Origin: Candidatus Thermosaccharophagus tengchongensis | GTDB lineage: Bacteria; Armatimonadota; Fervidibacteria; Fervidibacterales; Thermosaccharophagaceae | Direction: 5' to 3' (one strand) | DNA length: 64,000 nt | Assembly: GCA_032161105.1 (NCBI GenBank) | Contig: JAVHTD010000005.1 | Part shown: positions 1-64,000 of the stretch, piece after piece | Layout: each line of letters starts with the position of its first letter | How positions within the stretch are numbered: position 1 is the first letter of the stretch | Notes under the pieces: model-generated | The model's database searches: none | What the model was told of the DNA's origin: nothing | What the model saw: the letters and a program-made list of their open reading frames with translations, nothing else | Translations under genes and position numbers: made by a program

Positions 1-1
1 T

Positions 2-877
2 GATGGACGATACTACTTCATCTGTGGACACCACCATGCAAGCATAGTTGAGCTTGAGGGGTTGAGAAACTCGCAGCGGCTTAATGTGTGGCTAAAGCTG
101 TCGCCAAAGGATATCTTGGCTTGCGAGCAATTCATCCTGCGGCGTGCTGCAATGGAGCGCAACAGGGAGGGCACACTGAAGTTGCTCTCAATTCGCAAGG
201 CGCTTAAGCCGATGGAAATTGATGCCGACCTCGGTGAGTGGGATGAAAAGCAATTTGAGGATGTGATGAGCGATGGCGAGGCGAGAGCAAAGTTTGCCCT
301 GATGTGGGATGAGCATTCGCTATATCTTGCGGCAAGGGTGAACGACAAAACACCGATGTTAAACAGCGCAAAGGATTTGCGCCTGCTGTTCAAGTTTGGG
401 GATTGTGTTGATTTGCAGCTCGGATTGATGCGGACCCCGGAAAACCACCCACAGGAAATCTCTGTGGGCGATGTGCGAATTCTCTTCTCGGTTGTCGGTG
501 GCAAACCGGTGGCGGTCATATACCGATACAAAGTTCCGTGGGTGAAGGCGCCAGAGAGGTTCACATCGCCTGTGCGTAGCGTAAGCGTTGACGATGTGGA
601 AACATTGACACGCTCAAAGGTTGCAGTGAAGCTGACCGGGAATGGATATGACATTGAGGCTGAAATCCCGTGGGATGAGATCTGGCGCAGCATCAAGCCG
701 CCAACTGCGGGAGCTAAAATCCCGATTGACTTTGGGATACTGTTTTCAACTCCAACAGGCGATGGAACGGCTGAGCGAGTCTACTGGGCGAATAAACTTT
801 CGGGAGTCGTTTCAGATCTGCCGAGCGAGGTTGAGGTGAGACCACACCTTTGGGGTTGGTGTGAGTTCACCGAGTGA
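2..877 (+). CDS. C-terminal part of a larger protein with a CBM9/DOMON-like sugar-binding domain (5' end lies outside the window)
   Basis: Frame is open from base 2 to TGA at 875-877. Contains the motifs IDADLGEW, LMWDEHSLYLAARVND and YDIEAEIPW, typical of CBM9-like folds. Confidence 0.6.
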   Translation, partial: DGRYYFICGHHHASIVELEGLRNSQRLNVWLKLSPKDILACEQFILRRAAMERNREGTLKLLSIRKALKPMEIDADLGEWDEKQFEDVMSDGEARAKFALMWDEHSLYLAARVNDKTPMLNSAKDLRLLFKFGDCVDLQLGLMRTPENHPQEISVGDVRILFSVVGGKPVAVIYRYKVPWVKAPERFTSPVRSVSVDDVETLTRSKVAVKLTGNGYDIEAEIPWDEIWRSIKPPTAGAKIPIDFGILFSTPTGDGTAERVYWANKLSGVVSDLPSEVEVRPHLWGWCEFTE

Positions 878-966
878 TTTTCCATGTAAGAGGGCATGCC
901 CAATTCTCGCTCTATATGGTTGCCCTTGTGAGCATCGCATGAGGGGCATCAAAAGGTGAAGTAGGG

Positions 967-2214
967 ATGCTCTTCTTTGTGCCAATTGGGACGAGCGCAA
1001 AATTGCGCCGAACGCCAATTGCGACCTACATCTTCATCGGAATCAATGTGCTCGTTTATTTCCTCGAGCTCGTCGTCTTCTTTAGTGGCGGTAGTAATGC
1101 GCTTAGGGAGCTGTTTTACACATTCGGCTTTGTGCCATCTGAGCCAAGGTGGCATGCGCTGTTCACATCCATGTTCGTTCACGATGCCCCATTGCCGTTT
1201 CATATAGCTGGCAACATGATATACCTTTGGATTTTTGGGAGGCACATTGAAGATGCTCTTGGGAGCGTTGTCTATGCCGTCTTCTACATGACAAGCCAGT
1301 TCGGTGCGATCTTCATGCAAGTCGTAGCACTCAGATTGCTGAACCCAAGGTGGCTATCCATACCGCAGGTTGGTGCATCTGGGGCTATAGCTGCGCTCCT
1401 CGGGCTTTTCGCCATTCGCTTCTATCATGAGCGCATAGAGCTGTTTTATGCCTGTGGTCCAGTCGCTTATTTCAGGCATGGCACAACGCAGCTGCCATCA
1501 CTGCTCGTGCTTGGCGTTTGGTTTGCGTTGGAGATTTTGAATGGTCTGCTCTCATCCGCTGGCACCGGTGGTGCAATGATTGCACACTGGGCGCATGTTG
1601 GCGGTTTCCTTGTCGGAGTTATCGCAGCCTTTTCATTTGGGTCTTTAAAGGATGCACAAGTTGAATCGCTCACCTCGCACGCCGAGTGGCTACTCAGGTG
1701 CGGCATGCGGCAAGCGGCGATGAAGTATCTGAAGCGCGCCGTCAGGGCGGATCCCACCAACGCGGTTGCGAGGCTGCTTCTTGCTGTCTCATCTGCGAAA
1801 TCCGAGGGCGACAATGTGGCAACAGCCCATCTGCAAGCGGCTCTGCGTTACGGGGCGCACTCGGCATCCGGCGTTAGCTTTATTGCGGAAGCTATTGCAT
1901 CGCTCCCGGAGGAACTGCGCGTGGAATTAACGCGAATTGGCACGCCGAAGATGAGGCTTGAAATGGCTGTGCTGCTTGAGCGCTCCCGCAACTACGATGC
2001 AGCTTTGGAACTGTTCAAAAGCGTCGCTTCGGATGAGCGTGCTGACGATGAGCATAGAGCGCTCGCCGCAATACGCAGTGCTGACATACTTTTCAGGCAT
2101 TGCGGCAATAGGGAAGGGGCAAGGAGAATGCTCAAATGGCTTTGTGAGCGCTTTCCAAGCTCTCATTGGGTTGACCTCGCAAGGCATATGCTTCGGCAGA
2201 TTGGGATGGAGTAG
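967..2214 (+). CDS. Rhomboid-family intramembrane serine protease with a C-terminal TPR-like helical region
   Basis: Motifs TSMFVH, HIAGNMIYLWIFG, GASGA (catalytic Ser) and AHWAHVGG (catalytic His). The C-terminus is helical and TPR-like. Confidence 0.85.
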   Translation: MLFFVPIGTSAKLRRTPIATYIFIGINVLVYFLELVVFFSGGSNALRELFYTFGFVPSEPRWHALFTSMFVHDAPLPFHIAGNMIYLWIFGRHIEDALGSVVYAVFYMTSQFGAIFMQVVALRLLNPRWLSIPQVGASGAIAALLGLFAIRFYHERIELFYACGPVAYFRHGTTQLPSLLVLGVWFALEILNGLLSSAGTGGAMIAHWAHVGGFLVGVIAAFSFGSLKDAQVESLTSHAEWLLRCGMRQAAMKYLKRAVRADPTNAVARLLLAVSSAKSEGDNVATAHLQAALRYGAHSASGVSFIAEAIASLPEELRVELTRIGTPKMRLEMAVLLERSRNYDAALELFKSVASDERADDEHRALAAIRSADILFRHCGNREGARRMLKWLCERFPSSHWVDLARHMLRQIGME

Positions 2215-2260
2215 CGCCGCAGCGAATGCGCCTAAAGTTTATCTTCGGGGGTGACGCGGG

Positions 2261-3187
2261 GTGAGTGTTAGGGTTGTCGTTGTTGGTGGCGCTAATGTTG
2301 ACATGGTTGCAACTGCGCCGAGGCTCCCAAAGCCCGGTGAGACGGTGATTGGGACGAACTTCACAATCGCATGCGGCGGCAAGGGCGCAAATCAAGCTGT
2401 TGCAGCCGCGCGGCTCGGCGCATCCGTTTCTTTCATCGGGCGTGTTGGAGACGACATGTTCGGGGAGATGCTTGAAAGAAGCTTGCGTGAAGCCGGCGTT
2501 GATACGACATTCTTAAAGCGGGACAGCAGCTCGCATACTGGGGTCGCTCAAATCTATGTCGCTCAAGATGGCGAGAATTGCATCATCGTTGTTCTCGGCG
2601 CAAATGGCAGGGTCAGCGGAGGAGACATTGAAGAAGCCGAGGAAAGGATCAGCAATTCGCATTGCCTCGTATTGCAGCTTGAGATACCGTATGAGGCAGT
2701 GACCAGGGCGGTTGAGATCGCCAACAAACATGGAGTGAAGGTCGTATCCAACTTGGCACCAGCACAGGAGTTCGCTCGCGAACTTTTGAGCATGTGTGAT
2801 GTTGTGACGCTTAACGAGAGCGAGGCAACGCAGATGACTGGGATCGCGATCAACGACTTGGATGATGCTATGAGGGGAGCTAAGGCGCTGCTTGAGATGG
2901 GTGCAAGGGCGGTTGTGCTAACTATGGGTAAGCAAGGCGCTGTAGCAGCTGATGAGGGTGGCATTGAACACATACCGGCTTTCAAAGTTGATTCAATTGA
3001 TGCAACTGCAGCCGGCGACGCATTCACGGCAGCGCTCGCAGTCAGATTATGCGAGGGCGTATCATTGCGCGACGCGGTCGTGTTTGCAAATGCGGCTGGA
3101 GCACTCGCCACAACAAAGCTCGGCGCACAGCCATCGCTGCCATACAGGAGCGAAGTTGAAATGCTGCTCAGGGGCGCCATGAAGTAG
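2261..3187 (+). CDS. rbsK: Ribokinase (PfkB family)
   Basis: Motifs NVDM, GGKGANQAVAAARLG, NESEA and DATAAGDAF. GTG start after a GGGGTGA Shine-Dalgarno (SD) sequence. Confidence 0.9.
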   Translation: MSVRVVVVGGANVDMVATAPRLPKPGETVIGTNFTIACGGKGANQAVAAARLGASVSFIGRVGDDMFGEMLERSLREAGVDTTFLKRDSSSHTGVAQIYVAQDGENCIIVVLGANGRVSGGDIEEAEERISNSHCLVLQLEIPYEAVTRAVEIANKHGVKVVSNLAPAQEFARELLSMCDVVTLNESEATQMTGIAINDLDDAMRGAKALLEMGARAVVLTMGKQGAVAADEGGIEHIPAFKVDSIDATAAGDAFTAALAVRLCEGVSLRDAVVFANAAGALATTKLGAQPSLPYRSEVEMLLRGAMK

Positions 3188-3238
3188 GCATCAGTTGATG
3201 ATTCACTTTGGAGGTGGGTGTTCATGTGCTGCAGTGCA

Positions 3239-3775
3239 ATGCTCAAAATTCACGGCACCACAATACTGGCGGTTAAGCGCAATGGTGAGGTGGCGATGGC
3301 TGGCGATGGTCAGGTGACGATGGGTAACATCGCTGTGAAGCATACAGCCCGCAAGATACGCAAGCTCTACGGCGGGAAAGTTCTTGCCGGGTTTGCTGGT
3401 GCAGTCGCAGATGCCCTTACGCTCTTTCAGAGGTTTGAGGATAAGCTGACCGAGTATCACGGCAATCTAAGGCGCGCCGCTTATGAACTTGCGAGGGATT
3501 GGCGCACCGACAGAGTCTTGAGGAGGCTTGAGGCGTTGCTCGTTGTCGCCGATGCCGAAGACCTATTGCTCATTGCCGGCTCGGGCGAGATCATTGAGCC
3601 AGATGATGGCGTGATTGGCATCGGGACTGGCGGTGGCTACGCAGAGGCTGCAGCGAGGGCGCTGCTCAAGTTTACAAACCTTGATGCGGCAACGATAGCG
3701 CAAGAGGCGCTCACAATAGCTTCTCGGCTCTGCATTTACACGAATGATCAAGTGGTCGTTGAGAAGTTGCCTTAA
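3239..3775 (+). CDS. hslV: ATP-dependent protease peptidase subunit HslV (ClpQ)
   Basis: Motifs HGTTILAV (N-terminal Thr nucleophile), [22 protein letters not shown] and CIYTN. The start choice (ATG 3239) is approximate. Confidence 0.92.
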
Positions 3776-3788
3776 TGGCGTGGCGAGA

Positions 3789-4658
3789 ATGAGGGTTGAC
3801 AGCGCTTTGAAGTTGGTCATCTCGGAGCTGCTCAATGTCGGCATTCCAACGCCGCAAGCCGATGGGGAGTGGCTTTTGGCTCATTTGCTCGGATGCTCAC
3901 GGGCGGAGGTTTACCTCCATCGTGACAGGTTGCTCAACGAAAGCGAAGTGCAGCGCTTGAAAGAATTGCTGAGCCAGCGTCTTCGCCGACGCCCATTGGC
4001 ATACATCATCGGCTGCTGGGATTTCTTCGGGCTGAGGATAAAGTTGGATGAAAGGGCAATGATACCCCGTCCCGAGACGGAGCAGCTTGTTGAGATGGTG
4101 ATTGATGAGTTACGCCCCATTCATTCGCATGAGCGCAGTCTGCTCTTAGCCGATGTTGGCACCGGGAGTGGCGCAATAGCGATAGCGTTGGCTGTGCATC
4201 TTCCAAAGGCGCACATAATTGCCACTGACATTTCGGAACGGGCTTTGGAGCTCGCAATGGAGAATGCAATGCTGCATGGAGTCAAAGGGCGCATCACATT
4301 CCTACACGGCTCGTTGCTTGAACCGTTAGAGACCATGCCGCATGTCAGGTTGAATGCGATTGTTGCGAATCTGCCGTATGTCTCAGACGATGAGGTGGAG
4401 TCGTTACCGCCAGAGGTGGTCAATTATGAGCCAAGGGAAAGTTGGTATGGTGGTGCGGATGGATTGCTTTACATCGGAGAGCTCATTGAGGAATCGCCAA
4501 AACGGCTTTGCGGCGGCGGTTTGATTGCACTTGAGGTTGGCACAAGCCAAGCCGAGAAAGTCGCAGGGATGCTCGCTGCAACTCGTGAGTATAATCGGAT
4601 TGAGGTGCGCTGTGATTATGCCGGTTTCCAAAGGTTCGTGATGGCATGGCGTAAATGA
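3789..4658 (+). CDS. prmC: Release factor glutamine methyltransferase PrmC/HemK
   Basis: Motifs PLAYIIG, IPRPETE, DVGTGSGAIA and NLPY (NPPY-type). Confidence 0.9.
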   Translation: MRVDSALKLVISELLNVGIPTPQADGEWLLAHLLGCSRAEVYLHRDRLLNESEVQRLKELLSQRLRRRPLAYIIGCWDFFGLRIKLDERAMIPRPETEQLVEMVIDELRPIHSHERSLLLADVGTGSGAIAIALAVHLPKAHIIATDISERALELAMENAMLHGVKGRITFLHGSLLEPLETMPHVRLNAIVANLPYVSDDEVESLPPEVVNYEPRESWYGGADGLLYIGELIEESPKRLCGGGLIALEVGTSQAEKVAGMLAATREYNRIEVRCDYAGFQRFVMAWRK

Positions 4659-4680
4659 GAGGTGATGGAGGCAATTAGTC

Positions 4681-5727
4681 ATGACGAAGGTGATAAAGGC
4701 AGATCCCAACCTGCCAGTTGAGAGGTTGGTTCTGGAGTTGGGCGAGGTTGCAATGGCTTTGAAGCATGGTGCGCTTGTCGCATTCCCGACGGAAACGGTT
4801 TACGGGCTTGGTTGCGACCCGTTCAATAGGGAAGCTGTTAAACGCGTGTATGAGGTCAAGGGCAGACCGAGCGGGCGACCGTTGCCATTGCTCGTCTCTT
4901 CCGAGAGCCAAGTTAGAGAGCTCGCAAGCGAGATAAGCGATGCGGCGATGAGGTTGATGGAGCGCTTCTTCCCTGGTGCGTTGACGCTCATTCTGAGGCG
5001 CTCAAAAGTGGTGCCGGATGAAGTTTGCGGATATACCGACAAGGTTGGCGTGCGTTGTCCAAAGCACAACATCCCGTTGGCTTTAATGAGGGCTTGCGGG
5101 ACTCCGTTGGTTGCACCCTCAGCTAACCTGTCTGGGCGCATCTCACCGACGGATGCAAGCGAAGTGTTGAGGCAGCTTGGTGGTCAAATTGAGTTTGTGG
5201 TTGATGGCGGCAGGACAAGCATCGGCATTGAGTCAACGGTTGTGGACATGACCGTTGACCCACCGAGGGTGATTCGCCTCGGCTCAATTTGTGTTGAAGA
5301 GATTGAAGCTGCAATAGGGATGAGAGTTGAGGTTGATGAGAGCGCTATGGTTGGGCGCTATCGCCCGGTTAGTTCACGCCTTGTGCTAATTGACATTGGC
5401 GAGCGTGAGGGGCGAATCAAGGCGCTTAAGGAGCACGCTGCAGCTTGCTTGGGGAGGGGCTTGAGCGTGTGCTTGATCCTCACTGATGAGTCAGTGCAAC
5501 TTCTGAGCGCTTGTGGAAACATACCGAATGCAACGGTGCTCAATCTCGGCAGCGAGAGCGATTTGGAAGGGATAGCATCTCGGTTGTATGAGCGCATTTC
5601 TTTCGCCGACAGGGAAAGAATTGATGTGATACTTGTTGAAGCCATCCCAAGGCGTGGCATTGGGGCAGCCATTATGCAGCGGCTCATTTCGGCAGCTCAT
5701 AGGGTGATAAGTAGCAATTCGCGATAA
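4681..5727 (+). CDS. sua5: Threonylcarbamoyl-AMP synthase, Sua5/TsaC2 type with C-terminal SUA5 domain
   Basis: Motifs AFPTETVYGLG, KGRP, PSANLSG and GIESTVVD, plus a C-terminal extension ending GIGAAIMQRL. Confidence 0.88.
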   Translation: MTKVIKADPNLPVERLVLELGEVAMALKHGALVAFPTETVYGLGCDPFNREAVKRVYEVKGRPSGRPLPLLVSSESQVRELASEISDAAMRLMERFFPGALTLILRRSKVVPDEVCGYTDKVGVRCPKHNIPLALMRACGTPLVAPSANLSGRISPTDASEVLRQLGGQIEFVVDGGRTSIGIESTVVDMTVDPPRVIRLGSICVEEIEAAIGMRVEVDESAMVGRYRPVSSRLVLIDIGEREGRIKALKEHAAACLGRGLSVCLILTDESVQLLSACGNIPNATVLNLGSESDLEGIASRLYERISFADRERIDVILVEAIPRRGIGAAIMQRLISAAHRVISSNSR

Positions 5728-5784
5728 AGCGCTCCGATGAGGGATCAAGGACGCCTTTGGGCAATGGGGCGGTAGTGATACAGC

Positions 5785-6366
5785 TCATTTGCTCTGTGAG
5801 CTTTCCGCTTTCGGATTGACCTTGTAATTTGGCGTGCGCACACCCGTCGGGACATAACCTCTGTCAGTGGTCAAGTAGATTTGGTCAACCTTGATTCCCG
5901 GTTCCGTGCCGATAAGGTAGAATGTGTGCTCGCCAGGCGTTAGCCTGATTTGAACTGTTGAGCGAGGCCAATGCCATCTGTTGTATGTGTTGTCCGTGAT
6001 AACCATTGGGCGACCATCGTCAACTGCGACAGCCACCGAATTGCCGCAGCCGTGAATCCAATATGTGCGAACCCAAACATAATAAACGCCACCTTGTGCC
6101 ACATTGATTTTGTATGTGGCTCGCCCGATTGGTTGATCCTTCTCCTTCTTGAACCACGGTATTTCAACGAAAGCATTCCCTGAGACCTTCTCCGTCTCGT
6201 TCTTCTCAACTTTGGCTATGCGCATCGGCTGCTCTATTGAAGTGACATCCTCGGCTTCAAAACAGATGTAGTTAGCGGTTTGCGGTGAGCACAACTTGAG
6301 CCCAACAAAAGCCAATGTGAGCGATGCAAACAGCCCAATCAATACCACATGCATTCTTGATTTCAT
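5785..6366 (-). CDS. Secreted or membrane-anchored carbohydrate-binding-module-like protein
   Basis: Hydrophobic N-terminus, FEAED start motif, G-x-Y-x-V-W-V-R and KVDQIYLT, as in CBM6/35-like beta-sandwiches. Confidence 0.55.
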   Translation of the reverse strand: MKSRMHVVLIGLFASLTLAFVGLKLCSPQTANYICFEAEDVTSIEQPMRIAKVEKNETEKVSGNAFVEIPWFKKEKDQPIGRATYKINVAQGGVYYVWVRTYWIHGCGNSVAVAVDDGRPMVITDNTYNRWHWPRSTVQIRLTPGEHTFYLIGTEPGIKVDQIYLTTDRGYVPTGVRTPNYKVNPKAESSQSK

Positions 6367-6506
6367 GAGTCACACCTCCCGGTGCAGCTTGAGCCTTTGC
6401 CATGAATTAGACGACGACAGTTTATACTCCGTTGCGTTAGTGGTGGAGGTTGCACAGCCGTTTAAACCGGGCACAGAAGCACAACCAGCATCAGCTGCGA
6501 TGTGCT

Positions 6507-6776
6507 TTAGTCAATGTCAATCGTTGGGGCTTCCTTTCCCTCTGGCGATTCAACTTTGGAGCCAGCCTTTGAGCTCTGCTGAGTGGACTTAGGTCCAGTG
6601 GGACCATAATCCGTAACATGCCATCCCGAACCCTTGAACACTATCGGCACCGGCTTGAATACCTTTCTCGCAGGTGAGCCACAGGCGGGACATGTGATTT
6701 GCGGATGCTCATTTGCGCCATGTTCAACATCAAAGTGATGTTTGCATATGGTGCATGCGTATTCGTAGACGGGCAT
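6507..6776 (-). CDS. FmdB-family zinc-ribbon protein
   Basis: MPVYEYACTIC...CPACG...IVFKGSGWHVTDY signature. SD GGAGGTGA. Confidence 0.88.
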   Translation of the reverse strand: MPVYEYACTICKHHFDVEHGANEHPQITCPACGSPARKVFKPVPIVFKGSGWHVTDYGPTGPKSTQQSSKAGSKVESPEGKEAPTIDID

Positions 6777-6841
6777 TTGCGATCACCTCCCTTGTTGCCT
6801 CCCGCCCGTGTATCACCCTTTGCTTTTATGAGCTGCCCTGC

Positions 6842-7831
6842 TCACGAGTATCGCCACACCTTCAGCCCTTCAAAGTCAAACTTGAATTGCACGATCACAC
6901 CGGGCATGTTCCTCAGTGCGTTTTCAACATCTGCTCGTTTCCCGCTCTTCGTGAGGAACACGAGACAACCTCCCCCTCCGGCACCGCAAGCCTTTCCACC
7001 CACGCACCCACTTCGCATAGCTGCATCAAAGATGGATTCAATCTGCTCGTTAGTTATGCTTTCGTGCAAAGCCTTCTGGCACTCCCAATTTTCGCCCATC
7101 AGCTTCCCAAATCCATCTATGTCACCGGATTTGAGCGCATCAGCCATCTCAAATGCGATTTCTCGCATCCTCACGAGCCACCCTCTGTTCTTGCCCGAAA
7201 AATAGTTACCCCACACATGCTCATGCAGCTTTGATGAAAGCCTCGCCTTACCTGTGTCAAACAGGATGAGCCTGCCCTCAAGCTCACTGATAATGCCCTC
7301 ACCAAGTTCAAGCCTGTTCACATCAACGCTCCCATCACGGTGAAACACAAACAGGTTAATCCCGCCAAACACTGCCGCATACTGATCTTGCTTTCCACCG
7401 ATTATCCCCAACTCACGCTCTATGCGATGTGACTTCTCCGCTATGAGCTTGCGCATCTCAAACGACTCCACATCTTCGTTTATCGCCTTGATCAAAGCAA
7501 GCCAGAGGGCATTTAAAGCCGCACTTGTGCCCAAGCCCGAACTCGGTATACCGGCTTTATACGAGACCATCGTCCCTCTGACTTCCTTACGAGGTAGCTC
7601 ATCAGGCTCACCTTCGGTTGCCTCACGCTCAGCGTCAAGCAAACTCCCGCCCGTATCAAGCACGCCAGTAACATAAGCCGGACGAAGTTGTCCCGTTGCG
7701 TCCGGGATAAGTGGCACAATCGCTGCATTAAGCGTTGCACCACCCTCGGGCTCGTTCTCGTAAAATTCTGGTGTGTCAGTCCAAGGTCCTCCGAAGTCTA
7801 TTCGCACCGGTATGCGTGCCTCTATGCGCAA
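6842..7831 (-). CDS. GHMP-family sugar kinase (HddA / heptose-7-phosphate kinase-like)
   Basis: Motifs PVRIDFGGPWTD, PSSGLGTS, GKQDQYAA and KACGAGGGG. TTG start after GAGGTGA. Confidence 0.8.
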   Translation of the reverse strand: MRIEARIPVRIDFGGPWTDTPEFYENEPEGGATLNAAIVPLIPDATGQLRPAYVTGVLDTGGSLLDAEREATEGEPDELPRKEVRGTMVSYKAGIPSSGLGTSAALNALWLALIKAINEDVESFEMRKLIAEKSHRIERELGIIGGKQDQYAAVFGGINLFVFHRDGSVDVNRLELGEGIISELEGRLILFDTGKARLSSKLHEHVWGNYFSGKNRGWLVRMREIAFEMADALKSGDIDGFGKLMGENWECQKALHESITNEQIESIFDAAMRSGCVGGKACGAGGGGCLVFLTKSGKRADVENALRNMPGVIVQFKFDFEGLKVWRYS

Positions 7832-7878
7832 TTAACTCACCTCACTGAGCTAAGTTGTGAAGCGATGCCACTGAGTTT

Positions 7879-9654
7879 TCATTTTACCAACTGGCGCGCG
7901 TAGCGCTTCAAGTCGTCAAGGATGTAATCTGACTTCAAATAAACGCCGTCAACTTGCGATGACTTGAGATACACATTGCTCTTCGTCTCATCATGAGCGC
8001 CGATTGTGAGCTTGATCTCTTTCCCCCTCTTAAGCCATGCTGTTGCCACAAGCTGCGGCTTATCAAAGCCATACTTTTCGACCTCACCGGTTGTGCCGAC
8101 ATACTTATCGGCGCGCACTTGCTCAATCGTCCACAATATGTTACTCATGGCAGTGCTATCGGCGTTGGCGCGCTTAGGCTTGGTAACTTCCCAGCTATTA
8201 CCGCGCCGTTCAACGAACACTTGCTTTCGTTTTCCGTCCTCAAGCCATTCAATTGCCAATCGCTCAACATCATCGCGCTCAAGGCGCACAATTTCAAGGT
8301 TGCGCAACTCATCCACATCCTTGCACACCTTCTCAAGTATGTCCGATGGGACTTCGCATACAGTTTCTTGGTCAGCAGCCTTCGCAAACACTTTCCCGCC
8401 ATCTGCCTTCCCAATTAGCAGTCTCATTGTCCTTTTTTGCTTTCGGTCATGCAGCTCAATTACGGCATGTGGCTTGTCCAAGCCATATTCACTGAGCTCC
8501 TTTGGTTGGTTTACGAAGCTTTTAGCCTCAAGGTCATGCACATCCCAGAGCAGGTTTGTCACGGTCGTATTATCGGCGCGCATTTTCACCGGCTTGATCA
8601 TTTCCCAATCTTCACGGTCACCGCTTTTTCTTCGCTCAAGCTCAATCTCCTTGCCACTGTGGACGAGCTTCAACCTGTCAATTTCGCTTGTGTCAAAGGC
8701 GAGCAGTCTTTTTGAGCGCAAGTCATTGAAGCGCTTTCTGACATCGTTTAGGCTTGACTCGTCTACCAGGAAGACGGAACGCCCAGAGGATGAACGAGCA
8801 TACACCTTCGTGGAATCTTCAGCTGACTTGCCTCCGACATGCAGCTTAAGCGGCTGTTTTCGTCCCTTCAACCACACCTCGGCAATAAATGATGGTTTCT
8901 CCAGCCCATACTTCTTCAGGGTCTCCTTAGTTGGCTTGTCATCCACGAACTTGGAAGCTTCAATCGTTGAAAGCTTATCAAGAGCAGTGTTGATTGAGCT
9001 TGAGTCAGCGTTTGTGCGCAATGGTTTTACTATCTGCCACTCATCACCCGACCGTTCGCACACTATAGTCTCGTCAGGATGCCTGAGCACCAACCTTTCA
9101 ACTTTTTCCCTGTCAAACTTCATCACCCGTTTCTCGCGAATCTCATCAAGCCCTTTGAGGGCATCGTCAAGCAGCATGCTGTCAACTACAACTGGCTTGC
9201 GCTTATCCTCACGGTAGGCATATGCGTAAAGTGCATCGGGTGTCTTTTTTGCGAGCACAAGCTTATACTTTTTCCCACCACGCAACTGGATTTCAACCGC
9301 TCCCTGTGGCTCTCGGAAGCCAAACTCCTTTCTCTTCAATGCGTCTTCCTTCAGCGTTAGCTCTACTTTCACCCGCTTAAGCCTGTCAAGCATGAACTTA
9401 ACTGTATCGTTATTTGCCGGGGCATTTACTGGCGAGACGATGCGCCACGAATCCTTACCGACACGCTGCAGCGTGATCCTCTTTCGCTCCTTCAAATTGT
9501 GAAGTTCAATCCTCTCAATCTTGTTCGGGTCAACCGACCAAAGCGCTTTTCCTTCGGGAGCCGGTCCGCGCTCAAATAGCAAAATCCAAACACCAAGAGC
9601 TATCGCTAAGGCAAGCAGCAGTAGCGTCCCTTTCATGCCGCGCATGGGAAACAA
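7879..9654 (-). CDS. DUF4340-type extracytoplasmic protein with four tandem repeats
   Basis: N-terminal TM helix. Four ~140-aa repeats marked by FGFREP, YGLEKP, YGLDKP and YGFDKP. Last gene of the Gld-like ABC cluster. Confidence 0.75.
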   Translation of the reverse strand: MFPMRGMKGTLLLLALAIALGVWILLFERGPAPEGKALWSVDPNKIERIELHNLKERKRITLQRVGKDSWRIVSPVNAPANNDTVKFMLDRLKRVKVELTLKEDALKRKEFGFREPQGAVEIQLRGGKKYKLVLAKKTPDALYAYAYREDKRKPVVVDSMLLDDALKGLDEIREKRVMKFDREKVERLVLRHPDETIVCERSGDEWQIVKPLRTNADSSSINTALDKLSTIEASKFVDDKPTKETLKKYGLEKPSFIAEVWLKGRKQPLKLHVGGKSAEDSTKVYARSSSGRSVFLVDESSLNDVRKRFNDLRSKRLLAFDTSEIDRLKLVHSGKEIELERRKSGDREDWEMIKPVKMRADNTTVTNLLWDVHDLEAKSFVNQPKELSEYGLDKPHAVIELHDRKQKRTMRLLIGKADGGKVFAKAADQETVCEVPSDILEKVCKDVDELRNLEIVRLERDDVERLAIEWLEDGKRKQVFVERRGNSWEVTKPKRANADSTAMSNILWTIEQVRADKYVGTTGEVEKYGFDKPQLVATAWLKRGKEIKLTIGAHDETKSNVYLKSSQVDGVYLKSDYILDDLKRYARQLVK

Positions 9655-9657
9655 CTT

Positions 9658-11208
9658 TCACCTCCGAGATAGCCATACAGCTACCCCAGCCATTAACGCA
9701 AGCAAAGGCAGGATGATCACGCTCCACAAAAAGACGAAGAGTTGCTGCCTCGTTGTCGGTATGAAGGTATCCGGTGGCTCTTCCCTTGGCTTTATCTCTA
9801 TGAGCTCTTCCTCTTGGGCGAGCCAGTTGATCGTGTTGAGGAAGAAATCAGCGTTGTAAAACGCGGACACATATTGGTTGCTTGCGAAGTCGGAATCACC
9901 AATTAAGACGAGCCTCGTTTTCTTTTCGCCCTTTGCTGGTGACGATGGCGCTACAGCAAGAGCTATTGTGAACGGTCCACGCTCATCCTCTTTCGTTGGG
10001 GCAATGTTCTCTGTGAGTTCCTTCTTCAGCCATGCCTCGGATGTGGTCTTAAGTAACTCTGTCACTGTAAATCCCGTCGGGGCTTGTTCGCTCTTCTTCA
10101 GCGCGGTGCACTCAGCCAAAAGGAGTGCATTAGCCCTCGCCTTCATGAATGGGCGAGTTATGTCATGAAACTCAAAGTTGGCTATAAGGAGCACCCTCGG
10201 GTCTCTCGCCAGTGTGACTATGTCAAATACATAGCCGCCCCTCACCTCAACCCCATACTCCTCAAGTATCTCGTTCATGTGCTGGCTCTTTGGGTCAACC
10301 ATGATTAGCGCTTTTCCGCCTCCCTTCAAATAGCCCTTGATTGCCTCAACTTCCTCCGGCATGAGCGGCTTTTGTGGTCCGGCAACGATTAGCACATCGC
10401 AATCCTTTGGGACTTGCTGCTTGCGCATCAGCTCAAGCCCTTCAACCCTATACTCAAGCTTCTCAAGGAAATCTTTGAGCCTGCTATAGCCTTCGTCATC
10501 GTAGCTGCTATAGCTGTGCTCACCGTGCCCTTGAAGGAAGTAGACTTTTTTCTTCCTCTCACGCGTGAGCTTGAGTATGGCGCTCGTAAATTCTTGTTCG
10601 CTGCCGAAGGAGACGACTTCCCGTTTGCCCTCGCACTCAAATACGACGGTTGATGTTGATGTCACGCCATACTTCTCGGCGAGCAATGGGTTATCCCTTG
10701 GGTCCACAACAATTGCCCTCACATTTGGGGAGGCATCGTCGTAGCTTTTGAGCAGGTCTCTCATCCGCTCAAACTCAAATGAGTCACGCCTGTAAAAGCC
10801 CACAATCGTCACCTTCTTCTTCAACCCCTTGAGTATCTTGAGTGTCTGTGGCGATAGCGTGTGGCGCTTTGTCCTCGTCCAATCAAACCTTGCATGGTGC
10901 CTATCGCCAATCCAGTTTACCATGACCATGATCGCGGTCATGAGGAGCACACAAACGATGGCGTTTGTCCCCATCCGCCCCCTCCTCGTTACAAGGAACG
11001 AAAGTATCGCCTCGTAATTTGCAGCGATGGCGATGATGAGTGAGCATGCACCAATTACAGCCACAGCTATCCACAACCAGCTTAACTTCGCGTGCTTCCA
11101 CGCCATCTTCATCGTTATCCCGCTTATGAGCAGTGCGAGCCCAAATATGACCAATGTGAATGTCCATTGGCGCAGTTTGAGCCGTAATGACTCCATCATG
11201 AAGGGCAC
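9658..11208 (-). CDS. GldG-like ABC-transporter auxiliary protein
   Basis: Motifs DWTRTKRHTLS, VYFLQGHGE and LVLIGDSDF, with N- and C-terminal TM helices. Confidence 0.8.
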   Translation of the reverse strand: MPFMMESLRLKLRQWTFTLVIFGLALLISGITMKMAWKHAKLSWLWIAVAVIGACSLIIAIAANYEAILSFLVTRRGRMGTNAIVCVLLMTAIMVMVNWIGDRHHARFDWTRTKRHTLSPQTLKILKGLKKKVTIVGFYRRDSFEFERMRDLLKSYDDASPNVRAIVVDPRDNPLLAEKYGVTSTSTVVFECEGKREVVSFGSEQEFTSAILKLTRERKKKVYFLQGHGEHSYSSYDDEGYSRLKDFLEKLEYRVEGLELMRKQQVPKDCDVLIVAGPQKPLMPEEVEAIKGYLKGGGKALIMVDPKSQHMNEILEEYGVEVRGGYVFDIVTLARDPRVLLIANFEFHDITRPFMKARANALLLAECTALKKSEQAPTGFTVTELLKTTSEAWLKKELTENIAPTKEDERGPFTIALAVAPSSPAKGEKKTRLVLIGDSDFASNQYVSAFYNADFFLNTINWLAQEEELIEIKPREEPPDTFIPTTRQQLFVFLWSVIILPLLALMAGVAVWLSRR

Positions 11209-11288
11209 ACCCGTTCACCCCCGTCATGCGTGCTTGCTTCCGATGCCAATACCCTGTCACAAGCACAGTTTGAGCAATTGCAGCCCGT

Positions 11289-12086
11289 TCATCTCCAGAG
11301 ACGGCTTTCAACCGTCCTCACCGTGAAGTAGAGAGCCAAGAAGGTAAAGGTGATGTAAAAGACGATATGCTTGGTATCAACCAAGCCCTCGGCGAAGTCC
11401 TTGTAACGGTGATATAGGGATATGCGTTGGAAGAATTCGCTCCAACCGCTCAGCCCCTCCGCTGGCCAGCTTATGATGTAGAGCATCAGCAGTGTCCCGA
11501 ATGTGGCAACTGCAGCAATTATCTGGTTGTCAGTTGTTGCTGACCAAAATGTTCCGATGGAGAGCATGACAGCGCCATAAAGTAGCAGCCCAATGTATGC
11601 GCTCCAATATGGACCTAAATCTGGATTGGCAATGCGTTTGACTATGAGTGGCACATACAGGGTCAGCGAGAGCGTAATGCAGAGCACGATGAACGAGCCC
11701 ATGAACTTGCCGAGGACAGCCTGCCAGTCGCTGACTGGTGATGTGAGTAGCAATTCAAGCGTCCCGAGCCTCCTCTCTTCAGCGAATAGCCTCATCGTCA
11801 TCATCGGCACGATGAACATGAGTATGACGGCGACATCCCAGTAGAAGTAGCGCATGTCAGAGGTGCGCCCAACCATGAAGATGGCAAAAAATATGTAGCC
11901 GCATAGAACGAGGAAGAAGATGAGCATCGCATATGCTATCCACGATGTGAAGAATGCTTTAACCTCACGCCACGCTATTAGCCAAACAATGTAGAGCCAT
12001 GAGCAAAAGCAATGAAGCGCAGTTTTCAACCTTTGGCTTACGCCCGTTCTTGTTGCCGTAGCTGACTCTATAGCTGATGCACCCAC
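11289..12086 (-). CDS. ABC-2 type permease (GldF-like)
   Basis: Motif MTMRLFAEERRLGTLELLLTSPV and about six TM helices. Confidence 0.85.
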   Translation of the reverse strand: MGASAIESATATRTGVSQRLKTALHCFCSWLYIVWLIAWREVKAFFTSWIAYAMLIFFLVLCGYIFFAIFMVGRTSDMRYFYWDVAVILMFIVPMMTMRLFAEERRLGTLELLLTSPVSDWQAVLGKFMGSFIVLCITLSLTLYVPLIVKRIANPDLGPYWSAYIGLLLYGAVMLSIGTFWSATTDNQIIAAVATFGTLLMLYIISWPAEGLSGWSEFFQRISLYHRYKDFAEGLVDTKHIVFYITFTFLALYFTVRTVESRLWR

Positions 12087-12101
12087 ACCAATGCACCTCG
12101 C

Positions 12102-13043
12102 TTACACCTTCACTCCCTCTTCACGAGTGATGATGTTGAGGAAGATCTCCTCAAGCGTCATTTCATCTCGGCGCAGCTCAAGTAATCCCCACCCATGGTT
12201 AACCACATGTTCGGCAATCATCGGTCGTATGTCCGTTCCGGGGCGCGCTTCAACTGCCAACAGGTTGTTTTCGCCATGCACCCTCTCAACCCTCACGACG
12301 CTTGGCAAACGCTCAAGTGAGCTCACCGCATCATCCGGGATGCGCTGCAACCGCACAAGTATGCGTTCGCTCTTCCTCAATCTCCTTTCAAGCCCATCTG
12401 GTGTATCCTCAGCGACAATGCGCCCTCTGTGTATGATTAGAACCGTTTTGCATGTCATGCTCACTTCCGGAAGGATATGGGTTGAGAGGATGACAGTGTG
12501 GTCATTTCCCAGCTCCTTTATGAGTTGGCGCACCTCAATGACCTGTATTGGGTCAAGTCCGATGGTCGGCTCATCAAGTATGAGCACCGGCGGGTCATGC
12601 ACGAGCGCTTGCGCAATGCCGACGCGCTGCCTGTAACCCTTTGAGAGCGTTCCAATGATGTTATCAACGACCTCTTTCAAGCCGCATCTTTCAACGACAT
12701 AGTCAACTCGCTCCTTCCTTTTTCCTTTCGGGACGCGCCTTATCGCAGCCATATAATGGAGGTAGCTTCGGACGGTCATCTCGTTGTATAGTGGGACTGT
12801 CTCAGGCATATAGCCTATGAGCTGGCGCGATTCAATTGGGTTCTCAATGACATCGTATCCGCCCACCTTTACAGTCCCATCAGTTGGGCTCAAATAGCCG
12901 CAAATGATTCGCATTGTCGTTGTCTTGCCAGCACCATTTGGTCCGAGGAAGCCAACCACTTCGCCCCTCTTAACAGTGAATGAGACATCGTCGAGGGCTT
13001 TAAGCGTGCCGTAATACTTTGTCAGGTGGTGCACTTCTATCAC
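12102..13043 (-). CDS. ABC transporter ATP-binding protein (GldA-like)
   Basis: Walker A GPNGAGKTT, signature LSKGYRQR, Walker B LILDEPT and H-loop LSTH. Confidence 0.92.
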   Translation of the reverse strand: MIEVHHLTKYYGTLKALDDVSFTVKRGEVVGFLGPNGAGKTTTMRIICGYLSPTDGTVKVGGYDVIENPIESRQLIGYMPETVPLYNEMTVRSYLHYMAAIRRVPKGKRKERVDYVVERCGLKEVVDNIIGTLSKGYRQRVGIAQALVHDPPVLILDEPTIGLDPIQVIEVRQLIKELGNDHTVILSTHILPEVSMTCKTVLIIHRGRIVAEDTPDGLERRLRKSERILVRLQRIPDDAVSSLERLPSVVRVERVHGENNLLAVEARPGTDIRPMIAEHVVNHGWGLLELRRDEMTLEEIFLNIITREEGVKV

Positions 13044-13357
13044 TTCTCATCCCCTCGCAGCCATTCATTTATGCCATCCACAGCCTTCCTCATGTCGGTA
13101 TAATGCATCTGTCGGGCAGTGAAGGCATCTCATTAGACTCTTAAGATGCAGCTGGCTGTGTTTCTTGATCCAGCTAAAAATTGGCTGCGTTGCCGTTTTC
13201 ACAGCGCCCAAGCTTAGTAAGATGCGCCTTAATGAGTGAAGCTGACTTGCGATTCGCAAGTTGCAGAGTGAGGTTAAAGCATTGCTGAGCGAGCGCCAAC
13301 AACTTAGTTTAGCACTTGAATTTGCGGATGTAAAACCGAGCATTGGGGTGATTTGCC

Positions 13358-14188
13358 ATGCCATCATGGCAGCCATTCTTGGAAGCCAAGGATGGGCTTG
13401 ATGGCAGAGTTGTCATTGTTGGCATGCCCTGGGATGGCTCATCAAGCTTCCGAAGGGGCATGCGCCACGCCCCGGATGCCATACGGATGGCATCTCACAG
13501 CTTGGAAAGTTACAGCCACATTTTCCGGCTTGACTTGCGCGGTTTTGAGGTGGCAGACTTGGGCAATATGCTATTGCCACAATCCCATGAAGGGGTCATT
13601 GATGCGATCTCGTCGCTCATCTTCAAGCTCCATTCGCAGGGTAAGCGCACAGTCTGCATTGGCGGCGATCATTCAGTCACGGTCGGAATAGTTGACGGCT
13701 TGCTCAAAGCCTATAAGGAGTTGCGTGTCATCGTTTTTGATGCTCACTCCGATTGGCGTGACGAATATGACGGCTCAAGGCTGTCTCACGCATGCACGGT
13801 GCGCAGGTTGACCGAGCTTGTCGGCATTGACAATGTTCTCGTCTTCGGGGCTCGCTCATTCGTCGGTGATGAGCCGATGGGGCTTTATCGCGACATAAGC
13901 GAACTTCCGTGGTTGGTAACTCCCAATGTGCCAACCCATATTAGCATTGACTTAGATGTGCTTGACCCAAGCATCATCTCGGCGGTCAGCAACCCGGAGC
14001 CAAATGGGCTGCACTTTCATGAGCTTGTGGGCGCAATACAAAAGCTGCGCATCAGGGGTTGCTGTATTAACTCAGTTGATGTGGTTGAGCTATGTCCGCA
14101 ACTTGATTTCGGGACAAGCGCAATCGTAGCAGCGAGGCTCATCGTTGAGTGCATACTTGGATTGCTTTTGTCAACCCCGGTTGGTTGA
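13358..14188 (+). CDS. speB: Agmatinase / ureohydrolase
   Basis: Metal-binding motifs GGDHS, DAHSD and SIDLDVLDP, plus DVVEL. Confidence 0.8.
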   Translation: MPSWQPFLEAKDGLDGRVVIVGMPWDGSSSFRRGMRHAPDAIRMASHSLESYSHIFRLDLRGFEVADLGNMLLPQSHEGVIDAISSLIFKLHSQGKRTVCIGGDHSVTVGIVDGLLKAYKELRVIVFDAHSDWRDEYDGSRLSHACTVRRLTELVGIDNVLVFGARSFVGDEPMGLYRDISELPWLVTPNVPTHISIDLDVLDPSIISAVSNPEPNGLHFHELVGAIQKLRIRGCCINSVDVVELCPQLDFGTSAIVAARLIVECILGLLLSTPVG

Positions 14189-14231
14189 AGGCGGATTCCA
14201 AATTTCAAACGGCGCGGTTGAGGTGAGGCAT

Positions 14232-15638
14232 ATGGAGGTTGGGTTTGCATGCGCTGACATAACTCCGCCGCTCGGCTCAGTTATACCCGGCGGTTTCCAT
14301 CCGAGATTTGCGACAGGCGTTCACGACCCATTGCTTGCCACTGCCGCTGTCTTCAGTGAGGGCGATGTCAAACTCGCCATCGTATCCGTAGATGCGCTCT
14401 CAATCAAGTCGTCAATTGTAGCCATGGCAAGGAGCATAGCCGAAGAGCGCATTGGCATACCAAAGTCGCACATTTTGGTCGCAGCTACGCACACCCACAA
14501 TGGTGGTCCAATTGCCGACGCGTTTTTGTGCGAAGCTGACAAGGACTACTGTGACAGCGTCGCTAAAGCCATTGCGCAAGCCATCATTGAGGCTCATGAA
14601 CATAGGCGTCATGCGCTAATTGCATGCGGCTTTGGATATGAGGATACGGTCGCTTTCAATCGCAGGTGCGTGATGAAGGATGGCACTCAGAGGACTCACC
14701 CGGGCAAGTTAGCAAAGGATGCTGTTGCCATAGCCGGTCCGATAGACCCCCGCCTCGGGGTCATTGCAGCAGTTGCCGATGATGGTGCATTCCTTGGCTG
14801 CATCGTCAATTACGCGTGTCATGCGACGGTGATGTGGGGAAGCGAATTCTCGGCTGACTACATCCACTATGTCCGAGAGACGATAAGGGCAGTCATGGGA
14901 GAGCAAGCGCATGTGGTTTACCTAAACGGCGCATGCGGTGATGTGACGCAGGTCGCTCAGTTGATACCGCGTGAGCCCGAAGTTGGTGAGAAGTGGGCGA
15001 GGAGAGTAGGTGGTAAGATCGGCGCTGAAGCGCTCAAGGTCATCTTCGGGATGGACTTTGATGCTTACTCAACCGAGGTGCTCCCGCTCGCGGCATCGTC
15101 AAAGGTCCTAAGTTTGCCAACACGCAAGGTGCCACTGCAGATGCTTGAACAGGCAAAGCGATTGCTGGAAAGCAGCGACTCTTGGGACACTGAGCGAATT
15201 TATGCCCGTGAGCTTGTCCTGCTTGATGAAGCCAACAAGCGTGAGCCGATGGTTAATGCCGAAATCATGGCAATGCTGATAGCCGATACAGCCATCGTTT
15301 CATTCCCATGCGAATACTTCTGCCAGTTCGGGCTTGATGTGAGGAGGGCTTCACCGTATCCGAGCACTTTTATCGTTTCATGTGCCAATGGCATGGTTGG
15401 TTATGTCCCAACCGAAGAGGCATTTCGGACCGGTGGGTATGAACCGAGGCTGGCAAGGAGCAGCAAACTTATGCCAGACGCAGGCGCGCTAATGCGCGAG
15501 GCTGCAATTGAACTATTGCGGGCTTTGCCCAAGCCGGCATTAAGGAGGGCGACAAAATTGCCAAACACAAGTTATTGGGATGCCGGCAGTTCACCGCCAT
15601 CTTGTAGCGGCTTGGAGGTCAACCACGCTGGTGGTTAA
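14232..15638 (+). CDS. Neutral/alkaline ceramidase-like hydrolase
   Basis: Motifs ADITPP, HDPL, ATHTHNGG, NYACHAT, SADY and GYVPT. ATG 14232 follows SD GAGGTGA. Confidence 0.7.
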   Translation: MEVGFACADITPPLGSVIPGGFHPRFATGVHDPLLATAAVFSEGDVKLAIVSVDALSIKSSIVAMARSIAEERIGIPKSHILVAATHTHNGGPIADAFLCEADKDYCDSVAKAIAQAIIEAHEHRRHALIACGFGYEDTVAFNRRCVMKDGTQRTHPGKLAKDAVAIAGPIDPRLGVIAAVADDGAFLGCIVNYACHATVMWGSEFSADYIHYVRETIRAVMGEQAHVVYLNGACGDVTQVAQLIPREPEVGEKWARRVGGKIGAEALKVIFGMDFDAYSTEVLPLAASSKVLSLPTRKVPLQMLEQAKRLLESSDSWDTERIYARELVLLDEANKREPMVNAEIMAMLIADTAIVSFPCEYFCQFGLDVRRASPYPSTFIVSCANGMVGYVPTEEAFRTGGYEPRLARSSKLMPDAGALMREAAIELLRALPKPALRRATKLPNTSYWDAGSSPPSCSGLEVNHAGG

Positions 15639-15723
15639 ATGCCACAGCATCAAACTCGGTCGGCAATCCATAATGCCAACCTTCGGCACACCCCTGCGGA
15701 GCTAAATGAGGGGGGATTCTTCA

Positions 15724-16530
15724 ATGCCGCATTTGCTCGCAATTGATGTCGGAAACACGAACATCGTCTTCGGCTTGTTCAATCTGGACGAGCATGATGA
15801 CTCAAGGGAGGGGCTTAAGCGAAGCCTTGTTTGCTCGTGGAGAATACACACCATCACATCAAGGACGCCAGAGGAGCATTTCTCGTTCCTCACAAATATG
15901 CTCAACTGGCAAAGCGTTAGCCCAAACGATGTTATTGCCGTTTGCATCTGCAGTGTAGTTCCACCGCTTACCCCAACCCTTGAGGAAATGAGCAGGCGCT
16001 TCTTCAATGTTGCAGCGCTTGTCGTTGGCGCCGAGATGGACATGGGTGTGCGCATACTCTATGATGACCCGAAGGCTGTTGGCGCAGATAGGCTTGTTAA
16101 CGCTATCGCTGCATATGAGCTTTACGGAGGACCCTGCATCGTCGTTGACTTCGGGACTGCTACGACATTTGACGCGATAACCGCAGATGGCGCATACCTT
16201 GGTGGCGCAATTGCCCCCGGAATTACCATCTCCGCAGAGGCGCTATTTGAGCGCACTGCAAAGCTTCCGAGGATTCAACTTGAAGTCCCAAGCAGAGCTA
16301 TAGGGCGTTCAACTGTGGCAAGCATGCAGTCTGGCATCATATTCGGTTATGTGGGGCTCGTCAAGGAGTTGGTGGCGAGGTTTAAGGAGGAACTCGGCGA
16401 AGCGAAAGTTGTGGCAACCGGTGGTCTGGCAAGGATGATAGCGCCATTGGTTGATGTGATTGACGATGTTGAGGAGGACCTAACCCTCCTCGGATTGCGC
16501 ATAGCGTTTAAGCGCCTGAGAAAAATCTGA
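15724..16530 (+). CDS. coaX: Type III pantothenate kinase
   Basis: Motifs LAIDVGNT, VGADR, VVDFGTATTFD, GGAIAPG and ATGG. Confidence 0.93.
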   Translation: MPHLLAIDVGNTNIVFGLFNLDEHDDSREGLKRSLVCSWRIHTITSRTPEEHFSFLTNMLNWQSVSPNDVIAVCICSVVPPLTPTLEEMSRRFFNVAALVVGAEMDMGVRILYDDPKAVGADRLVNAIAAYELYGGPCIVVDFGTATTFDAITADGAYLGGAIAPGITISAEALFERTAKLPRIQLEVPSRAIGRSTVASMQSGIIFGYVGLVKELVARFKEELGEAKVVATGGLARMIAPLVDVIDDVEEDLTLLGLRIAFKRLRKI

Positions 16531-16578
16531 CAGGGCTAAATTGAGTCATTGGCTTATTGCAAGCTCTTGGCATCAACC

Positions 16579-16657
16579 GGGGTTGCGCATTTTGCGTCCT
16601 TTTGTGGGAGTGACCACAGTCCCACCAATGGGCATTCCCGTTCAAAAACGCAACTCC
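16579..16657. repeat. Imperfect ~80-nt inverted repeat between convergent genes (possible bidirectional terminator or REP-like element)
   Basis: GGGGTTGCG..TTTTG (16579-16594) pairs with CAAAA..CGCAACTCC (16643-16657). Inner GGGAGTG (16606-16612) pairs with CATTCCC (16633-16639). Confidence 0.45.
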
Positions 16658-16678
16658 TCGCATGTGCGGCACTATATG

Positions 16679-19510
16679 TCATTTCGTCAAGGAGAGCTCA
16701 TCAATTGTGAATGAGCAGCCGAGGTGGTTGCCGAGCAGACCGGCGAGAAGATACTCATCCGTCGTGAGGTTTCCTATGAGCACCTCGTTCAAGATGGCGT
16801 TCTGCGGTTTCATCCCGAGTGCTTCGCACAGGGAGCGCAAATCAACCTTGACATTGACGATGCCGTTTGCACCTCTGTTGACTTGCACGCCTGCTGTTTG
16901 TCCGGCGGTGACGATCTCATTGGGGTGTGGAAGCACTTGGCTCAACGGTATCATCACAGTGCGCCCGTTGATGCGAAGGTAAAGGTTAACAAGCGTTCCT
17001 TCGCCCATGCGCATGCTGAGCTCCAGCATTGGCGATTGCATCACATAGACATCGTTGACTGGCGCTCTGACCATCATTCTTCCTCCGGACATGCAGTTTA
17101 CGACCTCAACTTTACCATTCGGTGTCAGGCGGACTGCAGGCTGGCTCTCATCGTTGTGAATTGCTCTCCAACCGTTAGCTGAGGCGATTTCGCTCGGTGA
17201 TTCCTGTGGCAAGTTGGATGGTGGCATCGGTGCTGTTTCAAGCGACTTTATCCTCTCATACCAAATGCGGGTCCTCGCCACAAGCACACCGTTGTCAACC
17301 GTCCATATCGCAACCCTGCCCGAATTTATCGGTTGTGGATCACTCCAGTGCACTACAGGTTGCCTGTCAACATAGCATGTGATGTTGTTACCGAGTTTCA
17401 AAATGCGTATATAAAACCAGTGCCTGTGGAAGCCAGCAAAATTGAGCGTCGTAGCTTTCCTGAAAGCCACATCGGGGTTATATGCCACCCTTTCCCCTTT
17501 CCGCAAAAGCCCCGAGCCAGCGTTACCCCACCCAGCCAGCAGGAATGAATAGCCGCTGCCCACATTCCAACCATCGGCGCAAAATGAGACATTGATATCG
17601 CGGGGGTTCGGATACGGGTTGCCGCGCTCACGCATCTTGATTGCCGCAAATACCTCAATGACCATATTCCCCTCAAAGCTCGCCTTGCTCCAAAGCGTTG
17701 GGAAACGGTGCTGTGTCCCGCCAAACCACGCCCAGCCCGGAGAACATGGCCATCTTGCCGTCACTTGCCAGACGCCCCTTGTGGAGCGCCAGCGAGTCGG
17801 AGCTATTGAGAATGTGTCGTCAATGAGATTGGAGCACACAAGGTTACATCTTGCCCAGTCCGGTTCATAGCCATCCCTTCTATAGCTGATAAACTGGGCA
17901 AGTTTGATAGCGGGGTGCTCAGCAGTTGCGATCACCCTGCTGCCAAGCATTATGACCAATCTGTTTGCCATACGCTTAATGCGCACTGGCTCCTCGCTGA
18001 CGCTATCTGGGTTTAGCCTCGCACTCGTCAATGCTAACGAGCCATAGCTTACTGTCACAAGGATATCGTTCGTTCCACCGACCCTTAGTGGTGCATTGAT
18101 GCCGAATGGGATTGGCGATGGCAACCCAATGTGGAAGTTTGCTATTTGACGCGGTGATTCAACACGCCTGGTGACTTGCAAGGTTATGGGACGAGCGCCG
18201 GTCGCTTGCGGTGGGCAAAGGTGAAATGAGAAGCTACCCCTATTTCGCCCGCCGTTAGTCAACCAAAGCGTCAGTTCAAAGTCGCCAAAGAATATCCCCG
18301 GATGCCACCATAGGTTTGGGTCTTGAGGGTCACGCATGAGCGAGCCAGACAAAGTTGCCCACTCAGCCATCGTGTCCTCATATGTGTATTGCTCGGTTAT
18401 CTTCGTGTGCATGGCAGCAGATATAAGCTGCTGCAACGGAGCCACAATGACATCGTCAAAATAGGCTCTCCCATCGCCAGTCGCATACAGCCCAACTTGC
18501 CCCATGGGGAAGCCATTCAGGGTTGCACGAACGACTTCAATTCCATCCACCCAACCCCTCACGGTCGCATTGTCGGCGCTAATGCGCAGCTCATACCATT
18601 GGTCGTCTTCAAGCGGCAATGCCTGTTCGGCAAGCACAACTTCTTTACCGCTCCTCACACGCACAAGCCTGACAGAGCCTTTCGGGAAATAGCGCCAGTT
18701 GCCTTTCGGCTCCAGAGTGAGCATCCAGAAATCATCCAATCCCTTTGCGTAAGCTATTAATCCAGCGGTTGCGCGCCCTTGAACTTTAACCGATGCCTGC
18801 GCTGCGTAGCTGTGCCAGAACCAATATCCCGTTAATGCGAATGCTTTCGGCTGTTGCGGCGTTACAGTTGCGCGGAGCGCAAATGGGTTGGCGCTCAAAT
18901 TGGGGTTTGGCTGCGGGCTGTCAACGCCCTGCAATGACCACTGACCAGTCTTATCCCATGATGTGAGGTTATCATCGCCTTGAGTGAAATCGTCCGTGAA
19001 GAAGACCTGTTCCGTGGGTTGATATCGCAACTCCTCAACTGAGAGGTGGGGACACCCAAGGGCGTATTTCAAAGCCCCACCAGACGGTATGTTGATATCT
19101 GCCCTGAGCAGCACCTCGTCATTTGAGAGCAACCTGATGCCCTCTGGAGAGCGTATGAGGAGCAGCTTCCATCCGTTGCCATTCTGCAGCCCTTTACCGC
19201 GAGAGATCTCCCTTTTTTGTCCACGCCCATACCATGCAAGCTGTGTATCATTGCGCCCAACATGGATCATGTAAAACTCCTGTTGGTTACCCGATATGCT
19301 GAAAGTGCACAGCGTTGTGTGCACGCAGCTGGCATCAATTTGGCGCAGTGTCATAGCGAGGCAGAATGATGGGTCACTCGTCTGCTCAATCATCTCAAAC
19401 TTGAGCTGCGCTTTCGCCACACCAATAGGCACGGATGACACGGATAAAAATAGGCACATGACAAGCCACAAGCAACCCACACATATGGCAAACGAATCTC
19501 GCTCGTTCAT
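16679..19510 (-). CDS. Large secreted protein with lectin/concanavalin-like beta-sandwich domains, function unknown
   Basis: 943-aa ORF with a signal-peptide-like N-terminus and SD GGAGG. Trp-rich beta motifs such as WYELRI..GQVGLY..YFDDV and GRVAIW. Confidence 0.6.
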   Translation of the reverse strand: MNERDSFAICVGCLWLVMCLFLSVSSVPIGVAKAQLKFEMIEQTSDPSFCLAMTLRQIDASCVHTTLCTFSISGNQQEFYMIHVGRNDTQLAWYGRGQKREISRGKGLQNGNGWKLLLIRSPEGIRLLSNDEVLLRADINIPSGGALKYALGCPHLSVEELRYQPTEQVFFTDDFTQGDDNLTSWDKTGQWSLQGVDSPQPNPNLSANPFALRATVTPQQPKAFALTGYWFWHSYAAQASVKVQGRATAGLIAYAKGLDDFWMLTLEPKGNWRYFPKGSVRLVRVRSGKEVVLAEQALPLEDDQWYELRISADNATVRGWVDGIEVVRATLNGFPMGQVGLYATGDGRAYFDDVIVAPLQQLISAAMHTKITEQYTYEDTMAEWATLSGSLMRDPQDPNLWWHPGIFFGDFELTLWLTNGGRNRGSFSFHLCPPQATGARPITLQVTRRVESPRQIANFHIGLPSPIPFGINAPLRVGGTNDILVTVSYGSLALTSARLNPDSVSEEPVRIKRMANRLVIMLGSRVIATAEHPAIKLAQFISYRRDGYEPDWARCNLVCSNLIDDTFSIAPTRWRSTRGVWQVTARWPCSPGWAWFGGTQHRFPTLWSKASFEGNMVIEVFAAIKMRERGNPYPNPRDINVSFCADGWNVGSGYSFLLAGWGNAGSGLLRKGERVAYNPDVAFRKATTLNFAGFHRHWFYIRILKLGNNITCYVDRQPVVHWSDPQPINSGRVAIWTVDNGVLVARTRIWYERIKSLETAPMPPSNLPQESPSEIASANGWRAIHNDESQPAVRLTPNGKVEVVNCMSGGRMMVRAPVNDVYVMQSPMLELSMRMGEGTLVNLYLRINGRTVMIPLSQVLPHPNEIVTAGQTAGVQVNRGANGIVNVKVDLRSLCEALGMKPQNAILNEVLIGNLTTDEYLLAGLLGNHLGCSFTIDELSLTK

Positions 19511-19765
19511 TTCCCAGCTACCTCCGAGCGACTTCTCGCTTCATTGCCGAGTATACCACACCCTCAATGCCACTGCAATCACACTTTTAGACACGCAGCC
19601 GTTTCAATCGGTGGCGTTGTTTGGCTTTGCGGCGTTACAAATTTTGGTGGCGGGCACAGCAATGCATTGTGGCTCGTATAAGCTCTACAGCTCATCAGTT
19701 CACTCGCGCATTGCTTTCGTGCCCGCCATAGGGGGTCTCTTACAGGTGTCTTTTTCAAGCCGCTG

Positions 19766-20650
19766 TTAAGCCAACCGCCCCATGCGTGCCGCTATCTCCC
19801 TAAGCCTCGCTATGCGCTCAGGGATAGGTGGGTGAGTGCTGAACAGTTTCCAGATGACATCGCCATATGCCGGATGGACTATGAACATGTGAGCTGTGCT
19901 CGGGTTAGCATCAACCATTGGCAACTGGCGCACCGCAGCATCAAGCTTTGCTAAAGCGCTCGCCAATGAGAGCGGCTTCCCACTCATGTATGCTGCGCCT
20001 TCGTCAGCCATATATTCGCGGGAGCGTGATATGGCGAGTTGAATGATCAACGCTGCAAGCGGCGCGAGAATGATGAGCAGCACAAGGGCAATTAACTGGA
20101 GGACATTGCCATTGCGCTCCCTATCCCTGCCGAACGCCCCGAACCACAGCGCCCATTGTGCCATCCTTGCCAAGACCATGATTGCGCCGGCTATCGTCGC
20201 TGCGATGGCGGAGACAAGCGTATCCCTGTTGCGCACATGGGTCAACTCGTGAGCGAGCACTCCCTCAATTTCGTCCTCATTGAGCAATCTGAGCAACCCC
20301 TCAGTCACAGCAACAGCTGCGTGATGTGGATCTCTTCCTGTGGCGAAGGCATTCGGCTGCATCACTGGGATTATGTAAAGGCGCGGCATTGGCAAGTTGG
20401 CTTTGGCAGTGAGTCGCCGCACGATGGCATGCAAGTGCGGATAACTTGTTGGGTCTGCTTCCCTTGCACGATACATTGCAAGCACGATCTTATCGGAGAA
20501 CCACCATGCACCGAAGTTCATCAGAGCCGCTATTATCAGCGCAAACAGCATCCCGTTTTTGCCGCCAATTAAGTCACCAATCAGGATGAGCAGCCCTGTT
20601 AGTGCACCAAGCAGAAGCACTGTCTTGATCTGATTGCCCATCATCTTCAC
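19766..20650 (-). CDS. htpX: Zinc metalloprotease HtpX
   Basis: Motifs PNAFATGR, HELTH (HEXXH), ISRSREYMAD and FSTHPP. Confidence 0.93.
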   Translation of the reverse strand: MKMMGNQIKTVLLLGALTGLLILIGDLIGGKNGMLFALIIAALMNFGAWWFSDKIVLAMYRAREADPTSYPHLHAIVRRLTAKANLPMPRLYIIPVMQPNAFATGRDPHHAAVAVTEGLLRLLNEDEIEGVLAHELTHVRNRDTLVSAIAATIAGAIMVLARMAQWALWFGAFGRDRERNGNVLQLIALVLLIILAPLAALIIQLAISRSREYMADEGAAYMSGKPLSLASALAKLDAAVRQLPMVDANPSTAHMFIVHPAYGDVIWKLFSTHPPIPERIARLREIAARMGRLA

Positions 20651-20904
20651 CCCGTTGGGCGAGCATTTTCAGCACTGTTGAAATGCAGCCACAAAGCATT
20701 ATAGCGCGAGGCGGTCTCACATTTTGAAGCCCTTGTGAGAACTCCTTTGGAAGCGTCTGGCGCTAACAATGCCGAGTGGATCATTTGCATTAGCTTCACC
20801 GCGAGTGCGTCATCCTAAACTTTGCAAGCAATCGTTGGTGGACTGCGAATCGCCGAATGGGGAGCTCGGCACATAGCTTTTGCGCAAAACGGTTGAAGAG
20901 GGGA

Positions 20905-22833
20905 GTGGTTGCCATCGGGAAGAGCGTTGCGAGAAAAATCATTGACGAGCACATAGTTGAAGGCGAGCCAATCCCGGGACGCGAGATTGCCGTGCGGATT
21001 GACCAGACTTTGATGCAGGATGCGACGGGGACGATGGCATGCCTTGAACTTGAGGCAATGGGTATTGAGCATGTGCGCACAAAGCTGTCAGTTTGCTATG
21101 TTGACCATAACATGCTGCAACTCGGCTTTGAGAATGCCGATGACCATCGCTTCCTTAGGACATTCGCAGCCAAGCACGGCATATATTTCTCTCGCCCCGG
21201 AAATGGCATTTGTCATCAAGTGCACCTTGAGAGGTTTGCCATCCCCGGCGAATCGCTCCTTGGCTCCGACAGCCATACCCCGACTTGTGGTGGAATCGGC
21301 ATGTTAGCCATTGGCGCCGGTGGGCTTGATGTTGCACTCGCTATGGCTGGTGAGCCATTCCGAATGACCATGCCAAAAGTTGTGCTCGTCAAGTTGACCG
21401 GCAAACTGCCAGATTGGGTTTCGGCGAAGGATGTGGCGCTTGAGCTCCTGCGCAGGCTTACGGTAAAGGGCGGCATCGGAAAGCTGTTTGAATACGGCGG
21501 TGACGGTGTGTTGGGGTTGTCCGTCCCAGAGAGAGCCACGATAGCCAACATGGGGACTGAACTTGGGGCAACGACGAGCATTTTCCCGAGTGATGAGCAG
21601 GCGCTCGCATTCCTGCGAGCGCAGGGAAGGGAGGGCGATTGGAGACACATAGTGGCTGATGCGGATGCCGACTACGATGGGCTGATTGAGCTTGACCTAA
21701 GTTCACTTGAGCCATTGGTCGCATGCCCGTCAAGCCCAGATAATGTCAAGCCAGTGAATGAACTTGAAGGGACACCAGTTGACCAAGTCTGCATCGGCAG
21801 CTGCACTAACTCATCCTATCGTGATCTGATGGTGGTTGCCGAAATATTGCGCGGCAAGCGAGTTCACCCAAGGGTGAGCGTTACGCTTTCTCCGGGCTCA
21901 AGGCAAGTTCTGCTCATGCTCGTGCGCAATGGCGCGCTTGCCGAACTGCTTTCAGCTGGCGTTAGGGTGCTTGAATGCGCTTGTGGTCCGTGTGTCGGTA
22001 TGGGGCAAGCGCCACCGAGCGGCGGTGTTTCACTTCGCACATTCAATCGCAACTTCAAGGGCAGGAGTGGGACGAAGGATGACATGGTTTATCTTTGCAG
22101 CCCTGAGGTGGCGGCAGTCGCCGCAATCACTGGCGAGATAACCGACCCGAGGAAATTTGGCGACCCGCCGAGGATAGCCCTGCCAGAGCAATTTGCAATT
22201 GACGACTCGCTCATCATCCCGCCGGCTGATGATCCAAGCGAGGTTGAGGTGATTTTCGGACCGAACATAAAACCGCTTCCAGAGTTTGACCGGCTGCCGC
22301 AAACGCTCGCCGGCACTGTGCTGATCAAGTTGAGGGACAACATCACGACCGATGACATACTCCCCAGCGGCGCGAAGGTTATGGCGCTGCGCTCCAACTT
22401 GCCGGCAATATCCGAGTTTGTGTTTGAGCGCCTTGACCCGGCATTTGTTGAGCGTGCAAAGCTTCGTGGGGGTGGCTTCATTGTCGGTGGCGAAAATTAT
22501 GGGCAGGGTTCAAGCAGGGAGCATGCGGCGCTTGCGCCACGCTATTTGGGCGTGCGCGCAGTCATAGCCAAATCTTTTGCCAGAATACATCACGCCAACT
22601 TGGTCAACTTCGGCATATTGCCGCTCACATTCTCAAGAGACGAGGATTATGACCTCATCTCCTGCGGCGACGAGCTTGAGATGCCAGATGTCATTGGGCG
22701 TCTCAGGGAGGGGCAGCCTATACTCGTGCGCAACCTGAGCAACGGGAGCGAGTTCATGGCTGAGTATTCGCTCACGAGGCGTCAGGTTGAGATCGTCATT
22801 GCCGGCGGCGTGCTTAACATTGCCCGAAGGTGA
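20905..22833 (+). CDS. Aconitate hydratase (single-chain ~640-aa type); exact start uncertain
   Basis: Motifs QDATG, DHN, GSDSHT, IGSCTN, CGPCVGMG, RTFNRNF, TTDDI and NYGQGSSREHAA. Confidence 0.88.
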   Translation: MVAIGKSVARKIIDEHIVEGEPIPGREIAVRIDQTLMQDATGTMACLELEAMGIEHVRTKLSVCYVDHNMLQLGFENADDHRFLRTFAAKHGIYFSRPGNGICHQVHLERFAIPGESLLGSDSHTPTCGGIGMLAIGAGGLDVALAMAGEPFRMTMPKVVLVKLTGKLPDWVSAKDVALELLRRLTVKGGIGKLFEYGGDGVLGLSVPERATIANMGTELGATTSIFPSDEQALAFLRAQGREGDWRHIVADADADYDGLIELDLSSLEPLVACPSSPDNVKPVNELEGTPVDQVCIGSCTNSSYRDLMVVAEILRGKRVHPRVSVTLSPGSRQVLLMLVRNGALAELLSAGVRVLECACGPCVGMGQAPPSGGVSLRTFNRNFKGRSGTKDDMVYLCSPEVAAVAAITGEITDPRKFGDPPRIALPEQFAIDDSLIIPPADDPSEVEVIFGPNIKPLPEFDRLPQTLAGTVLIKLRDNITTDDILPSGAKVMALRSNLPAISEFVFERLDPAFVERAKLRGGGFIVGGENYGQGSSREHAALAPRYLGVRAVIAKSFARIHHANLVNFGILPLTFSRDEDYDLISCGDELEMPDVIGRLREGQPILVRNLSNGSEFMAEYSLTRRQVEIVIAGGVLNIARR

Positions 22834-22848
22834 AGGTTCATCCTGTGA

Positions 22849-24120
22849 GTGGTGATGGCGATGAGGCTCTCCGATGGTGTTGCCGAGGAGGTGCTGGATA
22901 ACGGCTTAAAGGTGTTGGTCAAGGAGGACCACACAACTCCGCTCGCAAGCTGCTACATGTGGTATCGCCTTGGCTCAAGGAATGAACACCCGGGTATAAC
23001 GGGCATATCGCATTGGGTTGAGCATATGCTCTTCAAGGGGACGCCGAGGTTCCCGAAGGAGCTGCTAACGCGCTTGATAGAGCGAAAGGGTGGGCGCTGG
23101 AATGGGTTCACATCGCATGACTATACCGCTTACTTTGAGGACTTGCCCTCAAGCGACATAGAACTTGCGCTGCAAATTGAGTCCGATAGAATGACCAACG
23201 CCATCTTTGACCCGAAGGAAGTTGAGGCTGAGCGGACGGTCATCATAAGCGAGCGCCAAGGCGCAGAGAACCATCCCGAGTTTTTGCTCAGTGAGGCAGT
23301 TCATGCTGTGGCATTTATAGCTCATCCATACCGATGGAGCGTCATCGGGTATGAGTCAGACCTGCGCTCAATAACTCGTGATGAGCTGTTCTCCTATTAT
23401 AAGCGCTACTATGCCCCAAACAACGCCGTTCTTGTCGTCGTCGGGGATGTTAAGGTGGATCGCATAATTGAGCTTGCAAGGAGGCACTTTGGCGAACTGG
23501 CGCGCGGCGAGACACCACCGGAGCCGAGAACAAAAGAGCCGGAGCAAAGGGGCGAAAGGCGCGTTACCGTCAGGAGGGAAGCATACGGCGAGTATGTCTT
23601 TATCGCCTATCACACGCCATCCGCTGCGTGCGAGGATATTCCCGCACTGTGCATCCTTGAAGCCATTCTCAGCATGGGTAAAAGCTCAAGGCTATACCGA
23701 AACTTGGTTGAAGGCAACATAGCAGTTTGGGCAGAAGCTCATTTGCACCTCGCGATAGACCCATCGCTGTTCTGGATGCGCGCTCAGGCGAGGGATGGCA
23801 TCAATGTTGAGCACCTTGAAAGGGCGCTTCTAACAGAGGTTGAGCGCATCGTTCAAGACGGAGTTACGGCTCAGGAGCTCCAAAGAGCCTTAAGCCAAGT
23901 GGAAGCCTCCTTCATCTACTCTCAGGAAGGCGTCTCAATGAGGGCGATGCAGCTCGGCTTCTTTGAAATCCTCTCAAGCTACAAATACGCCGATGAGTTG
24001 CTTGAGCGCGTGAGGGCTGTGAGTGCCGACGAAGTGCAAGCGGTGGCTCAGCGCTACTTGCACGAGGACAATCGCACTGTCGGGCACTTCATACCGACTT
24101 CATCTGGAAGGTCATCTTAA
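22849..24120 (+). CDS. M16 (insulinase/pitrilysin) peptidase, catalytic subunit
   Basis: Inverted zinc motif HWVEH (HXXEH), plus NGFTSHDYTAY and YYAPNNA. Confidence 0.9.
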   Translation: MVMAMRLSDGVAEEVLDNGLKVLVKEDHTTPLASCYMWYRLGSRNEHPGITGISHWVEHMLFKGTPRFPKELLTRLIERKGGRWNGFTSHDYTAYFEDLPSSDIELALQIESDRMTNAIFDPKEVEAERTVIISERQGAENHPEFLLSEAVHAVAFIAHPYRWSVIGYESDLRSITRDELFSYYKRYYAPNNAVLVVVGDVKVDRIIELARRHFGELARGETPPEPRTKEPEQRGERRVTVRREAYGEYVFIAYHTPSAACEDIPALCILEAILSMGKSSRLYRNLVEGNIAVWAEAHLHLAIDPSLFWMRAQARDGINVEHLERALLTEVERIVQDGVTAQELQRALSQVEASFIYSQEGVSMRAMQLGFFEILSSYKYADELLERVRAVSADEVQAVAQRYLHEDNRTVGHFIPTSSGRSS

Positions 24121-24126
24121 GCGAAT

Positions 24127-25476
24127 GTGGAAGTTACTCAGGCATGCCTCAACGGGGTGAGTGGGATGAGGTCTCACTTATGGTGCATGGGTGGTATACC
24201 CTCCACATCGCCCATACATTGCGAGCCGATAGTCCATGTGCTTGATAACGGCATTACGGTCATCGCCGTTGAAAGGCGCAATCACCCGAGCGTGGCGATT
24301 TGCAGCTCCTTTGTGGCTGGGAGCATCAGGGATGCGCATGGCATGCGCGGCTTGGCAAATTTAACATCGCAAATGATTACGAGGGGGACGGCGAAACGCA
24401 CATGGGTTCAAATTGCTGAGGAACTTGAGGATGTTGGAGCTCGCATATGGACTTGGTGCTCTCACGACTTTTCTGGCGTTGGTGTGAGCTGCCTTTCAAA
24501 GCATGTTGAGCGATCAATGGATGTGCTTTCGGATGTGTTGCTCAATCCATCTTTCCCGAGTGATGAGCTTGAAAAATGCAAGCTGCGCACAATAACACAG
24601 CTGCACACCCTTGATGACGATCCGTGGGCAGTTGCGGCAAAGATGATGCGCAAAGCGCTGTATCCCGAAGGGCATCCATACCGATATTTTTCGGAGGGGG
24701 AAGCGGAGGACATCCAGAAGCTGGATAGAGATGCGCTTTGCGAATTTCATCGGCGTTGGTATCGCCCGCATGGAGCTGCATTAGCCATCATTGGTGACAT
24801 CGCGCCAGATGAGGCAATCAAGTTGGCACAGCGTTATTTGGGCGAGTGGGAGGCTGGTATTGGTGAAGTTGAAGTGGGGGGCGTCTTGGAGGTCCAGCCG
24901 CAACCACCCAAATTTGAAGTCCGAACTATGGCTGACAAATCACAGGTTGCAGTCATGCTTGGTCAGCTCTGCGTGAGCAGGCGTGACGCTGACTATTATG
25001 CCCTCAGCGTCTTCAACTGCATTCTCGGCGGCAGCGCAGGCATCGGAAGGTTGTTCAATAGAGTTAGAGGTGAAGAGGGGCTCGCATACAGCGTTTGGTC
25101 GCGCATCTCGGGGCGATTGGGCAAAGGGATGTTTATAGCGGGTGCTGGCGTTGCTCCGGATAATGTCAAGAGGGCGATTGAGAGCATGCGGAATCAGATT
25201 AGGGCAATGTGCTCCGATGAGCCGCCAAACCAGGAGGAGCTGAACGACGCTGTTAATTACATCGTTGGCAGCTTCATCTTCCGTATTGAGACAAATGCGG
25301 GCATGGCTCAGGCGCTGTTGGATGCGCACATGTATGGACTTGGAGTTGACTACCTGAAAAGGCGAGAGGAGATATACCGCTCAATTACGCTTGAGCAGGT
25401 GATTGAAGCCGCTCAAAGGCACATCAGCGTTGATTCGCTCTCGGTAGCTGTGGCAGGACCTTGGAGTGAAAAGTGA
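24127..25476 (+). CDS. M16 peptidase, non-catalytic partner subunit (start uncertain)
   Basis: M16 fold lacking HXXEH. Has the RLFNRVRGEEGLAYS R/Y motif and lies tandem to the catalytic subunit. Confidence 0.85.
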   Translation: MEVTQACLNGVSGMRSHLWCMGGIPSTSPIHCEPIVHVLDNGITVIAVERRNHPSVAICSSFVAGSIRDAHGMRGLANLTSQMITRGTAKRTWVQIAEELEDVGARIWTWCSHDFSGVGVSCLSKHVERSMDVLSDVLLNPSFPSDELEKCKLRTITQLHTLDDDPWAVAAKMMRKALYPEGHPYRYFSEGEAEDIQKLDRDALCEFHRRWYRPHGAALAIIGDIAPDEAIKLAQRYLGEWEAGIGEVEVGGVLEVQPQPPKFEVRTMADKSQVAVMLGQLCVSRRDADYYALSVFNCILGGSAGIGRLFNRVRGEEGLAYSVWSRISGRLGKGMFIAGAGVAPDNVKRAIESMRNQIRAMCSDEPPNQEELNDAVNYIVGSFIFRIETNAGMAQALLDAHMYGLGVDYLKRREEIYRSITLEQVIEAAQRHISVDSLSVAVAGPWSEK

Positions 25477-26285
25477 TGGGCGTCATTTTTGATTCGCTCA
25501 GCAGCATCATCCGTTATAGGCAGCTCATTTATGTGCTCGTTTGGCGCGAGTTGCGCCTCCGCTACAAGCGAACCGTCCTTGGGATACTTTGGTCACTTGC
25601 GCCACCAATTGCGCAGGTGCTCATACTTGTTATCGTCGTTGAGCACTTCTTCAAGCGCGACCTGCCCAACATATCGGCATACTTCATGTGCGTCGTTTTT
25701 GCGTGGCAATTCTTTAGCGCCTCAATACTTGATGGGTGCTCATCACTCCTTCAACACGGCTCATTGGTCAAGGCTTTCCCCTTCCCGAGAGAAGTCTTGC
25801 CGTTTGTTTCCGTCCTGAGCAACTTGGTTCACTTCCTCATAAGCATGCTCGTTCTCCTTGTCTATTTGCTCGCTTTAAAGGTTCACCTCCAAACGAGGGC
25901 GCTCTTTGTTCCAGTCATCATTATCGGTCAAGTGATGCTCTCCACAGGTTTAGCGCTCATGCTTTCCTGCTGGACAGTCTACTACCACGATGTGAAGTTC
26001 ATCGCGGACACGGCACTTAAGTGGCTTTATTTTGCGGTGCCGATCATGTATTTCCTTGAGGATGTGCCGCATGGCTGGCTTCGCTTTTACTTGCTTAACC
26101 CAGTGGCTGTCTACATTGACGCATACAGGCGCTTGCTCATGTATCCGCCACCGCTTCCAAACAGGCAAGCGCTGCCGATTGATTGGATGCACATCATCAT
26201 GGCGCTGATGACTTCCGCCATCGTTCTCCTCCTCGGTCTCCTCATCTTCCGAAAGCATTCCGACAAGCTCGCTGAGTGGCTTTAA
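25473..26285 (+). CDS. ABC-2 polysaccharide export permease (Wzm/TagG-like)
   Basis: Motifs RELRLRYKRTVLGILWSL, YHDVKF, PIMY and LLNPVA. Overlaps the upstream gene at GTGA. Confidence 0.82.
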   Translation: MMGVIFDSLSSIIRYRQLIYVLVWRELRLRYKRTVLGILWSLAPPIAQVLILVIVVEHFFKRDLPNISAYFMCVVFAWQFFSASILDGCSSLLQHGSLVKAFPFPREVLPFVSVLSNLVHFLISMLVLLVYLLALKVHLQTRALFVPVIIIGQVMLSTGLALMLSCWTVYYHDVKFIADTALKWLYFAVPIMYFLEDVPHGWLRFYLLNPVAVYIDAYRRLLMYPPPLPNRQALPIDWMHIIMALMTSAIVLLLGLLIFRKHSDKLAEWL

Positions 26286-26324
26286 AAATTTTTCGCGGGA
26301 AAAGCGCGGCTTGAAATTGGCACC

Positions 26325-29300
26325 TCATCGGCTTGCGTCCTCTCCCTGCATAAACCGAACCATATCAAGCGGCTTGAGCTGAGTTGGCTCATCAAGCCAC
26401 TTTAGGAAGACTTTCACAGCTTGCGATTTGGTCATCTCGCGTCCTATAAGCCTTTCACACAGCGATTTCAAGCTCCTCACGGCGATCGGCGTCGGCGATA
26501 TTGCCGCATTGATGCACTCAATCACATCGTCGCTGAGCGCTTCAAGCCAGACATCATTACTCTCGCTCGCGCTCAAGCTCAGCAGGCGCTTCAACCGCTG
26601 CCTCGTGATGGATGTCGGAAGGCGTTCCATGAATGATTCAACTTTGCCCCTCAAATCTGGTGCAAGGAGGCGCCCCTTGCACTCATCGGCTATCTCCTCA
26701 ATCCGCTTTTCCATCTCCTCAGGCGGTGTTAGGGAGAGGTGTTCGCCGAGCATCAGCTTGCAGCTCTGGCACACTGGCGAGTCACGAAGCTGGCGCATAA
26801 GCTGCTCTTTTGTGACGGTGCATCGCTTTGACAGTTCGGCTCCGATTGCCCTAATCGCCTCAGCAGCGCCCATCACCTGCAGGCGTAGCTGCGCCGCTCT
26901 GCTGAGCAGCCTGAAGGCGCTGTGATGCCTGAGCTTGATGTATGGCTCAAAGCGTGAGGCGTTATGTTCATTCTCGTGGTGTGTCAAATATTGCTCCGTG
27001 TAATTGCGGAGCAACTCCTCCCAAGACGAGATGAGCCAATCAAGCTTGCCCAAGATGACTTCACCTTCATCAATGCTCTCAACCAAGCGCTCTGAGAGCA
27101 CTTTCAGTTCATCGCTGAGCCTCAAATTCGCGCTCGTTAGCCAAGCGTGTATTTTCCGCAGCTCGCCGCACTTTGCCAGCGAGTTGTAAATTTGAACGCA
27201 CACATCCCATGCTGACTTGAGTTCATCTTCGCTCACTCCGTTGGCGTGGAGGGTTGCAACCCATCCTTTGAGACCATCATGCGGCATCAGCTCATCTGAT
27301 ATGGCGCTTACGGCTACACTTACAGTCCCAATGGCATTGAGCGATTGAGACCACATGGCGCTGCTGTGTTGCAGTTGCGTCATTAGCGTGACCAATTCGC
27401 CGTGCGCCCGTTCGCACATTTCGGATGCATGTCCCTTCCACGAGGTGAGGTTTCTCCAGAGCACTTGAACTGCAGCTGGATGAGGGGAGCCCTCAACTTT
27501 TGGTGGCGGTATTTGGATGGCGCTCGCATACGAAGTTACGGCTTCCCAAGTTTCTCGGTCAACGAGCGGTGCTGCGCTTAATGCTGCCACTTGCCTGTGG
27601 AGTGGTGAGCCAAGCCGTTGCGGCAGCAACGGTGAGCCGTATCTGTCATGCGCCATAACCTCGCCACGCCTGAGCAGCGCCGCAATGAGCAATTCAAGCT
27701 GCTCATCACGGAGCCCATACTCGCTTTTACGGGCTGTAGCGGCAAGCTGCTCATATGCAATTGGCGCATCCAAGCTGGCTATTAGCTCGCATATGAGCTT
27801 TAAAGCGCCCTCGCATGGTGCAGCGCCATCAAGCACCTGTGTAGTTATTCCGAGCGGCATTGCAACGCATCTCCAAAGCTCCTTCAGGTCGGCGCTCAGC
27901 CTTTGCGGGTTCTCACCAGCTAAGATTGAGTTGATGAGCCTTTTATGTTCGTCCGAGGGGCGCAACGGTGAGCGTGGTGCAACGGATGTAAACTGGGGGA
28001 AGACCTTCGGAACAGATGCGCCAGCGATTGCCACAAGGACATCGCTAAGGGATGCCTCAGTCGGTATGAGCGCCGATATGGGGAGCTTCCTTTCACCGAC
28101 GAGCAATGTGCCGCCTAAGTATGCATTGCGCATTATCCGCTGCGTCTCATTTGCCCTTGCAGTCTCCTCCTCCCGCAAGCGCTTGTATATTGCCATTCCA
28201 ATGTCGCTATCCCTGAGCGATGGGTCGTTTATCAGGATTGATGCAGCAGCGTTTTCCGTCAGGCGAATCATCTCGCCTCTGCCGATTGTTTTCGGGATGA
28301 GAATGGCTATTGCGAACTTGAACCGATTCTCCTCAAGTGAGCGCAGCAGCTCCGCAGCGCACTTAACTTGCTCATCTGTTGCGATTGGCGGCGCGATGAG
28401 AATGTGGATATCGTAAGTGCACGATGGGGAAGCGATATGGTGTTGAAGTCTGAGCAGCCACTCAGCTGTAACCTCCCTCAGGTCAATGCACTGCAGCATG
28501 AGATTGAACTGCGCATTTTGCCACTCAACTGCCGCTGTTCGCCCAAAGCCGATTTGCGGCATTGGCAGCGGTGATGTTGACATCGCCCTTAACGCATATT
28601 CAATCACCCTGATGTCCCCTTCCGAGAGTGTGTCAATTAACGCCTGCAGCCTCCGCCGAAGCATTTCCGTTGTGGTTGCGCCCAAGTCAACGGAATACAC
28701 ATCGCCGTAATCTTCCTCACGCCTGAGGCAGTCAATGTAGTTTGCGCTCATGCGCAATGTCTCCAGCAGCGAGAGCATGTAGCTGTAGTTCATTTCGGCA
28801 CCCAAGCCCAAGTCCCAAAGGAATGTGTGAGAGAGCTTCCTCACTGGCGCATCCATGCCCGCAATCTTGAATGCCACAAGCGCCCTCACAAGCTTCCTCA
28901 CAGCTTCCTTTCGCTCGGGGAAAAGTTCGCCCACCCTCTCATCAAGGTGAGGGACAACTTCGTCGGCGTATGAGTGCAGTTCGGGATGTGAAAGGATGTC
29001 GGCGTAAAAGTGCTCGTAGATTGCGTCTGGAGTGATTAGTTGAAATGCATCACAGTCGGCAAGGCGCATCGCTTGACTTTGAACGAAATCAACGATTGAG
29101 CGAGTCCTTGAGAAGAATCGTCCAGCGGCTCTCTCAAGGCATGCGAGCGTGAACGGGTGCAGCGGATAGCACGCCATCAATTCCTCAGCGCTGAATTCAA
29201 TCATGGGGAAGGCTTGTGTGAGTTTTCGGTGCCATTGGAGCATGAGTTGTGTGAACTGGCGCTCGTCCTTCAGCGGGAGCAAGTTCCTTCGTATGAGCTG

Positions 29301-30101
29301 GCGTGCATGCGCAAACGAAAGCGCATAGCGCACATATCTGTCCTTGATTTGCGTTATGGAATACGGCTCAAGCTCACCGAGCTCCTCAACTGTTCGTTGT
29401 ATGGCTGCGATCAACCATGTATGCGAGCGCTGGCAATATTGCGCGATGAATTGAAGGAATGACGCATCAGCTTGCAGTTGGCTGTGTTCCTTTGCCTGAA
29501 GAAACATTGAGAGCTCATCAATGAGCCAAAGCATGCGCTCATACCCAAGCTCATTTGCAGCCCTTTGAAGTGCTCCGAGCGCCTCAGCACGCGATGGCGG
29601 CATTTTGGTCGGCAGATTTTGAGTTGCCTTGTGAGGGTGAATTCGCCTCAGCGATGCGACGGTCTCTTCCCAGAGAATTTGCTCAAGCGGCGCTTTTGGG
29701 GAATAGGAATCCAAGCTGATGAATGTGACCAACCACTTGTGCTTAGCGATTTCGCTCACCAATTTGGCATAGCGTTCGTGCGAGCGCGTGAAGAGCTCTC
29801 TCGCCCATTGGAACTGGCAGAGGAGCCCGATGATGGCGAGCATATGGCTTTTCCCCGTCCCGAACGCGCCGCTAACCATGTATGCGCAGCCATTCGCTTT
29901 GCTCATGCCCGTGAGTATGCCCTCAATTGCGGCTTCATTTGCCCCGTGAACGACGAGGTATGATGCCGTGATTTCTCGCAGCGCCTCTTGCCTTGCCCCT
30001 TCAAGTTCGGCGTGAGCGGCATGTGAGATGCTGGCGAGTTGAATTACGGTTGGCACGCCCCTTATCTCCACTAAGTCGCCAATTCGCATGAGAGGATTCA
30101 C
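26325..30101 (-). CDS. Large P-loop ATPase, DUF6079 / BREX BrxC-like
   Basis: N-terminus MRIGDLVEI..TVIQL, Walker A GAFGTGKSH, Walker B LWLIDEL, YPLHP, a coiled-coil middle and a C-terminal C..PVCQSC cluster. Confidence 0.7.
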   Translation of the reverse strand: MNPLMRIGDLVEIRGVPTVIQLASISHAAHAELEGARQEALREITASYLVVHGANEAAIEGILTGMSKANGCAYMVSGAFGTGKSHMLAIIGLLCQFQWARELFTRSHERYAKLVSEIAKHKWLVTFISLDSYSPKAPLEQILWEETVASLRRIHPHKATQNLPTKMPPSRAEALGALQRAANELGYERMLWLIDELSMFLQAKEHSQLQADASFLQFIAQYCQRSHTWLIAAIQRTVEELGELEPYSITQIKDRYVRYALSFAHARQLIRRNLLPLKDERQFTQLMLQWHRKLTQAFPMIEFSAEELMACYPLHPFTLACLERAAGRFFSRTRSIVDFVQSQAMRLADCDAFQLITPDAIYEHFYADILSHPELHSYADEVVPHLDERVGELFPERKEAVRKLVRALVAFKIAGMDAPVRKLSHTFLWDLGLGAEMNYSYMLSLLETLRMSANYIDCLRREEDYGDVYSVDLGATTTEMLRRRLQALIDTLSEGDIRVIEYALRAMSTSPLPMPQIGFGRTAAVEWQNAQFNLMLQCIDLREVTAEWLLRLQHHIASPSCTYDIHILIAPPIATDEQVKCAAELLRSLEENRFKFAIAILIPKTIGRGEMIRLTENAAASILINDPSLRDSDIGMAIYKRLREEETARANETQRIMRNAYLGGTLLVGERKLPISALIPTEASLSDVLVAIAGASVPKVFPQFTSVAPRSPLRPSDEHKRLINSILAGENPQRLSADLKELWRCVAMPLGITTQVLDGAAPCEGALKLICELIASLDAPIAYEQLAATARKSEYGLRDEQLELLIAALLRRGEVMAHDRYGSPLLPQRLGSPLHRQVAALSAAPLVDRETWEAVTSYASAIQIPPPKVEGSPHPAAVQVLWRNLTSWKGHASEMCERAHGELVTLMTQLQHSSAMWSQSLNAIGTVSVAVSAISDELMPHDGLKGWVATLHANGVSEDELKSAWDVCVQIYNSLAKCGELRKIHAWLTSANLRLSDELKVLSERLVESIDEGEVILGKLDWLISSWEELLRNYTEQYLTHHENEHNASRFEPYIKLRHHSAFRLLSRAAQLRLQVMGAAEAIRAIGAELSKRCTVTKEQLMRQLRDSPVCQSCKLMLGEHLSLTPPEEMEKRIEEIADECKGRLLAPDLRGKVESFMERLPTSITRQRLKRLLSLSASESNDVWLEALSDDVIECINAAISPTPIAVRSLKSLCERLIGREMTKSQAVKVFLKWLDEPTQLKPLDMVRFMQGEDASR

Positions 30102-30181
30102 CCCCTTCCGAATGCTATCACGAGATGGCTATGTGTGGTATCATCACTTGCAGCTTAAGGGCTGCTTTGGAGGTGAGATTC

Positions 30182-31015
30182 ATGCTTCTCCTAATGTTTG
30201 CCAAGCACCTTCAGGAGTTGGGCATTGAGGGTATGGCGGATGCGATTGCTGAACTCGGCTTTGACGGCGTTGACCTGACCGTGAGAGAAGGCGGTAGCAT
30301 TGCCCCAAGTGATGCGAAGCATCATCTCCCGAAGGCGAAAAAGGCATTTGAGGAGCGTGGGCTTGTCATCGGGATGCTCACGACATCAATCACATCGCCG
30401 AATGATGGGCATGTTGAGGACATAGTCGGGAGCGCAAGCGACCTCGGGATAAAGTTCATCAAGCTCGGGTATTGGCGATACGATGCCTTTGGAACGCTCA
30501 GAGGGCGCATAAGCGATGTGCGTCGCTCACTTAGCGGTCTGGAGAAAATCGCCGAAAGATATGGCGTCACATTTGGCGTGCACACGCACAGCGGCAACTT
30601 CGTCACTTGCGATGGCGCAATCACTTTCATGCTCCTTGATGGCTTTCCGAGTGAGCGAATTTGCGCATACATTGATCCAGGTCACATGACAGTTGAGGGT
30701 GGTCTTTGCGGTTGGAAGGCGTGCATTGACTTACTCGGCGATTATGTTCGCATGGTTGCCGTTAAGGATTTTGCATGGCGTGCGGTGAAGGACGAATTTG
30801 GCAATGTCAAATGGAGGGTTGAAGCGGCGCCGTTGCGCGACGGCATAACCAGATGGGATGAGGTTTTTGACTGCCTTTCAAAGCTCGGCTTTGATGGCGT
30901 CATAAGCGTGCACAGCGAGTATCCGAATATGAGCGCGCATCAGATCATTGAGCAGACGAGGCTTGACCTCCAATACCTTCGCCCGATAATTGAGAGCACA
31001 TTGCGCAGGAGTTAG
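30182..31015 (+). CDS. Sugar phosphate isomerase/epimerase (xylose-isomerase-like TIM barrel)
   Basis: Motifs LGFDGVDLTVR, HTHSG, DPGH, VKDF and SVHSEY. ATG follows GAGGTGA. Confidence 0.8.
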   Translation: MLLLMFAKHLQELGIEGMADAIAELGFDGVDLTVREGGSIAPSDAKHHLPKAKKAFEERGLVIGMLTTSITSPNDGHVEDIVGSASDLGIKFIKLGYWRYDAFGTLRGRISDVRRSLSGLEKIAERYGVTFGVHTHSGNFVTCDGAITFMLLDGFPSERICAYIDPGHMTVEGGLCGWKACIDLLGDYVRMVAVKDFAWRAVKDEFGNVKWRVEAAPLRDGITRWDEVFDCLSKLGFDGVISVHSEYPNMSAHQIIEQTRLDLQYLRPIIESTLRRS

Positions 31016-31075
31016 GGCACTCCGTGCGTCGGTGAAAAAAAACAGCTTTGGAAACTTCATCCCGATTCGGATAAG

Positions 31076-32632
31076 GTGCATCGTTGCATGGCGAAAGGGT
31101 GGCTCATTGCGATTTTAATCCTCGTTGCAAGCGTCTTCAGCGCTTTTCTGCTCAACGCTTGTCCGAGGCATAGCCGTTATAGGCTTGAGCTTTACATCCA
31201 GTCAATCGGGCGATATGGCGATGGCGTTTGGAGGGTTGGCGCATCAAAGGCGGCGATAACGCCATTTGTGTGCGCAAACTTCGTTGACAGTGATGGCGAT
31301 GGGCGATACGAGCCGATGAGCGGCGATAGGTTGAGCGGGACGAGGATTTGGCTTGCTGGCTTTCACAATTCACGCCCCGCCTCAAGGGTGCATGACCAAC
31401 TTTGGGCGAGGGCTGTTGCCATTGATAATGGCGTTCACCGAATTGGCATCATTTCACTTGACCTGATTGGCTTGTTTTACGACGATGTGATTGACATACG
31501 AAATGAAGCTGAGCGGGTTGGCGCTAAATGTGACTACATCGTTGTGGCGTGCACGCACAACCACAACTCGCCAGATACGCTCGGTCTGTGGGGGCGATTC
31601 AGATTTTCGTGTGGCGTTGATGCGAGCTATCTGGAGATGGTGAAGCGGATGGCGGTTAAGGCGCTCACGGAAGCCATCTCAAACATGCGCAGTTGCAGGC
31701 TCTCGGTCGCTCAAGCCAAAACTGGCGTTGATGGGTTGATTGGCGATTCACGCCCACCGTTCGTGGTTGATGATAGGCTCACCGTGATGCATTTTTATGA
31801 TGCCACCACGCATGAGACAGTGTGCGCCATTGTTCATTGGGCGAATCATCCAGAGGCGTTTGGCTCAAGGAATACGATGGTCACATCCGACTTTGTTCAC
31901 TGGGTGCGCACCACAGTTGAGAATGGCATTCGGTTGCCAGACGGCGGTTTTGTGGGCGGGCTTGGCGGTATTGCGATTTACATCAACGGCGCAATCGGCG
32001 GATTGATGAGCCCGATGGGCGTGAGCGTGCGTTCGCTCGATGGGCGAGTCATTAAAGCTGACGGCTTGGAGAAAGCGAAAGCGCTCGGTGAGAGAGTCGG
32101 GTTGCTTGCGCTTAAGCATATCCGCAATGCCAAGTTCGTAAACGACACATCGGTTGAAGTTCGCTCAAGGACAATAACGCTCCCAATTGAAAATTGGCTT
32201 CTCAGAATTGGAGCGCACATCGGTGTGATCAGGCATGGCTATTTTGTTCTTCGCTCCGCCGTCCCAACGGAGATAGCGTTCATTCGGCTCGGCGAAGTCA
32301 GCATGCTCTGCATACCTGGAGAGCTATATCCCGAGATTGTGATTGGAGGCGTGGAATCGCCGAGTGGTGCGGACTATGGCGGTGAAGTTTGTGAGAGCCC
32401 ACCACTGATTGAACTCATGCCAACAAAATTTTCGCTGGTCATTGGGTTGGCGAATGACGAGCTCGGATATTTTATCCCGAAGACGCAATGGGATGCTCGT
32501 CCACCGTATTCGTATGGGGAATGCCATTATGGCGAGGCAATGTCGCTCGGTCCAAATGCGGCATGTTCGCTTTACCGAGAGTTTGTGCGCTTGATGAAGT
32601 CAACCGCCGATGAACTAAAGAGCCGCGATTGA
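31076..32632 (+). CDS. Secreted ceramidase-like hydrolase
   Basis: Signal/TM segment plus motifs HDQLWARA, CTHNHNSPD, WANHPE, TSDF, PGELYPE and GYFIP. Confidence 0.7.
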   Translation: MHRCMAKGWLIAILILVASVFSAFLLNACPRHSRYRLELYIQSIGRYGDGVWRVGASKAAITPFVCANFVDSDGDGRYEPMSGDRLSGTRIWLAGFHNSRPASRVHDQLWARAVAIDNGVHRIGIISLDLIGLFYDDVIDIRNEAERVGAKCDYIVVACTHNHNSPDTLGLWGRFRFSCGVDASYLEMVKRMAVKALTEAISNMRSCRLSVAQAKTGVDGLIGDSRPPFVVDDRLTVMHFYDATTHETVCAIVHWANHPEAFGSRNTMVTSDFVHWVRTTVENGIRLPDGGFVGGLGGIAIYINGAIGGLMSPMGVSVRSLDGRVIKADGLEKAKALGERVGLLALKHIRNAKFVNDTSVEVRSRTITLPIENWLLRIGAHIGVIRHGYFVLRSAVPTEIAFIRLGEVSMLCIPGELYPEIVIGGVESPSGADYGGEVCESPPLIELMPTKFSLVIGLANDELGYFIPKTQWDARPPYSYGECHYGEAMSLGPNAACSLYREFVRLMKSTADELKSRD

Positions 32633-32826
32633 GCTCAAACTTCCCACATTCACACATCGCTTGCGCTATCCAACTATCGCCATGTTAGCTGGATGCAAAG
32701 CCCATCCGACCACTGAGCGAGTTTTTGAACCCCAATCCGCATTCGGTGTAATGAGAGATTGCTTCCCATGGCAAATTGTGACAAAGTCTGTTTTAGCCGT
32801 GAGACGCGCTAAGGGGGTGCACGCAG

Positions 32827-33126
32827 ATGGAGGCATTGGCTGCCTTTTTATGGCTGACGGTTTTCCTGTTTGGGTGCGTGGTGCTCATTTTGATGTGCAT
32901 CTCCGTCTACTTCCAGTGGCGCATTTTGGGTGTGCTTGCGAGCCTTGAGGCATACATGCGTCAGTTTGCGACCGCAAAGTCAGAGAAGCCTGCCGAGGAA
33001 CCAAGTGGAGAGCCGTTGAGCAATTCCGATGCACGCCGCGAGGCGACCAAAGAGGATGTGCAGTGCCATTCCGCAAGTGATGCATTGCAGGGGGACAAAG
33101 CCAATGAGCTTGCGAATCCAATTTAA
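32827..33126 (+). CDS. Small single-TM hypothetical protein
   Basis: SD GGGGTG, a hydrophobic N-terminal helix and an acidic tail. Confidence 0.5.
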   Translation: MEALAAFLWLTVFLFGCVVLILMCISVYFQWRILGVLASLEAYMRQFATAKSEKPAEEPSGEPLSNSDARREATKEDVQCHSASDALQGDKANELANPI

Positions 33127-33196
33127 CCGAGTGACTTGCTCACAGATGCGGCGAGTGACTCCGTGGAATTAGCTGCCTTGACTCCCGTTCTTTGAG

Positions 33197-34315
33197 GTGA
33201 GTGTTGGAGTGTGGCGCAACAGTGCCTCAAGCGATCGCGCTGTCAACCACATCGTGATTTTGGTAGCCGTTGCTGTTTTGCTCTTTCTCCTATACAGGCT
33301 GAGGGCTATATTGCCCCTCTTCATTGTGGGCATGCTGCTTGCCTATCTCCTTGATCCAATCGTTGACGGACTTGAAAGCAGAGGATGGTCTCGCAGTATG
33401 GCATCTCTTATCTCGTTCAGCTTCTTCCTTCTCCTATTCGCGGCGGTGGTGATAGCGATTGCGCCACTCGTCATTTCTCAAGTGCAGTCGCTCATTGAGG
33501 AGTGCATGCCTCCTCATGGGCGCTATTACATGTTCGCAATCAAACTGCTAAAGAGGATTGAGGAGAATAGCTCTTCAAACCCATTCATTGCGTATGCCTT
33601 GCAAGCGCTCGGCAGCCTCTCAAAGCAAATTGGCGAATTCATGCTTGAGCGGATTAAATGGGCTGTGACATCAATTGGGAGCTTGCTCTCAGTCCTGCTG
33701 TTGCCGTTCATCACTTATTACTGGCTTCAGGTTATTGACCCGCTTCGCCAAAGGGTGCTTGCGCTCATACCAGTGGAACATCGCGCTGAAGTTGTAACAT
33801 TGCTTCATGAGACCAGCAAATTGATTGGGCGATACTTTCGCGGCTTCATGCTGATGTGCATTTGCGTCGGCTTTGTTGACGGAATTCTCCTGTGGATCAT
33901 TTCCTTCATCTTCGGCAACGACCACGCTGCTGCAATTGGCTTCTTCGCTGGCATAACATACTCAATCCCATACTTCGGAACCATCGGGAGCACCATCCTC
34001 GCCCTTTTTGTTGGTTACTTGACGAGCGAGCACTACCGAATTTGGGCAGCGTTGTGCTCAGCAGGTGTGATCGTGATCGTCAACCAAGTTTTTGATTGGC
34101 TCATAGTGCCGAAGGTGATTGGGCAAAGGGTCGGATTGCCGCCGCTTGTCGCCATTTTCTCGGTCATGGCTGGCAGCGTTATGTTTGGCATTGTCGGGAT
34201 GATAATCGCAGTGCCGTTGGCTGGTTGCATAAAGCTTGCTCTAATGCAGTTTGCTCCAAAGCTGTTTGAGCCAGTTGGGGAGTCCGATAAGGGTCATGCG
34301 GAAGTGGGCAATTAA
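33197..34315 (+). CDS. AI-2E family (PerM) transporter
   Basis: Motifs LAYLLDPIVD, IPYFG, PKVIGQRVGLPP and GIVGMIIAVP. Confidence 0.87.
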   Translation: MSVGVWRNSASSDRAVNHIVILVAVAVLLFLLYRLRAILPLFIVGMLLAYLLDPIVDGLESRGWSRSMASLISFSFFLLLFAAVVIAIAPLVISQVQSLIEECMPPHGRYYMFAIKLLKRIEENSSSNPFIAYALQALGSLSKQIGEFMLERIKWAVTSIGSLLSVLLLPFITYYWLQVIDPLRQRVLALIPVEHRAEVVTLLHETSKLIGRYFRGFMLMCICVGFVDGILLWIISFIFGNDHAAAIGFFAGITYSIPYFGTIGSTILALFVGYLTSEHYRIWAALCSAGVIVIVNQVFDWLIVPKVIGQRVGLPPLVAIFSVMAGSVMFGIVGMIIAVPLAGCIKLALMQFAPKLFEPVGESDKGHAEVGN

Positions 34316-34442
34316 AAGTCCGATGGGCATTTTAATGCGTTGAGCTGTTGGCTTTGGATGAGGGCATCGCAGTAAGCTCACACATGCTAAAATTGAGCAT
34401 TGTGATCGGCGAGTTTGCTGACTCAGATGAGGGGGTGAGAGG

Positions 34443-36206
34443 ATGCGCAGGGTGTGCATTGCTCTTTTGGGCTCTTTAGCTTTGGATGCTATTGGTGGTG
34501 TTGGCATGGCGGCTGTTGTCATTGCTGAGCGCGGCGGGAGCAACTACCGAATCGTTATAGCCAAGGATGCCATACCATCGGAGCAGTATGCTGCGCAGGA
34601 GTTGCAACGCTACATAGAGCGCATGAGTGGTGCGAAGTTGCCGATAGTCACCGACGACCAACCGATGCAGAAGCGAGAGATCATGGTTGGTGAAAGCGCG
34701 CATACGAAAAAATTGCGTTTGAGGGTTGATGTGAAGGGGCTTGGCACGGATGGATTCATAATGCAAACTGTCGGGGAGAGTTTGATTATAGTTGGCGGAA
34801 AACCCAGAGGGACGCTGTATGGGGTTTATGCATTGCTTGAAGAGAAGTTTGGCGTGCGTTGGTTTGCACCCGATGTTGAGTATGTTCCGAAGGTTGAAAG
34901 GATTGAGTTGCCAAAATTGAACGAGATGCAAATTCCCGCTTTTGAATACCGAGAGGTCTTTTGGACGGAAATGATGCGAGATGCCGATTTTGCGGCTCGC
35001 CATAGGTTGAATGGACAGCATTACAGGTTGACCGAGAAGCATGGTGGAAGGGCTGTTGTGTTTTACCCGTTTGTGCACAGCTTTGATCTGCTTATCCCAA
35101 GGGAACTTTACAAGGAGCATCCAGAGTATTTCCCACTGATAGGTGGAAAGCGTATCAACGGCTATGTGCAGCGCTGCCTGTCAAATCCTGATGTTTTGAG
35201 GCTCGCTATTGAGCGGGTTCGGCAATGGATAAAAGAGCATCCTGAAGCGACGATAATAGATGTCTCGCAGAACGACACTGGCAATTGGTGCCAGTGTGAG
35301 AATTGTAAGTCGCTTGATGACGCTGAGGGCTCACCATCGGCGTCAATCATTCGCTTTGTCAATGCCATAGCCGAAGCCATTGAGAAGGAATATCCGCACA
35401 TTCGCATAGAGACACTCGCTTACACTTACAGCCGAAGACCGCCAAAGACGCTTCGCCCAAGGCACAATGTCATAATCAGACTATGCTCAATAGAGTGCTG
35501 TTTTTCGCACCCACTTGATGGCTGTCCATCGGAGCAAAACAAGCGCTTTGTGGAGGACATCAAAGCGTGGCGAAATGTTGCGCCGATACTCTATGTATGG
35601 GATTACACGACAAACTTTGCCCATTACATTCAGCCATTCCCCAACTTGGAGGTGCTTCAAGCGAATGTGCAATTCTTCTCAAAGCATAATGTAGTTGGCC
35701 TGTTTGAGCAGGGTAACTACTCTCAAGGCGGCAATGGTGAGATGGCACCATTGCGCTCTTACCTGCTCGCAAAGCTGCTGTGGAATCCGAATACCGATGT
35801 TAAAAAGCACATGGATGGGTTCCTCAATGGCTATTACGGCAATGCAGCAAAACCGATACGGGCTTACATTGACTTGCTCCATTCAAGAGTTCGTGAGAAG
35901 GGTTACCACGCCCACATTTATGATCCACCCACTGCCCCGTATATCAACGACGATGAGTTTTTGAATACCGCAGAGAAGTTGTTTGATGAGGCTGAAGCTG
36001 TTGCTGGTGACGATTCAATTCGTTTCAGAGTGCAGGTGACACGCTTGCCAATTTGGTATGTGAAGCTCGCGACAAACAGGGTAAAGGGAGACGAGAGGAA
36101 GAAGTTGATTGAGCGTTTTCTTGAGGTTGCAAGAAAGGCAGGCGTAACAAACATAAGTGAGGGAAAGAGCCTTAATGCGTGGGCGAAGGAAATGGGCGCT
36201 ATGTGA
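34443..36206 (+). CDS. Secreted DUF4838-type glycoside-hydrolase-like protein
   Basis: Signal peptide. GH67-N-like region (AAQELQRY, RGTLYGVY), then PAFEYRE, HPEYF, SQND..WCQCENC and TLAY. Confidence 0.75.
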   Translation: MRRVCIALLGSLALDAIGGVGMAAVVIAERGGSNYRIVIAKDAIPSEQYAAQELQRYIERMSGAKLPIVTDDQPMQKREIMVGESAHTKKLRLRVDVKGLGTDGFIMQTVGESLIIVGGKPRGTLYGVYALLEEKFGVRWFAPDVEYVPKVERIELPKLNEMQIPAFEYREVFWTEMMRDADFAARHRLNGQHYRLTEKHGGRAVVFYPFVHSFDLLIPRELYKEHPEYFPLIGGKRINGYVQRCLSNPDVLRLAIERVRQWIKEHPEATIIDVSQNDTGNWCQCENCKSLDDAEGSPSASIIRFVNAIAEAIEKEYPHIRIETLAYTYSRRPPKTLRPRHNVIIRLCSIECCFSHPLDGCPSEQNKRFVEDIKAWRNVAPILYVWDYTTNFAHYIQPFPNLEVLQANVQFFSKHNVVGLFEQGNYSQGGNGEMAPLRSYLLAKLLWNPNTDVKKHMDGFLNGYYGNAAKPIRAYIDLLHSRVREKGYHAHIYDPPTAPYINDDEFLNTAEKLFDEAEAVAGDDSIRFRVQVTRLPIWYVKLATNRVKGDERKKLIERFLEVARKAGVTNISEGKSLNAWAKEMGAM

Positions 36207-36329
36207 GGCTATCTCCTTTGGTGAGGTAAGTTATCGCCCTGCGTTGCTGCGCAATGTTTTATAGCGCAGGAGCATCATTAGCATCGGGTTTGAATTGCGA
36301 TATCGTCCACGGACGCTCCGCAGTTCGGG

Positions 36330-36369
36330 TTGACTTTGACAAATAAGTGCGTTAAACTGATGTAACGCA
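36330..36369 (+). promoter_or_regulatory. Sigma70-type promoter overlapped by an inverted-repeat operator
   Basis: TTGACT (36330-36335), 17 nt, then TAAACT (36353-36358). TGCGTTA-N8-TAACGCA spans 36348-36369. Confidence 0.55.
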
Positions 36370-36468
36370 ATGTGGGGTGAGGGAGCAATTTGCCCCAAGG
36401 TGTTTATGCGCCCGTAAGGTAACTGGTGTTCAACGAGAGCCAGTTTTTTGACGAGGGAGTTGAGAGGG

Positions 36469-37317
36469 ATGGTTGAGAGGGGCGTTATTTTGGCAGCTGG
36501 GCGTGGAACAAGGTTACACCCCGTTACAAAGACGCAGCCAAAGGAAATGGTCCCAGTTGGCAGGAAGCCAGCAATTGAATATATCGTTGAGGAATTAGCG
36601 CAAGCTGGTATCGCAGACATCCTCATAGTGACGGGGAAACAGAAGTCTTCATTGGAAGCATATTTTGATGATGGTGTCCCGCCCAAATACGACTCGTCGG
36701 TAAATGGCGCTCGCATTTACTTTGTAAGGCAACCTCAACCGCTTGGCACAGGCGATGCGGTTAAGCGTGCGGTTGGTTGGACAAACGATAAACCGTTCGT
36801 CGTTGCGATGGGAGACTGCATAATTTGGTCAAGCAGCCGTGACAACATTACTCAAGAACTCATTGAAGTTCACGAACGATACAATGCTGCAGCAACAATC
36901 GCGGTTGAATTGGTGAGCAAACAGGAGACAAACAAATACGGCGTAGTCAGCGTTAAAGGACATGGACGAATAGCGCGGTTGACGGGCATTGTTGAAAAGC
37001 CACCGCCAGAGAAAGCTCCAAGCAGACTCGCCATTGCTGGAAGGTATGTGTTTGACCCGATTATCTATGATGCATTGAACGAGGTTGAGGTTTGCAATGA
37101 AGGTGAGTTGGGCATAACCGATGCGATCGCCGTATTAGTGAACAAGGGTTTTCCGGTTTATTGCGTCAGGCTTAAGAGAGGACAAGTTCGGATGGATGTC
37201 GGAAACTTTGAGGGTTACTTCAAAGCGTTCATTTGGGCTGCAATTAACGATAAGGAACATGGTGGCTTGATCGCTACCTTCATCCGACGGATACTCAATT
37301 CTACCAGACAGGTTTGA
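36469..37317 (+). CDS. Sugar-phosphate nucleotidyltransferase (GalU-like)
   Basis: Motifs ILAAGRGTRLHPVTKTQPKEM, RQPQPLGTGDAV, VEKP, GRYVF and DVGN. Confidence 0.85.
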   Translation: MVERGVILAAGRGTRLHPVTKTQPKEMVPVGRKPAIEYIVEELAQAGIADILIVTGKQKSSLEAYFDDGVPPKYDSSVNGARIYFVRQPQPLGTGDAVKRAVGWTNDKPFVVAMGDCIIWSSSRDNITQELIEVHERYNAAATIAVELVSKQETNKYGVVSVKGHGRIARLTGIVEKPPPEKAPSRLAIAGRYVFDPIIYDALNEVEVCNEGELGITDAIAVLVNKGFPVYCVRLKRGQVRMDVGNFEGYFKAFIWAAINDKEHGGLIATFIRRILNSTRQV

Positions 37318-37452
37318 AGCATGATCTTCTGATGCATGTCAATACCGCTTGCGACTTTCCAAATTGCCAAATCGCTGCTAAAATGGAATATAGAAGCGCA
37401 AGCTAAAGCTTGCGCACAAAAATAAAAAAATCAACACAGGGAGGTGTGAGCG

Positions 37453-37755
37453 ATGGAGGCAAAGTATGTGCTTGTCGTCACGAAGAATGGCTACGCAAAG
37501 CGAGTGCCCATAGAGGATGTGCGTGTCCGTAAGCGCCCTGCAAAGGGTGTTTCCGGAGTTGACCTTGCTGAAGGTGATACGCTCATTGCAGCACTGCCGG
37601 TTGGCGAGGGTGGTGAGATTGTCGTCGCAACAGTGCAAGGGCGCGTTGTCAGACTTAGGTTGGAAGAAATCAAGACCGCATCGCGCTCCGCAAAAGGCTC
37701 TCGCTTGATGGTGCTTGAGGAGGGCGACTCTATAGCCAGTGTTGCTCTCATATAG
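37453..37755 (+). CDS. Stand-alone protein made of two DNA gyrase A C-terminal (beta-pinwheel) repeats
   Basis: Two ~48-aa repeats: VLVVTKNGYAKRVPIEDVRVRKRPAKGV..LAEGDTLIAA and IVVATVQGRVVRLRLEEIKTASRSAKGS..LEEGDSIASV. SD GGAGGTG, double stop TAGTAG and its own terminator. Confidence 0.8.
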   Translation: MEAKYVLVVTKNGYAKRVPIEDVRVRKRPAKGVSGVDLAEGDTLIAALPVGEGGEIVVATVQGRVVRLRLEEIKTASRSAKGSRLMVLEEGDSIASVALI

Positions 37756-37812
37756 TAGACACAAGCTGCCAAATGGAAGTGTAGGGGAACATTCAGCTGC
37801 AATTAAAAGTGC

Positions 37813-37850
37813 AAGCGTCGGGTTAGGATACCCGACGCTTTTGCTATTTT
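37813..37850 (+). terminator. Intrinsic terminator after the mini-GyrA-CTD gene
   Basis: 11-bp perfect stem AAGCGTCGGGT / ACCCGACGCTT followed by TTGCTATTTT. Confidence 0.75.
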
Positions 37851-37900
37851 AGGCTCTATTCTGTGGAAAGGTATTCAGTGATGCATCGGAGGTAGGGGAT

Positions 37901-37925
37901 AAAAAGCCCCTACGGGTGGCTTTTT
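37901..37925. terminator. Probable (bidirectional) intrinsic terminator at the end of the yqhG-like gene
   Basis: AAAAAGCCCC-TAC-GGGTGGC-TTTTT: a GC hairpin flanked by A5 and T5. Confidence 0.6.
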
Positions 37926-39861
37926 AGCTCCATTTCTTCAGGTGGCGTAAGAGCCATAGCGTGCTTAATTGCTTCGTTAAAATTGTTTTGCCAGAGCCAT
38001 CGGCAACAACGAGCAAGCCGTTCATCCCGTCACGCCACAGATAAATTGCCCTGTATTGCGTCGCAATAAAACGGCAGTTTTTCCCCTTTAAATCGTGTTT
38101 TGGCATTGGCTGTGGAAGCAATGATGGTGGTAGTTTGCGCTCCAGCGATTTGAGCAAATTAATGCATAAGCTGCACATTGTTTTCCCTTTCAAGCACGAA
38201 AAGCAGTATCTTTGCTCGCAAAGTATGCATTTGCTACTGCACAGGTGGCAAACAGTTGCCCCACAAATGCCGCACTGCGTGACATGTTTCGGGCAAACTA
38301 TTTTAGCGCATGATTGACAATAAACGACATGTTCGCTGCAGAGGGTAGTTGAACAACAGTTGGCTCTAAAAGCGTGCATTGTGCAAATATTTGAACCGCA
38401 ACTTGAGCAAATATTTCTGCATTTCGCGCAAATTATTTGCCCACATGTTGAACACACTGAGCCGTCCTCAGCGCAGACAGACTTGCCACAGGTGGAGCAT
38501 CTGTGAATTCTCTCACTGTTTTGTTGCAAACAATCATTACAAATTGCCTTATCACACACAGTGCAGATAATGGCATCATTGGCACATACAATCTTTCCAC
38601 ATATGTAGCATTCAGCTGAACACATCTTACAGATTCCTCTCCCGCAAAACTCACATTTTGCGCTGTGTGGCTCGCAAATTCGCTTGCCGCAAATTTCGCA
38701 CACCATAAAGCATTCCTTGCAAACAGGCAGATTGCAAATTTCGCAAAAGCCCTCAATGCAACCTCTGCAGTATGCTCTGCCACATGTTGAGCATTCCAAA
38801 ATGCAATCGCTACACACAGCGTGTTTACATGCGCAAAGGTTTACAAGGCTCATTTGTGAGGCACAACTGGCACATGTTGGGAGAGCGAAAGTGCCATCAT
38901 AAAGGTTGTGGTAAGCCTTGAAGGACAGTTGATGTGAGTCCTGCACCACAGTAAACTTGAATTCAGCCACTGGAACGCTAATTTCAGCGATACCCACAAC
39001 ATGAATTGAGACGAAAGGTTGACGCCTTTGCGCTTCCTCTTCCATCCTCTCATTCCTCTCATCAATCAACCTTTCCATTTCGTGCCAAAATTGCCTGCTA
39101 TTTCCCGCTTTGATGGCAGCTTCTCCGAACAGGCTGGAGTAATAGCTCGCAATGCGCATAAGTTCGGCTTTTGAGCGCTCACGCGCGGTTTTGGTCAACC
39201 CAGAAAGCCAATCTGATAGCAAACTTTCGTGCCTCTCTTTGAGCAATTCAAGGAGCTTTCTCAGAAGCGAACGGTTATACGATGGTTTTGCTGGTTTGGC
39301 GTCAAAAAGAATTCTGTCCACCCTGTGAGTGACATCCTCAACAAATCCGTTTTCAAGCACCATAAAGCTTTTTAGCGCGCCTTTTTCGTATGCTGGCGTG
39401 CAAGATAATGAGAGACTGACAAGTAAACCACGCAACTTTGCCCTCCTTCTCTTGACCGAGATAAGCTTGCAATTCCCGAAGCGCAAATTCGGCTCCGTTG
39501 GCTTTTCAACCTCGGGCAATTCAATGGCGATATGCAATGCAGCGGACTTTAGCCACTCGTGGACGCGATGGAAAAGTCGACTTCCGGGAGAAAATAGCAG
39601 GGCACCTTGAACAGCTTCGCACGCATCCTTTTCAAACACGACGATGAGCTCTTCACTGTCCCATTCAAACGGGGAACCTTCAGGCAACACGATTTGCAGC
39701 AATTTCCCTCTATCTATCACCTTTGCACCGATGGACTTGAAAAATTGGCGGCATAAAAAACGAAGCCATGATTCCAAATCATTGGCTGTGGTCGCATTAC
39801 ACACTGTATCCCGATCCAATCGCTCAAATTGCCGCATTTTTATCCCCCGCCGAGGGCACAA
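37924..39861 (-). CDS. YqhG-like helicase partner with a long C-terminal Cys/His tandem-repeat domain
   Basis: Directly downstream of the YqhH-like helicase. N-terminal PGSRLF and ELMRIASYY motifs and a coiled coil, then about 13 C-x2-C-x4-C-x2-[CHD] units. Confidence 0.6.
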   Translation of the reverse strand: MCPRRGIKMRQFERLDRDTVCNATTANDLESWLRFLCRQFFKSIGAKVIDRGKLLQIVLPEGSPFEWDSEELIVVFEKDACEAVQGALLFSPGSRLFHRVHEWLKSAALHIAIELPEVEKPTEPNLRFGNCKLISVKRRRAKLRGLLVSLSLSCTPAYEKGALKSFMVLENGFVEDVTHRVDRILFDAKPAKPSYNRSLLRKLLELLKERHESLLSDWLSGLTKTARERSKAELMRIASYYSSLFGEAAIKAGNSRQFWHEMERLIDERNERMEEEAQRRQPFVSIHVVGIAEISVPVAEFKFTVVQDSHQLSFKAYHNLYDGTFALPTCASCASQMSLVNLCACKHAVCSDCILECSTCGRAYCRGCIEGFCEICNLPVCKECFMVCEICGKRICEPHSAKCEFCGRGICKMCSAECYICGKIVCANDAIICTVCDKAICNDCLQQNSERIHRCSTCGKSVCAEDGSVCSTCGQIICAKCRNICSSCGSNICTMHAFRANCCSTTLCSEHVVYCQSCAKIVCPKHVTQCGICGATVCHLCSSKCILCEQRYCFSCLKGKTMCSLCINLLKSLERKLPPSLLPQPMPKHDLKGKNCRFIATQYRAIYLWRDGMNGLLVVADGSGKTILTKQLSTLWLLRHLKKWS

Positions 39862-39890
39862 CTTCGGCGATTAAACACATCCGCTCATCA

Positions 39891-41693
39891 TCAGCTTTGC
39901 CTTATGAGCTCCCAAAGCATCTGGTTTGCCTGCCTTATGCGCTCGTAACGCTCCGCTGCCCTCTGAATAAGTTTCCCAATTTGTGAAAGGCGCTCTTTTT
40001 CCTCATCTGGCGTCTCGCTCTGCATGATTGCTTCTGCAACAAGCCGTTCAATGCTCTCTTCAAGGTGTGCGATACCGAGCATTAGCTCAAGTTCGCCAAC
40101 CGTCATCTCAAACAAGCCGATCTTCGTTATTAGCAACTCAAGTATGCGCTCTTCAACTGTGTGTTCTGTTGCCAAGTTTACAACGAACACGGGCTTATCC
40201 TGTCCCAACCTGTGAACACGCCCGATGCGCTGCTCAAGGCGCATAGGATTCCAAGGTAGGTCAAAATTGATCACCACTCTGCAGAACTGTAAGTTTCGCC
40301 CTTCGGCTCCTGACTCCGTGCTTATCATTATCCTCGCGCTTTCTCTGAACCTCTCAACAGCCCTGTCCTTTGCCCTTTCGCTCATGCTCCCATGATACAG
40401 GACGACTTCCTCACCGCGTTTTTCAAGGGCTTCCTTGAGCAACTCCATACTCGCGATGTAATCGGTGAATATGAGCACCTTCTCCTCAATTGCGTTCACA
40501 AGTTGTGCGGTGTGCTCAACCTTTGCGCATAGCGGTGTCGCCCTCGCAAGCTCATAAAATTCAGCCAGCCGTTCCCTTATCTCGTCCGGATATTCATCAC
40601 ACACCATCTTTAGCAAAGTCCTTTCCACCGCACGGGGCGTGCTGCAAAGTTCCTTTTGAAGCAATATGAGCGTAAGCTTCAAATGCCTTTCCTTCCCGGA
40701 CGACTTGCTGAGCCGCTTATAGCTCTGCCTCAAAAAAGTCGTCATCTCTTCATACAAGCGAAGTTCTGGCGGAGTGAGTGAGATGTAATGTGTTGTAGCG
40801 TATCTCGGTGGAAGCATTATTCCAACTTCGTCCCTATGATGCCGTATCATCACCGATGAGATCAACCGGCGCAGCTCCCCAACATTCTTTGGCATCCTCG
40901 GATCATCAGCCATAACATACCGCCTTTTGAAGCTCTGCAGTGTTCCAAGCTGACCCGGCTTTATCAGGGTCACAAGGTTGTAAAGTTCAAGCAGGTTGTT
41001 CTGAATAGGAGTTGCGGTTAGAAGCAGAGTGTAGCGCTTTCGTATCTTGCGGCAGAAGCGATGGGCAAGCGTTGAGCTGTTCCTAAGTTTGTGGGCTTCA
41101 TCAATTATGAGCAAGTCAAATTCACGCCCATGTATGGCGCTGCTATGAGGCTCGCGCTTTGCCAGGTCAATTGATCCTATTACGCGCTCATGCGAGAACC
41201 AATCATCCTTTCGCCGGGCTATGGTGAATGTCTCCCCAAACTTCTCAAGCATCTCATGACGCCATTGGTAGGTTAATGAAGCCGGCACGAGTATGAGCAC
41301 ACTTTTAACAAGTCCCCTCACGATCAGCTCTTTCATCACCAACCCGGCTTCAATTGTTTTGCCCAGACCGACATCATCGGCGAGTAAAGCACACCCACCC
41401 ATTTCGTTCAACACTCTTAAGGCGGTTTCAACTTGGTGCGGGAAGTGAGAAATGCGCACTTGACCCCAGCATTGCAACTCCTCAAAGGATTGCATGGCAC
41501 GAAGCTGCTCAGCCATCAGCAACAGAAAGTGGGCTTCATTTGATGGGATAGAGCACTCCGAAGCAGTGAAGTCGGGTATGCGCCACTCAACGATTGGGGT
41601 AAAATCCAGGAACTTTTCCGCCACTTTTTCCGGGGACATCCACTCGCTATCATCATCCAGCTTTTCATGCTTGTAAAGTTCAGCCTTTGGCAT
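39891..41693 (-). CDS. SNF2-family helicase (Bacillus YqhH-like)
   Basis: Motifs PHQ, LADDVGLGKT, DEAH, LLTATPIQN, ESGAEGRNLQ and DLPWNPMRLEQRIGRVHRLGQ. Confidence 0.88.
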   Translation of the reverse strand: MPKAELYKHEKLDDDSEWMSPEKVAEKFLDFTPIVEWRIPDFTASECSIPSNEAHFLLLMAEQLRAMQSFEELQCWGQVRISHFPHQVETALRVLNEMGGCALLADDVGLGKTIEAGLVMKELIVRGLVKSVLILVPASLTYQWRHEMLEKFGETFTIARRKDDWFSHERVIGSIDLAKREPHSSAIHGREFDLLIIDEAHKLRNSSTLAHRFCRKIRKRYTLLLTATPIQNNLLELYNLVTLIKPGQLGTLQSFKRRYVMADDPRMPKNVGELRRLISSVMIRHHRDEVGIMLPPRYATTHYISLTPPELRLYEEMTTFLRQSYKRLSKSSGKERHLKLTLILLQKELCSTPRAVERTLLKMVCDEYPDEIRERLAEFYELARATPLCAKVEHTAQLVNAIEEKVLIFTDYIASMELLKEALEKRGEEVVLYHGSMSERAKDRAVERFRESARIMISTESGAEGRNLQFCRVVINFDLPWNPMRLEQRIGRVHRLGQDKPVFVVNLATEHTVEERILELLITKIGLFEMTVGELELMLGIAHLEESIERLVAEAIMQSETPDEEKERLSQIGKLIQRAAERYERIRQANQMLWELIRQS

Positions 41694-41977
41694 TGCGTGT
41701 TTCCCCTCGTGCTCTACATCAGCTTTCGTTGCAACCTTGTGCTGCTGGTTCGGGTGACGACCAACTTACAAAAGTTTAATGCATTTGCCTGCCAGTGTGA
41801 AGCAGATGTAAGGTTGGGGTTCAACCTATATATCGGGTGAGGCTGTGCGTTCATCTGCACAGTAATTGGTGTGCCCGTATAGGTGCCGCTGCGATTAACA
41901 TTTGATGACTGCGCGACATAATTTATGCGTGAGCATGGAGTGCTCATGCAGCAAGGTTAAGAGCTGTTGAGGCGCCC

Positions 41978-42124
41978 CTCCTCTCATCACGAGTGGTGGA
42001 GGGTCACGCGCCCGATGAAGCCCGGCAACCTACCGATGGTGAAGGTGGCGAGCCATCGGCAAGGTGCCAAATGCGTTGAGTCCTTGGCAGGCGTAAAAGC
42101 CCCAAGGGCGAGAGATGAGAGGAG
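41978..42124 (+). ncRNA. SAM-I (S-box) riboswitch aptamer
   Basis: P1 CTCCTCTCATC / GATGAGAGGAG. Conserved GAG..GGTGGAGGG, GCCCGATGAAGCCCGGCAACC and AAGGTGCCAA. The L2/J3-4 pseudoknot (ACGCG/TGCGT) is retained. Lies upstream of SAM synthetase. Confidence 0.93.
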
Positions 42125-42241
42125 TGGGATACCGTAGACGGCAGACATCATGCCGATGCTCAGGTCCCGCTCCTCTCCGCAAGGGGCGCTTCCAAGCCGT
42201 TTGGTGGCGTTCGCAATATCGCTGTGGTGAGGAGGCGGGAC

Positions 42242-42427
42242 ATGGGCAAGGGCTTAAAAGGCACAGGCGTTGAGCATCGCTGGCTGAAGAGGATTGCATG
42301 TGCTTCCCCACTAAGAGATCCTTCAACTCTTACGGAGTTGCTTAGCCACAAGCGTTGCGGATGCACCCCAAACGGCTGGCAGCCCCAAGATCAAGCACAT
42401 GGTGCAATACCCATGGGGAGGAGGTAA
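42242..42427 (+). CDS. Putative 61-aa leader ORF between the SAM-I aptamer and mat
   Basis: AGGAGG (42230-42235) lies 6 nt before ATG 42242. The TAA at 42425-42427 sits between the mat SD and the mat ATG. Confidence 0.5.
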   Translation: MGKGLKGTGVEHRWLKRIACASPLRDPSTLTELLSHKRCGCTPNGWQPQDQAHGAIPMGRR

Positions 42428-42432
42428 TTCAA

Positions 42433-43701
42433 ATGCACTTGAAGGTGAGCGCCGGTAAGAACATCACTGTTGATGACATGCCGATGGAGATAGTTGAGCG
42501 CAAGGGGAAGGGTCATCCTGACACGCTTTGTGATGGGGCTGCTGAGGAACTCAGCAGGATGCTATGCATGTTCTATCGTGAGCATGCTGGACGCATACTT
42601 CACCACAATGTGGACAAGTGTGTCCTTGCCGGTGGACGCTCATCACCGAGGCTTGGCGGGGGTGCAATTGAAGAGCCAATCTATGTTCTGCTTGTTGGCA
42701 GGGCAACTCTTGAGTGGCGTGGCTCACAGGATGAAATTCGGCGCGTGCCAATCGGGAGGATGGTGCTGCAGGGCATTCAGAGTTGGTTTAAGGAGCAGCT
42801 CCCACATTTGCCCATACCGGGCGCACTTATGGTTGACTACAGGATAAAGCGAGGAAGCGAGGACTTGATCGCCAATTACGACATGACCTCCAATGTTCCG
42901 AGGGCAAATGACACTTCGCTTGCGGTCGCATTTGCTCCCCTCTCAGCGACCGAGCAGCTCGTCAAAGAGACGGAGATGTTCCTCAACTCGCCCGAGTTGA
43001 AAGCCGAACTGCCAGCACTCGGTGAGGATATAAAGGTTATGGGGGTAAGGGTGGGCAGGCATATAAGGTTAACGGTGGCAGCTGCGTTCATTGACCGATA
43101 TGTGAGGTCAGTTAGCGAATACTACGAATTGAAGGAAGCGGTAAAGTGGAGACTCAAACAACACTTGTGGGAGAATTGCCTGACCAAGTTCCCGGTGGAG
43201 TATGATGTTGACATTGAGCTCAACACAGCTGATGAAGGCGATACCATTTACATCACCGTTACTGGGACGAGTGCCGAGTGCGGTGATGATGGACAGGTTG
43301 GGAGGGGTAACAGGATTAACGGATTGATAACACCATACCGCCCAATGAGCCTTGAAGCTGCAGCCGGCAAGAATCCTGTATCTCATGTCGGTAAGATCTA
43401 TCAGGTGATGGCTCAATTGATCGCAAACAAGCTTGTTGAAGCACGACCATCCCTCAGGCAAGTCTATTGCTATATGGTTAGCCAAATTGGGCATCCGATC
43501 ACAGATCCGCAAGCGGTCAACATTGAATACTACGGTGATGTGTCGGAAAGCGAGATGAGACAACTTGCAAGCAATGCTGTTGATCAAGTGTTATCGCAGT
43601 GGCGTGAAATACAAGATGGATTTGTTGAAGGGACATGGGGGGTTAACTACCCGGGCATGGTTGTTGCCCGCCAAGTTGAACCAGCCAAGAAGGGCACTTA
43701 A
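42433..43701 (+). CDS. mat: S-adenosylmethionine synthetase, archaeal type
   Basis: Motifs [48 protein letters not shown] and [23 protein letters not shown]. Confidence 0.9.
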
Positions 43702-43884
43702 AGAGTGCGAGCGAAGTTGTTGGTAGCCCCAACAATTCCGCGAAATTTAGCTACCTCAACCGCAACATGGGAGATTTAATCACCGATGGTTGAATCCAAT
43801 GTAAGCGCAGCTCTAAGGGACCGCGCGGCATCTAAATTGGCGGAAAGTGACATTCAATCCAATACCGCGTTGAGCATGGCATAA

Positions 43885-44673
43885 TTGCCTGCTTGGAGGT
43901 GCAACGAGGTGAGATCAGGAAACTGCTGCAGGACTGTGATAGCTGTAGTGTTGCTCGGTGCAGTGTCAGTTTTGCTCGTTGAACTTGTTTGTGCGCAGGG
44001 TGGCAACTTCACAGCTGCTCAAGTTGTATCCGCACTTGAGCGGCACCTTCGCAAGCGCATTACAAATCCAGTCGACCCCAAGAATCTGCGCATAAAGGTG
44101 GTTCCATCCCCAAACCCGGAGGAGACTGCCAAGGGAAAATTCCAACTCGTTGAGATCAGCGGCAGCCCTGTCAGGATCAAGTCGGTTAACTTGCTCAAGT
44201 TTGAAGCGCTCGTCATTGAGCCAACAGTTGACGCCAAAGCACTCGTTGAGGATGATAGGTTGATTGTGCTTTCGGTTAAGGAATCGCATTGTGATGCTGT
44301 CTTCACGCCGCAAAGCTTTGAGCAGCTCTTTGCCGAGGGCAAGCACACGAAGAACATGAACATCAAGGTCAAGTTCCGTGATGACCAGCAAGTTGAGCTG
44401 ACAGGGCGATGGACTCTCTTCGGCATCAACAATCCGTTTAGGGCTGTCGGGAGGGTGTTCCCGGCTCAGGATGGCTCTGTGCATGTGCGCTTTAGCGAAC
44501 TTTACTTCAATGCAGTGCCAGTGCCAGAATGGATTCAACGGCGCCTTGAAGCCAGGCTCAATCCATTGCTCAAGCCGGAGGACATGATATTTGACCCCAT
44601 AATCAAGAGTGCTGTGATTGAAGGTGATAGGATGATTGTTAGCACGAAGCCATACAAGCCACAGAGCAAATGA
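43885..44673 (+). CDS. Secreted LmeA/DUF2993-like protein (start uncertain)
   Basis: Signal-peptide-like segment and a beta-rich body ending LNPLL...IEGDRMIV. Confidence 0.5.
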   Translation: MPAWRCNEVRSGNCCRTVIAVVLLGAVSVLLVELVCAQGGNFTAAQVVSALERHLRKRITNPVDPKNLRIKVVPSPNPEETAKGKFQLVEISGSPVRIKSVNLLKFEALVIEPTVDAKALVEDDRLIVLSVKESHCDAVFTPQSFEQLFAEGKHTKNMNIKVKFRDDQQVELTGRWTLFGINNPFRAVGRVFPAQDGSVHVRFSELYFNAVPVPEWIQRRLEARLNPLLKPEDMIFDPIIKSAVIEGDRMIVSTKPYKPQSK

Positions 44674-44689
44674 ATCTGGAGGTGAGAGA

Positions 44690-45268
44690 ATGGGTCAGCA
44701 GGGTGAAAGCCTCAATGAGCAAGCCAGTCCAAGCGAAGGGGTTGAATTGGACAGCGGTGAAATGCAAGGGGGGATAACACCTCAAATTGTTAGTCAACCG
44801 TTGCGTATGAGGGCGTTTGCCATTATTGGTTGGCTCATTGCACTGTTGTCGCTGATGTTGAACGGATTGCTGGGTGCTCGCTTGCACGCCTTATCAAATG
44901 AGGTAAAGCGGTTGTCGGCGCAGGTCTCTCATCACAAGTCGGAGTTAGCACATGCCGCTCGGCAGCTGTTATCGCCGGCAAGAAGGGACCTAACCTACGC
45001 AAGCTTCAGTTTTGACCCCGAGCTTTACACGCCGCATCAAGTCATTGAATACATTGAATCAGCGCGCCCATGGATTAACCTTGCCCGTGAGGTCGTCCCT
45101 GAGCCTAAACATGCTGAACAGCTCTCAAAGGTTGTGGCGCTCCTTGATGAGGTTAAAGACCTGTTATCGCAGCCGGGGCAGCAGGAAAGCGCACAGCAAA
45201 GGCTCAATCAGGCAAGGGACATGCTCAGGACTGTCATGGGACAGCTGCAACAAATGGGAATGCAATAG
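44690..45268 (+). CDS. Hypothetical single-TM helical/coiled-coil protein
   Basis: SD GGAGGTGA before ATG 44690, with one TM helix. Confidence 0.6.
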   Translation: MGQQGESLNEQASPSEGVELDSGEMQGGITPQIVSQPLRMRAFAIIGWLIALLSLMLNGLLGARLHALSNEVKRLSAQVSHHKSELAHAARQLLSPARRDLTYASFSFDPELYTPHQVIEYIESARPWINLAREVVPEPKHAEQLSKVVALLDEVKDLLSQPGQQESAQQRLNQARDMLRTVMGQLQQMGMQ

Positions 45269-45393
45269 TTTGCCGCTGCGATGATAAGCTGTAGGTGATG
45301 GGTGAGCAATTGCTAAAACCACGCTGAGCGAAAAGACGGTGATGTTCCAATGTGACCGAAAGTGGTGATGTTGTGGTTGTGAGGTGGTTAACG

Positions 45394-45888
45394 ATGGATG
45401 CAATTGAAGCCATGAAGACGCGCCGTAGCGTGAGGTCTTTCAAGCCAGACCCTGTCCCAAAAGAAGTGATTGAGGACATCGTTGATTGCGCAAGGCTTGC
45501 TCCAACGGCATTGAACTACCAGCCATGGGAGTTTATCGTCGTCACCGACCCCCAGATGAGGAAGCGCATTGCCGATGAGACGGATTATGGCAAGTTCATA
45601 GCGCAAGCACCAATTTGCATAGCTGTGTTTTGCAGGAATGTGAAGTATTACCTTGAAGATGGCAGTGCAGCAACACAGAACCTATTGCTTGCAGCTCATG
45701 CGCATGGTTTAGGTGCATGCTGGGTAGCCGGCGACAAAAAGCCTTACGCAAGCCGCATTGCTGAGTTGCTCGGTGTCCCAAGCGGCTACAAGCTTGTGAG
45801 TCTGGTTGCCATGGGCTACCCAGCCGAGAAGCCGGGAAGGATATCCAAGCGATCTCTCAGGGAGGTTCTCCATTGGGAAAAGTTCTAA
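45394..45888 (+). CDS. Nitroreductase family protein
   Basis: Motifs RRSVRSF, APTALNYQPWEF and NLLLAAHAHGLGACW. Confidence 0.9.
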   Translation: MDAIEAMKTRRSVRSFKPDPVPKEVIEDIVDCARLAPTALNYQPWEFIVVTDPQMRKRIADETDYGKFIAQAPICIAVFCRNVKYYLEDGSAATQNLLLAAHAHGLGACWVAGDKKPYASRIAELLGVPSGYKLVSLVAMGYPAEKPGRISKRSLREVLHWEKF

Positions 45889-45920
45889 TGGGCAAACCGT
45901 CTTGGGCAGGTGTAGGTTAG

Positions 45921-46715
45921 ATGCCGCTTTACTTCGCCAATGAAGCAATTTCCCTTTACCATGATGACTTCTTGAACTTCACAGAGCTGCCTGAAGAGAG
46001 CGTTGACTTGATTGTGACCTCTCCGCCTTACGATGTGGACATACAGTATGATGGTTATACTGACAACCTGCCATACCCGAAGTATTTGGAGTTCATCACA
46101 AGGGCATTGCAGAGGTGCTACTTGCTGGCAAAGCCCGATGGGCGATTGTGCTTGAACATCCCACTGGACAAAAACAAAGGCGGACAACAAAGCGTGTATG
46201 CTGACATAGTGAACATAGCGAAGGAGGTTGGGTGGAAGTATCACACGACCATCATTTGGAATGAGCAAAACATATCTCGGAGAACAGCATGGGGCTCATG
46301 GTTAAGCGCCTCAGCACCATTTGTGATTGCACCAGTTGAAACAATCCTCGTGATGTATAAAAAGCAGTGGCAGAAACAGAGCAAAGGTTTCTCCGATATA
46401 ACTCGCGATGAATTTCTGGAGTGGACAAACGGTGTTTGGACCTTCAGTGGTGAGAGCCGAAAAAGGGTTGGTCACCCGGCACCATTTCCTGTGGAGCTGC
46501 CGCGCCGGTGCATCAAGTTGTTCAGCTATGTCGGTGATGTGGTGTTAGACCCATTCGTTGGCAGTGGGACTACTCTCTTAGCATGCTGGGAGTTAAAGCG
46601 CATCGGAGTAGGTGTGGAAATTAGCGAGGCTTATTGCAAGTTAGCGGTTAAACGGTTGCTGAGATTTCTCAAGCAACCTCGTTTGGAGCTTCAGGAGGAC
46701 AAGGCTTCGGATTGA
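45921..46715 (+). CDS. Amino-DNA methyltransferase, beta class (probably N4-cytosine)
   Basis: Catalytic TSPPY precedes the SAM-binding VLDPFVGSGTT, with HPAPFP in between. Confidence 0.9.
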   Translation: MPLYFANEAISLYHDDFLNFTELPEESVDLIVTSPPYDVDIQYDGYTDNLPYPKYLEFITRALQRCYLLAKPDGRLCLNIPLDKNKGGQQSVYADIVNIAKEVGWKYHTTIIWNEQNISRRTAWGSWLSASAPFVIAPVETILVMYKKQWQKQSKGFSDITRDEFLEWTNGVWTFSGESRKRVGHPAPFPVELPRRCIKLFSYVGDVVLDPFVGSGTTLLACWELKRIGVGVEISEAYCKLAVKRLLRFLKQPRLELQEDKASD

Positions 46716-47278
46716 AGAGCCCACTTTTGAATGTCCTCAGGAAGGTCAGTCAATGGTTTCACAATGTCCCCGAACTTCGTCTCAACAGTTGGCGGGCAAA
46801 AAGCCGGGTGGTTTTTCACATACACTCCGCACAAGAAGCGACGCGCCAATCGCCGATTCTTGTTTGGGCGGTTTGGAGATCCCCACTCTGAGCGACCGCT
46901 ATGCCCTTTATCGGGTGTCACCAAAACGAAGCGAATGCCAGCTCGGTGATAAACGATGCTCCAAAAGAGCGTCTCTGTTAGCCGATTATGTAAACTTAGT
47001 TTGCAACTCACGATGGCTATTGGTTGATTGCCCTTTGCGATGACAATATCCACATCGCCAAAGAGCGGCTTTGTGTCGCCTATCTCTTCAAGATCCACTG
47101 CTCCCCACAAAGAGCCGACTTTGCAAAGCAGCCTCTCCCTTAACACCTGAGGGAGATTCCTCTCACGGTATACTGAGAAGCCTCTCTTAACCAACTCACG
47201 CCTCAAATATTCCGCCACATACTCTTCCCATCGTTCCCCTTCCTCATGGACCGTTCGTTGGCGTGTTGATTCACTCAT
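46691..47278 (-). CDS. Putative type II restriction endonuclease (PD-(D/E)XK-like); may start at 47356
   Basis: Motifs EGERWE and GDVDIVI...IVSCKLSLHNRLTE. Convergent with, and overlapping by 25 nt, the methyltransferase. Confidence 0.6.
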   Translation of the reverse strand: MSESTRQRTVHEEGERWEEYVAEYLRRELVKRGFSVYRERNLPQVLRERLLCKVGSLWGAVDLEEIGDTKPLFGDVDIVIAKGNQPIAIVSCKLSLHNRLTETLFWSIVYHRAGIRFVLVTPDKGHSGRSEWGSPNRPNKNRRLARRFLCGVYVKNHPAFCPPTVETKFGDIVKPLTDLPEDIQKWALQSEALSS

Positions 47279-47355
47279 CACCGTCGCCACCAATTGGTGA
47301 GTGGTTGACTTATAGCTCAAACTTTTCAGCGCTCCACAATGCTTGCCGTTAGTCA

Positions 47356-49338
47356 TTAAACGGCGATGGCTGCAAGTTGTGCGAACACTTGTTCATCGCT
47401 AAAGCCGCGCAGGTCAATGCTTTTATTTCGGCATGCGGCAACGCATGCACCGCAGCCCTCGCACAATCCGGGATTAACCGATGAGACCACTTTGATCAAG
47501 TTGCCTCGCCTATCCCTTATTTCCTTCCGCTCAATCGCGTTGTATGGGCAGACCCTCTCACAATCAAAGCAGCCTGTGCATGTCATTTCGTTAACCACTG
47601 CGATTGTCGGCTCACGCTCAATTCTCGGCGTGCCAAACAGACTGAGCACCTTCGCGGCTGCAGCGCTTGCCTGCGCCACCGAATCTGGGATGTCCTTAGG
47701 GGCTTGGCATGCGCCTGCAAGGAAGACTCCCGCAGTGGTCGTTTCAACTGGGCGCAGCTTGGGATGAGCTTCGCTGAAGAAACCATGCTCATCATATGAG
47801 ATGCGCAATTTGCGTGCAAGCTCTTCAAAACCATCTGAAGGGCGCATAGCCGTCGCAAGCACAACCAAGTCAGCCTCAACCTCAATCAGTTTTCCGCTGA
47901 GCGTATCCATGCCCTTGACCACGAGTTTGCCATTGCTCTCGTAAATCCTTGAGACCCTGCCTCGTATGTAGCATGCGCCTTCTTCCTCAATCGCCCTGCG
48001 CACAAATTCGTCATAGCCCTTCCCGCCGGCTCTTATGTCCATGTAAAACACATAACACTCGCCATCATGCACCCTGTGCTTGAACAGGAGGGCGTGCTTC
48101 GCAATATACATGCAGCAGATCTTTGAGCAGTATGGTATTCCCTTTGCCCTATCCCTTGAGCCAACGCATGCTATGAAGACAACGACCTTTGCTTCCTTTC
48201 CATCCGAGGGGCGCAATATTCTTCCGCCGGTTGGACCTGAGGCACTTAACAGGCGCTCAAATTGGAGACCGTCAATCACATCCTTGAACCTGCCACCACC
48301 ATACTCGCCGTAAAGCGATGGCGAGATAAGCTCATACCCCGTAGCCACAACGATTGCTCCGACTTTCTCGGTGATTAGCTCATCCTGCTGCTCATAGTCA
48401 ATCGCCTTTACCGGGCAAACCCTCTCGCATACTCGGCACTTCCCCTCAGTGAAGTAGCGGCAATGCTCTCGGTCAATGACTGGCACATTGGGAACTGCCT
48501 GTGGGAATGGCGTGTAAATTGCCGGGCGCGTTCCAAGCCCCCTATCAAACTCGCTCGGTATCCCGTCACGCCTTGCCGGACAACGCTGTGTGCACAACCC
48601 GCAACCAGTGCACAGATCCTCGCGCACTGAACGAGCTTTCTTTCTGATCGTCACTTCAAAGTTGCCCACATAACCTTGCACCACTTCAACAACCGAATAT
48701 GTGTAGAGCTTGATTTTCGGGTGCTGGCGGACTTGAACCATCTTTGGTGTGAGTATGCACTGAGAGCAGTCAAGCGTTGGGAATGTTTCTGAAAGCTGTG
48801 CCATGTGTCCGCCGATTGACGGCTCACGCTCAACGAGCACAACTTCATAGCCGGCGTCGGCGATATCCAAGGCTGCTTGAATGCCGGCTATGCCGCCTCC
48901 GATGACAAGGGCGCGCTTTGTCACATCAATGTGAATTGGGTGAAGCTCGTGATTTCGCTTCACCTTCTCAACCATGATTCGCACAAGCTCAATTGCTTTC
49001 CTCGTCGCCGCCTCCCTATCCTGATGCACCCATGAGCAATGCTCCCTTATGTTCGCCATCTCGCAAAGGTATGGATTTAATCCAGCTGCAGCGCATGCGG
49101 CACGGAATGTAGGCTCATGCATTGATGGGCTGCATGCAGCCACAACAACGCCTGTCAAATGGTGCTCCCTTATGGCGTCTTGGATGACCTTCTGACCCGG
49201 GTCCGAGCACATGTAGCGGTAATCGGTTGAGTAAACGACGCCCGGATGCTTCGCCAGCTCATCCCTTACCCTCTCAACATCAACTGTTGCAGCTATGTTG
49301 ACGCCGCAGTGGCAAATGAAAACGCCAATTCGTGGCAT
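47356..49338 (-). CDS. hdrA: Heterodisulfide reductase subunit A (FAD, Fe-S)
   Basis: Motifs RIGVFICHCG, AACSP, NIREHCSW, GGGIAG, TFPTLDC and CSKICCM, plus several CxxCxxCxxxCP ferredoxin motifs. Confidence 0.93.
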   Translation of the reverse strand: MPRIGVFICHCGVNIAATVDVERVRDELAKHPGVVYSTDYRYMCSDPGQKVIQDAIREHHLTGVVVAACSPSMHEPTFRAACAAAGLNPYLCEMANIREHCSWVHQDREAATRKAIELVRIMVEKVKRNHELHPIHIDVTKRALVIGGGIAGIQAALDIADAGYEVVLVEREPSIGGHMAQLSETFPTLDCSQCILTPKMVQVRQHPKIKLYTYSVVEVVQGYVGNFEVTIRKKARSVREDLCTGCGLCTQRCPARRDGIPSEFDRGLGTRPAIYTPFPQAVPNVPVIDREHCRYFTEGKCRVCERVCPVKAIDYEQQDELITEKVGAIVVATGYELISPSLYGEYGGGRFKDVIDGLQFERLLSASGPTGGRILRPSDGKEAKVVVFIACVGSRDRAKGIPYCSKICCMYIAKHALLFKHRVHDGECYVFYMDIRAGGKGYDEFVRRAIEEEGACYIRGRVSRIYESNGKLVVKGMDTLSGKLIEVEADLVVLATAMRPSDGFEELARKLRISYDEHGFFSEAHPKLRPVETTTAGVFLAGACQAPKDIPDSVAQASAAAAKVLSLFGTPRIEREPTIAVVNEMTCTGCFDCERVCPYNAIERKEIRDRRGNLIKVVSSVNPGLCEGCGACVAACRNKSIDLRGFSDEQVFAQLAAIAV

Positions 49339-49522
49339 TCTCCACGCACCTCGCATGCATCGTTTGTTTTGAGTGCCTCACCAATGTCGTCTTAATAACC
49401 AAACTCGGTCTTAAGACCAAAAGCCAAAGGAAGGACATCACCGATAAGTTGAGCAGGCGCCAGTTAAGTGCGAACTTCGCCCAGCGCTTGGATTTTGAAG
49501 CGCTCCATGGCTGCTTTTGCGG

Positions 49523-50482
49523 CTATGCTGCTGTTTGTGATTGCTTTATCACAGCGCTCAATACCGGGAGCGGATTTACCATGTGCTTGTTCAACCCGAT
49601 TTCGCCAACCGATGCGCCAAACGCGAGCGCCATCAATTGCGTGAAGTAGACAATCGGCATTTCATGTTTCTGTCCAGCTTTAGCATCGGCATCGGCTTGG
49701 TAGACATCAAGGTTGACATGGCAAAGCGGGCACGCAACGCAAACAACTTGTGCCCCTCTCGCCTTTGCATCTGACAGTATCAAGTGGACACGCTCAGCAA
49801 CTAAGTCGCTCCTGCTGAGTGCCAAGCTTGCCCCACAGCATTCAACCTTGCACGCCCATTCAATCGGCTCAGCACCGATGGCTTCAATAAGCTTATCCAT
49901 CACCTGCGGATTTTCTGGGTCGTCAAATTGCATCACCTTTGGCGGGCGCACAAGCAAACACCCGTAATAGCATGCTACCTTTAAACCGTTGAGGGGTTGC
50001 TTCACCATCCCCCTTATGCGCTCAATGCCATACATCTCGCTCAGCACTGAGAGCAAGTGGAGGACATTGATCCCGCTAACTTGGTCAACTGAGCACCCAT
50101 CAAGCAATTCCGGCAGCTGCGATATCTTCTCCCTCAACGCGGTGTTGTGCTTCAGCTCATGTGCTGCAAACTTAAGCCTGTTAAAACACGCCGCGCATAC
50201 GGTCAAGACAGGCATTCCGAGCTTTGCAGCGAGCGCGAGGTTTCTTGCGCCGAGCGCTATCGGGAAAAGTGTCCTTATGGCGTGGGCGGGCGTGGCACCA
50301 CAACATATCCAATCGGGTATCTCCTCAAGCTCTATCCCGAGGAGCTTGCATAACGCTTTAGTTGACATGCCGTATTCAACTGCTGTTCCGGATAACGAGC
50401 ATCCGGGATAGTATGCAAACCTGAGATTGCTGGTTGCCGTGCTTGCAGCCTCAATGGCTTTGTGCTCCGTGTTTGCTGACAT
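49523..50482 (-). CDS. hdrB: Heterodisulfide reductase subunit B (CCG domains)
   Basis: Motifs YYPGC, WICCG, CAACF, YYGCLLVRP, ECCG and ACPLCH. Confidence 0.9.
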   Translation of the reverse strand: MSANTEHKAIEAASTATSNLRFAYYPGCSLSGTAVEYGMSTKALCKLLGIELEEIPDWICCGATPAHAIRTLFPIALGARNLALAAKLGMPVLTVCAACFNRLKFAAHELKHNTALREKISQLPELLDGCSVDQVSGINVLHLLSVLSEMYGIERIRGMVKQPLNGLKVACYYGCLLVRPPKVMQFDDPENPQVMDKLIEAIGAEPIEWACKVECCGASLALSRSDLVAERVHLILSDAKARGAQVVCVACPLCHVNLDVYQADADAKAGQKHEMPIVYFTQLMALAFGASVGEIGLNKHMVNPLPVLSAVIKQSQTAA

Positions 50483-51059
50483 GCCCTTCACCCTCTGCCC
50501 GTTCAAGCTTTTTCACCATTTCCCAGATGCCCCTTAGCTCCTTAAGCCCTTTGACTTTCTCCGGGAGCATCGGCAGTTTGCCGCGAGCAAACAGCTGCAA
50601 TCCCCTCCCAAAATCTTTGAATGGTCTCCCGAGAGCTATGTTGAGGCGCAATGCCAGTTCCGGCTCAAACACCCTTCCACGACGCTCTATGCTTTCAACG
50701 AACTGTGAGAGCGCCTCAACGGTCTCCCTCTCGGAGTCCGTATACCCAGCTTCAAGAGCCATAGCGCGCAATGTGTCCATGACTTGAGCGATCTCAACTT
50801 CCTGTGGACAGCGAGTCGTGCATGTCTGGCATGCTGCGCATATCCAAATTGTGCGGCTTCTAAGGACATCCTCACGCACTCCAAGTTGTATCAATCGCAT
50901 TATCCTCGCCGGGTCTATATCCATGGCAAACGCCATTGGACAACCAGCGCTGCACTTGCCGCACTGATAGCACTGGCTTACCTTCTGTCCCGATCGCCTC
51001 TCAACTTCGGCTGTGAACTCCTTAAGCCTTGCATCCGTAAGCCTGATAACATCGCTCAC
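50451..51059 (-). CDS. hdrC: Heterodisulfide reductase subunit C (2x[4Fe-4S])
   Basis: Motifs CYQCGKCSAGCP and WICAACQTCTTRCP. Confidence 0.9.
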   Translation of the reverse strand: MSDVIRLTDARLKEFTAEVERRSGQKVSQCYQCGKCSAGCPMAFAMDIDPARIMRLIQLGVREDVLRSRTIWICAACQTCTTRCPQEVEIAQVMDTLRAMALEAGYTDSERETVEALSQFVESIERRGRVFEPELALRLNIALGRPFKDFGRGLQLFARGKLPMLPEKVKGLKELRGIWEMVKKLERAEGEGHVSKHGAQSH

Positions 51060-51180
51060 TTTCCATCATCTCCCCAGCTGTGAACGGCGATGACCCGTTG
51101 TTTGAGGTTGCAACCTTGTTGCCATGCGTGTCCGCATCGCAGGTGATCACAGCCTCACCCATAAAGGTGAAGAGTTACTT

Positions 51181-51354
51181 GCCGAACGCAGCTCGTTCCA
51201 AAGAGCCCTTTCTCCGTTTGATGGGTTGAAGGAGAAACCCTCATGCCAACCCAGCTTTGATTGCTCAAACTCGCGTATCCACATCCTCGGGATGATGTCG
51301 CCTTCAGATCCGGCGTATCCCTTTTCCGGAGGGCGGCGCTGCTGCAAACTCGGC
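51181..51354 (-). ncRNA. Candidate structured RNA of unassigned family upstream of hdrC
   Basis: Closing stem 51341-51354 with 51181-51192, a GCAA-tetraloop hairpin, two further hairpins and crossing 7-bp helices. Confidence 0.35.
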
Positions 51355-51393
51355 GCATTCCTTTCCCTAAGAACGGCTCTTAGGTAGGGGATC

Positions 51394-52626
51394 CTACAAA
51401 GCTGATTTAAGCTCGTCTGCATGTGAGCGCACTTTGTCAATCGCTTTGGCTATGTCCTCCATATCCTTTTCATCGGCAAGCAGCACCCACTGAGGCAGCC
51501 AAACCGCTGTCTCAATCACTTCCTCGGTAACTGGCAGGCGCACGCCTGAGTAATCCACTTTGCGCCCCAGCAACCTCTCAAATCGCTTGGGCAGATATTC
51601 AAGGAACACAAGCTCACGATACAGCGGGCGCGAATAGCCCGGTGATAGTGGTATGCCCTCTTTTTGCACAGCAGTTGCAACCTGGTGTTTTGTGGCGTCG
51701 CCGAACTTGCTCAGGTCAAGCCTGAAGATGAAGAGGTGATACGCATTGCGCGTTACACGCTCATCTTCCCTTGGCAGGAGCACGCCATCAATCTCGGAGA
51801 GCAGCTTGCGCAAGCATGCGGCATTGTGTTCGCGCCTTTGTGCCCATTCCTCCATGCGCTCAAGTTGAGCGAGCAGGACTGCTGCTTGCCATTCGGTCAT
51901 CCTGTAGTTTCCGCCCATAATTGGATGCTCATACCATTCGCCTCCGGGACGACGCCCAACATTGTGAAGTGACCACGCTGTGAGGTAAACATCTTCGTCG
52001 TTCGTGATGATAATACCGCCTTCACCTGCGGAGATGTTCTTTGAGTTTTGAAATGAGAAGCAGCCGGCATCGCCAAATGAGCCGACGGGCTTACCACGCC
52101 ACGATGCCGAATGTGCTTGTGCACAATCCTCAACAACTTTTAAGTTGTATCGCTTTGCCACATCCATGATGGCATCCATGTCCGCTGGGCGACCGCCGAT
52201 ATGCACAGGGATGATTGCTTTTGTGCGTTCGGTTATATGGGCTTCAATTGAGCGCGCATCAATGTTGTAGGTGTCCGGTTCTATGTCGGCAAACACAGGC
52301 ACTGCACCTATGTTGACACCGCATGTCGCGGTTGCAACGAATGTATACGGTGGTATGATGAACTCATCGCCTGGTTCAACTCCGACCGCTCTCAAGGCAA
52401 GTTCAAGCGCCACAGTCCCACTTGTAACTGAAACACCATACTTGCACCCATGCGCCTTTGCGAATCGTTCCTCAAATTCAACAGCCTTAGGTCCCCTCGT
52501 GCCCCAATGCACAGAGTTAACCACCTCGGTGAGCAGCTCAAGCTCCCTTCCACCTTGCTGCGGCCATTTAATATCCCATCCAGATCGCCTCACTGGTTGA
52601 CCGCCCGCTATTGCGAGTTTTGGCAT
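51394..52626 (-). CDS. DegT/DnrJ/EryC1/StrS-family PLP aminotransferase
   Basis: Motifs SGTVAL, YTFVAT, EDCAQAH, SFQNSKNISAGEGG and NYRMTE. SD AGGAGG. Confidence 0.9.
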   Translation of the reverse strand: MPKLAIAGGQPVRRSGWDIKWPQQGGRELELLTEVVNSVHWGTRGPKAVEFEERFAKAHGCKYGVSVTSGTVALELALRAVGVEPGDEFIIPPYTFVATATCGVNIGAVPVFADIEPDTYNIDARSIEAHITERTKAIIPVHIGGRPADMDAIMDVAKRYNLKVVEDCAQAHSASWRGKPVGSFGDAGCFSFQNSKNISAGEGGIIITNDEDVYLTAWSLHNVGRRPGGEWYEHPIMGGNYRMTEWQAAVLLAQLERMEEWAQRREHNAACLRKLLSEIDGVLLPREDERVTRNAYHLFIFRLDLSKFGDATKHQVATAVQKEGIPLSPGYSRPLYRELVFLEYLPKRFERLLGRKVDYSGVRLPVTEEVIETAVWLPQWVLLADEKDMEDIAKAIDKVRSHADELKSAL

Positions 52627-52967
52627 GCCCGCCACCTCCTTGAACAGCCTGTTAGGACTCATACTGCAATTATGCCTTTGGCGTGCTATACTTGCACCGC
52701 GCTCATGCGAATGCAACTGCAGCCGTGTGGATAGCATCAAAATGATAGCCACCCGTGTGAAGAGGGCTGTGACAAGTCAAGTGTGGTATAAAGTAAATGG
52801 CTTTGATGCCATCGCTGCAGATGGAGAAGAGCAATAAGCAAGGTCTCAGGGAGGTGATGTGAAAAGGCAACACGGTGAAACGAAACAATCGCATACGGAG
52901 AAAGTGAATGGACATCACGGCGAGAATGGAAGGACATAAAGACCTTGTCCACAGGGAGGCGATCAGG

Positions 52968-53609
52968 ATGGTAAAGCGGATGGCGGCGTTTACGCTCATT
53001 GAACTGTTGGTCGTGATCACCATCATAGCTATTCTGGCGGGCATTTTGTTCCCCGTCTTCTCACGAGCTCGTGAGAAAGGGCGCTCTGCAGCCTGCCAGT
53101 CAAACCTTAAGCAGATTGGACTTGCGATGGCGATGTATCGTGAGGACTTTGACCTTGTAAATGTGCCGGGGCCAGATCAGGGAGCAGTCCTTTCATGGGC
53201 TGTGTTGCTTAAGCCGTATCACAAGAACACGCAAATATTCACATGCCCAAGCAGGGCAAGGTGGGAGATCGGTCCGACGGTGAATTGCCCCGGCGATGCC
53301 GGATGTGTCCAATCGGGAGGTTATCAGATGGCTGAGTTAAGAGATACTCAGAGTGGACGATCCGGCACCGGTTGGCATGATTCAGACATTGAGGACCCGA
53401 GCAACACAGTCATCGCAATTGATTCCAACGATAACGCGGATGCGCTAAATAAAACAATCATTAACCAAGGTGCATATGACCCGACTGACCGTGACCTTAA
53501 CCGCCACTTTGACGGCATTAATGTGCTTTGGTATGATGGGCATGTGAAGTATATGCGTTCCGATAAGCTCAAGACGGAGGATCGCTACTGGACAATTAAC
53601 GAGGATTAG
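52968..53609 (+). CDS. Prepilin-type N-terminal methylation domain protein with H-X9-DG C-terminus (DUF1559-like)
   Basis: [43 protein letters not shown] and [16 protein letters not shown]. Confidence 0.88.
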
Positions 53610-53638
53610 CTAAGGCGTTCGTGTTCTTGTGTGCAGTG

Positions 53639-53687
53639 TGGGCATTGCCCATACGGTAAATGGAGAATGGTGGGCAATGCCCATTTT
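53639..53687 (+). terminator. Inverted repeat after the prepilin-like gene (possible terminator)
   Basis: TGGGCATTGCCCA (53639-53651) and TGGGCAATGCCCA (53671-53683), followed by TTTT. Confidence 0.45.
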
Positions 53688-53891
53688 CGTGTATGCTGGT
53701 GTTAAACCCCTATGAGAGAAATGCAAGCGTGTAGATCGCTGTTTGCCCCTACAAAAGGGTGCCGAATGCATAAGCCCTATATGAACGCCAAATTTTAGTC
53801 TCGGGGTTTGATTGGCAGCGGAAGTTTGATCCATCGGTGTTGCCTTCATTGCCTGCGAAGCCACACTATCCTGCTTTGGTGGGGGATTCTC

Positions 53892-55346
53892 ATGGTGCGA
53901 GTTCGCATAGCTCCGGCTCCAACTGGCGCATTACATGTCGGGACAGCACGGACTGCCCTTTTCAACTGGCTTTTTGCGAGGAAGCATGGTGGCGAATTCT
54001 TGCTGCGCATAGAGGATACTGATAAGGAGCGTTCAAAGCCGGAGTTCGTTGAGCAAATTATTGAGGGTCTAAAGTGGCTCGGTCTGGAATGGGACGAGGG
54101 TCCATTTTTCCAATCGGAGCGATTACAGGTGTATCGCGACGAGGCATATAGGTTGCTTGAGGAAGGTAAAGCATACCTTTGCTTCTGCACGCCAGAGGAA
54201 CTTGAGGAGAGGCGTAGGCAGATGCTGTCGGAGGGCTTGCCGCCAAGATACGACAGGCGCTGCAGATACTTGAATGATTCGGAGCGCAAGAGAATGCTCA
54301 GCGAAGGGAGAAAGTATGTGCTAAGGTTTGCCATGCCAACCGATGGTGAAACGAAGTTTTACGATTTGGTTCGCGGCGAGATAAGCGTTCGCAACGAGGA
54401 GCTTGATGACTTTGTCATCCTCAAGTCAGATGGCACTCCAACATATAACTTTGCGTGCGTGGTTGACGATCACGAAATGCGCATCACGCATGTCATACGC
54501 GGTGAGGATCACATACCAAACACGCCGCGTCAGATTTGGCTATACGCAGCGTTGGGATATGAGCCCCCACAGTTTGCCCATTTGCCTTTGCTCCTTGGAC
54601 AGGATAGGAGCAAGCTCTCAAAGCGTCATGGTGCAACAAGCCTGCTTGAATATCGTGACATGGGCATACTGCCTGAAGCGATGTTCAACTTCCTTGCGCT
54701 GCTCGGTTGGTCACCCAGCGGCTCAGGGGGCGAGGAGATTTTCAGCCGTGACGAGCTCATTGAGCGCTTTGAAATAACTCAGGTGAAGCCGAGCGGCGCT
54801 ATATTCAACCTTGAAAAGTTGCTCTGGATGAACGCTTATTACATTCGGCAATGCAACTTGGAGAGGCTAACAGGGCTATGTATCCCATACTTGAGGGGAA
54901 GCAACTTGATCAGCAGCGAGGAAAGTGAGGCTGAATTGCAGCTTGCTCGGAAAGCAATCGGGCTTGTGCGTGACAGAATGAAGCTCCTTTCGGAAGCACC
55001 CTCGCTTTGTGATTACTTCTTCAAGGACCCAATTGAGTATGAGCCTGACGGGGTGCGCAAATGGCTTTCTCAGGATGATGTTTCTGAGCTGCTTGAGGAG
55101 CTTGCCCAACGGATTGAAATGCTTGAGCAATTTGATGCTGCTGCAGTTGAGACCACTCTTCGCAAGCTTGCTCAAGAGAGGGGAATCAGCGCTGCACGCC
55201 TTATCCATCCAACAAGGCTCGCAGTGACTGGGCGAACTGTAGGTCCTGGGCTGTTTGAATTGATGGAAGTGGTTGGAAAGGATGCATGTGTGAGGCGCTT
55301 GCGCAAATGCGCCTCATGGGTGAAAGCCAAGCAACAAGCGATTTAG
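53892..55346 (+). CDS. gltX: Glutamate--tRNA ligase
   Basis: Motifs RVRIAPAPTGALHVG, LRIEDTD, DDHEMRITHVIRGEDH and KLSKR. Confidence 0.95.
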   Translation: MVRVRIAPAPTGALHVGTARTALFNWLFARKHGGEFLLRIEDTDKERSKPEFVEQIIEGLKWLGLEWDEGPFFQSERLQVYRDEAYRLLEEGKAYLCFCTPEELEERRRQMLSEGLPPRYDRRCRYLNDSERKRMLSEGRKYVLRFAMPTDGETKFYDLVRGEISVRNEELDDFVILKSDGTPTYNFACVVDDHEMRITHVIRGEDHIPNTPRQIWLYAALGYEPPQFAHLPLLLGQDRSKLSKRHGATSLLEYRDMGILPEAMFNFLALLGWSPSGSGGEEIFSRDELIERFEITQVKPSGAIFNLEKLLWMNAYYIRQCNLERLTGLCIPYLRGSNLISSEESEAELQLARKAIGLVRDRMKLLSEAPSLCDYFFKDPIEYEPDGVRKWLSQDDVSELLEELAQRIEMLEQFDAAAVETTLRKLAQERGISAARLIHPTRLAVTGRTVGPGLFELMEVVGKDACVRRLRKCASWVKAKQQAI

Positions 55347-55469
55347 CCGATGGCATGTCCTCTAAATGTCCCACTCCATCACGGGGTGGAATTTAAAGCT
55401 TTGCATCTCCTCGTGCACACAGCCTTCACAGCTGAATTGTTGTTCCTCAAGTGCTGTAGCCCATCTTGC

Positions 55470-56675
55470 TCAAGAGAGATTGAATGCCACTCCTTCTTCT
55501 GCTGACACATACCCCGCATAGATGACTCGCACAACATCTACAGCCAAATCAATTCCCGAGAGCGGTTGATGCGATGGGTCAAGCACAGCCATTACGGCAT
55601 CCTGCATCTCTTGAGGGTAACCGCGAAGGAAATCTTCGTTCACGCTCGGGAATGTCCAGCCGGCTTTTGTCTCAAGCTTCTCCGCTATGTATTCATCGGC
55701 GAATATTTCCGGCGATGGCGCATAGGCAACACATGTGTCGTTCGGATTCATGTTGATCTGTATGCGGCAGTTTGATGCGTAAATTTCCATTCGGTCATAG
55801 ATACCGCCAAGACAGCAATCATTCGCGAAGATAACCGCCTTTGAGCCGTCATCAAAGTCAATCACAGCCATGCTCCAGTTTTCCACATCCATCCATCCGG
55901 TCACGATGAAATGGCGTTCCTCGCGCTTGAAGTTCTCCATCTGCGTTAGGTCAGACACTTGTGCGTAGACGGCTTTGGGGAGTATTGGCTTGCCGTGTTT
56001 CAACATGCCCTCAACCTGCTTCAAGTAAAGCACAGCTCCAATTGGATGCGAGCCCAAGCGCAACAATGCACCACCACCGCAGGTGCGCCATCGGAATGAA
56101 AATGGCGATGCAGAACCGCTGTGTGATTCCTCAGCCCGGATGAAAAGCACAGTCCCACCCGAAGCTTCAAGCAGCCTCTTTGCCTTTTGAATCGGGGGCG
56201 CGTATACCCAGTTTTCCGCATATGTGAACTTGACACCGGCTTCCAACACTGCCTTCTTTATTTCCTGTGCGTTTGCCAATGCCTTTTCAAACATCGTTCT
56301 CTTGGGAATGGCATGCCCAATTAGCTCCACATCCTCTGGGACATCTTCACCGAAGTAGCCCGTCAACGGCTTTTCACAAACGATGTGTTTCCCAGCTTGA
56401 GCGGCTTCAATGCAAACCTGCTTATGAATGTGGTTTGGGGTGCACACATCAATTAGGTGGATGTCGTTGCGCTCGAGCATTCGCCTGTAGTCGTCATACG
56501 CATCTGGAATGCCACGCTGCCTCGCAAACGCCTCAGCCCTCTCCAAATGCTTTGAGGCAACTGCTACAACCTCAGCTTGCGGTATCGTGGCGTAGGCATC
56601 ATAGTGGAATTTTCCGGCAAGTCCGACTCCCACTATTCCGACCCGCACCTTGTCCATTTTCTCCACCTCCATCAT
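55470..56675 (-). CDS. Gfo/Idh/MocA-family oxidoreductase
   Basis: Motifs VGIVGVG, TPNHIH, GKHIVCEKPL and GGGAL. Confidence 0.88.
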   Translation of the reverse strand: MMEVEKMDKVRVGIVGVGLAGKFHYDAYATIPQAEVVAVASKHLERAEAFARQRGIPDAYDDYRRMLERNDIHLIDVCTPNHIHKQVCIEAAQAGKHIVCEKPLTGYFGEDVPEDVELIGHAIPKRTMFEKALANAQEIKKAVLEAGVKFTYAENWVYAPPIQKAKRLLEASGGTVLFIRAEESHSGSASPFSFRWRTCGGGALLRLGSHPIGAVLYLKQVEGMLKHGKPILPKAVYAQVSDLTQMENFKREERHFIVTGWMDVENWSMAVIDFDDGSKAVIFANDCCLGGIYDRMEIYASNCRIQINMNPNDTCVAYAPSPEIFADEYIAEKLETKAGWTFPSVNEDFLRGYPQEMQDAVMAVLDPSHQPLSGIDLAVDVVRVIYAGYVSAEEGVAFNLS

Positions 56676-57013
56676 CTGCAGTTTTGTGGCACATTACAGT
56701 ATGCAACTTCAAGCTACGGCAGTGTAGACATCGTGAAGGTGTTGGACGACATGTTGCAGATATGCCAAAAGTGGTGTTGTCGTTTTCCGCGGCATAGCAT
56801 AGTTTGCTGAAACATCGCCCGCAATGCTCTTCACTTGCAACTTGTCTGCCACATAAGCTGCAGCGCTATTGCGCATAGCAATCTTTTGGTCGGCTGTTCT
56901 TGAAGTTGAACCCGAAAGGCTTTGGCGCGCGTTGGAGTTCGCTGAGGGAAGGCGAGGCGCTTTAGTCCGCACAACCAAAGCCACACCGGCAGATTTGAAT
57001 TCGCTCATGACAG

Positions 57014-58000
57014 GTGATTGATTGTGGTGTGGAGGTGAAAGCTGTGAAGCGAATAACAATTGGCGGGGCTCTGAATGTATCCCAAGTGTGGCTTGGAATG
57101 CTACAGCTTGCGCAAGCATCGGTTGACCAAATGACCGCAATGAATGTGGTAACATCCTCGCTCTCATTAGGAGTGAGCGTTTTTGATTGTGCCCGTGAGT
57201 ATGGCGGACATGAGATCATGGCGGAGGTGATTGAAAGTTTGGGCGCTCATGGGAAGGGGGAATTGGTCATTGCTGACAAATCAAGGGCACGCAGCTACGA
57301 AGACATGGAAACTGCAATAGCTGAAAGTTTAACCGAATTGGGCTGCGAGCAGATTGGCATCTACATGTTGCACGATGTGCGCGGCAGGGAGGATTTTGAG
57401 CTCCGCACAGGTGCGTGGAGGTATTTGGTTGAAGCGAAGGAAATGGGCTTGGTGCACGCTATCGGAATCTCAACCCGCACTGTTGAAGGGGTTAAGCTTG
57501 CAGCTGAAATTGATGAGTTGGACATTGTCCAAGCGCCATTCAATGAGGTCGGTGTAGGGATATTTGATGGCGACATAGGCGCAATGGAGAGGGCACTTGA
57601 GTTAGCAAAGGCAAAGGGGAAGACGATATGCGCCTTCAAGGTTTTTGGAGGTGGGGCTCTCTTCAGGAGGTGGAAGGAGGCTCTAAAGTTCGTCCTCAAG
57701 CACAAGTGCGTTGATTGCATTTGCATTGGTGCTACAACCTCTGCCGAGGTGAGGGCTGTAGTTTCCTTTCTCAACCAACTTGAATCAGACTCCCTTGCAG
57801 GATATGGCTTAAGGCAGCGAATAGTGATAGCTGATTGGTGTATCTCGTGCGGTATATGCGCTCAAGTGTGTCCGACTGGAGCACTCGTCTTTCGTGAGGG
57901 GAGCCTGCAAGTAGACGAAAGCACATGCACATTTTGCGGCGCTTGCATTGCGGCTTGCTTAGAGGAAGCCATTTTCATCGTCCAAGTGGAACAGCTATAA
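57014..58000 (+). CDS. Aldo/keto reductase with C-terminal 2x[4Fe-4S] ferredoxin domain (start uncertain)
   Basis: Motifs FDCAREYG, MLHD and IGISTR. C-terminal CISCGICAQVCP and CTFCGACIAAC. Confidence 0.8.
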   Translation: MIDCGVEVKAVKRITIGGALNVSQVWLGMLQLAQASVDQMTAMNVVTSSLSLGVSVFDCAREYGGHEIMAEVIESLGAHGKGELVIADKSRARSYEDMETAIAESLTELGCEQIGIYMLHDVRGREDFELRTGAWRYLVEAKEMGLVHAIGISTRTVEGVKLAAEIDELDIVQAPFNEVGVGIFDGDIGAMERALELAKAKGKTICAFKVFGGGALFRRWKEALKFVLKHKCVDCICIGATTSAEVRAVVSFLNQLESDSLAGYGLRQRIVIADWCISCGICAQVCPTGALVFREGSLQVDESTCTFCGACIAACLEEAIFIVQVEQL

Positions 58001-58048
58001 ACATCCTCTTTGGCAGATCTGAATGCGGCGTTTACCTCGGAGGCGAGC

Positions 58049-58564
58049 TTAGTCGTCTTCTTCCTCTCCAAGCTCGCTTATGAGCCTGTTGAACCGCTCC
58101 CACTCGTCCTCGTTCTCCTCGTTGGTTACGGAGATGAGCGATTCTATAACGGCACCGCTTATGTAAACTGGCGCGTTCGTGCGCAGCGCTAACGCAATTG
58201 CGTCGCTTGGGCGAGAGTCAATGTCACGCAACCCAAATTGAGTTTCAAGCGTGATGTAAGCGTAGTATGTGCGCTCCACGAGGTCGTGAATTACGACGCG
58301 CACGACCTTCACGCCGAGCTCATCAAGGATGTTGCGCAAAAGGTCGTGTGTGAGCGGGCGAGGTGGCTTCTCACCGCGCAACTCAAACGCTATGGCGAGT
58401 GCCTCTGCACTCCCTATCCAGATCGGGAGGACGCGGTTGCTTTTTGGTTCGCGCAGTATGACGACATGGTTGTTGAACGGATCCCGTGCTACCGTCTCAA
58501 TTTGCACCTCAAGCATTGTTCTCACCACTTTCCTTGAATTGGCTTTGACGACTTCACATGCCAT
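58049..58564 (-). CDS. Bifunctional nuclease family protein (DUF151)
   Basis: Motifs LPIWIG..EA, PRPLTHDL and IDSRPSDAIALA. The true start may be about 45 nt downstream (MLEVQ). Confidence 0.9.
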   Translation of the reverse strand: MACEVVKANSRKVVRTMLEVQIETVARDPFNNHVVILREPKSNRVLPIWIGSAEALAIAFELRGEKPPRPLTHDLLRNILDELGVKVVRVVIHDLVERTYYAYITLETQFGLRDIDSRPSDAIALALRTNAPVYISGAVIESLISVTNEENEDEWERFNRLISELGEEEDD

Positions 58565-58588
58565 TATAGCGATGCGTCACGGCTAATG

Positions 58589-58897
58589 TCATTCGTCGTC
58601 GGAGCCAAAGAACCTCCCGAAAAATGTTTTACGGCGAGGTGGCTTAATGGTATGCACACCTTCGTAAGCTATGCCGTTGGCTTGCAGCAATTTTATAGCC
58701 TCGCTTTTCTGTGCGCAGTTGAGCTTGATGGAGATGGCGCAGTCTGAGGAAATGGCTCTCGGCACTGGAATAACCTCCACCTGAATGCCATTGGATTTGA
58801 GCAAGCCCTCAGCCCGCAACACATGCGAGGTTGTTGGAAATGTGATGATGCAAAACAACGCTTTTCTCGCATGGTCGCTTTCCGACATGAAATTCAT
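58589..58897 (-). CDS. DUF3343-type putative Se/S carrier protein
   Basis: F.TTSHVLRAE.LL...IPVPRAISSDC motif, immediately downstream of selD. Confidence 0.75.
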   Translation of the reverse strand: MNFMSESDHARKALFCIITFPTTSHVLRAEGLLKSNGIQVEVIPVPRAISSDCAISIKLNCAQKSEAIKLLQANGIAYEGVHTIKPPRRKTFFGRFFGSDDE

Positions 58898-59087
58898 CCC
58901 TCAATTCTGCCTTGTTGATCGGACGCTCACTGCCATTGGATATGTTTTGCGTGAGGCGTCACAGTGTAGTGTATCGTGTTCGCACGCGTAGGTAACCGAT
59001 CTATCGGATGAGCAGCTGCTGAGCAGCATCTGTAGAAGTTACGCTGTGAGTGTGTGTTAGATTGTAAGCCCATCGCTTTTGGCGTAG

Positions 59088-60146
59088 CTACTCAGCAACT
59101 TCAATGCCTTCACCCTCAATGACTTCTCCAATAACCCAATGATCCACGCCACGCATAGTCAGTTCGCTGCTAAGCCTCTCCAACCGCTCCTTCGGGACTG
59201 CAATGAGTAATCCGCCAGAGGTCTCGGGTGTGAATAGCAGCATCCGCATCTCCTGCGATATCACATCTGCAAACCTAACATGCCTGCCATATGCTGTTTC
59301 ATTTGAGCATGTGCCCGCTGGGAACAAGAATTGGCGTGCATATTGGATAGCACCGTCAATGAGCGGGATGGACTTGAGATTGATTCGCATCCCAACTTTG
59401 CTTTGCCAAGCCATCTCAAGGGCGTGCCCAAGAAGTGAGAAGCCAGATATATCGGTTGCTGCGTGAACACCGACTGCCAACATTGCTCGGGAGGCATCTT
59501 TGTTTAGCCTCGTCATGTAGGCTATGGCAGCCTCAACATGTTCCTCAATTGCAACACCTGCTTTTGCTGCCGTAGCAATTAACCCGCTTCCTAACGGTTT
59601 TGTGAGCACGAGCATATCTGAGGGTTTAGCGCCCGACTTTGTGATGATGTGGGATGGATGAACTATGCCGATGACGGCTAAACCATATTTCGGCTCACGG
59701 TCATCAACAGTGTGTCCGCCAGCGATTACTCCACCAGCCTCTTTAACCTTTTCCGCACCACCTTGCAGAATCTTGATAATGATCTCCTTCGGTAAGTCCG
59801 CTGGGAAGGCACAGATATTGAGCGCAAGAAGGACTTCACCACCCATAGCATAAACATCGCTCATTGCATTGGCAGCGGCGATTGCCCCGAACGCATAAGG
59901 GTCATCAACAATCGGTGTGAAGAAGTCAAGTGTGAATATAATGGCTGTGCTTTCATCAATTTTGTATACAGCGGCATCATCGGGGGCTTCAAGCCCAACT
60001 AACAGTTTGGGATGGCTAATATCCCTGAGCATTTCCCTCAATGTTGAGAGAATTTCTGACAGCCCACCAGGCGCCCACTTGCTAGCTCACCCAGATGCCC
60101 TAACCATAGATGTCAGCTTGATTTTCTTGTCATCACTTTGTGTCAT
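59088..60146 (-). CDS. selD: Selenide, water dikinase (selenophosphate synthetase), selenocysteine-containing
   Basis: SD GGAGG and ATG 60146 give MTQSDDKKIKLTSMVRASG-U(TGA 60089-60087)-ASKWAPGGL, in frame with DDAAVY, DFFTPIVDDP, GGHT, TKPLG, TDISGF and ETSGGLL. Confidence 0.93.
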
Positions 60147-60224
60147 TTTTCCTCCCACTCCTTGCTCGGTTTTTTGAATCCAAGGTGAACAGAAGCTTGT
60201 TCACCATGAAATTTGCCACTTCCG

Positions 60225-60396
60225 TAATTCACAAGTTTTCCACAAGTCAAAGTTTCGCTTCATCTCGATTGTGTCCAAATATTGAGCCAAAATTTTGGAC
60301 ATAATGACCGTTTTGAACAGGATTGAAAGAAAGATGTCAACGAATATTTTCACAGCTGCTCACATGGGTGACCGAGTTATCCACAGGTTTTCCACA
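60225..60396. promoter_or_regulatory. Cluster of DnaA boxes in an AT-rich intergenic region (candidate oriC or DnaA-binding locus)
   Basis: TTATCCACA 60377-60385, TTTTCCACA 60388-60396 and 60236-60244, TAATTCACA 60225-60233, and a weaker ATTTTCACA 60346-60354. Confidence 0.55.
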
Positions 60397-60438
60397 GTTC
60401 GGAGCAAAATAAAAATGTTTGTCCATATTTTCTGACCA

Positions 60439-60981
60439 TTAGTGAACAAAATCATCAATTGGTAACTCACTCAAACCCCTTTGCCATCCCTCAACAGTTA
60501 CTATTCTCCATTTTATGAATTCTTTTTGCAAGAATATTGTCAAACCGCTTGGTCTGATGGTGTAGCTATGCTCTCCCACTGTCAAGGTTACTTGCAAACG
60601 CACATCCGCGACTGCCGTGTTGCGCCGCACATAGACAACCAATGCGAGTATGTCAATTTTAGCCGACAAATTTTGATCTTTCATGTAGCTTTGAACGGCG
60701 TCTTTAATATCCCTATAAGTTGTTCCTGTTGAATCATGATAGTTGACTGATATCAACCGCATAAGCTTACCATATTGCTTCATTTCAATGGCGGATTTCG
60801 CTTCCCTCAAAACTTGCGCCACCCTCTCTTCCTGAGGCACGCTTATATGCTGCTTCCATAGATATCCTCCTATCGCTAAGAATGCCACAAAAGTCCCCAA
60901 TCTCCATTTCACTGCTTTAAGTGTAAGCCATATTGATCTAAGGTGCTGCATGGTTCTCACCAGCGCTGTGGATTCTGACAT
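60439..60981 (-). CDS. Membrane-anchored hypothetical protein, NTF2-like fold
   Basis: One TM helix, then a helix / ISVNYHD / beta-strand pattern ending KWRIV. Confidence 0.55.
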   Translation of the reverse strand: MSESTALVRTMQHLRSIWLTLKAVKWRLGTFVAFLAIGGYLWKQHISVPQEERVAQVLREAKSAIEMKQYGKLMRLISVNYHDSTGTTYRDIKDAVQSYMKDQNLSAKIDILALVVYVRRNTAVADVRLQVTLTVGEHSYTIRPSGLTIFLQKEFIKWRIVTVEGWQRGLSELPIDDFVH

Positions 60982-61326
60982 AGCACTTCCTCACTTCCAT
61001 CAGCAGCTCCCAGCTCGGGTGAGACTTATGCAGCGTTGCGCTTTGTGCGATCCACTCTCTTTCTGCCTTTAAAAGGCTTTTACCTCGCCACTCAGCTGGC
61101 AGAGCTGAATGAGTCACCCTATTTCAGCGGTTATGCCATTATGCAGCGCGCAGCTTTATGAAACTTCCACATGACGCGCTATTCTACCATTATGATGCCG
61201 CGAGTGCATGCCCTTGGTTTGAAGTGGTCTTTCCCATTCGCGTTTTGAATCGTTCAGTTATCAGGATGCCACTCGCATACGCTCATGTAAGATCCAAGTT
61301 GCTTTCCGAAATCACGGTGACAGGAG

Positions 61327-62391
61327 ATGGGCATATCCATATCTCAAGAGTGGAAAGATTGCATTATGCAAGTCCTCTCAAAGCCGTATAGACCGCACAT
61401 TGTGTTCGTCGTCGGCGTCCCCGATGTAGGTAAGACAACATTTTGCTGCGCCCTCGCGAACATCGCAATTGAGCATGGGCTAACCACAATGGTTGTAGAT
61501 GCTGACATTGGTCAGTCAAGTATAGGACCACCAACGACCATCGGGCTTGGAAGAGTTAGAAACAAAATTGAGCGCCTCAGCGATGCCGAATTTGTCGCTG
61601 GGTTCTTTGTCGGGCACATTTCGCCAATGGGTCATCTGCTTCCCACCGTGATTGGCACAAAGCTCATGATTGATAAAGCCGTTTCAAACGGCGCTGATAT
61701 CGTCATCGTTGACACTACGGGGCTCGTGAGAGGTGCCATTGGACGGGAGTTAAAATGGAACAAAGTGCGGCTCATCAAACCACAGTCACTAATCGCTATT
61801 GAGCGCGGCAACGAGTTGGCTCACTTGCTCGTGCCGCTAAGGCGTTTGGAGTGGCTTCAAATATACCGTGTGAGCGCCTCTGATGCTGCTGTGCAGCGTG
61901 ATAGAGGGCTCAGGAAGTTGCATCGTGAAAGCAAGTTTAAGCAATTCTTTGAAGGTGCAAGGGAAGTGGAACTATCTCTTGAGAGTGTGGCTCTCCTTGG
62001 GACATGGCTCGGTTGTGGCACGCCTGCTCACCCGAGCTTTGTAGCGCACCTTTCCGAGATTGCCGACGCGGAAATCGCACATGCAGAGAGATGCGACAAT
62101 GTCGGCGTGCTCGTGACAGCAGAGAGAATCAGTGAAGACGCGATGCGATGGATTGCATCCCGTTGGGGCGTGGATGAGATTGTCACCATATCACTTGAGC
62201 AGATCAGTGGGTTAGTAGTGGGCTTACACGATGGAAACGGTGAATTCTTATCCATTGGAGTGCTGCTCGCTTATGATGGCTCATCAAGGAAGTTGCGCGT
62301 GCTAATGCCATCATCGGTTAATCCGAGTGATGTTGCCCTTCTCGTCTTTGGGAAGCACCGCATTAGCACCGAAGGAACTGAGTTAACTTAG
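61327..62391 (+). CDS. Clp1/Grc3-family polynucleotide 5'-hydroxyl kinase
   Basis: Walker A GVPDVGKTT, DADIGQSSIGPPTTIG, IVDTTG and an Arg-rich lid. Confidence 0.82.
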   Translation: MGISISQEWKDCIMQVLSKPYRPHIVFVVGVPDVGKTTFCCALANIAIEHGLTTMVVDADIGQSSIGPPTTIGLGRVRNKIERLSDAEFVAGFFVGHISPMGHLLPTVIGTKLMIDKAVSNGADIVIVDTTGLVRGAIGRELKWNKVRLIKPQSLIAIERGNELAHLLVPLRRLEWLQIYRVSASDAAVQRDRGLRKLHRESKFKQFFEGAREVELSLESVALLGTWLGCGTPAHPSFVAHLSEIADAEIAHAERCDNVGVLVTAERISEDAMRWIASRWGVDEIVTISLEQISGLVVGLHDGNGEFLSIGVLLAYDGSSRKLRVLMPSSVNPSDVALLVFGKHRISTEGTELT

Positions 62392-62445
62392 TTGCACACA
62401 ATGGCAGCGTTGACTCATTGAGAACATGTTGGGAGATGTGCACGC

Positions 62446-63111
62446 ATGGAGCGAACGGTTCTCATCCTCGCCAGACATGGGGAAACATCTTGGAATAAGG
62501 AACACCGCTTTCAAGGGCAGAGAGATGCACCGTTGAGCGAACTCGGCTGGCTGCAGGCTATGGCATTGCATGAGCGATTAAAAGATGAGCCCATAGATGC
62601 GGTTTACACAAGTGACCTCTTGCGAGCCTTTGAAACAGCTCAACTCATACTCCGAGGGCGAGACACCTGCATAAATCCAACACCAGAGTTGCGTGAGCGC
62701 CATATGGGGGCTTGGGAGGGATTGACATTTGATGAGGCGATGAAAGCTTATCCTGAGGAAGTTAAGAAGTGGCTGAAGGAGCCATTGGCAACCGTTCCAC
62801 TGGGTGAGGATGGAACGCACTTCGTCCAACGGGTGACGAAATTCTTTGAGAGACTGCTCAACATGCATTCTGGCGAGCGCATACTTGTTGTCTCGCATGC
62901 TGGTCCAATCAAGGTCGCAATATGCTCGCTGCTCAACTGGGACATGAGCTGCCTTCGCCATTTCAGGATTTCCAACGGGAGCATATCAGTCATTGAGGTG
63001 GGGCATAGAGGCGCCCTATGCAGCACGCTCAACGACGAATGCCATCTCATCAAGCTCAACCGAGCGCTCACACAAGCCCGACAATGTGGAAGCCCTGATC
63101 AACATAAATGA
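62446..63111 (+). CDS. Histidine phosphatase family protein (CobC/PspA-like)
   Basis: Motifs RHGETSWN, SDLLRAFETA, LRE..G.WEG and VSHAG. Confidence 0.9.
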   Translation: MERTVLILARHGETSWNKEHRFQGQRDAPLSELGWLQAMALHERLKDEPIDAVYTSDLLRAFETAQLILRGRDTCINPTPELRERHMGAWEGLTFDEAMKAYPEEVKKWLKEPLATVPLGEDGTHFVQRVTKFFERLLNMHSGERILVVSHAGPIKVAICSLLNWDMSCLRHFRISNGSISVIEVGHRGALCSTLNDECHLIKLNRALTQARQCGSPDQHK

Positions 63112-63856
63112 CTTCCCCAGTTATGCCCCGTGACATATCACTCAGCAGGAAGAGTGCTGCATCGGCGACCTCTTCCACATCCGTATTTCGGTGCATCGGA
63201 GCCACTTCTCTGAAGCGCTGATACATTTGTGTGAAGCCGCTTATTCCCCTCGCAGCCAGCGTCGGTATCGGACCCGGTGAGAGGGCATTAACCCTTATGT
63301 TCCTTTCACCGAGTTCAAATGCGAGGTATCGGACTATAGCTTCAAGCGCAGCCTTGCAAACGCCCATCACATTGTAGCTTGGCATCGCCCTTTCACTGCC
63401 GATGTAAGTGAGCGTAATTATTGAACCGCCAGAATCCATCAACCAAATTGCTGGACGAGTTATTGCAATTAGCGAATATGCGCTCACATCCATCGCGGCA
63501 AGAAAGCCATCACGACTTGTGTTAATGAAACTTCCGGACAATTCCTCTCGCCTCGCAAATGCAACACTGTGGACGATGAAGTCAAGCTTGCCATGACGCT
63601 CGCTGATTGACCTGTAGACTTCCTCAATTTGCGCATCGTCTGTGACATCGCATTGCATCGTCCAAGCATCCCGAAGCTGCGACGCCAACTCGCACACCGT
63701 TTGGGCAAACCTCTCGGATTGGTATGTTATGCACACCTTTGCACCTTCATTGCTCGCAGCCTTAGCTATAGCCCACGCAATTGAACGCTGATTGGCAACG
63801 CCATAGACGACGCCGACTTTGCCGTCAAGCAAACTGCCCATCGCCCACCCCTCCAA
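63068..63856 (-). CDS. fabI: Enoyl-ACP reductase FabI
   Basis: Motifs GVANQRSIAW, HSVAFA, YNVMGVCKAALE and GPIPTLAA. Confidence 0.93.
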   Translation of the reverse strand: MEGWAMGSLLDGKVGVVYGVANQRSIAWAIAKAASNEGAKVCITYQSERFAQTVCELASQLRDAWTMQCDVTDDAQIEEVYRSISERHGKLDFIVHSVAFARREELSGSFINTSRDGFLAAMDVSAYSLIAITRPAIWLMDSGGSIITLTYIGSERAMPSYNVMGVCKAALEAIVRYLAFELGERNIRVNALSPGPIPTLAARGISGFTQMYQRFREVAPMHRNTDVEEVADAALFLLSDMSRGITGEVIYVDQGFHIVGLV

Positions 63857-64000
63857 TAATTGAAGTTTTGATTCGCACTAAGTGTGGCTATGCTTTATTT
63901 GAGGGTTCACCATTTGATGCCGAATGCGCCCAATCAAATTTTTGCGCCATCGGTAGCGTCGGCTCACGGTCGGTGAAGTTGAGGTTAATGGGATAAGCCT

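Follow-up and report, generated by a model that had tools for sequence, protein, structure and literature searches.

A conserved family of free-standing two-blade beta-pinwheel proteins related to the GyrA tail in Armatimonadota

Beta-pinwheels are known as modules of topoisomerases (PMC3797127). In the C-terminal domain (CTD) of GyrA the loop carrying the box of blade 1 closes the ring on blade 6, whereas the CTDs of ParC are open and have between zero and eight blades (PMC8216471). The same account derives the tail by duplication of a single blade; a two-blade step is absent from the part of it that was available. In Borrelia burgdorferi a GyrA-tail protein, Gac, exists apart from gyrase; it bends DNA, has been proposed to be a nucleoid protein, and acts as a repressor (PMC10127594). 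Gac is the whole 35-kDa CTD, produced from an internal promoter inside gyrA (PMC10127594), and because it is read from inside gyrA, its sequence is identical to that of GyrA. In the literature searched (most subscription journals lie outside its coverage) there is no description of a stand-alone two-blade pinwheel protein; the sole free form there, in the parts of the papers available, is Gac, a whole tail, and the conserved two-blade family reported below is previously undescribed in that literature.

The window analysed here is a stretch of 64,000 nucleotides of Candidatus Thermosaccharophagus tengchongensis (contig JAVHTD010000005.1), and all positions without a contig name refer to it. On the plus strand, at 37453..37755, it contains a gene with an ATG start (the mini gene) for a protein of 100 aa (P0001) that consists of two beta-pinwheel blades. 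The Shine-Dalgarno sequence GGAGGTG (37440..37446, plus strand) stands before it, with the ATG 6 nt downstream, and 23 of the 24 class members have an SD-type motif at their chosen start. The ORF ends in the tandem stop TAG TAG (37753-37758, plus strand), and an intrinsic terminator-like hairpin follows at 37813..37850 on the same strand (11 bp with a 6-nt loop, the stem-loop spanning 37813-37840, then a T-rich tail). A strong SD and an 11-bp terminator had been proposed in an earlier note on this DNA, and both are present; genome G003 has a hairpin similar to the terminator. The double stop described in that note exists here but is not conserved, G003 having a single TAA. The gene had also been called monocistronic, which fits the locus in the window but not the family: in genus g2 (18 genomes) the mini gene is in an apparent operon, with a co-oriented gene close behind it.

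A putative sigma70-type promoter, with 9 of 12 consensus matches in a consensus scan, can be placed at 37356..37384 on the plus strand (-35 TTTCCA, 17-nt spacer, extended -10 TGc-TAAAAT). Since four sigma70-like sites were found in 3 kb of the region and 3.8 are expected by chance, this site is not significant by itself; its -10 sequence TAAAAT is kept in all four genomes of the genus. Directly after the -10 site, in the presumed 5' leader, there is an 8-bp palindrome or hairpin (37396..37415, plus strand), which possibly serves as an operator or 5' hairpin. Genome G003 retains it, the outer pair being changed from G-C to A-T in a compensatory manner, and it was not seen in G001 or G002. In the family a near-consensus promoter (loose pattern) was found upstream of 21 of 62 members, and a terminator downstream of 15 of 62.

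Upstream of the mini gene a gene for a nucleotidyl-transferase (PF00483) ends at 37317. Downstream, in convergent orientation, lie a Cys-rich ORF and an SNF2 gene, and the SNF2 helicase and the Cys-rich protein adjoin the mini gene in all four genus members. On the minus strand of the window (26325-30101 and 37924-41693) a DUF6079 ATPase (1258 aa), the SNF2 helicase (600 aa) and the 645-aa Cys-rich protein, which has no Pfam match, are encoded; this set is possibly a defence or repair module. A SAM synthetase of family PF01941, which we take to be the archaeal type, here in a bacterium, is encoded at 42355-43701 on the plus strand.

The mini gene appears to be expressed, at thin RNA depth. Metatranscriptome X1 contains a contig of 415 nt, 97% identical to 37452-37866, that begins at the ATG and stops shortly beyond the terminator; the flanking genes have no cover. 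Among the 16 X1 contigs found over 20 kb, eight of which were not listed singly, this contig is the longest and deepest (12.7) of those listed; X1 was chosen by means of this stretch itself, the RNA counts are tiny, and some of the signal may come from DNA in the libraries. In X4, from another study, two read pairs fell on the mini gene with their first mates on the minus strand, as expected of plus-strand RNA in a typical stranded library; X2, X3 and X5 were without reads. An intergenic segment at 36221-36439, one of the 16 scattered X1 contigs, also has RNA cover, in two runs. It has no Rfam match and a weak fold (z -1.6), and it was not found in four relatives; perhaps it belongs to the nucleotidyl-transferase gene as its leader, or is background.

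P0001 matched PF03989 in two stretches (E 1.8e-28), with 98.1 bits compared to the curated cut-off of 27, and no other Pfam family scored above cut-off. The earlier description of a 100-aa ORF made of only two GyrA/ParC repeats was thus confirmed, as were the two loops named in it, RKRPAKG (residues 26-32) and SRSAKG (77-82). Blade A (37462..37605, plus strand, approximately residues 4-51) is odd-type and closest to GyrA blade 5; it contains K16 and the box R28-x-x-x-G32. Blade B (37612..37752, plus strand, approximately residues 54-100) is even-type and nearest to blades 6 and 4 of GyrA; it holds the box R78-x-x-x-G82, R84 and D92. The AF2 model of the monomer has a pLDDT of 81.9 (below 50 in loop 29-34) and a pTM of 0.75. 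This predicted structure superposes on GyrA CTDs with TM values of 0.74-0.86 by query, and its Foldseek matches at E<=0.001 were in every case GyrA or ParC. Higher scores were obtained with gyrA models than with parC models; against the model of full-length gyrase subunit A (TIGR01063) the score of 67 bits compared to a cut-off of 877 shows that P0001 is not a full-length subunit, and the Pfam scan found no breakage-reunion domain (PF00521) in it.

The minimal box (R/K)xxxG occurs in both blades of all 62 family sequences. P0001, with RKRPAKG, does not have the strict GyrA box Q(R/K)RGG(R/K)G; QKRGGKG is found in 3 of the 62 members. At position 29, where P0001 has Pro, 53 of 62 sequences have Gly. 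Residues K16, G32, G63, R78, G82 and D92 are invariant in the 62 sequences, and positions 28 and 84 are always K or R.

In the genome, which is 97% complete, eight PF03989 matches were detected, six in an intact 823-aa gyrA frame on another contig (C1) and two in the mini gene. P0001 is 34% identical to blades 5-6 of its own GyrA, 33% to blades 1-2 and 29% to blades 3-4, and there is no DNA-level match between the mini gene and the gyrA of the same genome. A tblastn search with the genome's own GyrA matched solely gyrA and the mini gene, so that no gyrA N-terminal remains lie near the latter, and no other GyrA or ParC pieces were found in the genome. These results, together with the distribution and selection data below and the gene's own SD, bear out the earlier proposal of an intact stand-alone gene, not a fragment, and we consider it practically certain that the mini gene is functional. 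As to gyrA itself, in G004:C14, G005:C4 and G008:C2 its reading frame has 1266-1276 aa; about 440 aa of it are inserted behind PF00521 position 93 and are likely an intein.

The distribution of the family was surveyed in 401 genomes of the phylum. A first profile, made of 25 sequences, gave extra matches, which were followed up in the 40 genomes with at least four matches or a short frame. Of the 40 extra loci, read at the DNA level, 39 were stand-alone genes (38 complete and one cut by a contig end) and one was a GyrA end. With a second profile (62 sequences) 83 of the 401 genomes matched at E<=1e-26, 69 with short frames and 14 with GyrA only. The mini gene is therefore present in 69 of the 401 sampled Armatimonadota genomes and in 9 of 51 families, always as a short open frame, nine of the 69 carriers being assigned by frame length only. 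The carriers are distributed as follows: f1 4/4, f2 17/17, f14 4/4, f20 7/12, f24 12/13, f25 12/13, f32 9/12, f45 1/1 and f46 3/3; in the other 42 families the gene was not found among the 12 candidates scored per genome. Within the class it occurs in 24 of 24 genomes, including seven in which the six-blade gyrA tail is incompletely assembled. Named carriers include Ca. Fervidibacter, Ca. Zipacnadia, WS1 and Armatimonadia MAGs, the last three seen in 20 of 80 genome loci. In databases the members are labeled 'hypothetical protein' or mislabeled 'DNA gyrase subunit A', the close ones coming from Armatimonadetes and Ca. Fervidibacter.

All 62 sequences are 96-106 aa long. The dN/dS values within the class had a median of 0.13 and a maximum of 0.60 (78 of 276 pairs usable), and for same-family pairs the median was 0.18 and the maximum 0.58 (135 of 142 usable). 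The family of conserved homologues of about 100 aa is under purifying selection. No conserved gene neighbourhood was found across families, the neighbours differing between them. In f2 (L012-L031) a conserved run of genes lies directly upstream of the mini gene, coding for a TPR-like protein, a protein like dihydrolipoamide dehydrogenase and two receivers of a single domain each, these labels being assigned by reading the sequences instead of by a family scan.

Members outside Armatimonadota were not found in profile, genome-locus and short-hit searches. A profile search of 1.84 billion representatives was dominated by full GyrAs, all of the 150 matches listed being at least 293 aa long. Among the 80 genome loci, 60 were proteobacterial and lay where a long open frame ends; these were read as GyrA ends. 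Of 107 short database matches, 97 belonged to three known mini clades and 10 resembled GyrA end fragments. The sole viral match was a 691-aa topoisomerase-like gene, and two clusters in the Atlas (110 and 113 aa; Actinomycetota, Bacillota) may be fragments.

In structure prediction with three copies of P0001 a head-to-tail homotrimer scored 0.90, compared to 0.00 for the best of three controls. In the calibration, made with two-copy cases, 20 of 30 solved homodimers came up to the mark for this complex score, as did one of the 23 monomers, and these rates are rough for three copies with a custom alignment. The contacts agreed to 100% between the runs, the pLDDT of the partner was at least 89, and the partner engaged both faces; in all three runs the scored copy was also engaged on both faces, with 179-194 contacts. 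In the modelled interface residues 23-36 and 43-49 of blade A meet residues 57-69, 83-87 and 95-100 of the neighbour's blade B, the scored copy giving the loop and strand of its blade A to one neighbour and accepting the same from the other. As modelled, this is a strand-swapped 'Velcro' contact. The pass may stem from the predictor's memory of solved GyrA CTDs. Judged from the model, it is highly probable that the protein forms a head-to-tail oligomer, and reasonably likely that this is a closed trimer.

The mechanism we propose starts from this contact. The loop and strand of blade A would pack on blade B of the next copy, as in the ring-closing contact of GyrA, and three copies would close a C3 ring equivalent to a six-blade pinwheel, with six box arginines round the rim. 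DNA could wrap on this ring in the manner of the GyrA CTD or of Gac, and the ring would constrain writhe without ATP or cleavage, making the mini-protein a small nucleoid-associated protein apart from the intact gyrase. To the mechanism as a whole, a trimeric six-blade pinwheel acting as a DNA-binding and -bending nucleoid protein, we assign a probability of roughly 55 per cent. A DNA-binding head-to-tail oligomer might instead remain an open arc or spiral, or be a tetramer or filament, resembling the C-shaped ParC tails. The modelled faces are self-complementary, so that any chain length is possible, and an open form with 0-8 blades is known from ParC CTDs (PMC8216471). What makes such forms unlikely is that the scored copy engages both faces with 179-194 contacts in three runs, that the length is fixed at two blades, and that blade A keeps a loop of the GyrA-box type, which is the ring-closing element in gyrase (PMC8216471).

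Another function to be weighed is modulation of the cognate gyrase. In each of 32 carriers checked there is a single type IIA A subunit (PF00521-bearing gene) and no ParC, and in f2 the degenerate blade-1 box of the GyrAs (7 of 7) could leave an open edge. The same single A subunit was found in 12 non-carriers, carriers from other families have a canonical GyrA box, the mini gene does not lie beside gyrA at any locus read, and in the homo-oligomer model both faces are already occupied. Taken together, these observations make a modulator improbable, and the self-assembled nucleoid protein is preferred. The box of f2, the Fervidibacter family, has a one-residue deletion in all seven gyrA genes read (L035-L040, L048); by analogy with Aquifex (PMC8216471) the sole type IIA enzyme of f2 may act like topo IV. 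A role as topo VI partner was rejected, TP6A_N being found in none of five genomes.

In the alignment with E. coli GyrA (range 743-836) R28 corresponds to R766 and R78 to R817, a mapping obtained by manual count with an insertion assumed to be placed as in the Salmonella alignment. Of the box arginines outside blade 1, R766 is conserved best; wrapping is abolished in R766A, whereas R817A leaves E. coli supercoiling unaffected (PMC7038939). With the isolated Salmonella CTD, DNA binding was weaker with R766A as well as with R817A (PMC7210945). From these sequence correspondences the mini-protein probably binds DNA. The modest net charge counts against this reading: it is +3 for P0001, +3 as the family median and negative in 10 of 62 members, compared to +6 for GyrA blades 5-6. 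The oligomer might accordingly bind RNA or a protein, its conserved arginines being mainly structural blade-to-blade locks. Such a function would suit the location of R28 and R78 inside the predicted subunit interface, the 10 acidic members and the position of the f2 gene, mostly behind two single-domain receiver genes. The receiver linkage is, however, limited to one family, and in GyrA the positions of both arginines make contact with DNA (PMC7038939, PMC7210945), which leaves another ligand a rather doubtful choice compared with DNA.

If the mini-protein is a nucleoid protein, it has no gap to fill in its hosts, since HU (PF00216) is present in 29 of 29 carriers. A role as replacement for HU was rejected on the same count; among 16 non-carrier Armatimonadota, HU was found in five and not found in 11.

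With respect to origin, the mini profile matched blades 5-6 of GyrA with 82.9 bits, 3-4 with 66.2 and 1-2 with 58.6. The last GyrA stretch was the best match in 140 of 146 other GyrAs, and f25 members matched the 3-4 position best. GyrA blades alternate between odd and even types, the pairing of 1 with 5 and the group of 2, 4 and 6 being clearest and blade 3 no more than weakly odd-type. In profile comparisons of the odd type, blade A scored 88 with b5, 65 with b1 and 55 with b3, and the GyrA blades with each other 55 (b1-b5), 44 (b1-b3) and 39 (b3-b5). For the even type, blade B scored 87 with b6, 81 with b4 and 47 with b2, compared to 66 (b4-b6), 38 (b2-b6) and 29 (b2-b4). These scores come from a GyrA set not chosen by similarity, and a second, mini-biased set gave the same pattern; the central position of the mini blades has to be read with the caveat that broader profiles also score higher. 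Scores at the sequence level concur, except that b3 is nearer to b1 than to A. The central position fits a relic two-blade unit as well as a copy of blades 5-6 kept near the consensus by three-fold symmetry.

Quick trees placed the mini sequences in three clades matching the host groups, in a polytomy. In AU tests a single mini origin (p 0.27-0.37), minis with blades 5-6 (p 0.52) and GyrA pairs without minis (p 0.35) were all retained. Since the family was found in one section of a single phylum, a derived origin is favoured. Most likely blades 5-6, at the 3' end of gyrA, were copied long ago in one Armatimonadota branch. The further reading that the family forms C3 homotrimeric pinwheels, as the smallest wheels known to wrap DNA, and also preserves the two-blade unit that was triplicated into the gyrase tail, is as a whole a long shot. 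The earlier note had offered the protein as a possible model for the ancestor of the pinwheel; because of the odd/even blade periodicity of GyrA it is an attractive structural analogue of that ancestor, but as history the idea is unsupported, because the trees fit several origins and members were found in some Armatimonadota families only. The mini gene could also be taken for a non-functional leftover of a duplicated gyrA 3' end, as is seen in G326 and G133, or for a ParC tail split off from its enzyme. Selection and distribution already refute both, and against them also stand the 34% identity to the own GyrA, the own SD and the RNA; nor was a tail-less second A subunit found, one PF00521-bearing gene being present in each of 32 carriers. 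The real remnants are start-less, near-identical copies of the last blade 3-5 kb downstream of gyrA (L191, G326:C2:84191-84331; L192, G133:C1:408877-408996) that bracket unrelated genes. Their appearance is that of islands inserted into the gyrA 3' end, and they may illustrate a possible route for 3'-end copies.

If a conserved two-blade protein does assemble by itself, the pinwheel can be oligomeric and symmetric, and a 10-kDa system becomes available for testing how DNA is wrapped and how handedness is set when all wheel positions are equal. The family would also let the amplification of the fold from blades be tested on a natural case, and a phylum that has been little studied would gain a candidate nucleoid protein. 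Were the relic reading true, 'one blade, two-blade trimer, then fusion' would supersede 'six copies of one blade'. A reverse gyrase zinc finger was found at G000:C2:200505 in a 1072-aa frame (in two of five genomes tested), which fits a thermophile, and because its host has reverse gyrase the mini-protein is probably heat-stable.

Every beta-pinwheel among the PDB matches is the single-chain tail of a type IIA topoisomerase. The mini-protein shares with the GyrA CTD (PF03989; PDB 1zi0, 5ztj, 1suu, 3uc1) the repeat and the fold, the arginines at the R766 and R817 positions and blades 5-6 as the best match. The GyrA CTD has six blades in one chain and the mini-protein two in 96-106 aa; the latter has its own gene, no breakage-reunion domain and no acidic tail, and its wheel would be built of identical subunits. 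ParC CTDs resemble it in fold, and their blade number can vary (PMC8216471), but they are open and fused to the enzyme, and the carriers of the mini gene lack ParC. Gac is likewise a GyrA-tail protein produced apart from gyrase. In contrast to Gac, the mini-protein is encoded by a separate gene on another contig than gyrA, is 34% identical to GyrA, has one third of the size and evolves independently. It likely works like Gac, yet is neither Gac nor GyrA.

Follow-up and report, generated by a model that had tools for sequence, protein, structure and literature searches.

The thiM riboswitch of Escherichia coli has a three-strand translational platform built from a Shine-Dalgarno (SD) sequence, an anti-SD and an anti-anti-SD. 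The FMN riboswitch of Corynebacterium glutamicum reportedly acts through Rho, and the same is said of a riboswitch described by Hollands et al. in 2012. The SD/anti-SD/anti-anti-SD scheme is worded in general form in the introduction of Kipkorir et al. 2024 (PMC11260477), a paper on the B12 riboswitch of Mycobacterium tuberculosis ppe2, in which ligand binding hides the SD of an upstream frame, uPPE2, and PPE2 depends on uPPE2 translation. In the portions of that paper drawn on here, the stop and start codons overlap as AUGA, the dependence is shown by mutation, and Rho polarity is considered as a cause alongside coupling (PMC11260477). The mechanism of classical S-box leaders, such as Bacillus yitJ and metK, is stated in PMC7270179, in which Tang et al. 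2020 treat SAM-I Xcc of Xanthomonas campestris. According to the parts of that paper used here, SAM-I Xcc has no Rho-independent terminator and acts mainly on translation by anti-SD/anti-AUG pairing, the masked SD is the regulated gene's own and adjoins the aptamer, and tRNA-fMet sensing is reported (PMC7270179).

The locus described here lies in a window of 64,000 nt (the whole stretch of DNA that was analysed), and all features below are on its + strand. The DNA comes from a hot-spring bacterium of an order within Armatimonadota. A SAM-I (S-box) aptamer at 41981..42121 matched Rfam RF00162 over the full model (1-108 of 108), scoring 54.4 bits, above the gathering threshold of 44.4, and was the only RF00162 match in the whole genome. 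Judged by this match, it is a genuine SAM-I riboswitch, and SAM binding is predicted. The aptamer ends 311 nt before the ATG of mat (42433..43701), close to the 310 nt estimated in an earlier reading made from the sequence alone (hereafter the sequence-only reading). The mat gene encodes an archaeal-type S-adenosylmethionine synthetase of 422 aa (PF01941, E 4.3e-140); a search of the genome (97.4% complete) for the bacterial-type MetK domain PF02773 gave no match, and the archaeal-type enzyme is apparently the only SAM synthetase that the organism has. In the order, mat was preceded by a SAM-I switch in 23 of 24 genomes searched, and an Rfam scan of nine archaeal-type mat loci of other Armatimonadota families gave no riboswitch. 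Three promoter-like sites were found in the region, versus 0.4 in shuffles; transcription from the one at 41895..41922 (TTAACA, 16 nt, CATAAT), recognised by consensus match (10/12 matches), would start near 41929, and the first bin with RNA reads after this site is 41943-41973.

Three strands downstream of P1 can form mutually exclusive helices. Strand A (42114..42129; core GAGAGGAGTGGGA, 42117-42129) is the P1 3′ strand plus flank and pairs either with the P1 5′ strand and its 5′ extension (CCCCTCCTCTCATC, 41975..41988; P1 positions from the Rfam alignment) or with strand B (42156..42177 when extended; core TCCCGCTCCTCTC, 42165-42177). Strand B pairs in turn with A or with strand D (42228..42249; core GAGGAGGCGGGAC, 42229-42241), which is SD-like (AGGAGG at 42230-42235) and includes the AUG at 42242-42244. 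The A:B pairing has 13 bp with one G-U. The sequence-only reading had proposed this three-strand arrangement, and every coordinate of it matches the sequence; its statement that B pairs with the SD-bearing D also held, but not as a plain 13-mer, since the core consists of 7 bp, a bulged G and 5 bp, and the helix continues to a total of about 20 bp (42156-42176 paired to 42228-42249). Because of this extension, AUG 42242 is part of the B:D lower stem. The apical insert within the helix (42178..42227) forms a sub-hairpin in the MFE fold, with a GGGGCGC motif that is conserved in relatives. Predicted duplex energies were -25.9 kcal/mol for the extended P1 (41975-41988 with 42108-42132), -30.7 for A:B and -33.7 for B:D. 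The B:D hairpin (42150-42255) reached -61.5 kcal/mol (z -5.6) and the A:B hairpin (42105-42185) -39.3 kcal/mol (z -4.3), with 0/200 shuffles as good in either case.

A search of 401 Armatimonadota genomes located the strand B core CCCGCTCCTC in 23, and both the A:B and B:D hairpins are kept in all 23 switch-bearing genomes of the order. Covariation, a check proposed in the sequence-only reading, was found in B:D, which comprises 18 pairs in 17 genomes of a second genus of the order (genus g2), with 97.3% of cells paired and compensatory changes at 5 pairs; strand A does not vary among these 17, and its pairing with B holds in 96.7% of cells. The window's own genus (g1) allowed no such test, as the interval is unalignable among its four leaders and MAFFT misplaced D. 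On this comparative evidence, the toggle of three strands is genuine, is conserved and shows covariation. The predicted SAM-bound fold buries a good leader SD and start codon, B:D covering both AGGAGG and AUG 42242.

The AUG at 42242, which AGGAGG precedes by 6 nt, opens a leader frame of 61 codons (42242..42427; MGKGLKG...PMGRR in the ORF translation), whose TAA (42425-42427) falls between the mat SD (GGGGAGGAGG, 42415..42424) and the mat ATG and ends 5 nt before the latter. The SD, the ATG, the frame and the placing of its stop had been pointed out in the sequence-only reading, which proposed that SAM-dependent masking of the leader ribosome-binding site (RBS) turns mat off through loss of translational coupling or Rho-type polarity. 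It did not recognise this two-step architecture as a standard SAM-I platform; if taken to mean unprecedented, that judgement fails, as a riboswitch-gated coupled upstream frame is known from M. tuberculosis ppe2, going by the parts of PMC11260477 used here. The present leader resembles ppe2 in the predicted ligand-bound masking of an upstream-frame SD and start and in a stop codon next to the main start. It differs in ligand class and phylum, in the strong SD of the main gene and in a frame of 61 codons that is not kept in relatives, and its coupling is a prediction from the sequence.

A long frame ending at the mat start was found in three of the four g1 species, with the stop at -6, -3 and +16 nt from the mat ATG (within 17 nt), a count in which two species (L004 and L007) represent one lineage and the window was chosen because the frame is present. 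In the fourth species, L020, the closest relative, the frame is cut by a stop at codon 10 (-162 nt). Frame 0 contains no internal stop in L001 (the leader of the window), L004 and L007 and one in L020, and the other two frames contain 2-4 each. Both genomes of genus g3 have short frames (22 and 7 codons), and none of the 17 g2 genomes has an AUG after D, their GUG/UUG frames being erratic. Conservation of the SD-AUG-ORF-stop geometry in relatives, on which the sequence-only reading had staked its proposal, was therefore not borne out. In 5000 dinucleotide shuffles of the window interval, 11.7% had no in-frame stop (P 0.117), and the corresponding probability per species was 0.08-0.12; the open leader frame by itself is not beyond chance, at about 1 in 10. 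In addition, the SD-likeness of D and the AUG are forced by the pairing of D with B and with the 5′ flank of B (UGCCCA:UGGGCA), and are therefore not independent signs of an RBS. In full-length folds of the SAM-free state, D is still mostly paired in the window, the leader SD being predicted open at a fraction of 0.30, versus 0.00-0.05 in the other three species.

A coding function of the frame was also considered. Substitutions between L004 and L007 are distributed 19/24/16 over the codon positions, 1-nt indels shift the frame, and both differences in a 99.6%-identical strain are non-synonymous; judged from these comparisons, the leader peptide is without a coding signature. That the frame encodes a functional small protein co-regulated with mat might be argued from its good SD, its AUG and its length of 61 codons, but the lack of third-position bias, the two non-synonymous differences, a Pfam search of the peptide that returned no family, and peptides that share only an MGK/MGI start among the four g1 species all speak against it, as does an interval that is unalignable among these species even though their MAT proteins are 80-89% identical. 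This lack of conservation brings the small-protein reading close to refutation, and we regard it as highly improbable. Two further candidates were rejected: an N-terminal extension of MAT or a frameshift, as the leader frame and mat are in different frames and MAT aligns with its relatives from residue 1, and a Met- or Cys-codon sensing frame, as the 61 residues include, by an eye count, 2 Met and 3 Cys, with no run of either.

In its four-way-junction aptamer and in a P1 3′ strand that is common to the A:B anti-structure, the rival of the downstream hairpin B:D, the leader is like the Bacillus S-box leaders. Unlike them, it has no U tract directly after the stem, a 50-nt insert in the hairpin, a gene 311 nt away and an archaeal-type MAT. 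The sequence after the B:D stem (GGGCUUAAAAGG) has no U tract, none was found after the hairpin in the other 22 leaders, and a scan of the + strand from 41600 to 42600 found no hairpin-plus-T-tract terminator, in agreement with the statement in the sequence-only reading that no U-tailed terminator lies between aptamer and mat. Hairpin-plus-U-tract terminators do follow SAM-I aptamers at four other Armatimonadota loci. A scan of 30001-50000 for canonical terminators gave 22 sites versus 21.6 in shuffles, and single good examples exist in the window.

Metatranscriptome RNA, with read counts that represent about 5 in 100 reads, covered 41943..42262 in runs X4 and X1. Run X4 contributed eight reads, the first mate always on the minus strand, covering 41943-42221, and run X1 a single 267-nt contig, 41996-42262, which extends at least 13 nt past the B:D stem; runs X2 and X3 had 0 reads and are no test of the locus. 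On this thin basis of eight reads and one contig, coverage ends somewhere in 42222-42262, and depth is zero over 42263-42750. RNA that ends just past the B:D hairpin is what termination at this hairpin would give, an outcome that the sequence-only reading had named as speaking against its proposal; the Rho-polarity variant of the same proposal predicts it as well.

It can accordingly be argued that B:D is a terminator arm and A:B an antiterminator, that SAM ends the transcript just past 42249 by termination or decay, through hairpin-dependent termination without a U tract or a hairpin-recognising factor, and that the 190-nt interval is a free spacer with a frame present by chance. The strand logic is that of S-box leaders, the RNA ends in two runs with no depth in the next 490 nt, and the unalignable interval, the chance of about 0.1 for an open frame and the missing frame in L020 would all follow. 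The lack of a U tract in 23 of 23 genomes counts against this reading, given that canonical U-tract terminators are used at four other SAM-I loci of the phylum and elsewhere in the window; so do a 50-nt insert within the helix, which is unusual for an intrinsic terminator, and the X1 contig, which runs on beyond the stem. Moreover, the onward pairings of D that are conserved in relatives (see below) would be pointless if transcription ended at D. We consider termination or decay at the hairpin, with the frame irrelevant, a rather unlikely explanation.

In relatives, and unlike in Bacillus S-box leaders, the 3′ arm D pairs onward with a further strand. The D:F(+E) helix of the 17 g2 genomes comprises 19 pairs, 4 of them compensatory, and is paired in 90% of cells, and F:SD comprises 8 pairs, with 97.1% of cells paired versus 42-56% when slid. 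The D:F partner was matched or bettered in 2/200 shuffles in L020, 0/200 in L007 and 0-1/200 in nine g2 genomes; L020, with its strong D:F helix, is the one g1 species without the long frame. By these pairing patterns, D in the 17 g2 relatives is a relay strand for the C-rich F, which would otherwise mask the mat SD, and the frame is not conserved there. The leader-RBS role given to D in the sequence-only reading is weakened by this, in addition to the explanation of its SD and AUG by pairing with B. The covariation supports an order-wide platform in which an S-box toggle of terminator type, with two more helices, would form a long relay to the SD. As in the thiM type, mutually exclusive alternating helices relay the aptamer state to the SD, but the g2 chain (P1, A:B, B:D, D:F, F:SD) is two links longer, and five strands compete downstream of the P1 5′ strand. 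SAM-I Xcc, which shares the lack of a Rho-independent terminator, differs in that neither a relay of extra helices nor an upstream frame is described for it in the portions of PMC7270179 used here, and a literature search with a limited set of terms found no description of so long a helix chain.

The same RNA-only relay could operate in the window, SAM favouring B:D, with the mat SD masked by 42290-42311 or by long-range pairing with B, the strand held elsewhere in the SAM-free state, and the frame incidental. This is what the g2 pair counts and the D:F helices of L020, L007 and nine g2 genomes would lead one to expect. The candidate anti-RBS (42290..42311), which lies inside the leader frame, complements the mat SD together with its spacer and is the best partner of 42413-42435 (-20.6 kcal/mol), and B itself is able to pair with the mat SD (-18.0 kcal/mol). 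In constrained folds with A blocked or A:B forced, the predicted unpaired fraction of the mat SD rose from the SAM-bound to the SAM-free state in L001 (0.12/0.52), L020 (0.01/0.75) and L007 (0.01/0.55), but went in the opposite direction in L004 (0.41/0.04); among all 23 leaders, those of g2 gave a mixed picture, their SD being paired for the most part whatever the state. The L001 switch rests on B:SD pairing over a range of 240 nt, at -18.0 versus -33.7 kcal/mol for the local B:D. For the anti-RBS, 15/1000 shuffles were as good against the full RBS and 303/1000 against the SD core alone, and the pairing is missing from the local MFE fold, in which the mat SD is open, so its role can be proposed only weakly. 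A combined relay score (the weaker of the D:F and F:SD energies) was reached by 23, 7, 48 and 10 of 100 shuffles in the g1 genomes, no better than chance in any of them, in a test of low power that was weak also in g2, where the pair counts support the relay. A metagenome scan with a 20-nt leader motif gave no new diversity: five of six loci were 99.6-100% copies of the four known leaders, and the sixth was a chance match in unrelated sequence.

What bears most directly on an RNA-only relay here is that D in this genome has no downstream RNA partner above chance, 989/1000 shuffles being as good or better for extended D and 723/1000 for core D. No RNA-only link would then make the downstream fold dependent on SAM, and we judge this explanation unlikely. 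With D lacking an RNA partner, ribosome entry at AUG 42242 becomes the most economical SAM-gated step, at a likelihood rather below even. The reading we tentatively prefer, which we hold plausible at a little less than an even chance, is that of a true SAM-I riboswitch whose platform descends from the order-wide mutually exclusive helices and in which a ribosome on the leader frame replaces the D:F helix.

In SAM-replete cells, P1 would close and B:D would form, shutting the leader RBS and leaving 190 nt of leader without ribosomes; beyond the hairpin the transcript would be lost, to decay or to termination of the Rho type, and the mat RBS of any residual full-length RNA would be paired with 42290-42311. 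In SAM-poor cells, A:B would form and D would be free and, unlike in most relatives, without an RNA partner; ribosomes would initiate at AUG 42242, pass over the C-rich stretch as well as the anti-RBS, and terminate 5 nt ahead of the mat ATG. With the leader swept by ribosomes, mat would be transcribed, and its own strong SD would serve for its translation. The leader-frame ribosome would thereby do the job of the D:F helix in relatives, and translation would matter while the peptide would not. Like the Rho-acting riboswitches, the proposed scheme leads from arrested translation through a bare leader to a transcript that is ended or degraded; unlike in those, the link to Rho here consists of a Rho gene encoded in the genome (104.5 bits), a modest stretch of C>G (42290-42387; C/G peak 1.39 over 42310-42387) and RNA that ends at 42222-42262, and both Rho action and the rut site are putative.

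The coupling or polarity reading thus stands in part. The toggle, the buried SD and AUG, a D without partner, a stop 5 nt before the mat ATG and the Rho gene favour it, and a frame that is neither conserved nor marked by a coding signature counts against it. There is also no obvious need for coupling, given that the SD of mat itself is strong and, in the local fold, open.

The sole SAM riboswitch found in this genome would control the apparently sole, archaeal-type SAM synthetase of the organism. The order-wide platform suggests how a terminator-type S-box toggle may be extended by two helices into a relay ending at the SD. In most species, D in the SAM-free state would neutralise the pyrimidine strand F, and here ribosomes entering at D would sweep to the mat start. 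That an RNA helix in some members of the order and a translating ribosome in others make the same link of the relay, with D:F lost here and perhaps in L004, is a possibility we put well short of probable. If true, an RNA strand and an upstream frame would be interchangeable and the swap would be visible among four sister species, whose leaders differ in exactly this respect and would allow a test. Should the leader frame prove functional, it would parallel, in the SAM class, the mycobacterial B12/upstream-frame interplay, and would offer a natural example of a ribosome taking over from an RNA strand within a relay. The leader frame may help to relay the signal in this organism, and most of its relatives use RNA helices alone.

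A complete SAM-I aptamer occupies 41981-42121 (54.4 bits against an Rfam gathering score of 44.4), as the sequence-only reading had proposed, and it is the only SAM-I match of Rfam in the 2.74-Mb genome. The mat ATG (42433) follows after a gap of 311 nt, and mat (42433-43701, plus strand) encodes an archaeal-type AdoMet synthetase (PF01941, E = 4.3e-140); a search of the genome (97.4% complete) for the bacterial-type MetK domain (PF02773) gave no match. A search for hairpin-plus-T-tract sites on the plus strand between 41600 and 42600 returned none, in agreement with the reported lack of a U-tailed terminator. The riboswitch promoter region is flanked by a divergent gene for a 600-aa SNF2-family helicase (39891-41693, minus strand; SNF2-rel_dom and Helicase_C), which starts about 200 nt from a promoter-like site, and a 262-aa frame with a weak LmeA-like match (22.6 bits, under the cut-off of 27.3) lies 3′ of mat (43885-44673, plus strand).

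The three strands proposed to act as a toggle were located at 42117-42129 (A, the 3′ strand of P1 with its flank), 42165-42177 (B) and 42229-42241 (D, SD-like), and A:B pairs over 13 bp including one G-U, as described. The exclusive alternative, B:D, is also present, not as a plain 13-mer but as 7 bp, a bulged G and 5 bp. With its extension the helix reaches about 20 bp (42156-42176 with 42228-42249), which places the AUG at 42242 inside the lower stem of B:D. Neither the B:D hairpin (−61.5 kcal/mol, z = −5.6) nor the A:B hairpin (−39.3 kcal/mol, z = −4.3) was matched by any of 200 shuffles.

SAM-I matches were obtained in 28 of the 41 related genomes searched, and in 23 of these 28 loci the aptamer lies 162-325 nt upstream of an archaeal-type mat gene: 4/4 in the window's genus (g1, window included), 17/18 and 2/2 in two other genera of the order (g2 and g3). 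A pattern search for A and B in 401 Armatimonadota genomes returned the identical 23 genomes and no others, and a metagenome scan gave nothing beyond near-identical copies. One unrelated metagenome contig, L029, contains a 20-nt leader motif once, with no similarity outside the motif, and was rejected as a chance match. The extended B:D helix (−25 to −40 kcal/mol) is present in all 23 leaders. We conclude firmly that this is a SAM-I riboswitch with a real A/B/D toggle, ancestral to the order. Archaeal-type mat itself occurs in 37 of the 401 genomes (all of family f1, 19/20 of f2, 5/5 of f17, 5/12 of f18 and a few others). At nine such loci from other families (L063-L066, L076, L080, L081, L088 and L092), the roughly 1.5 kb scanned on each side contained no Rfam match above the gathering score; among the genomes searched, the pairing of SAM-I with archaeal-type mat is confined to the window's order. 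An ordinary hairpin-plus-U-tract terminator directly follows the aptamer in 4/5 of the other Armatimonadota SAM-I loci, indicating that the phylum uses ordinary terminator-type S-boxes elsewhere. In L002, L003, L025 and L028 (oriented, about 1610-1700), a GC hairpin and 5-7 U come immediately after the aptamer, and the genes behind are bacterial-type metK (L002, L003) and a sulfhydrylase-like gene (L025); L027 carries an aptamer without an obvious terminator.

The helices were counted in an alignment of 17 g2 leaders. B:D (18 pairs) was paired in 97.3% of cells with compensatory changes at 5 pairs, A:B (19 pairs) in 96.7% and almost invariant, and D:F (19 pairs, with a small hairpin E between the strands) in 90.0% with compensatory changes at 4 pairs, where F is a C-rich strand 3′ of D that overlaps an anti-SD for mat. 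F:mat SD (8 pairs) was paired in 97.1% of cells against 42-56% in slid controls; every F-side change keeps the pairing. The structures tested had been derived by folding a single leader (L015), which gives them an advantage over the slid controls. These counts point to a relay chain of P1, A:B, B:D, D:F and F:SD, in which, as far as the alignment indicates, SAM would close P1, B:D would form, F would be freed and the mat SD would be masked. The 17 g2 genomes have no conserved reading frame after D; AUG follows D in 0/17, and GUG/UUG frames vary in length between 1 and 424 codons and end at no constant position. In two of them (L021 and L013, oriented), the frame beginning at a GTG about 10 nt past the GGAG of D is also that of mat and has no stop for 424 codons, and would nominally encode an enzyme lengthened at its N terminus; as the frames of the remaining 15 genomes are erratic, this is probably due to chance. 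D looks SD-like because it has to be complementary to B, a pyrimidine strand that itself mimics the 5′ strand of P1. By origin, D is firmly a relay strand and not an RBS.

The 61-codon frame opening at ATG 42242 was confirmed, and so was the position of its TAA, 3′ of the mat SD and 5′ of the mat ATG. AUG follows D in 4/4 g1 and 2/2 g3 leaders; in g1 it lies within the lower stem UGCCCA:UGGGCA (UGCUCA in the window), and membership of this paired stem accounts for its conservation there. The frame as a whole is not kept throughout the relatives: it is absent after D in g2, and, with the stop codon end given relative to the mat ATG, its length is 61 codons in the window (−6 nt) and L007 (−3 nt), 69 in L004 (+16 nt) and 10 in L020 (−162 nt), all g1, and 22 in L005 (−23 nt) and 7 in L019 (−58 nt). 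From AUG to the mat start, the four g1 species have 0, 0, 0 and 1 in-frame stops and 2-4 in each of the other two frames. In dinucleotide shuffles, the probability of no stop was 0.117, 0.083 and 0.087, and that of at most one stop in L020 was 0.215; as L004 and L007 form one lineage and the window was picked for its frame, the openness is no more than suggestive. A functional peptide is very improbable and ranked last: the g1 peptides agree in no more than their first two or three residues, the AUG-to-mat interval is unalignable between species though their MAT proteins are 80-89% identical, L004 and L007 differ by 19/24/16 substitutions at the three codon positions plus 1-nt indels, and both differences (2/2) from a 99.6%-identical strain alter a residue. 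If the frame is relevant, it is so only through being translated. The palindrome CCCATGGG stands right before the mat SD in the mat RBS region (42410-42417), and the word CATGGG is common to it and the site after D (42241-42246), making the two translation-start regions alike.

No downstream partner for D above chance was found in the window, where shuffles did equally well or better in 989/1000 (extended D) and 723/1000 (core D) cases. The best partner was not significant in L004 (57/200) and was strong in L020 (2/200), L007 (0/200) and nine g2 genomes (0-1/200). Thus the sole g1 species without a long frame (L020) has a strong D:F helix, and both species without a significant helix (window, L004) have long frames, a complementarity that is anecdotal across four species. 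An RNA-only relay to the mat SD, ranked third and rather unlikely for the window, is in line with predicted mat SD openness (SAM-bound/SAM-free) of 0.12/0.52 in the window, 0.01/0.75 in L020 and 0.01/0.55 in L007, and L004 goes in the opposite direction (0.41/0.04); the window switch depends on B pairing at long range with the mat SD (−18.0 kcal/mol), in competition with local B:D (−33.7 kcal/mol). The best partner of the mat RBS (42413-42435) is 42290-42311, inside the frame (−20.6 kcal/mol; 15/1000 shuffles as good), but the signal is lost with the mat SD core alone (303/1000), and the pairing is not in the local MFE fold. As D has no RNA partner in the window, the only SAM-dependent difference identified downstream of D would be either a free SD/AUG (42230-42244) or a hairpin stopping polymerase. 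Predicted openness of the leader SD without SAM is 0.30 in the window versus 0.00-0.05 in the other three g1 species.

Four metatranscriptome runs were mapped on 41850-42750. X4 (about 5% of the raw reads sampled) yielded 8 reads over 41943-42221, 6 of which showed at least 99% identity; in 8/8 the first mate mapped to the minus strand. X1 (contigs) gave one 267-nt contig over 41996-42262 with one difference; neither had any depth from 42263 to 42750. The 0 reads in X2 and X3 are no test; read filters can remove reads, although the leader and archaeal-type mat are unlikely to be affected. A transcript end at the hairpin had been named by the sequence-only reading as evidence against itself, and the RNA seen, in thin data, does stop just past B:D. 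In SAM-replete cells such an end would be expected from early termination or from decay that halts at a stable hairpin, and it equally fits Rho polarity on an untranslated leader. Hairpin-dependent termination or decay with no role for the frame ranks second and is on the doubtful side. Rho is encoded in the genome, and C modestly exceeds G over 42290-42387.

The proposal that SAM hides a leader RBS and turns mat off through lost coupling or Rho-type polarity is partly supported: the toggle is borne out and D has no RNA partner in this genome, but the frame is not conserved and D is by origin not an RBS. A refined version ranks first, at somewhat less than even odds: ribosomes translating the frame would protect the leader and keep it open, and SAM would shut them out. 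A precedent for riboswitch gating of this sort is the M. tuberculosis ppe2 B12 switch, which conceals the SD of a frame that lies upstream and is needed by the main gene (PMC11260477), and a translational SAM-I riboswitch without a terminator is described for Xanthomonas (PMC7270179). A limited literature search found nothing on Armatimonadota riboswitches and no published description of a five-strand relay. What is new here is most secure for the relay shared across the order, rather than for the leader frame.
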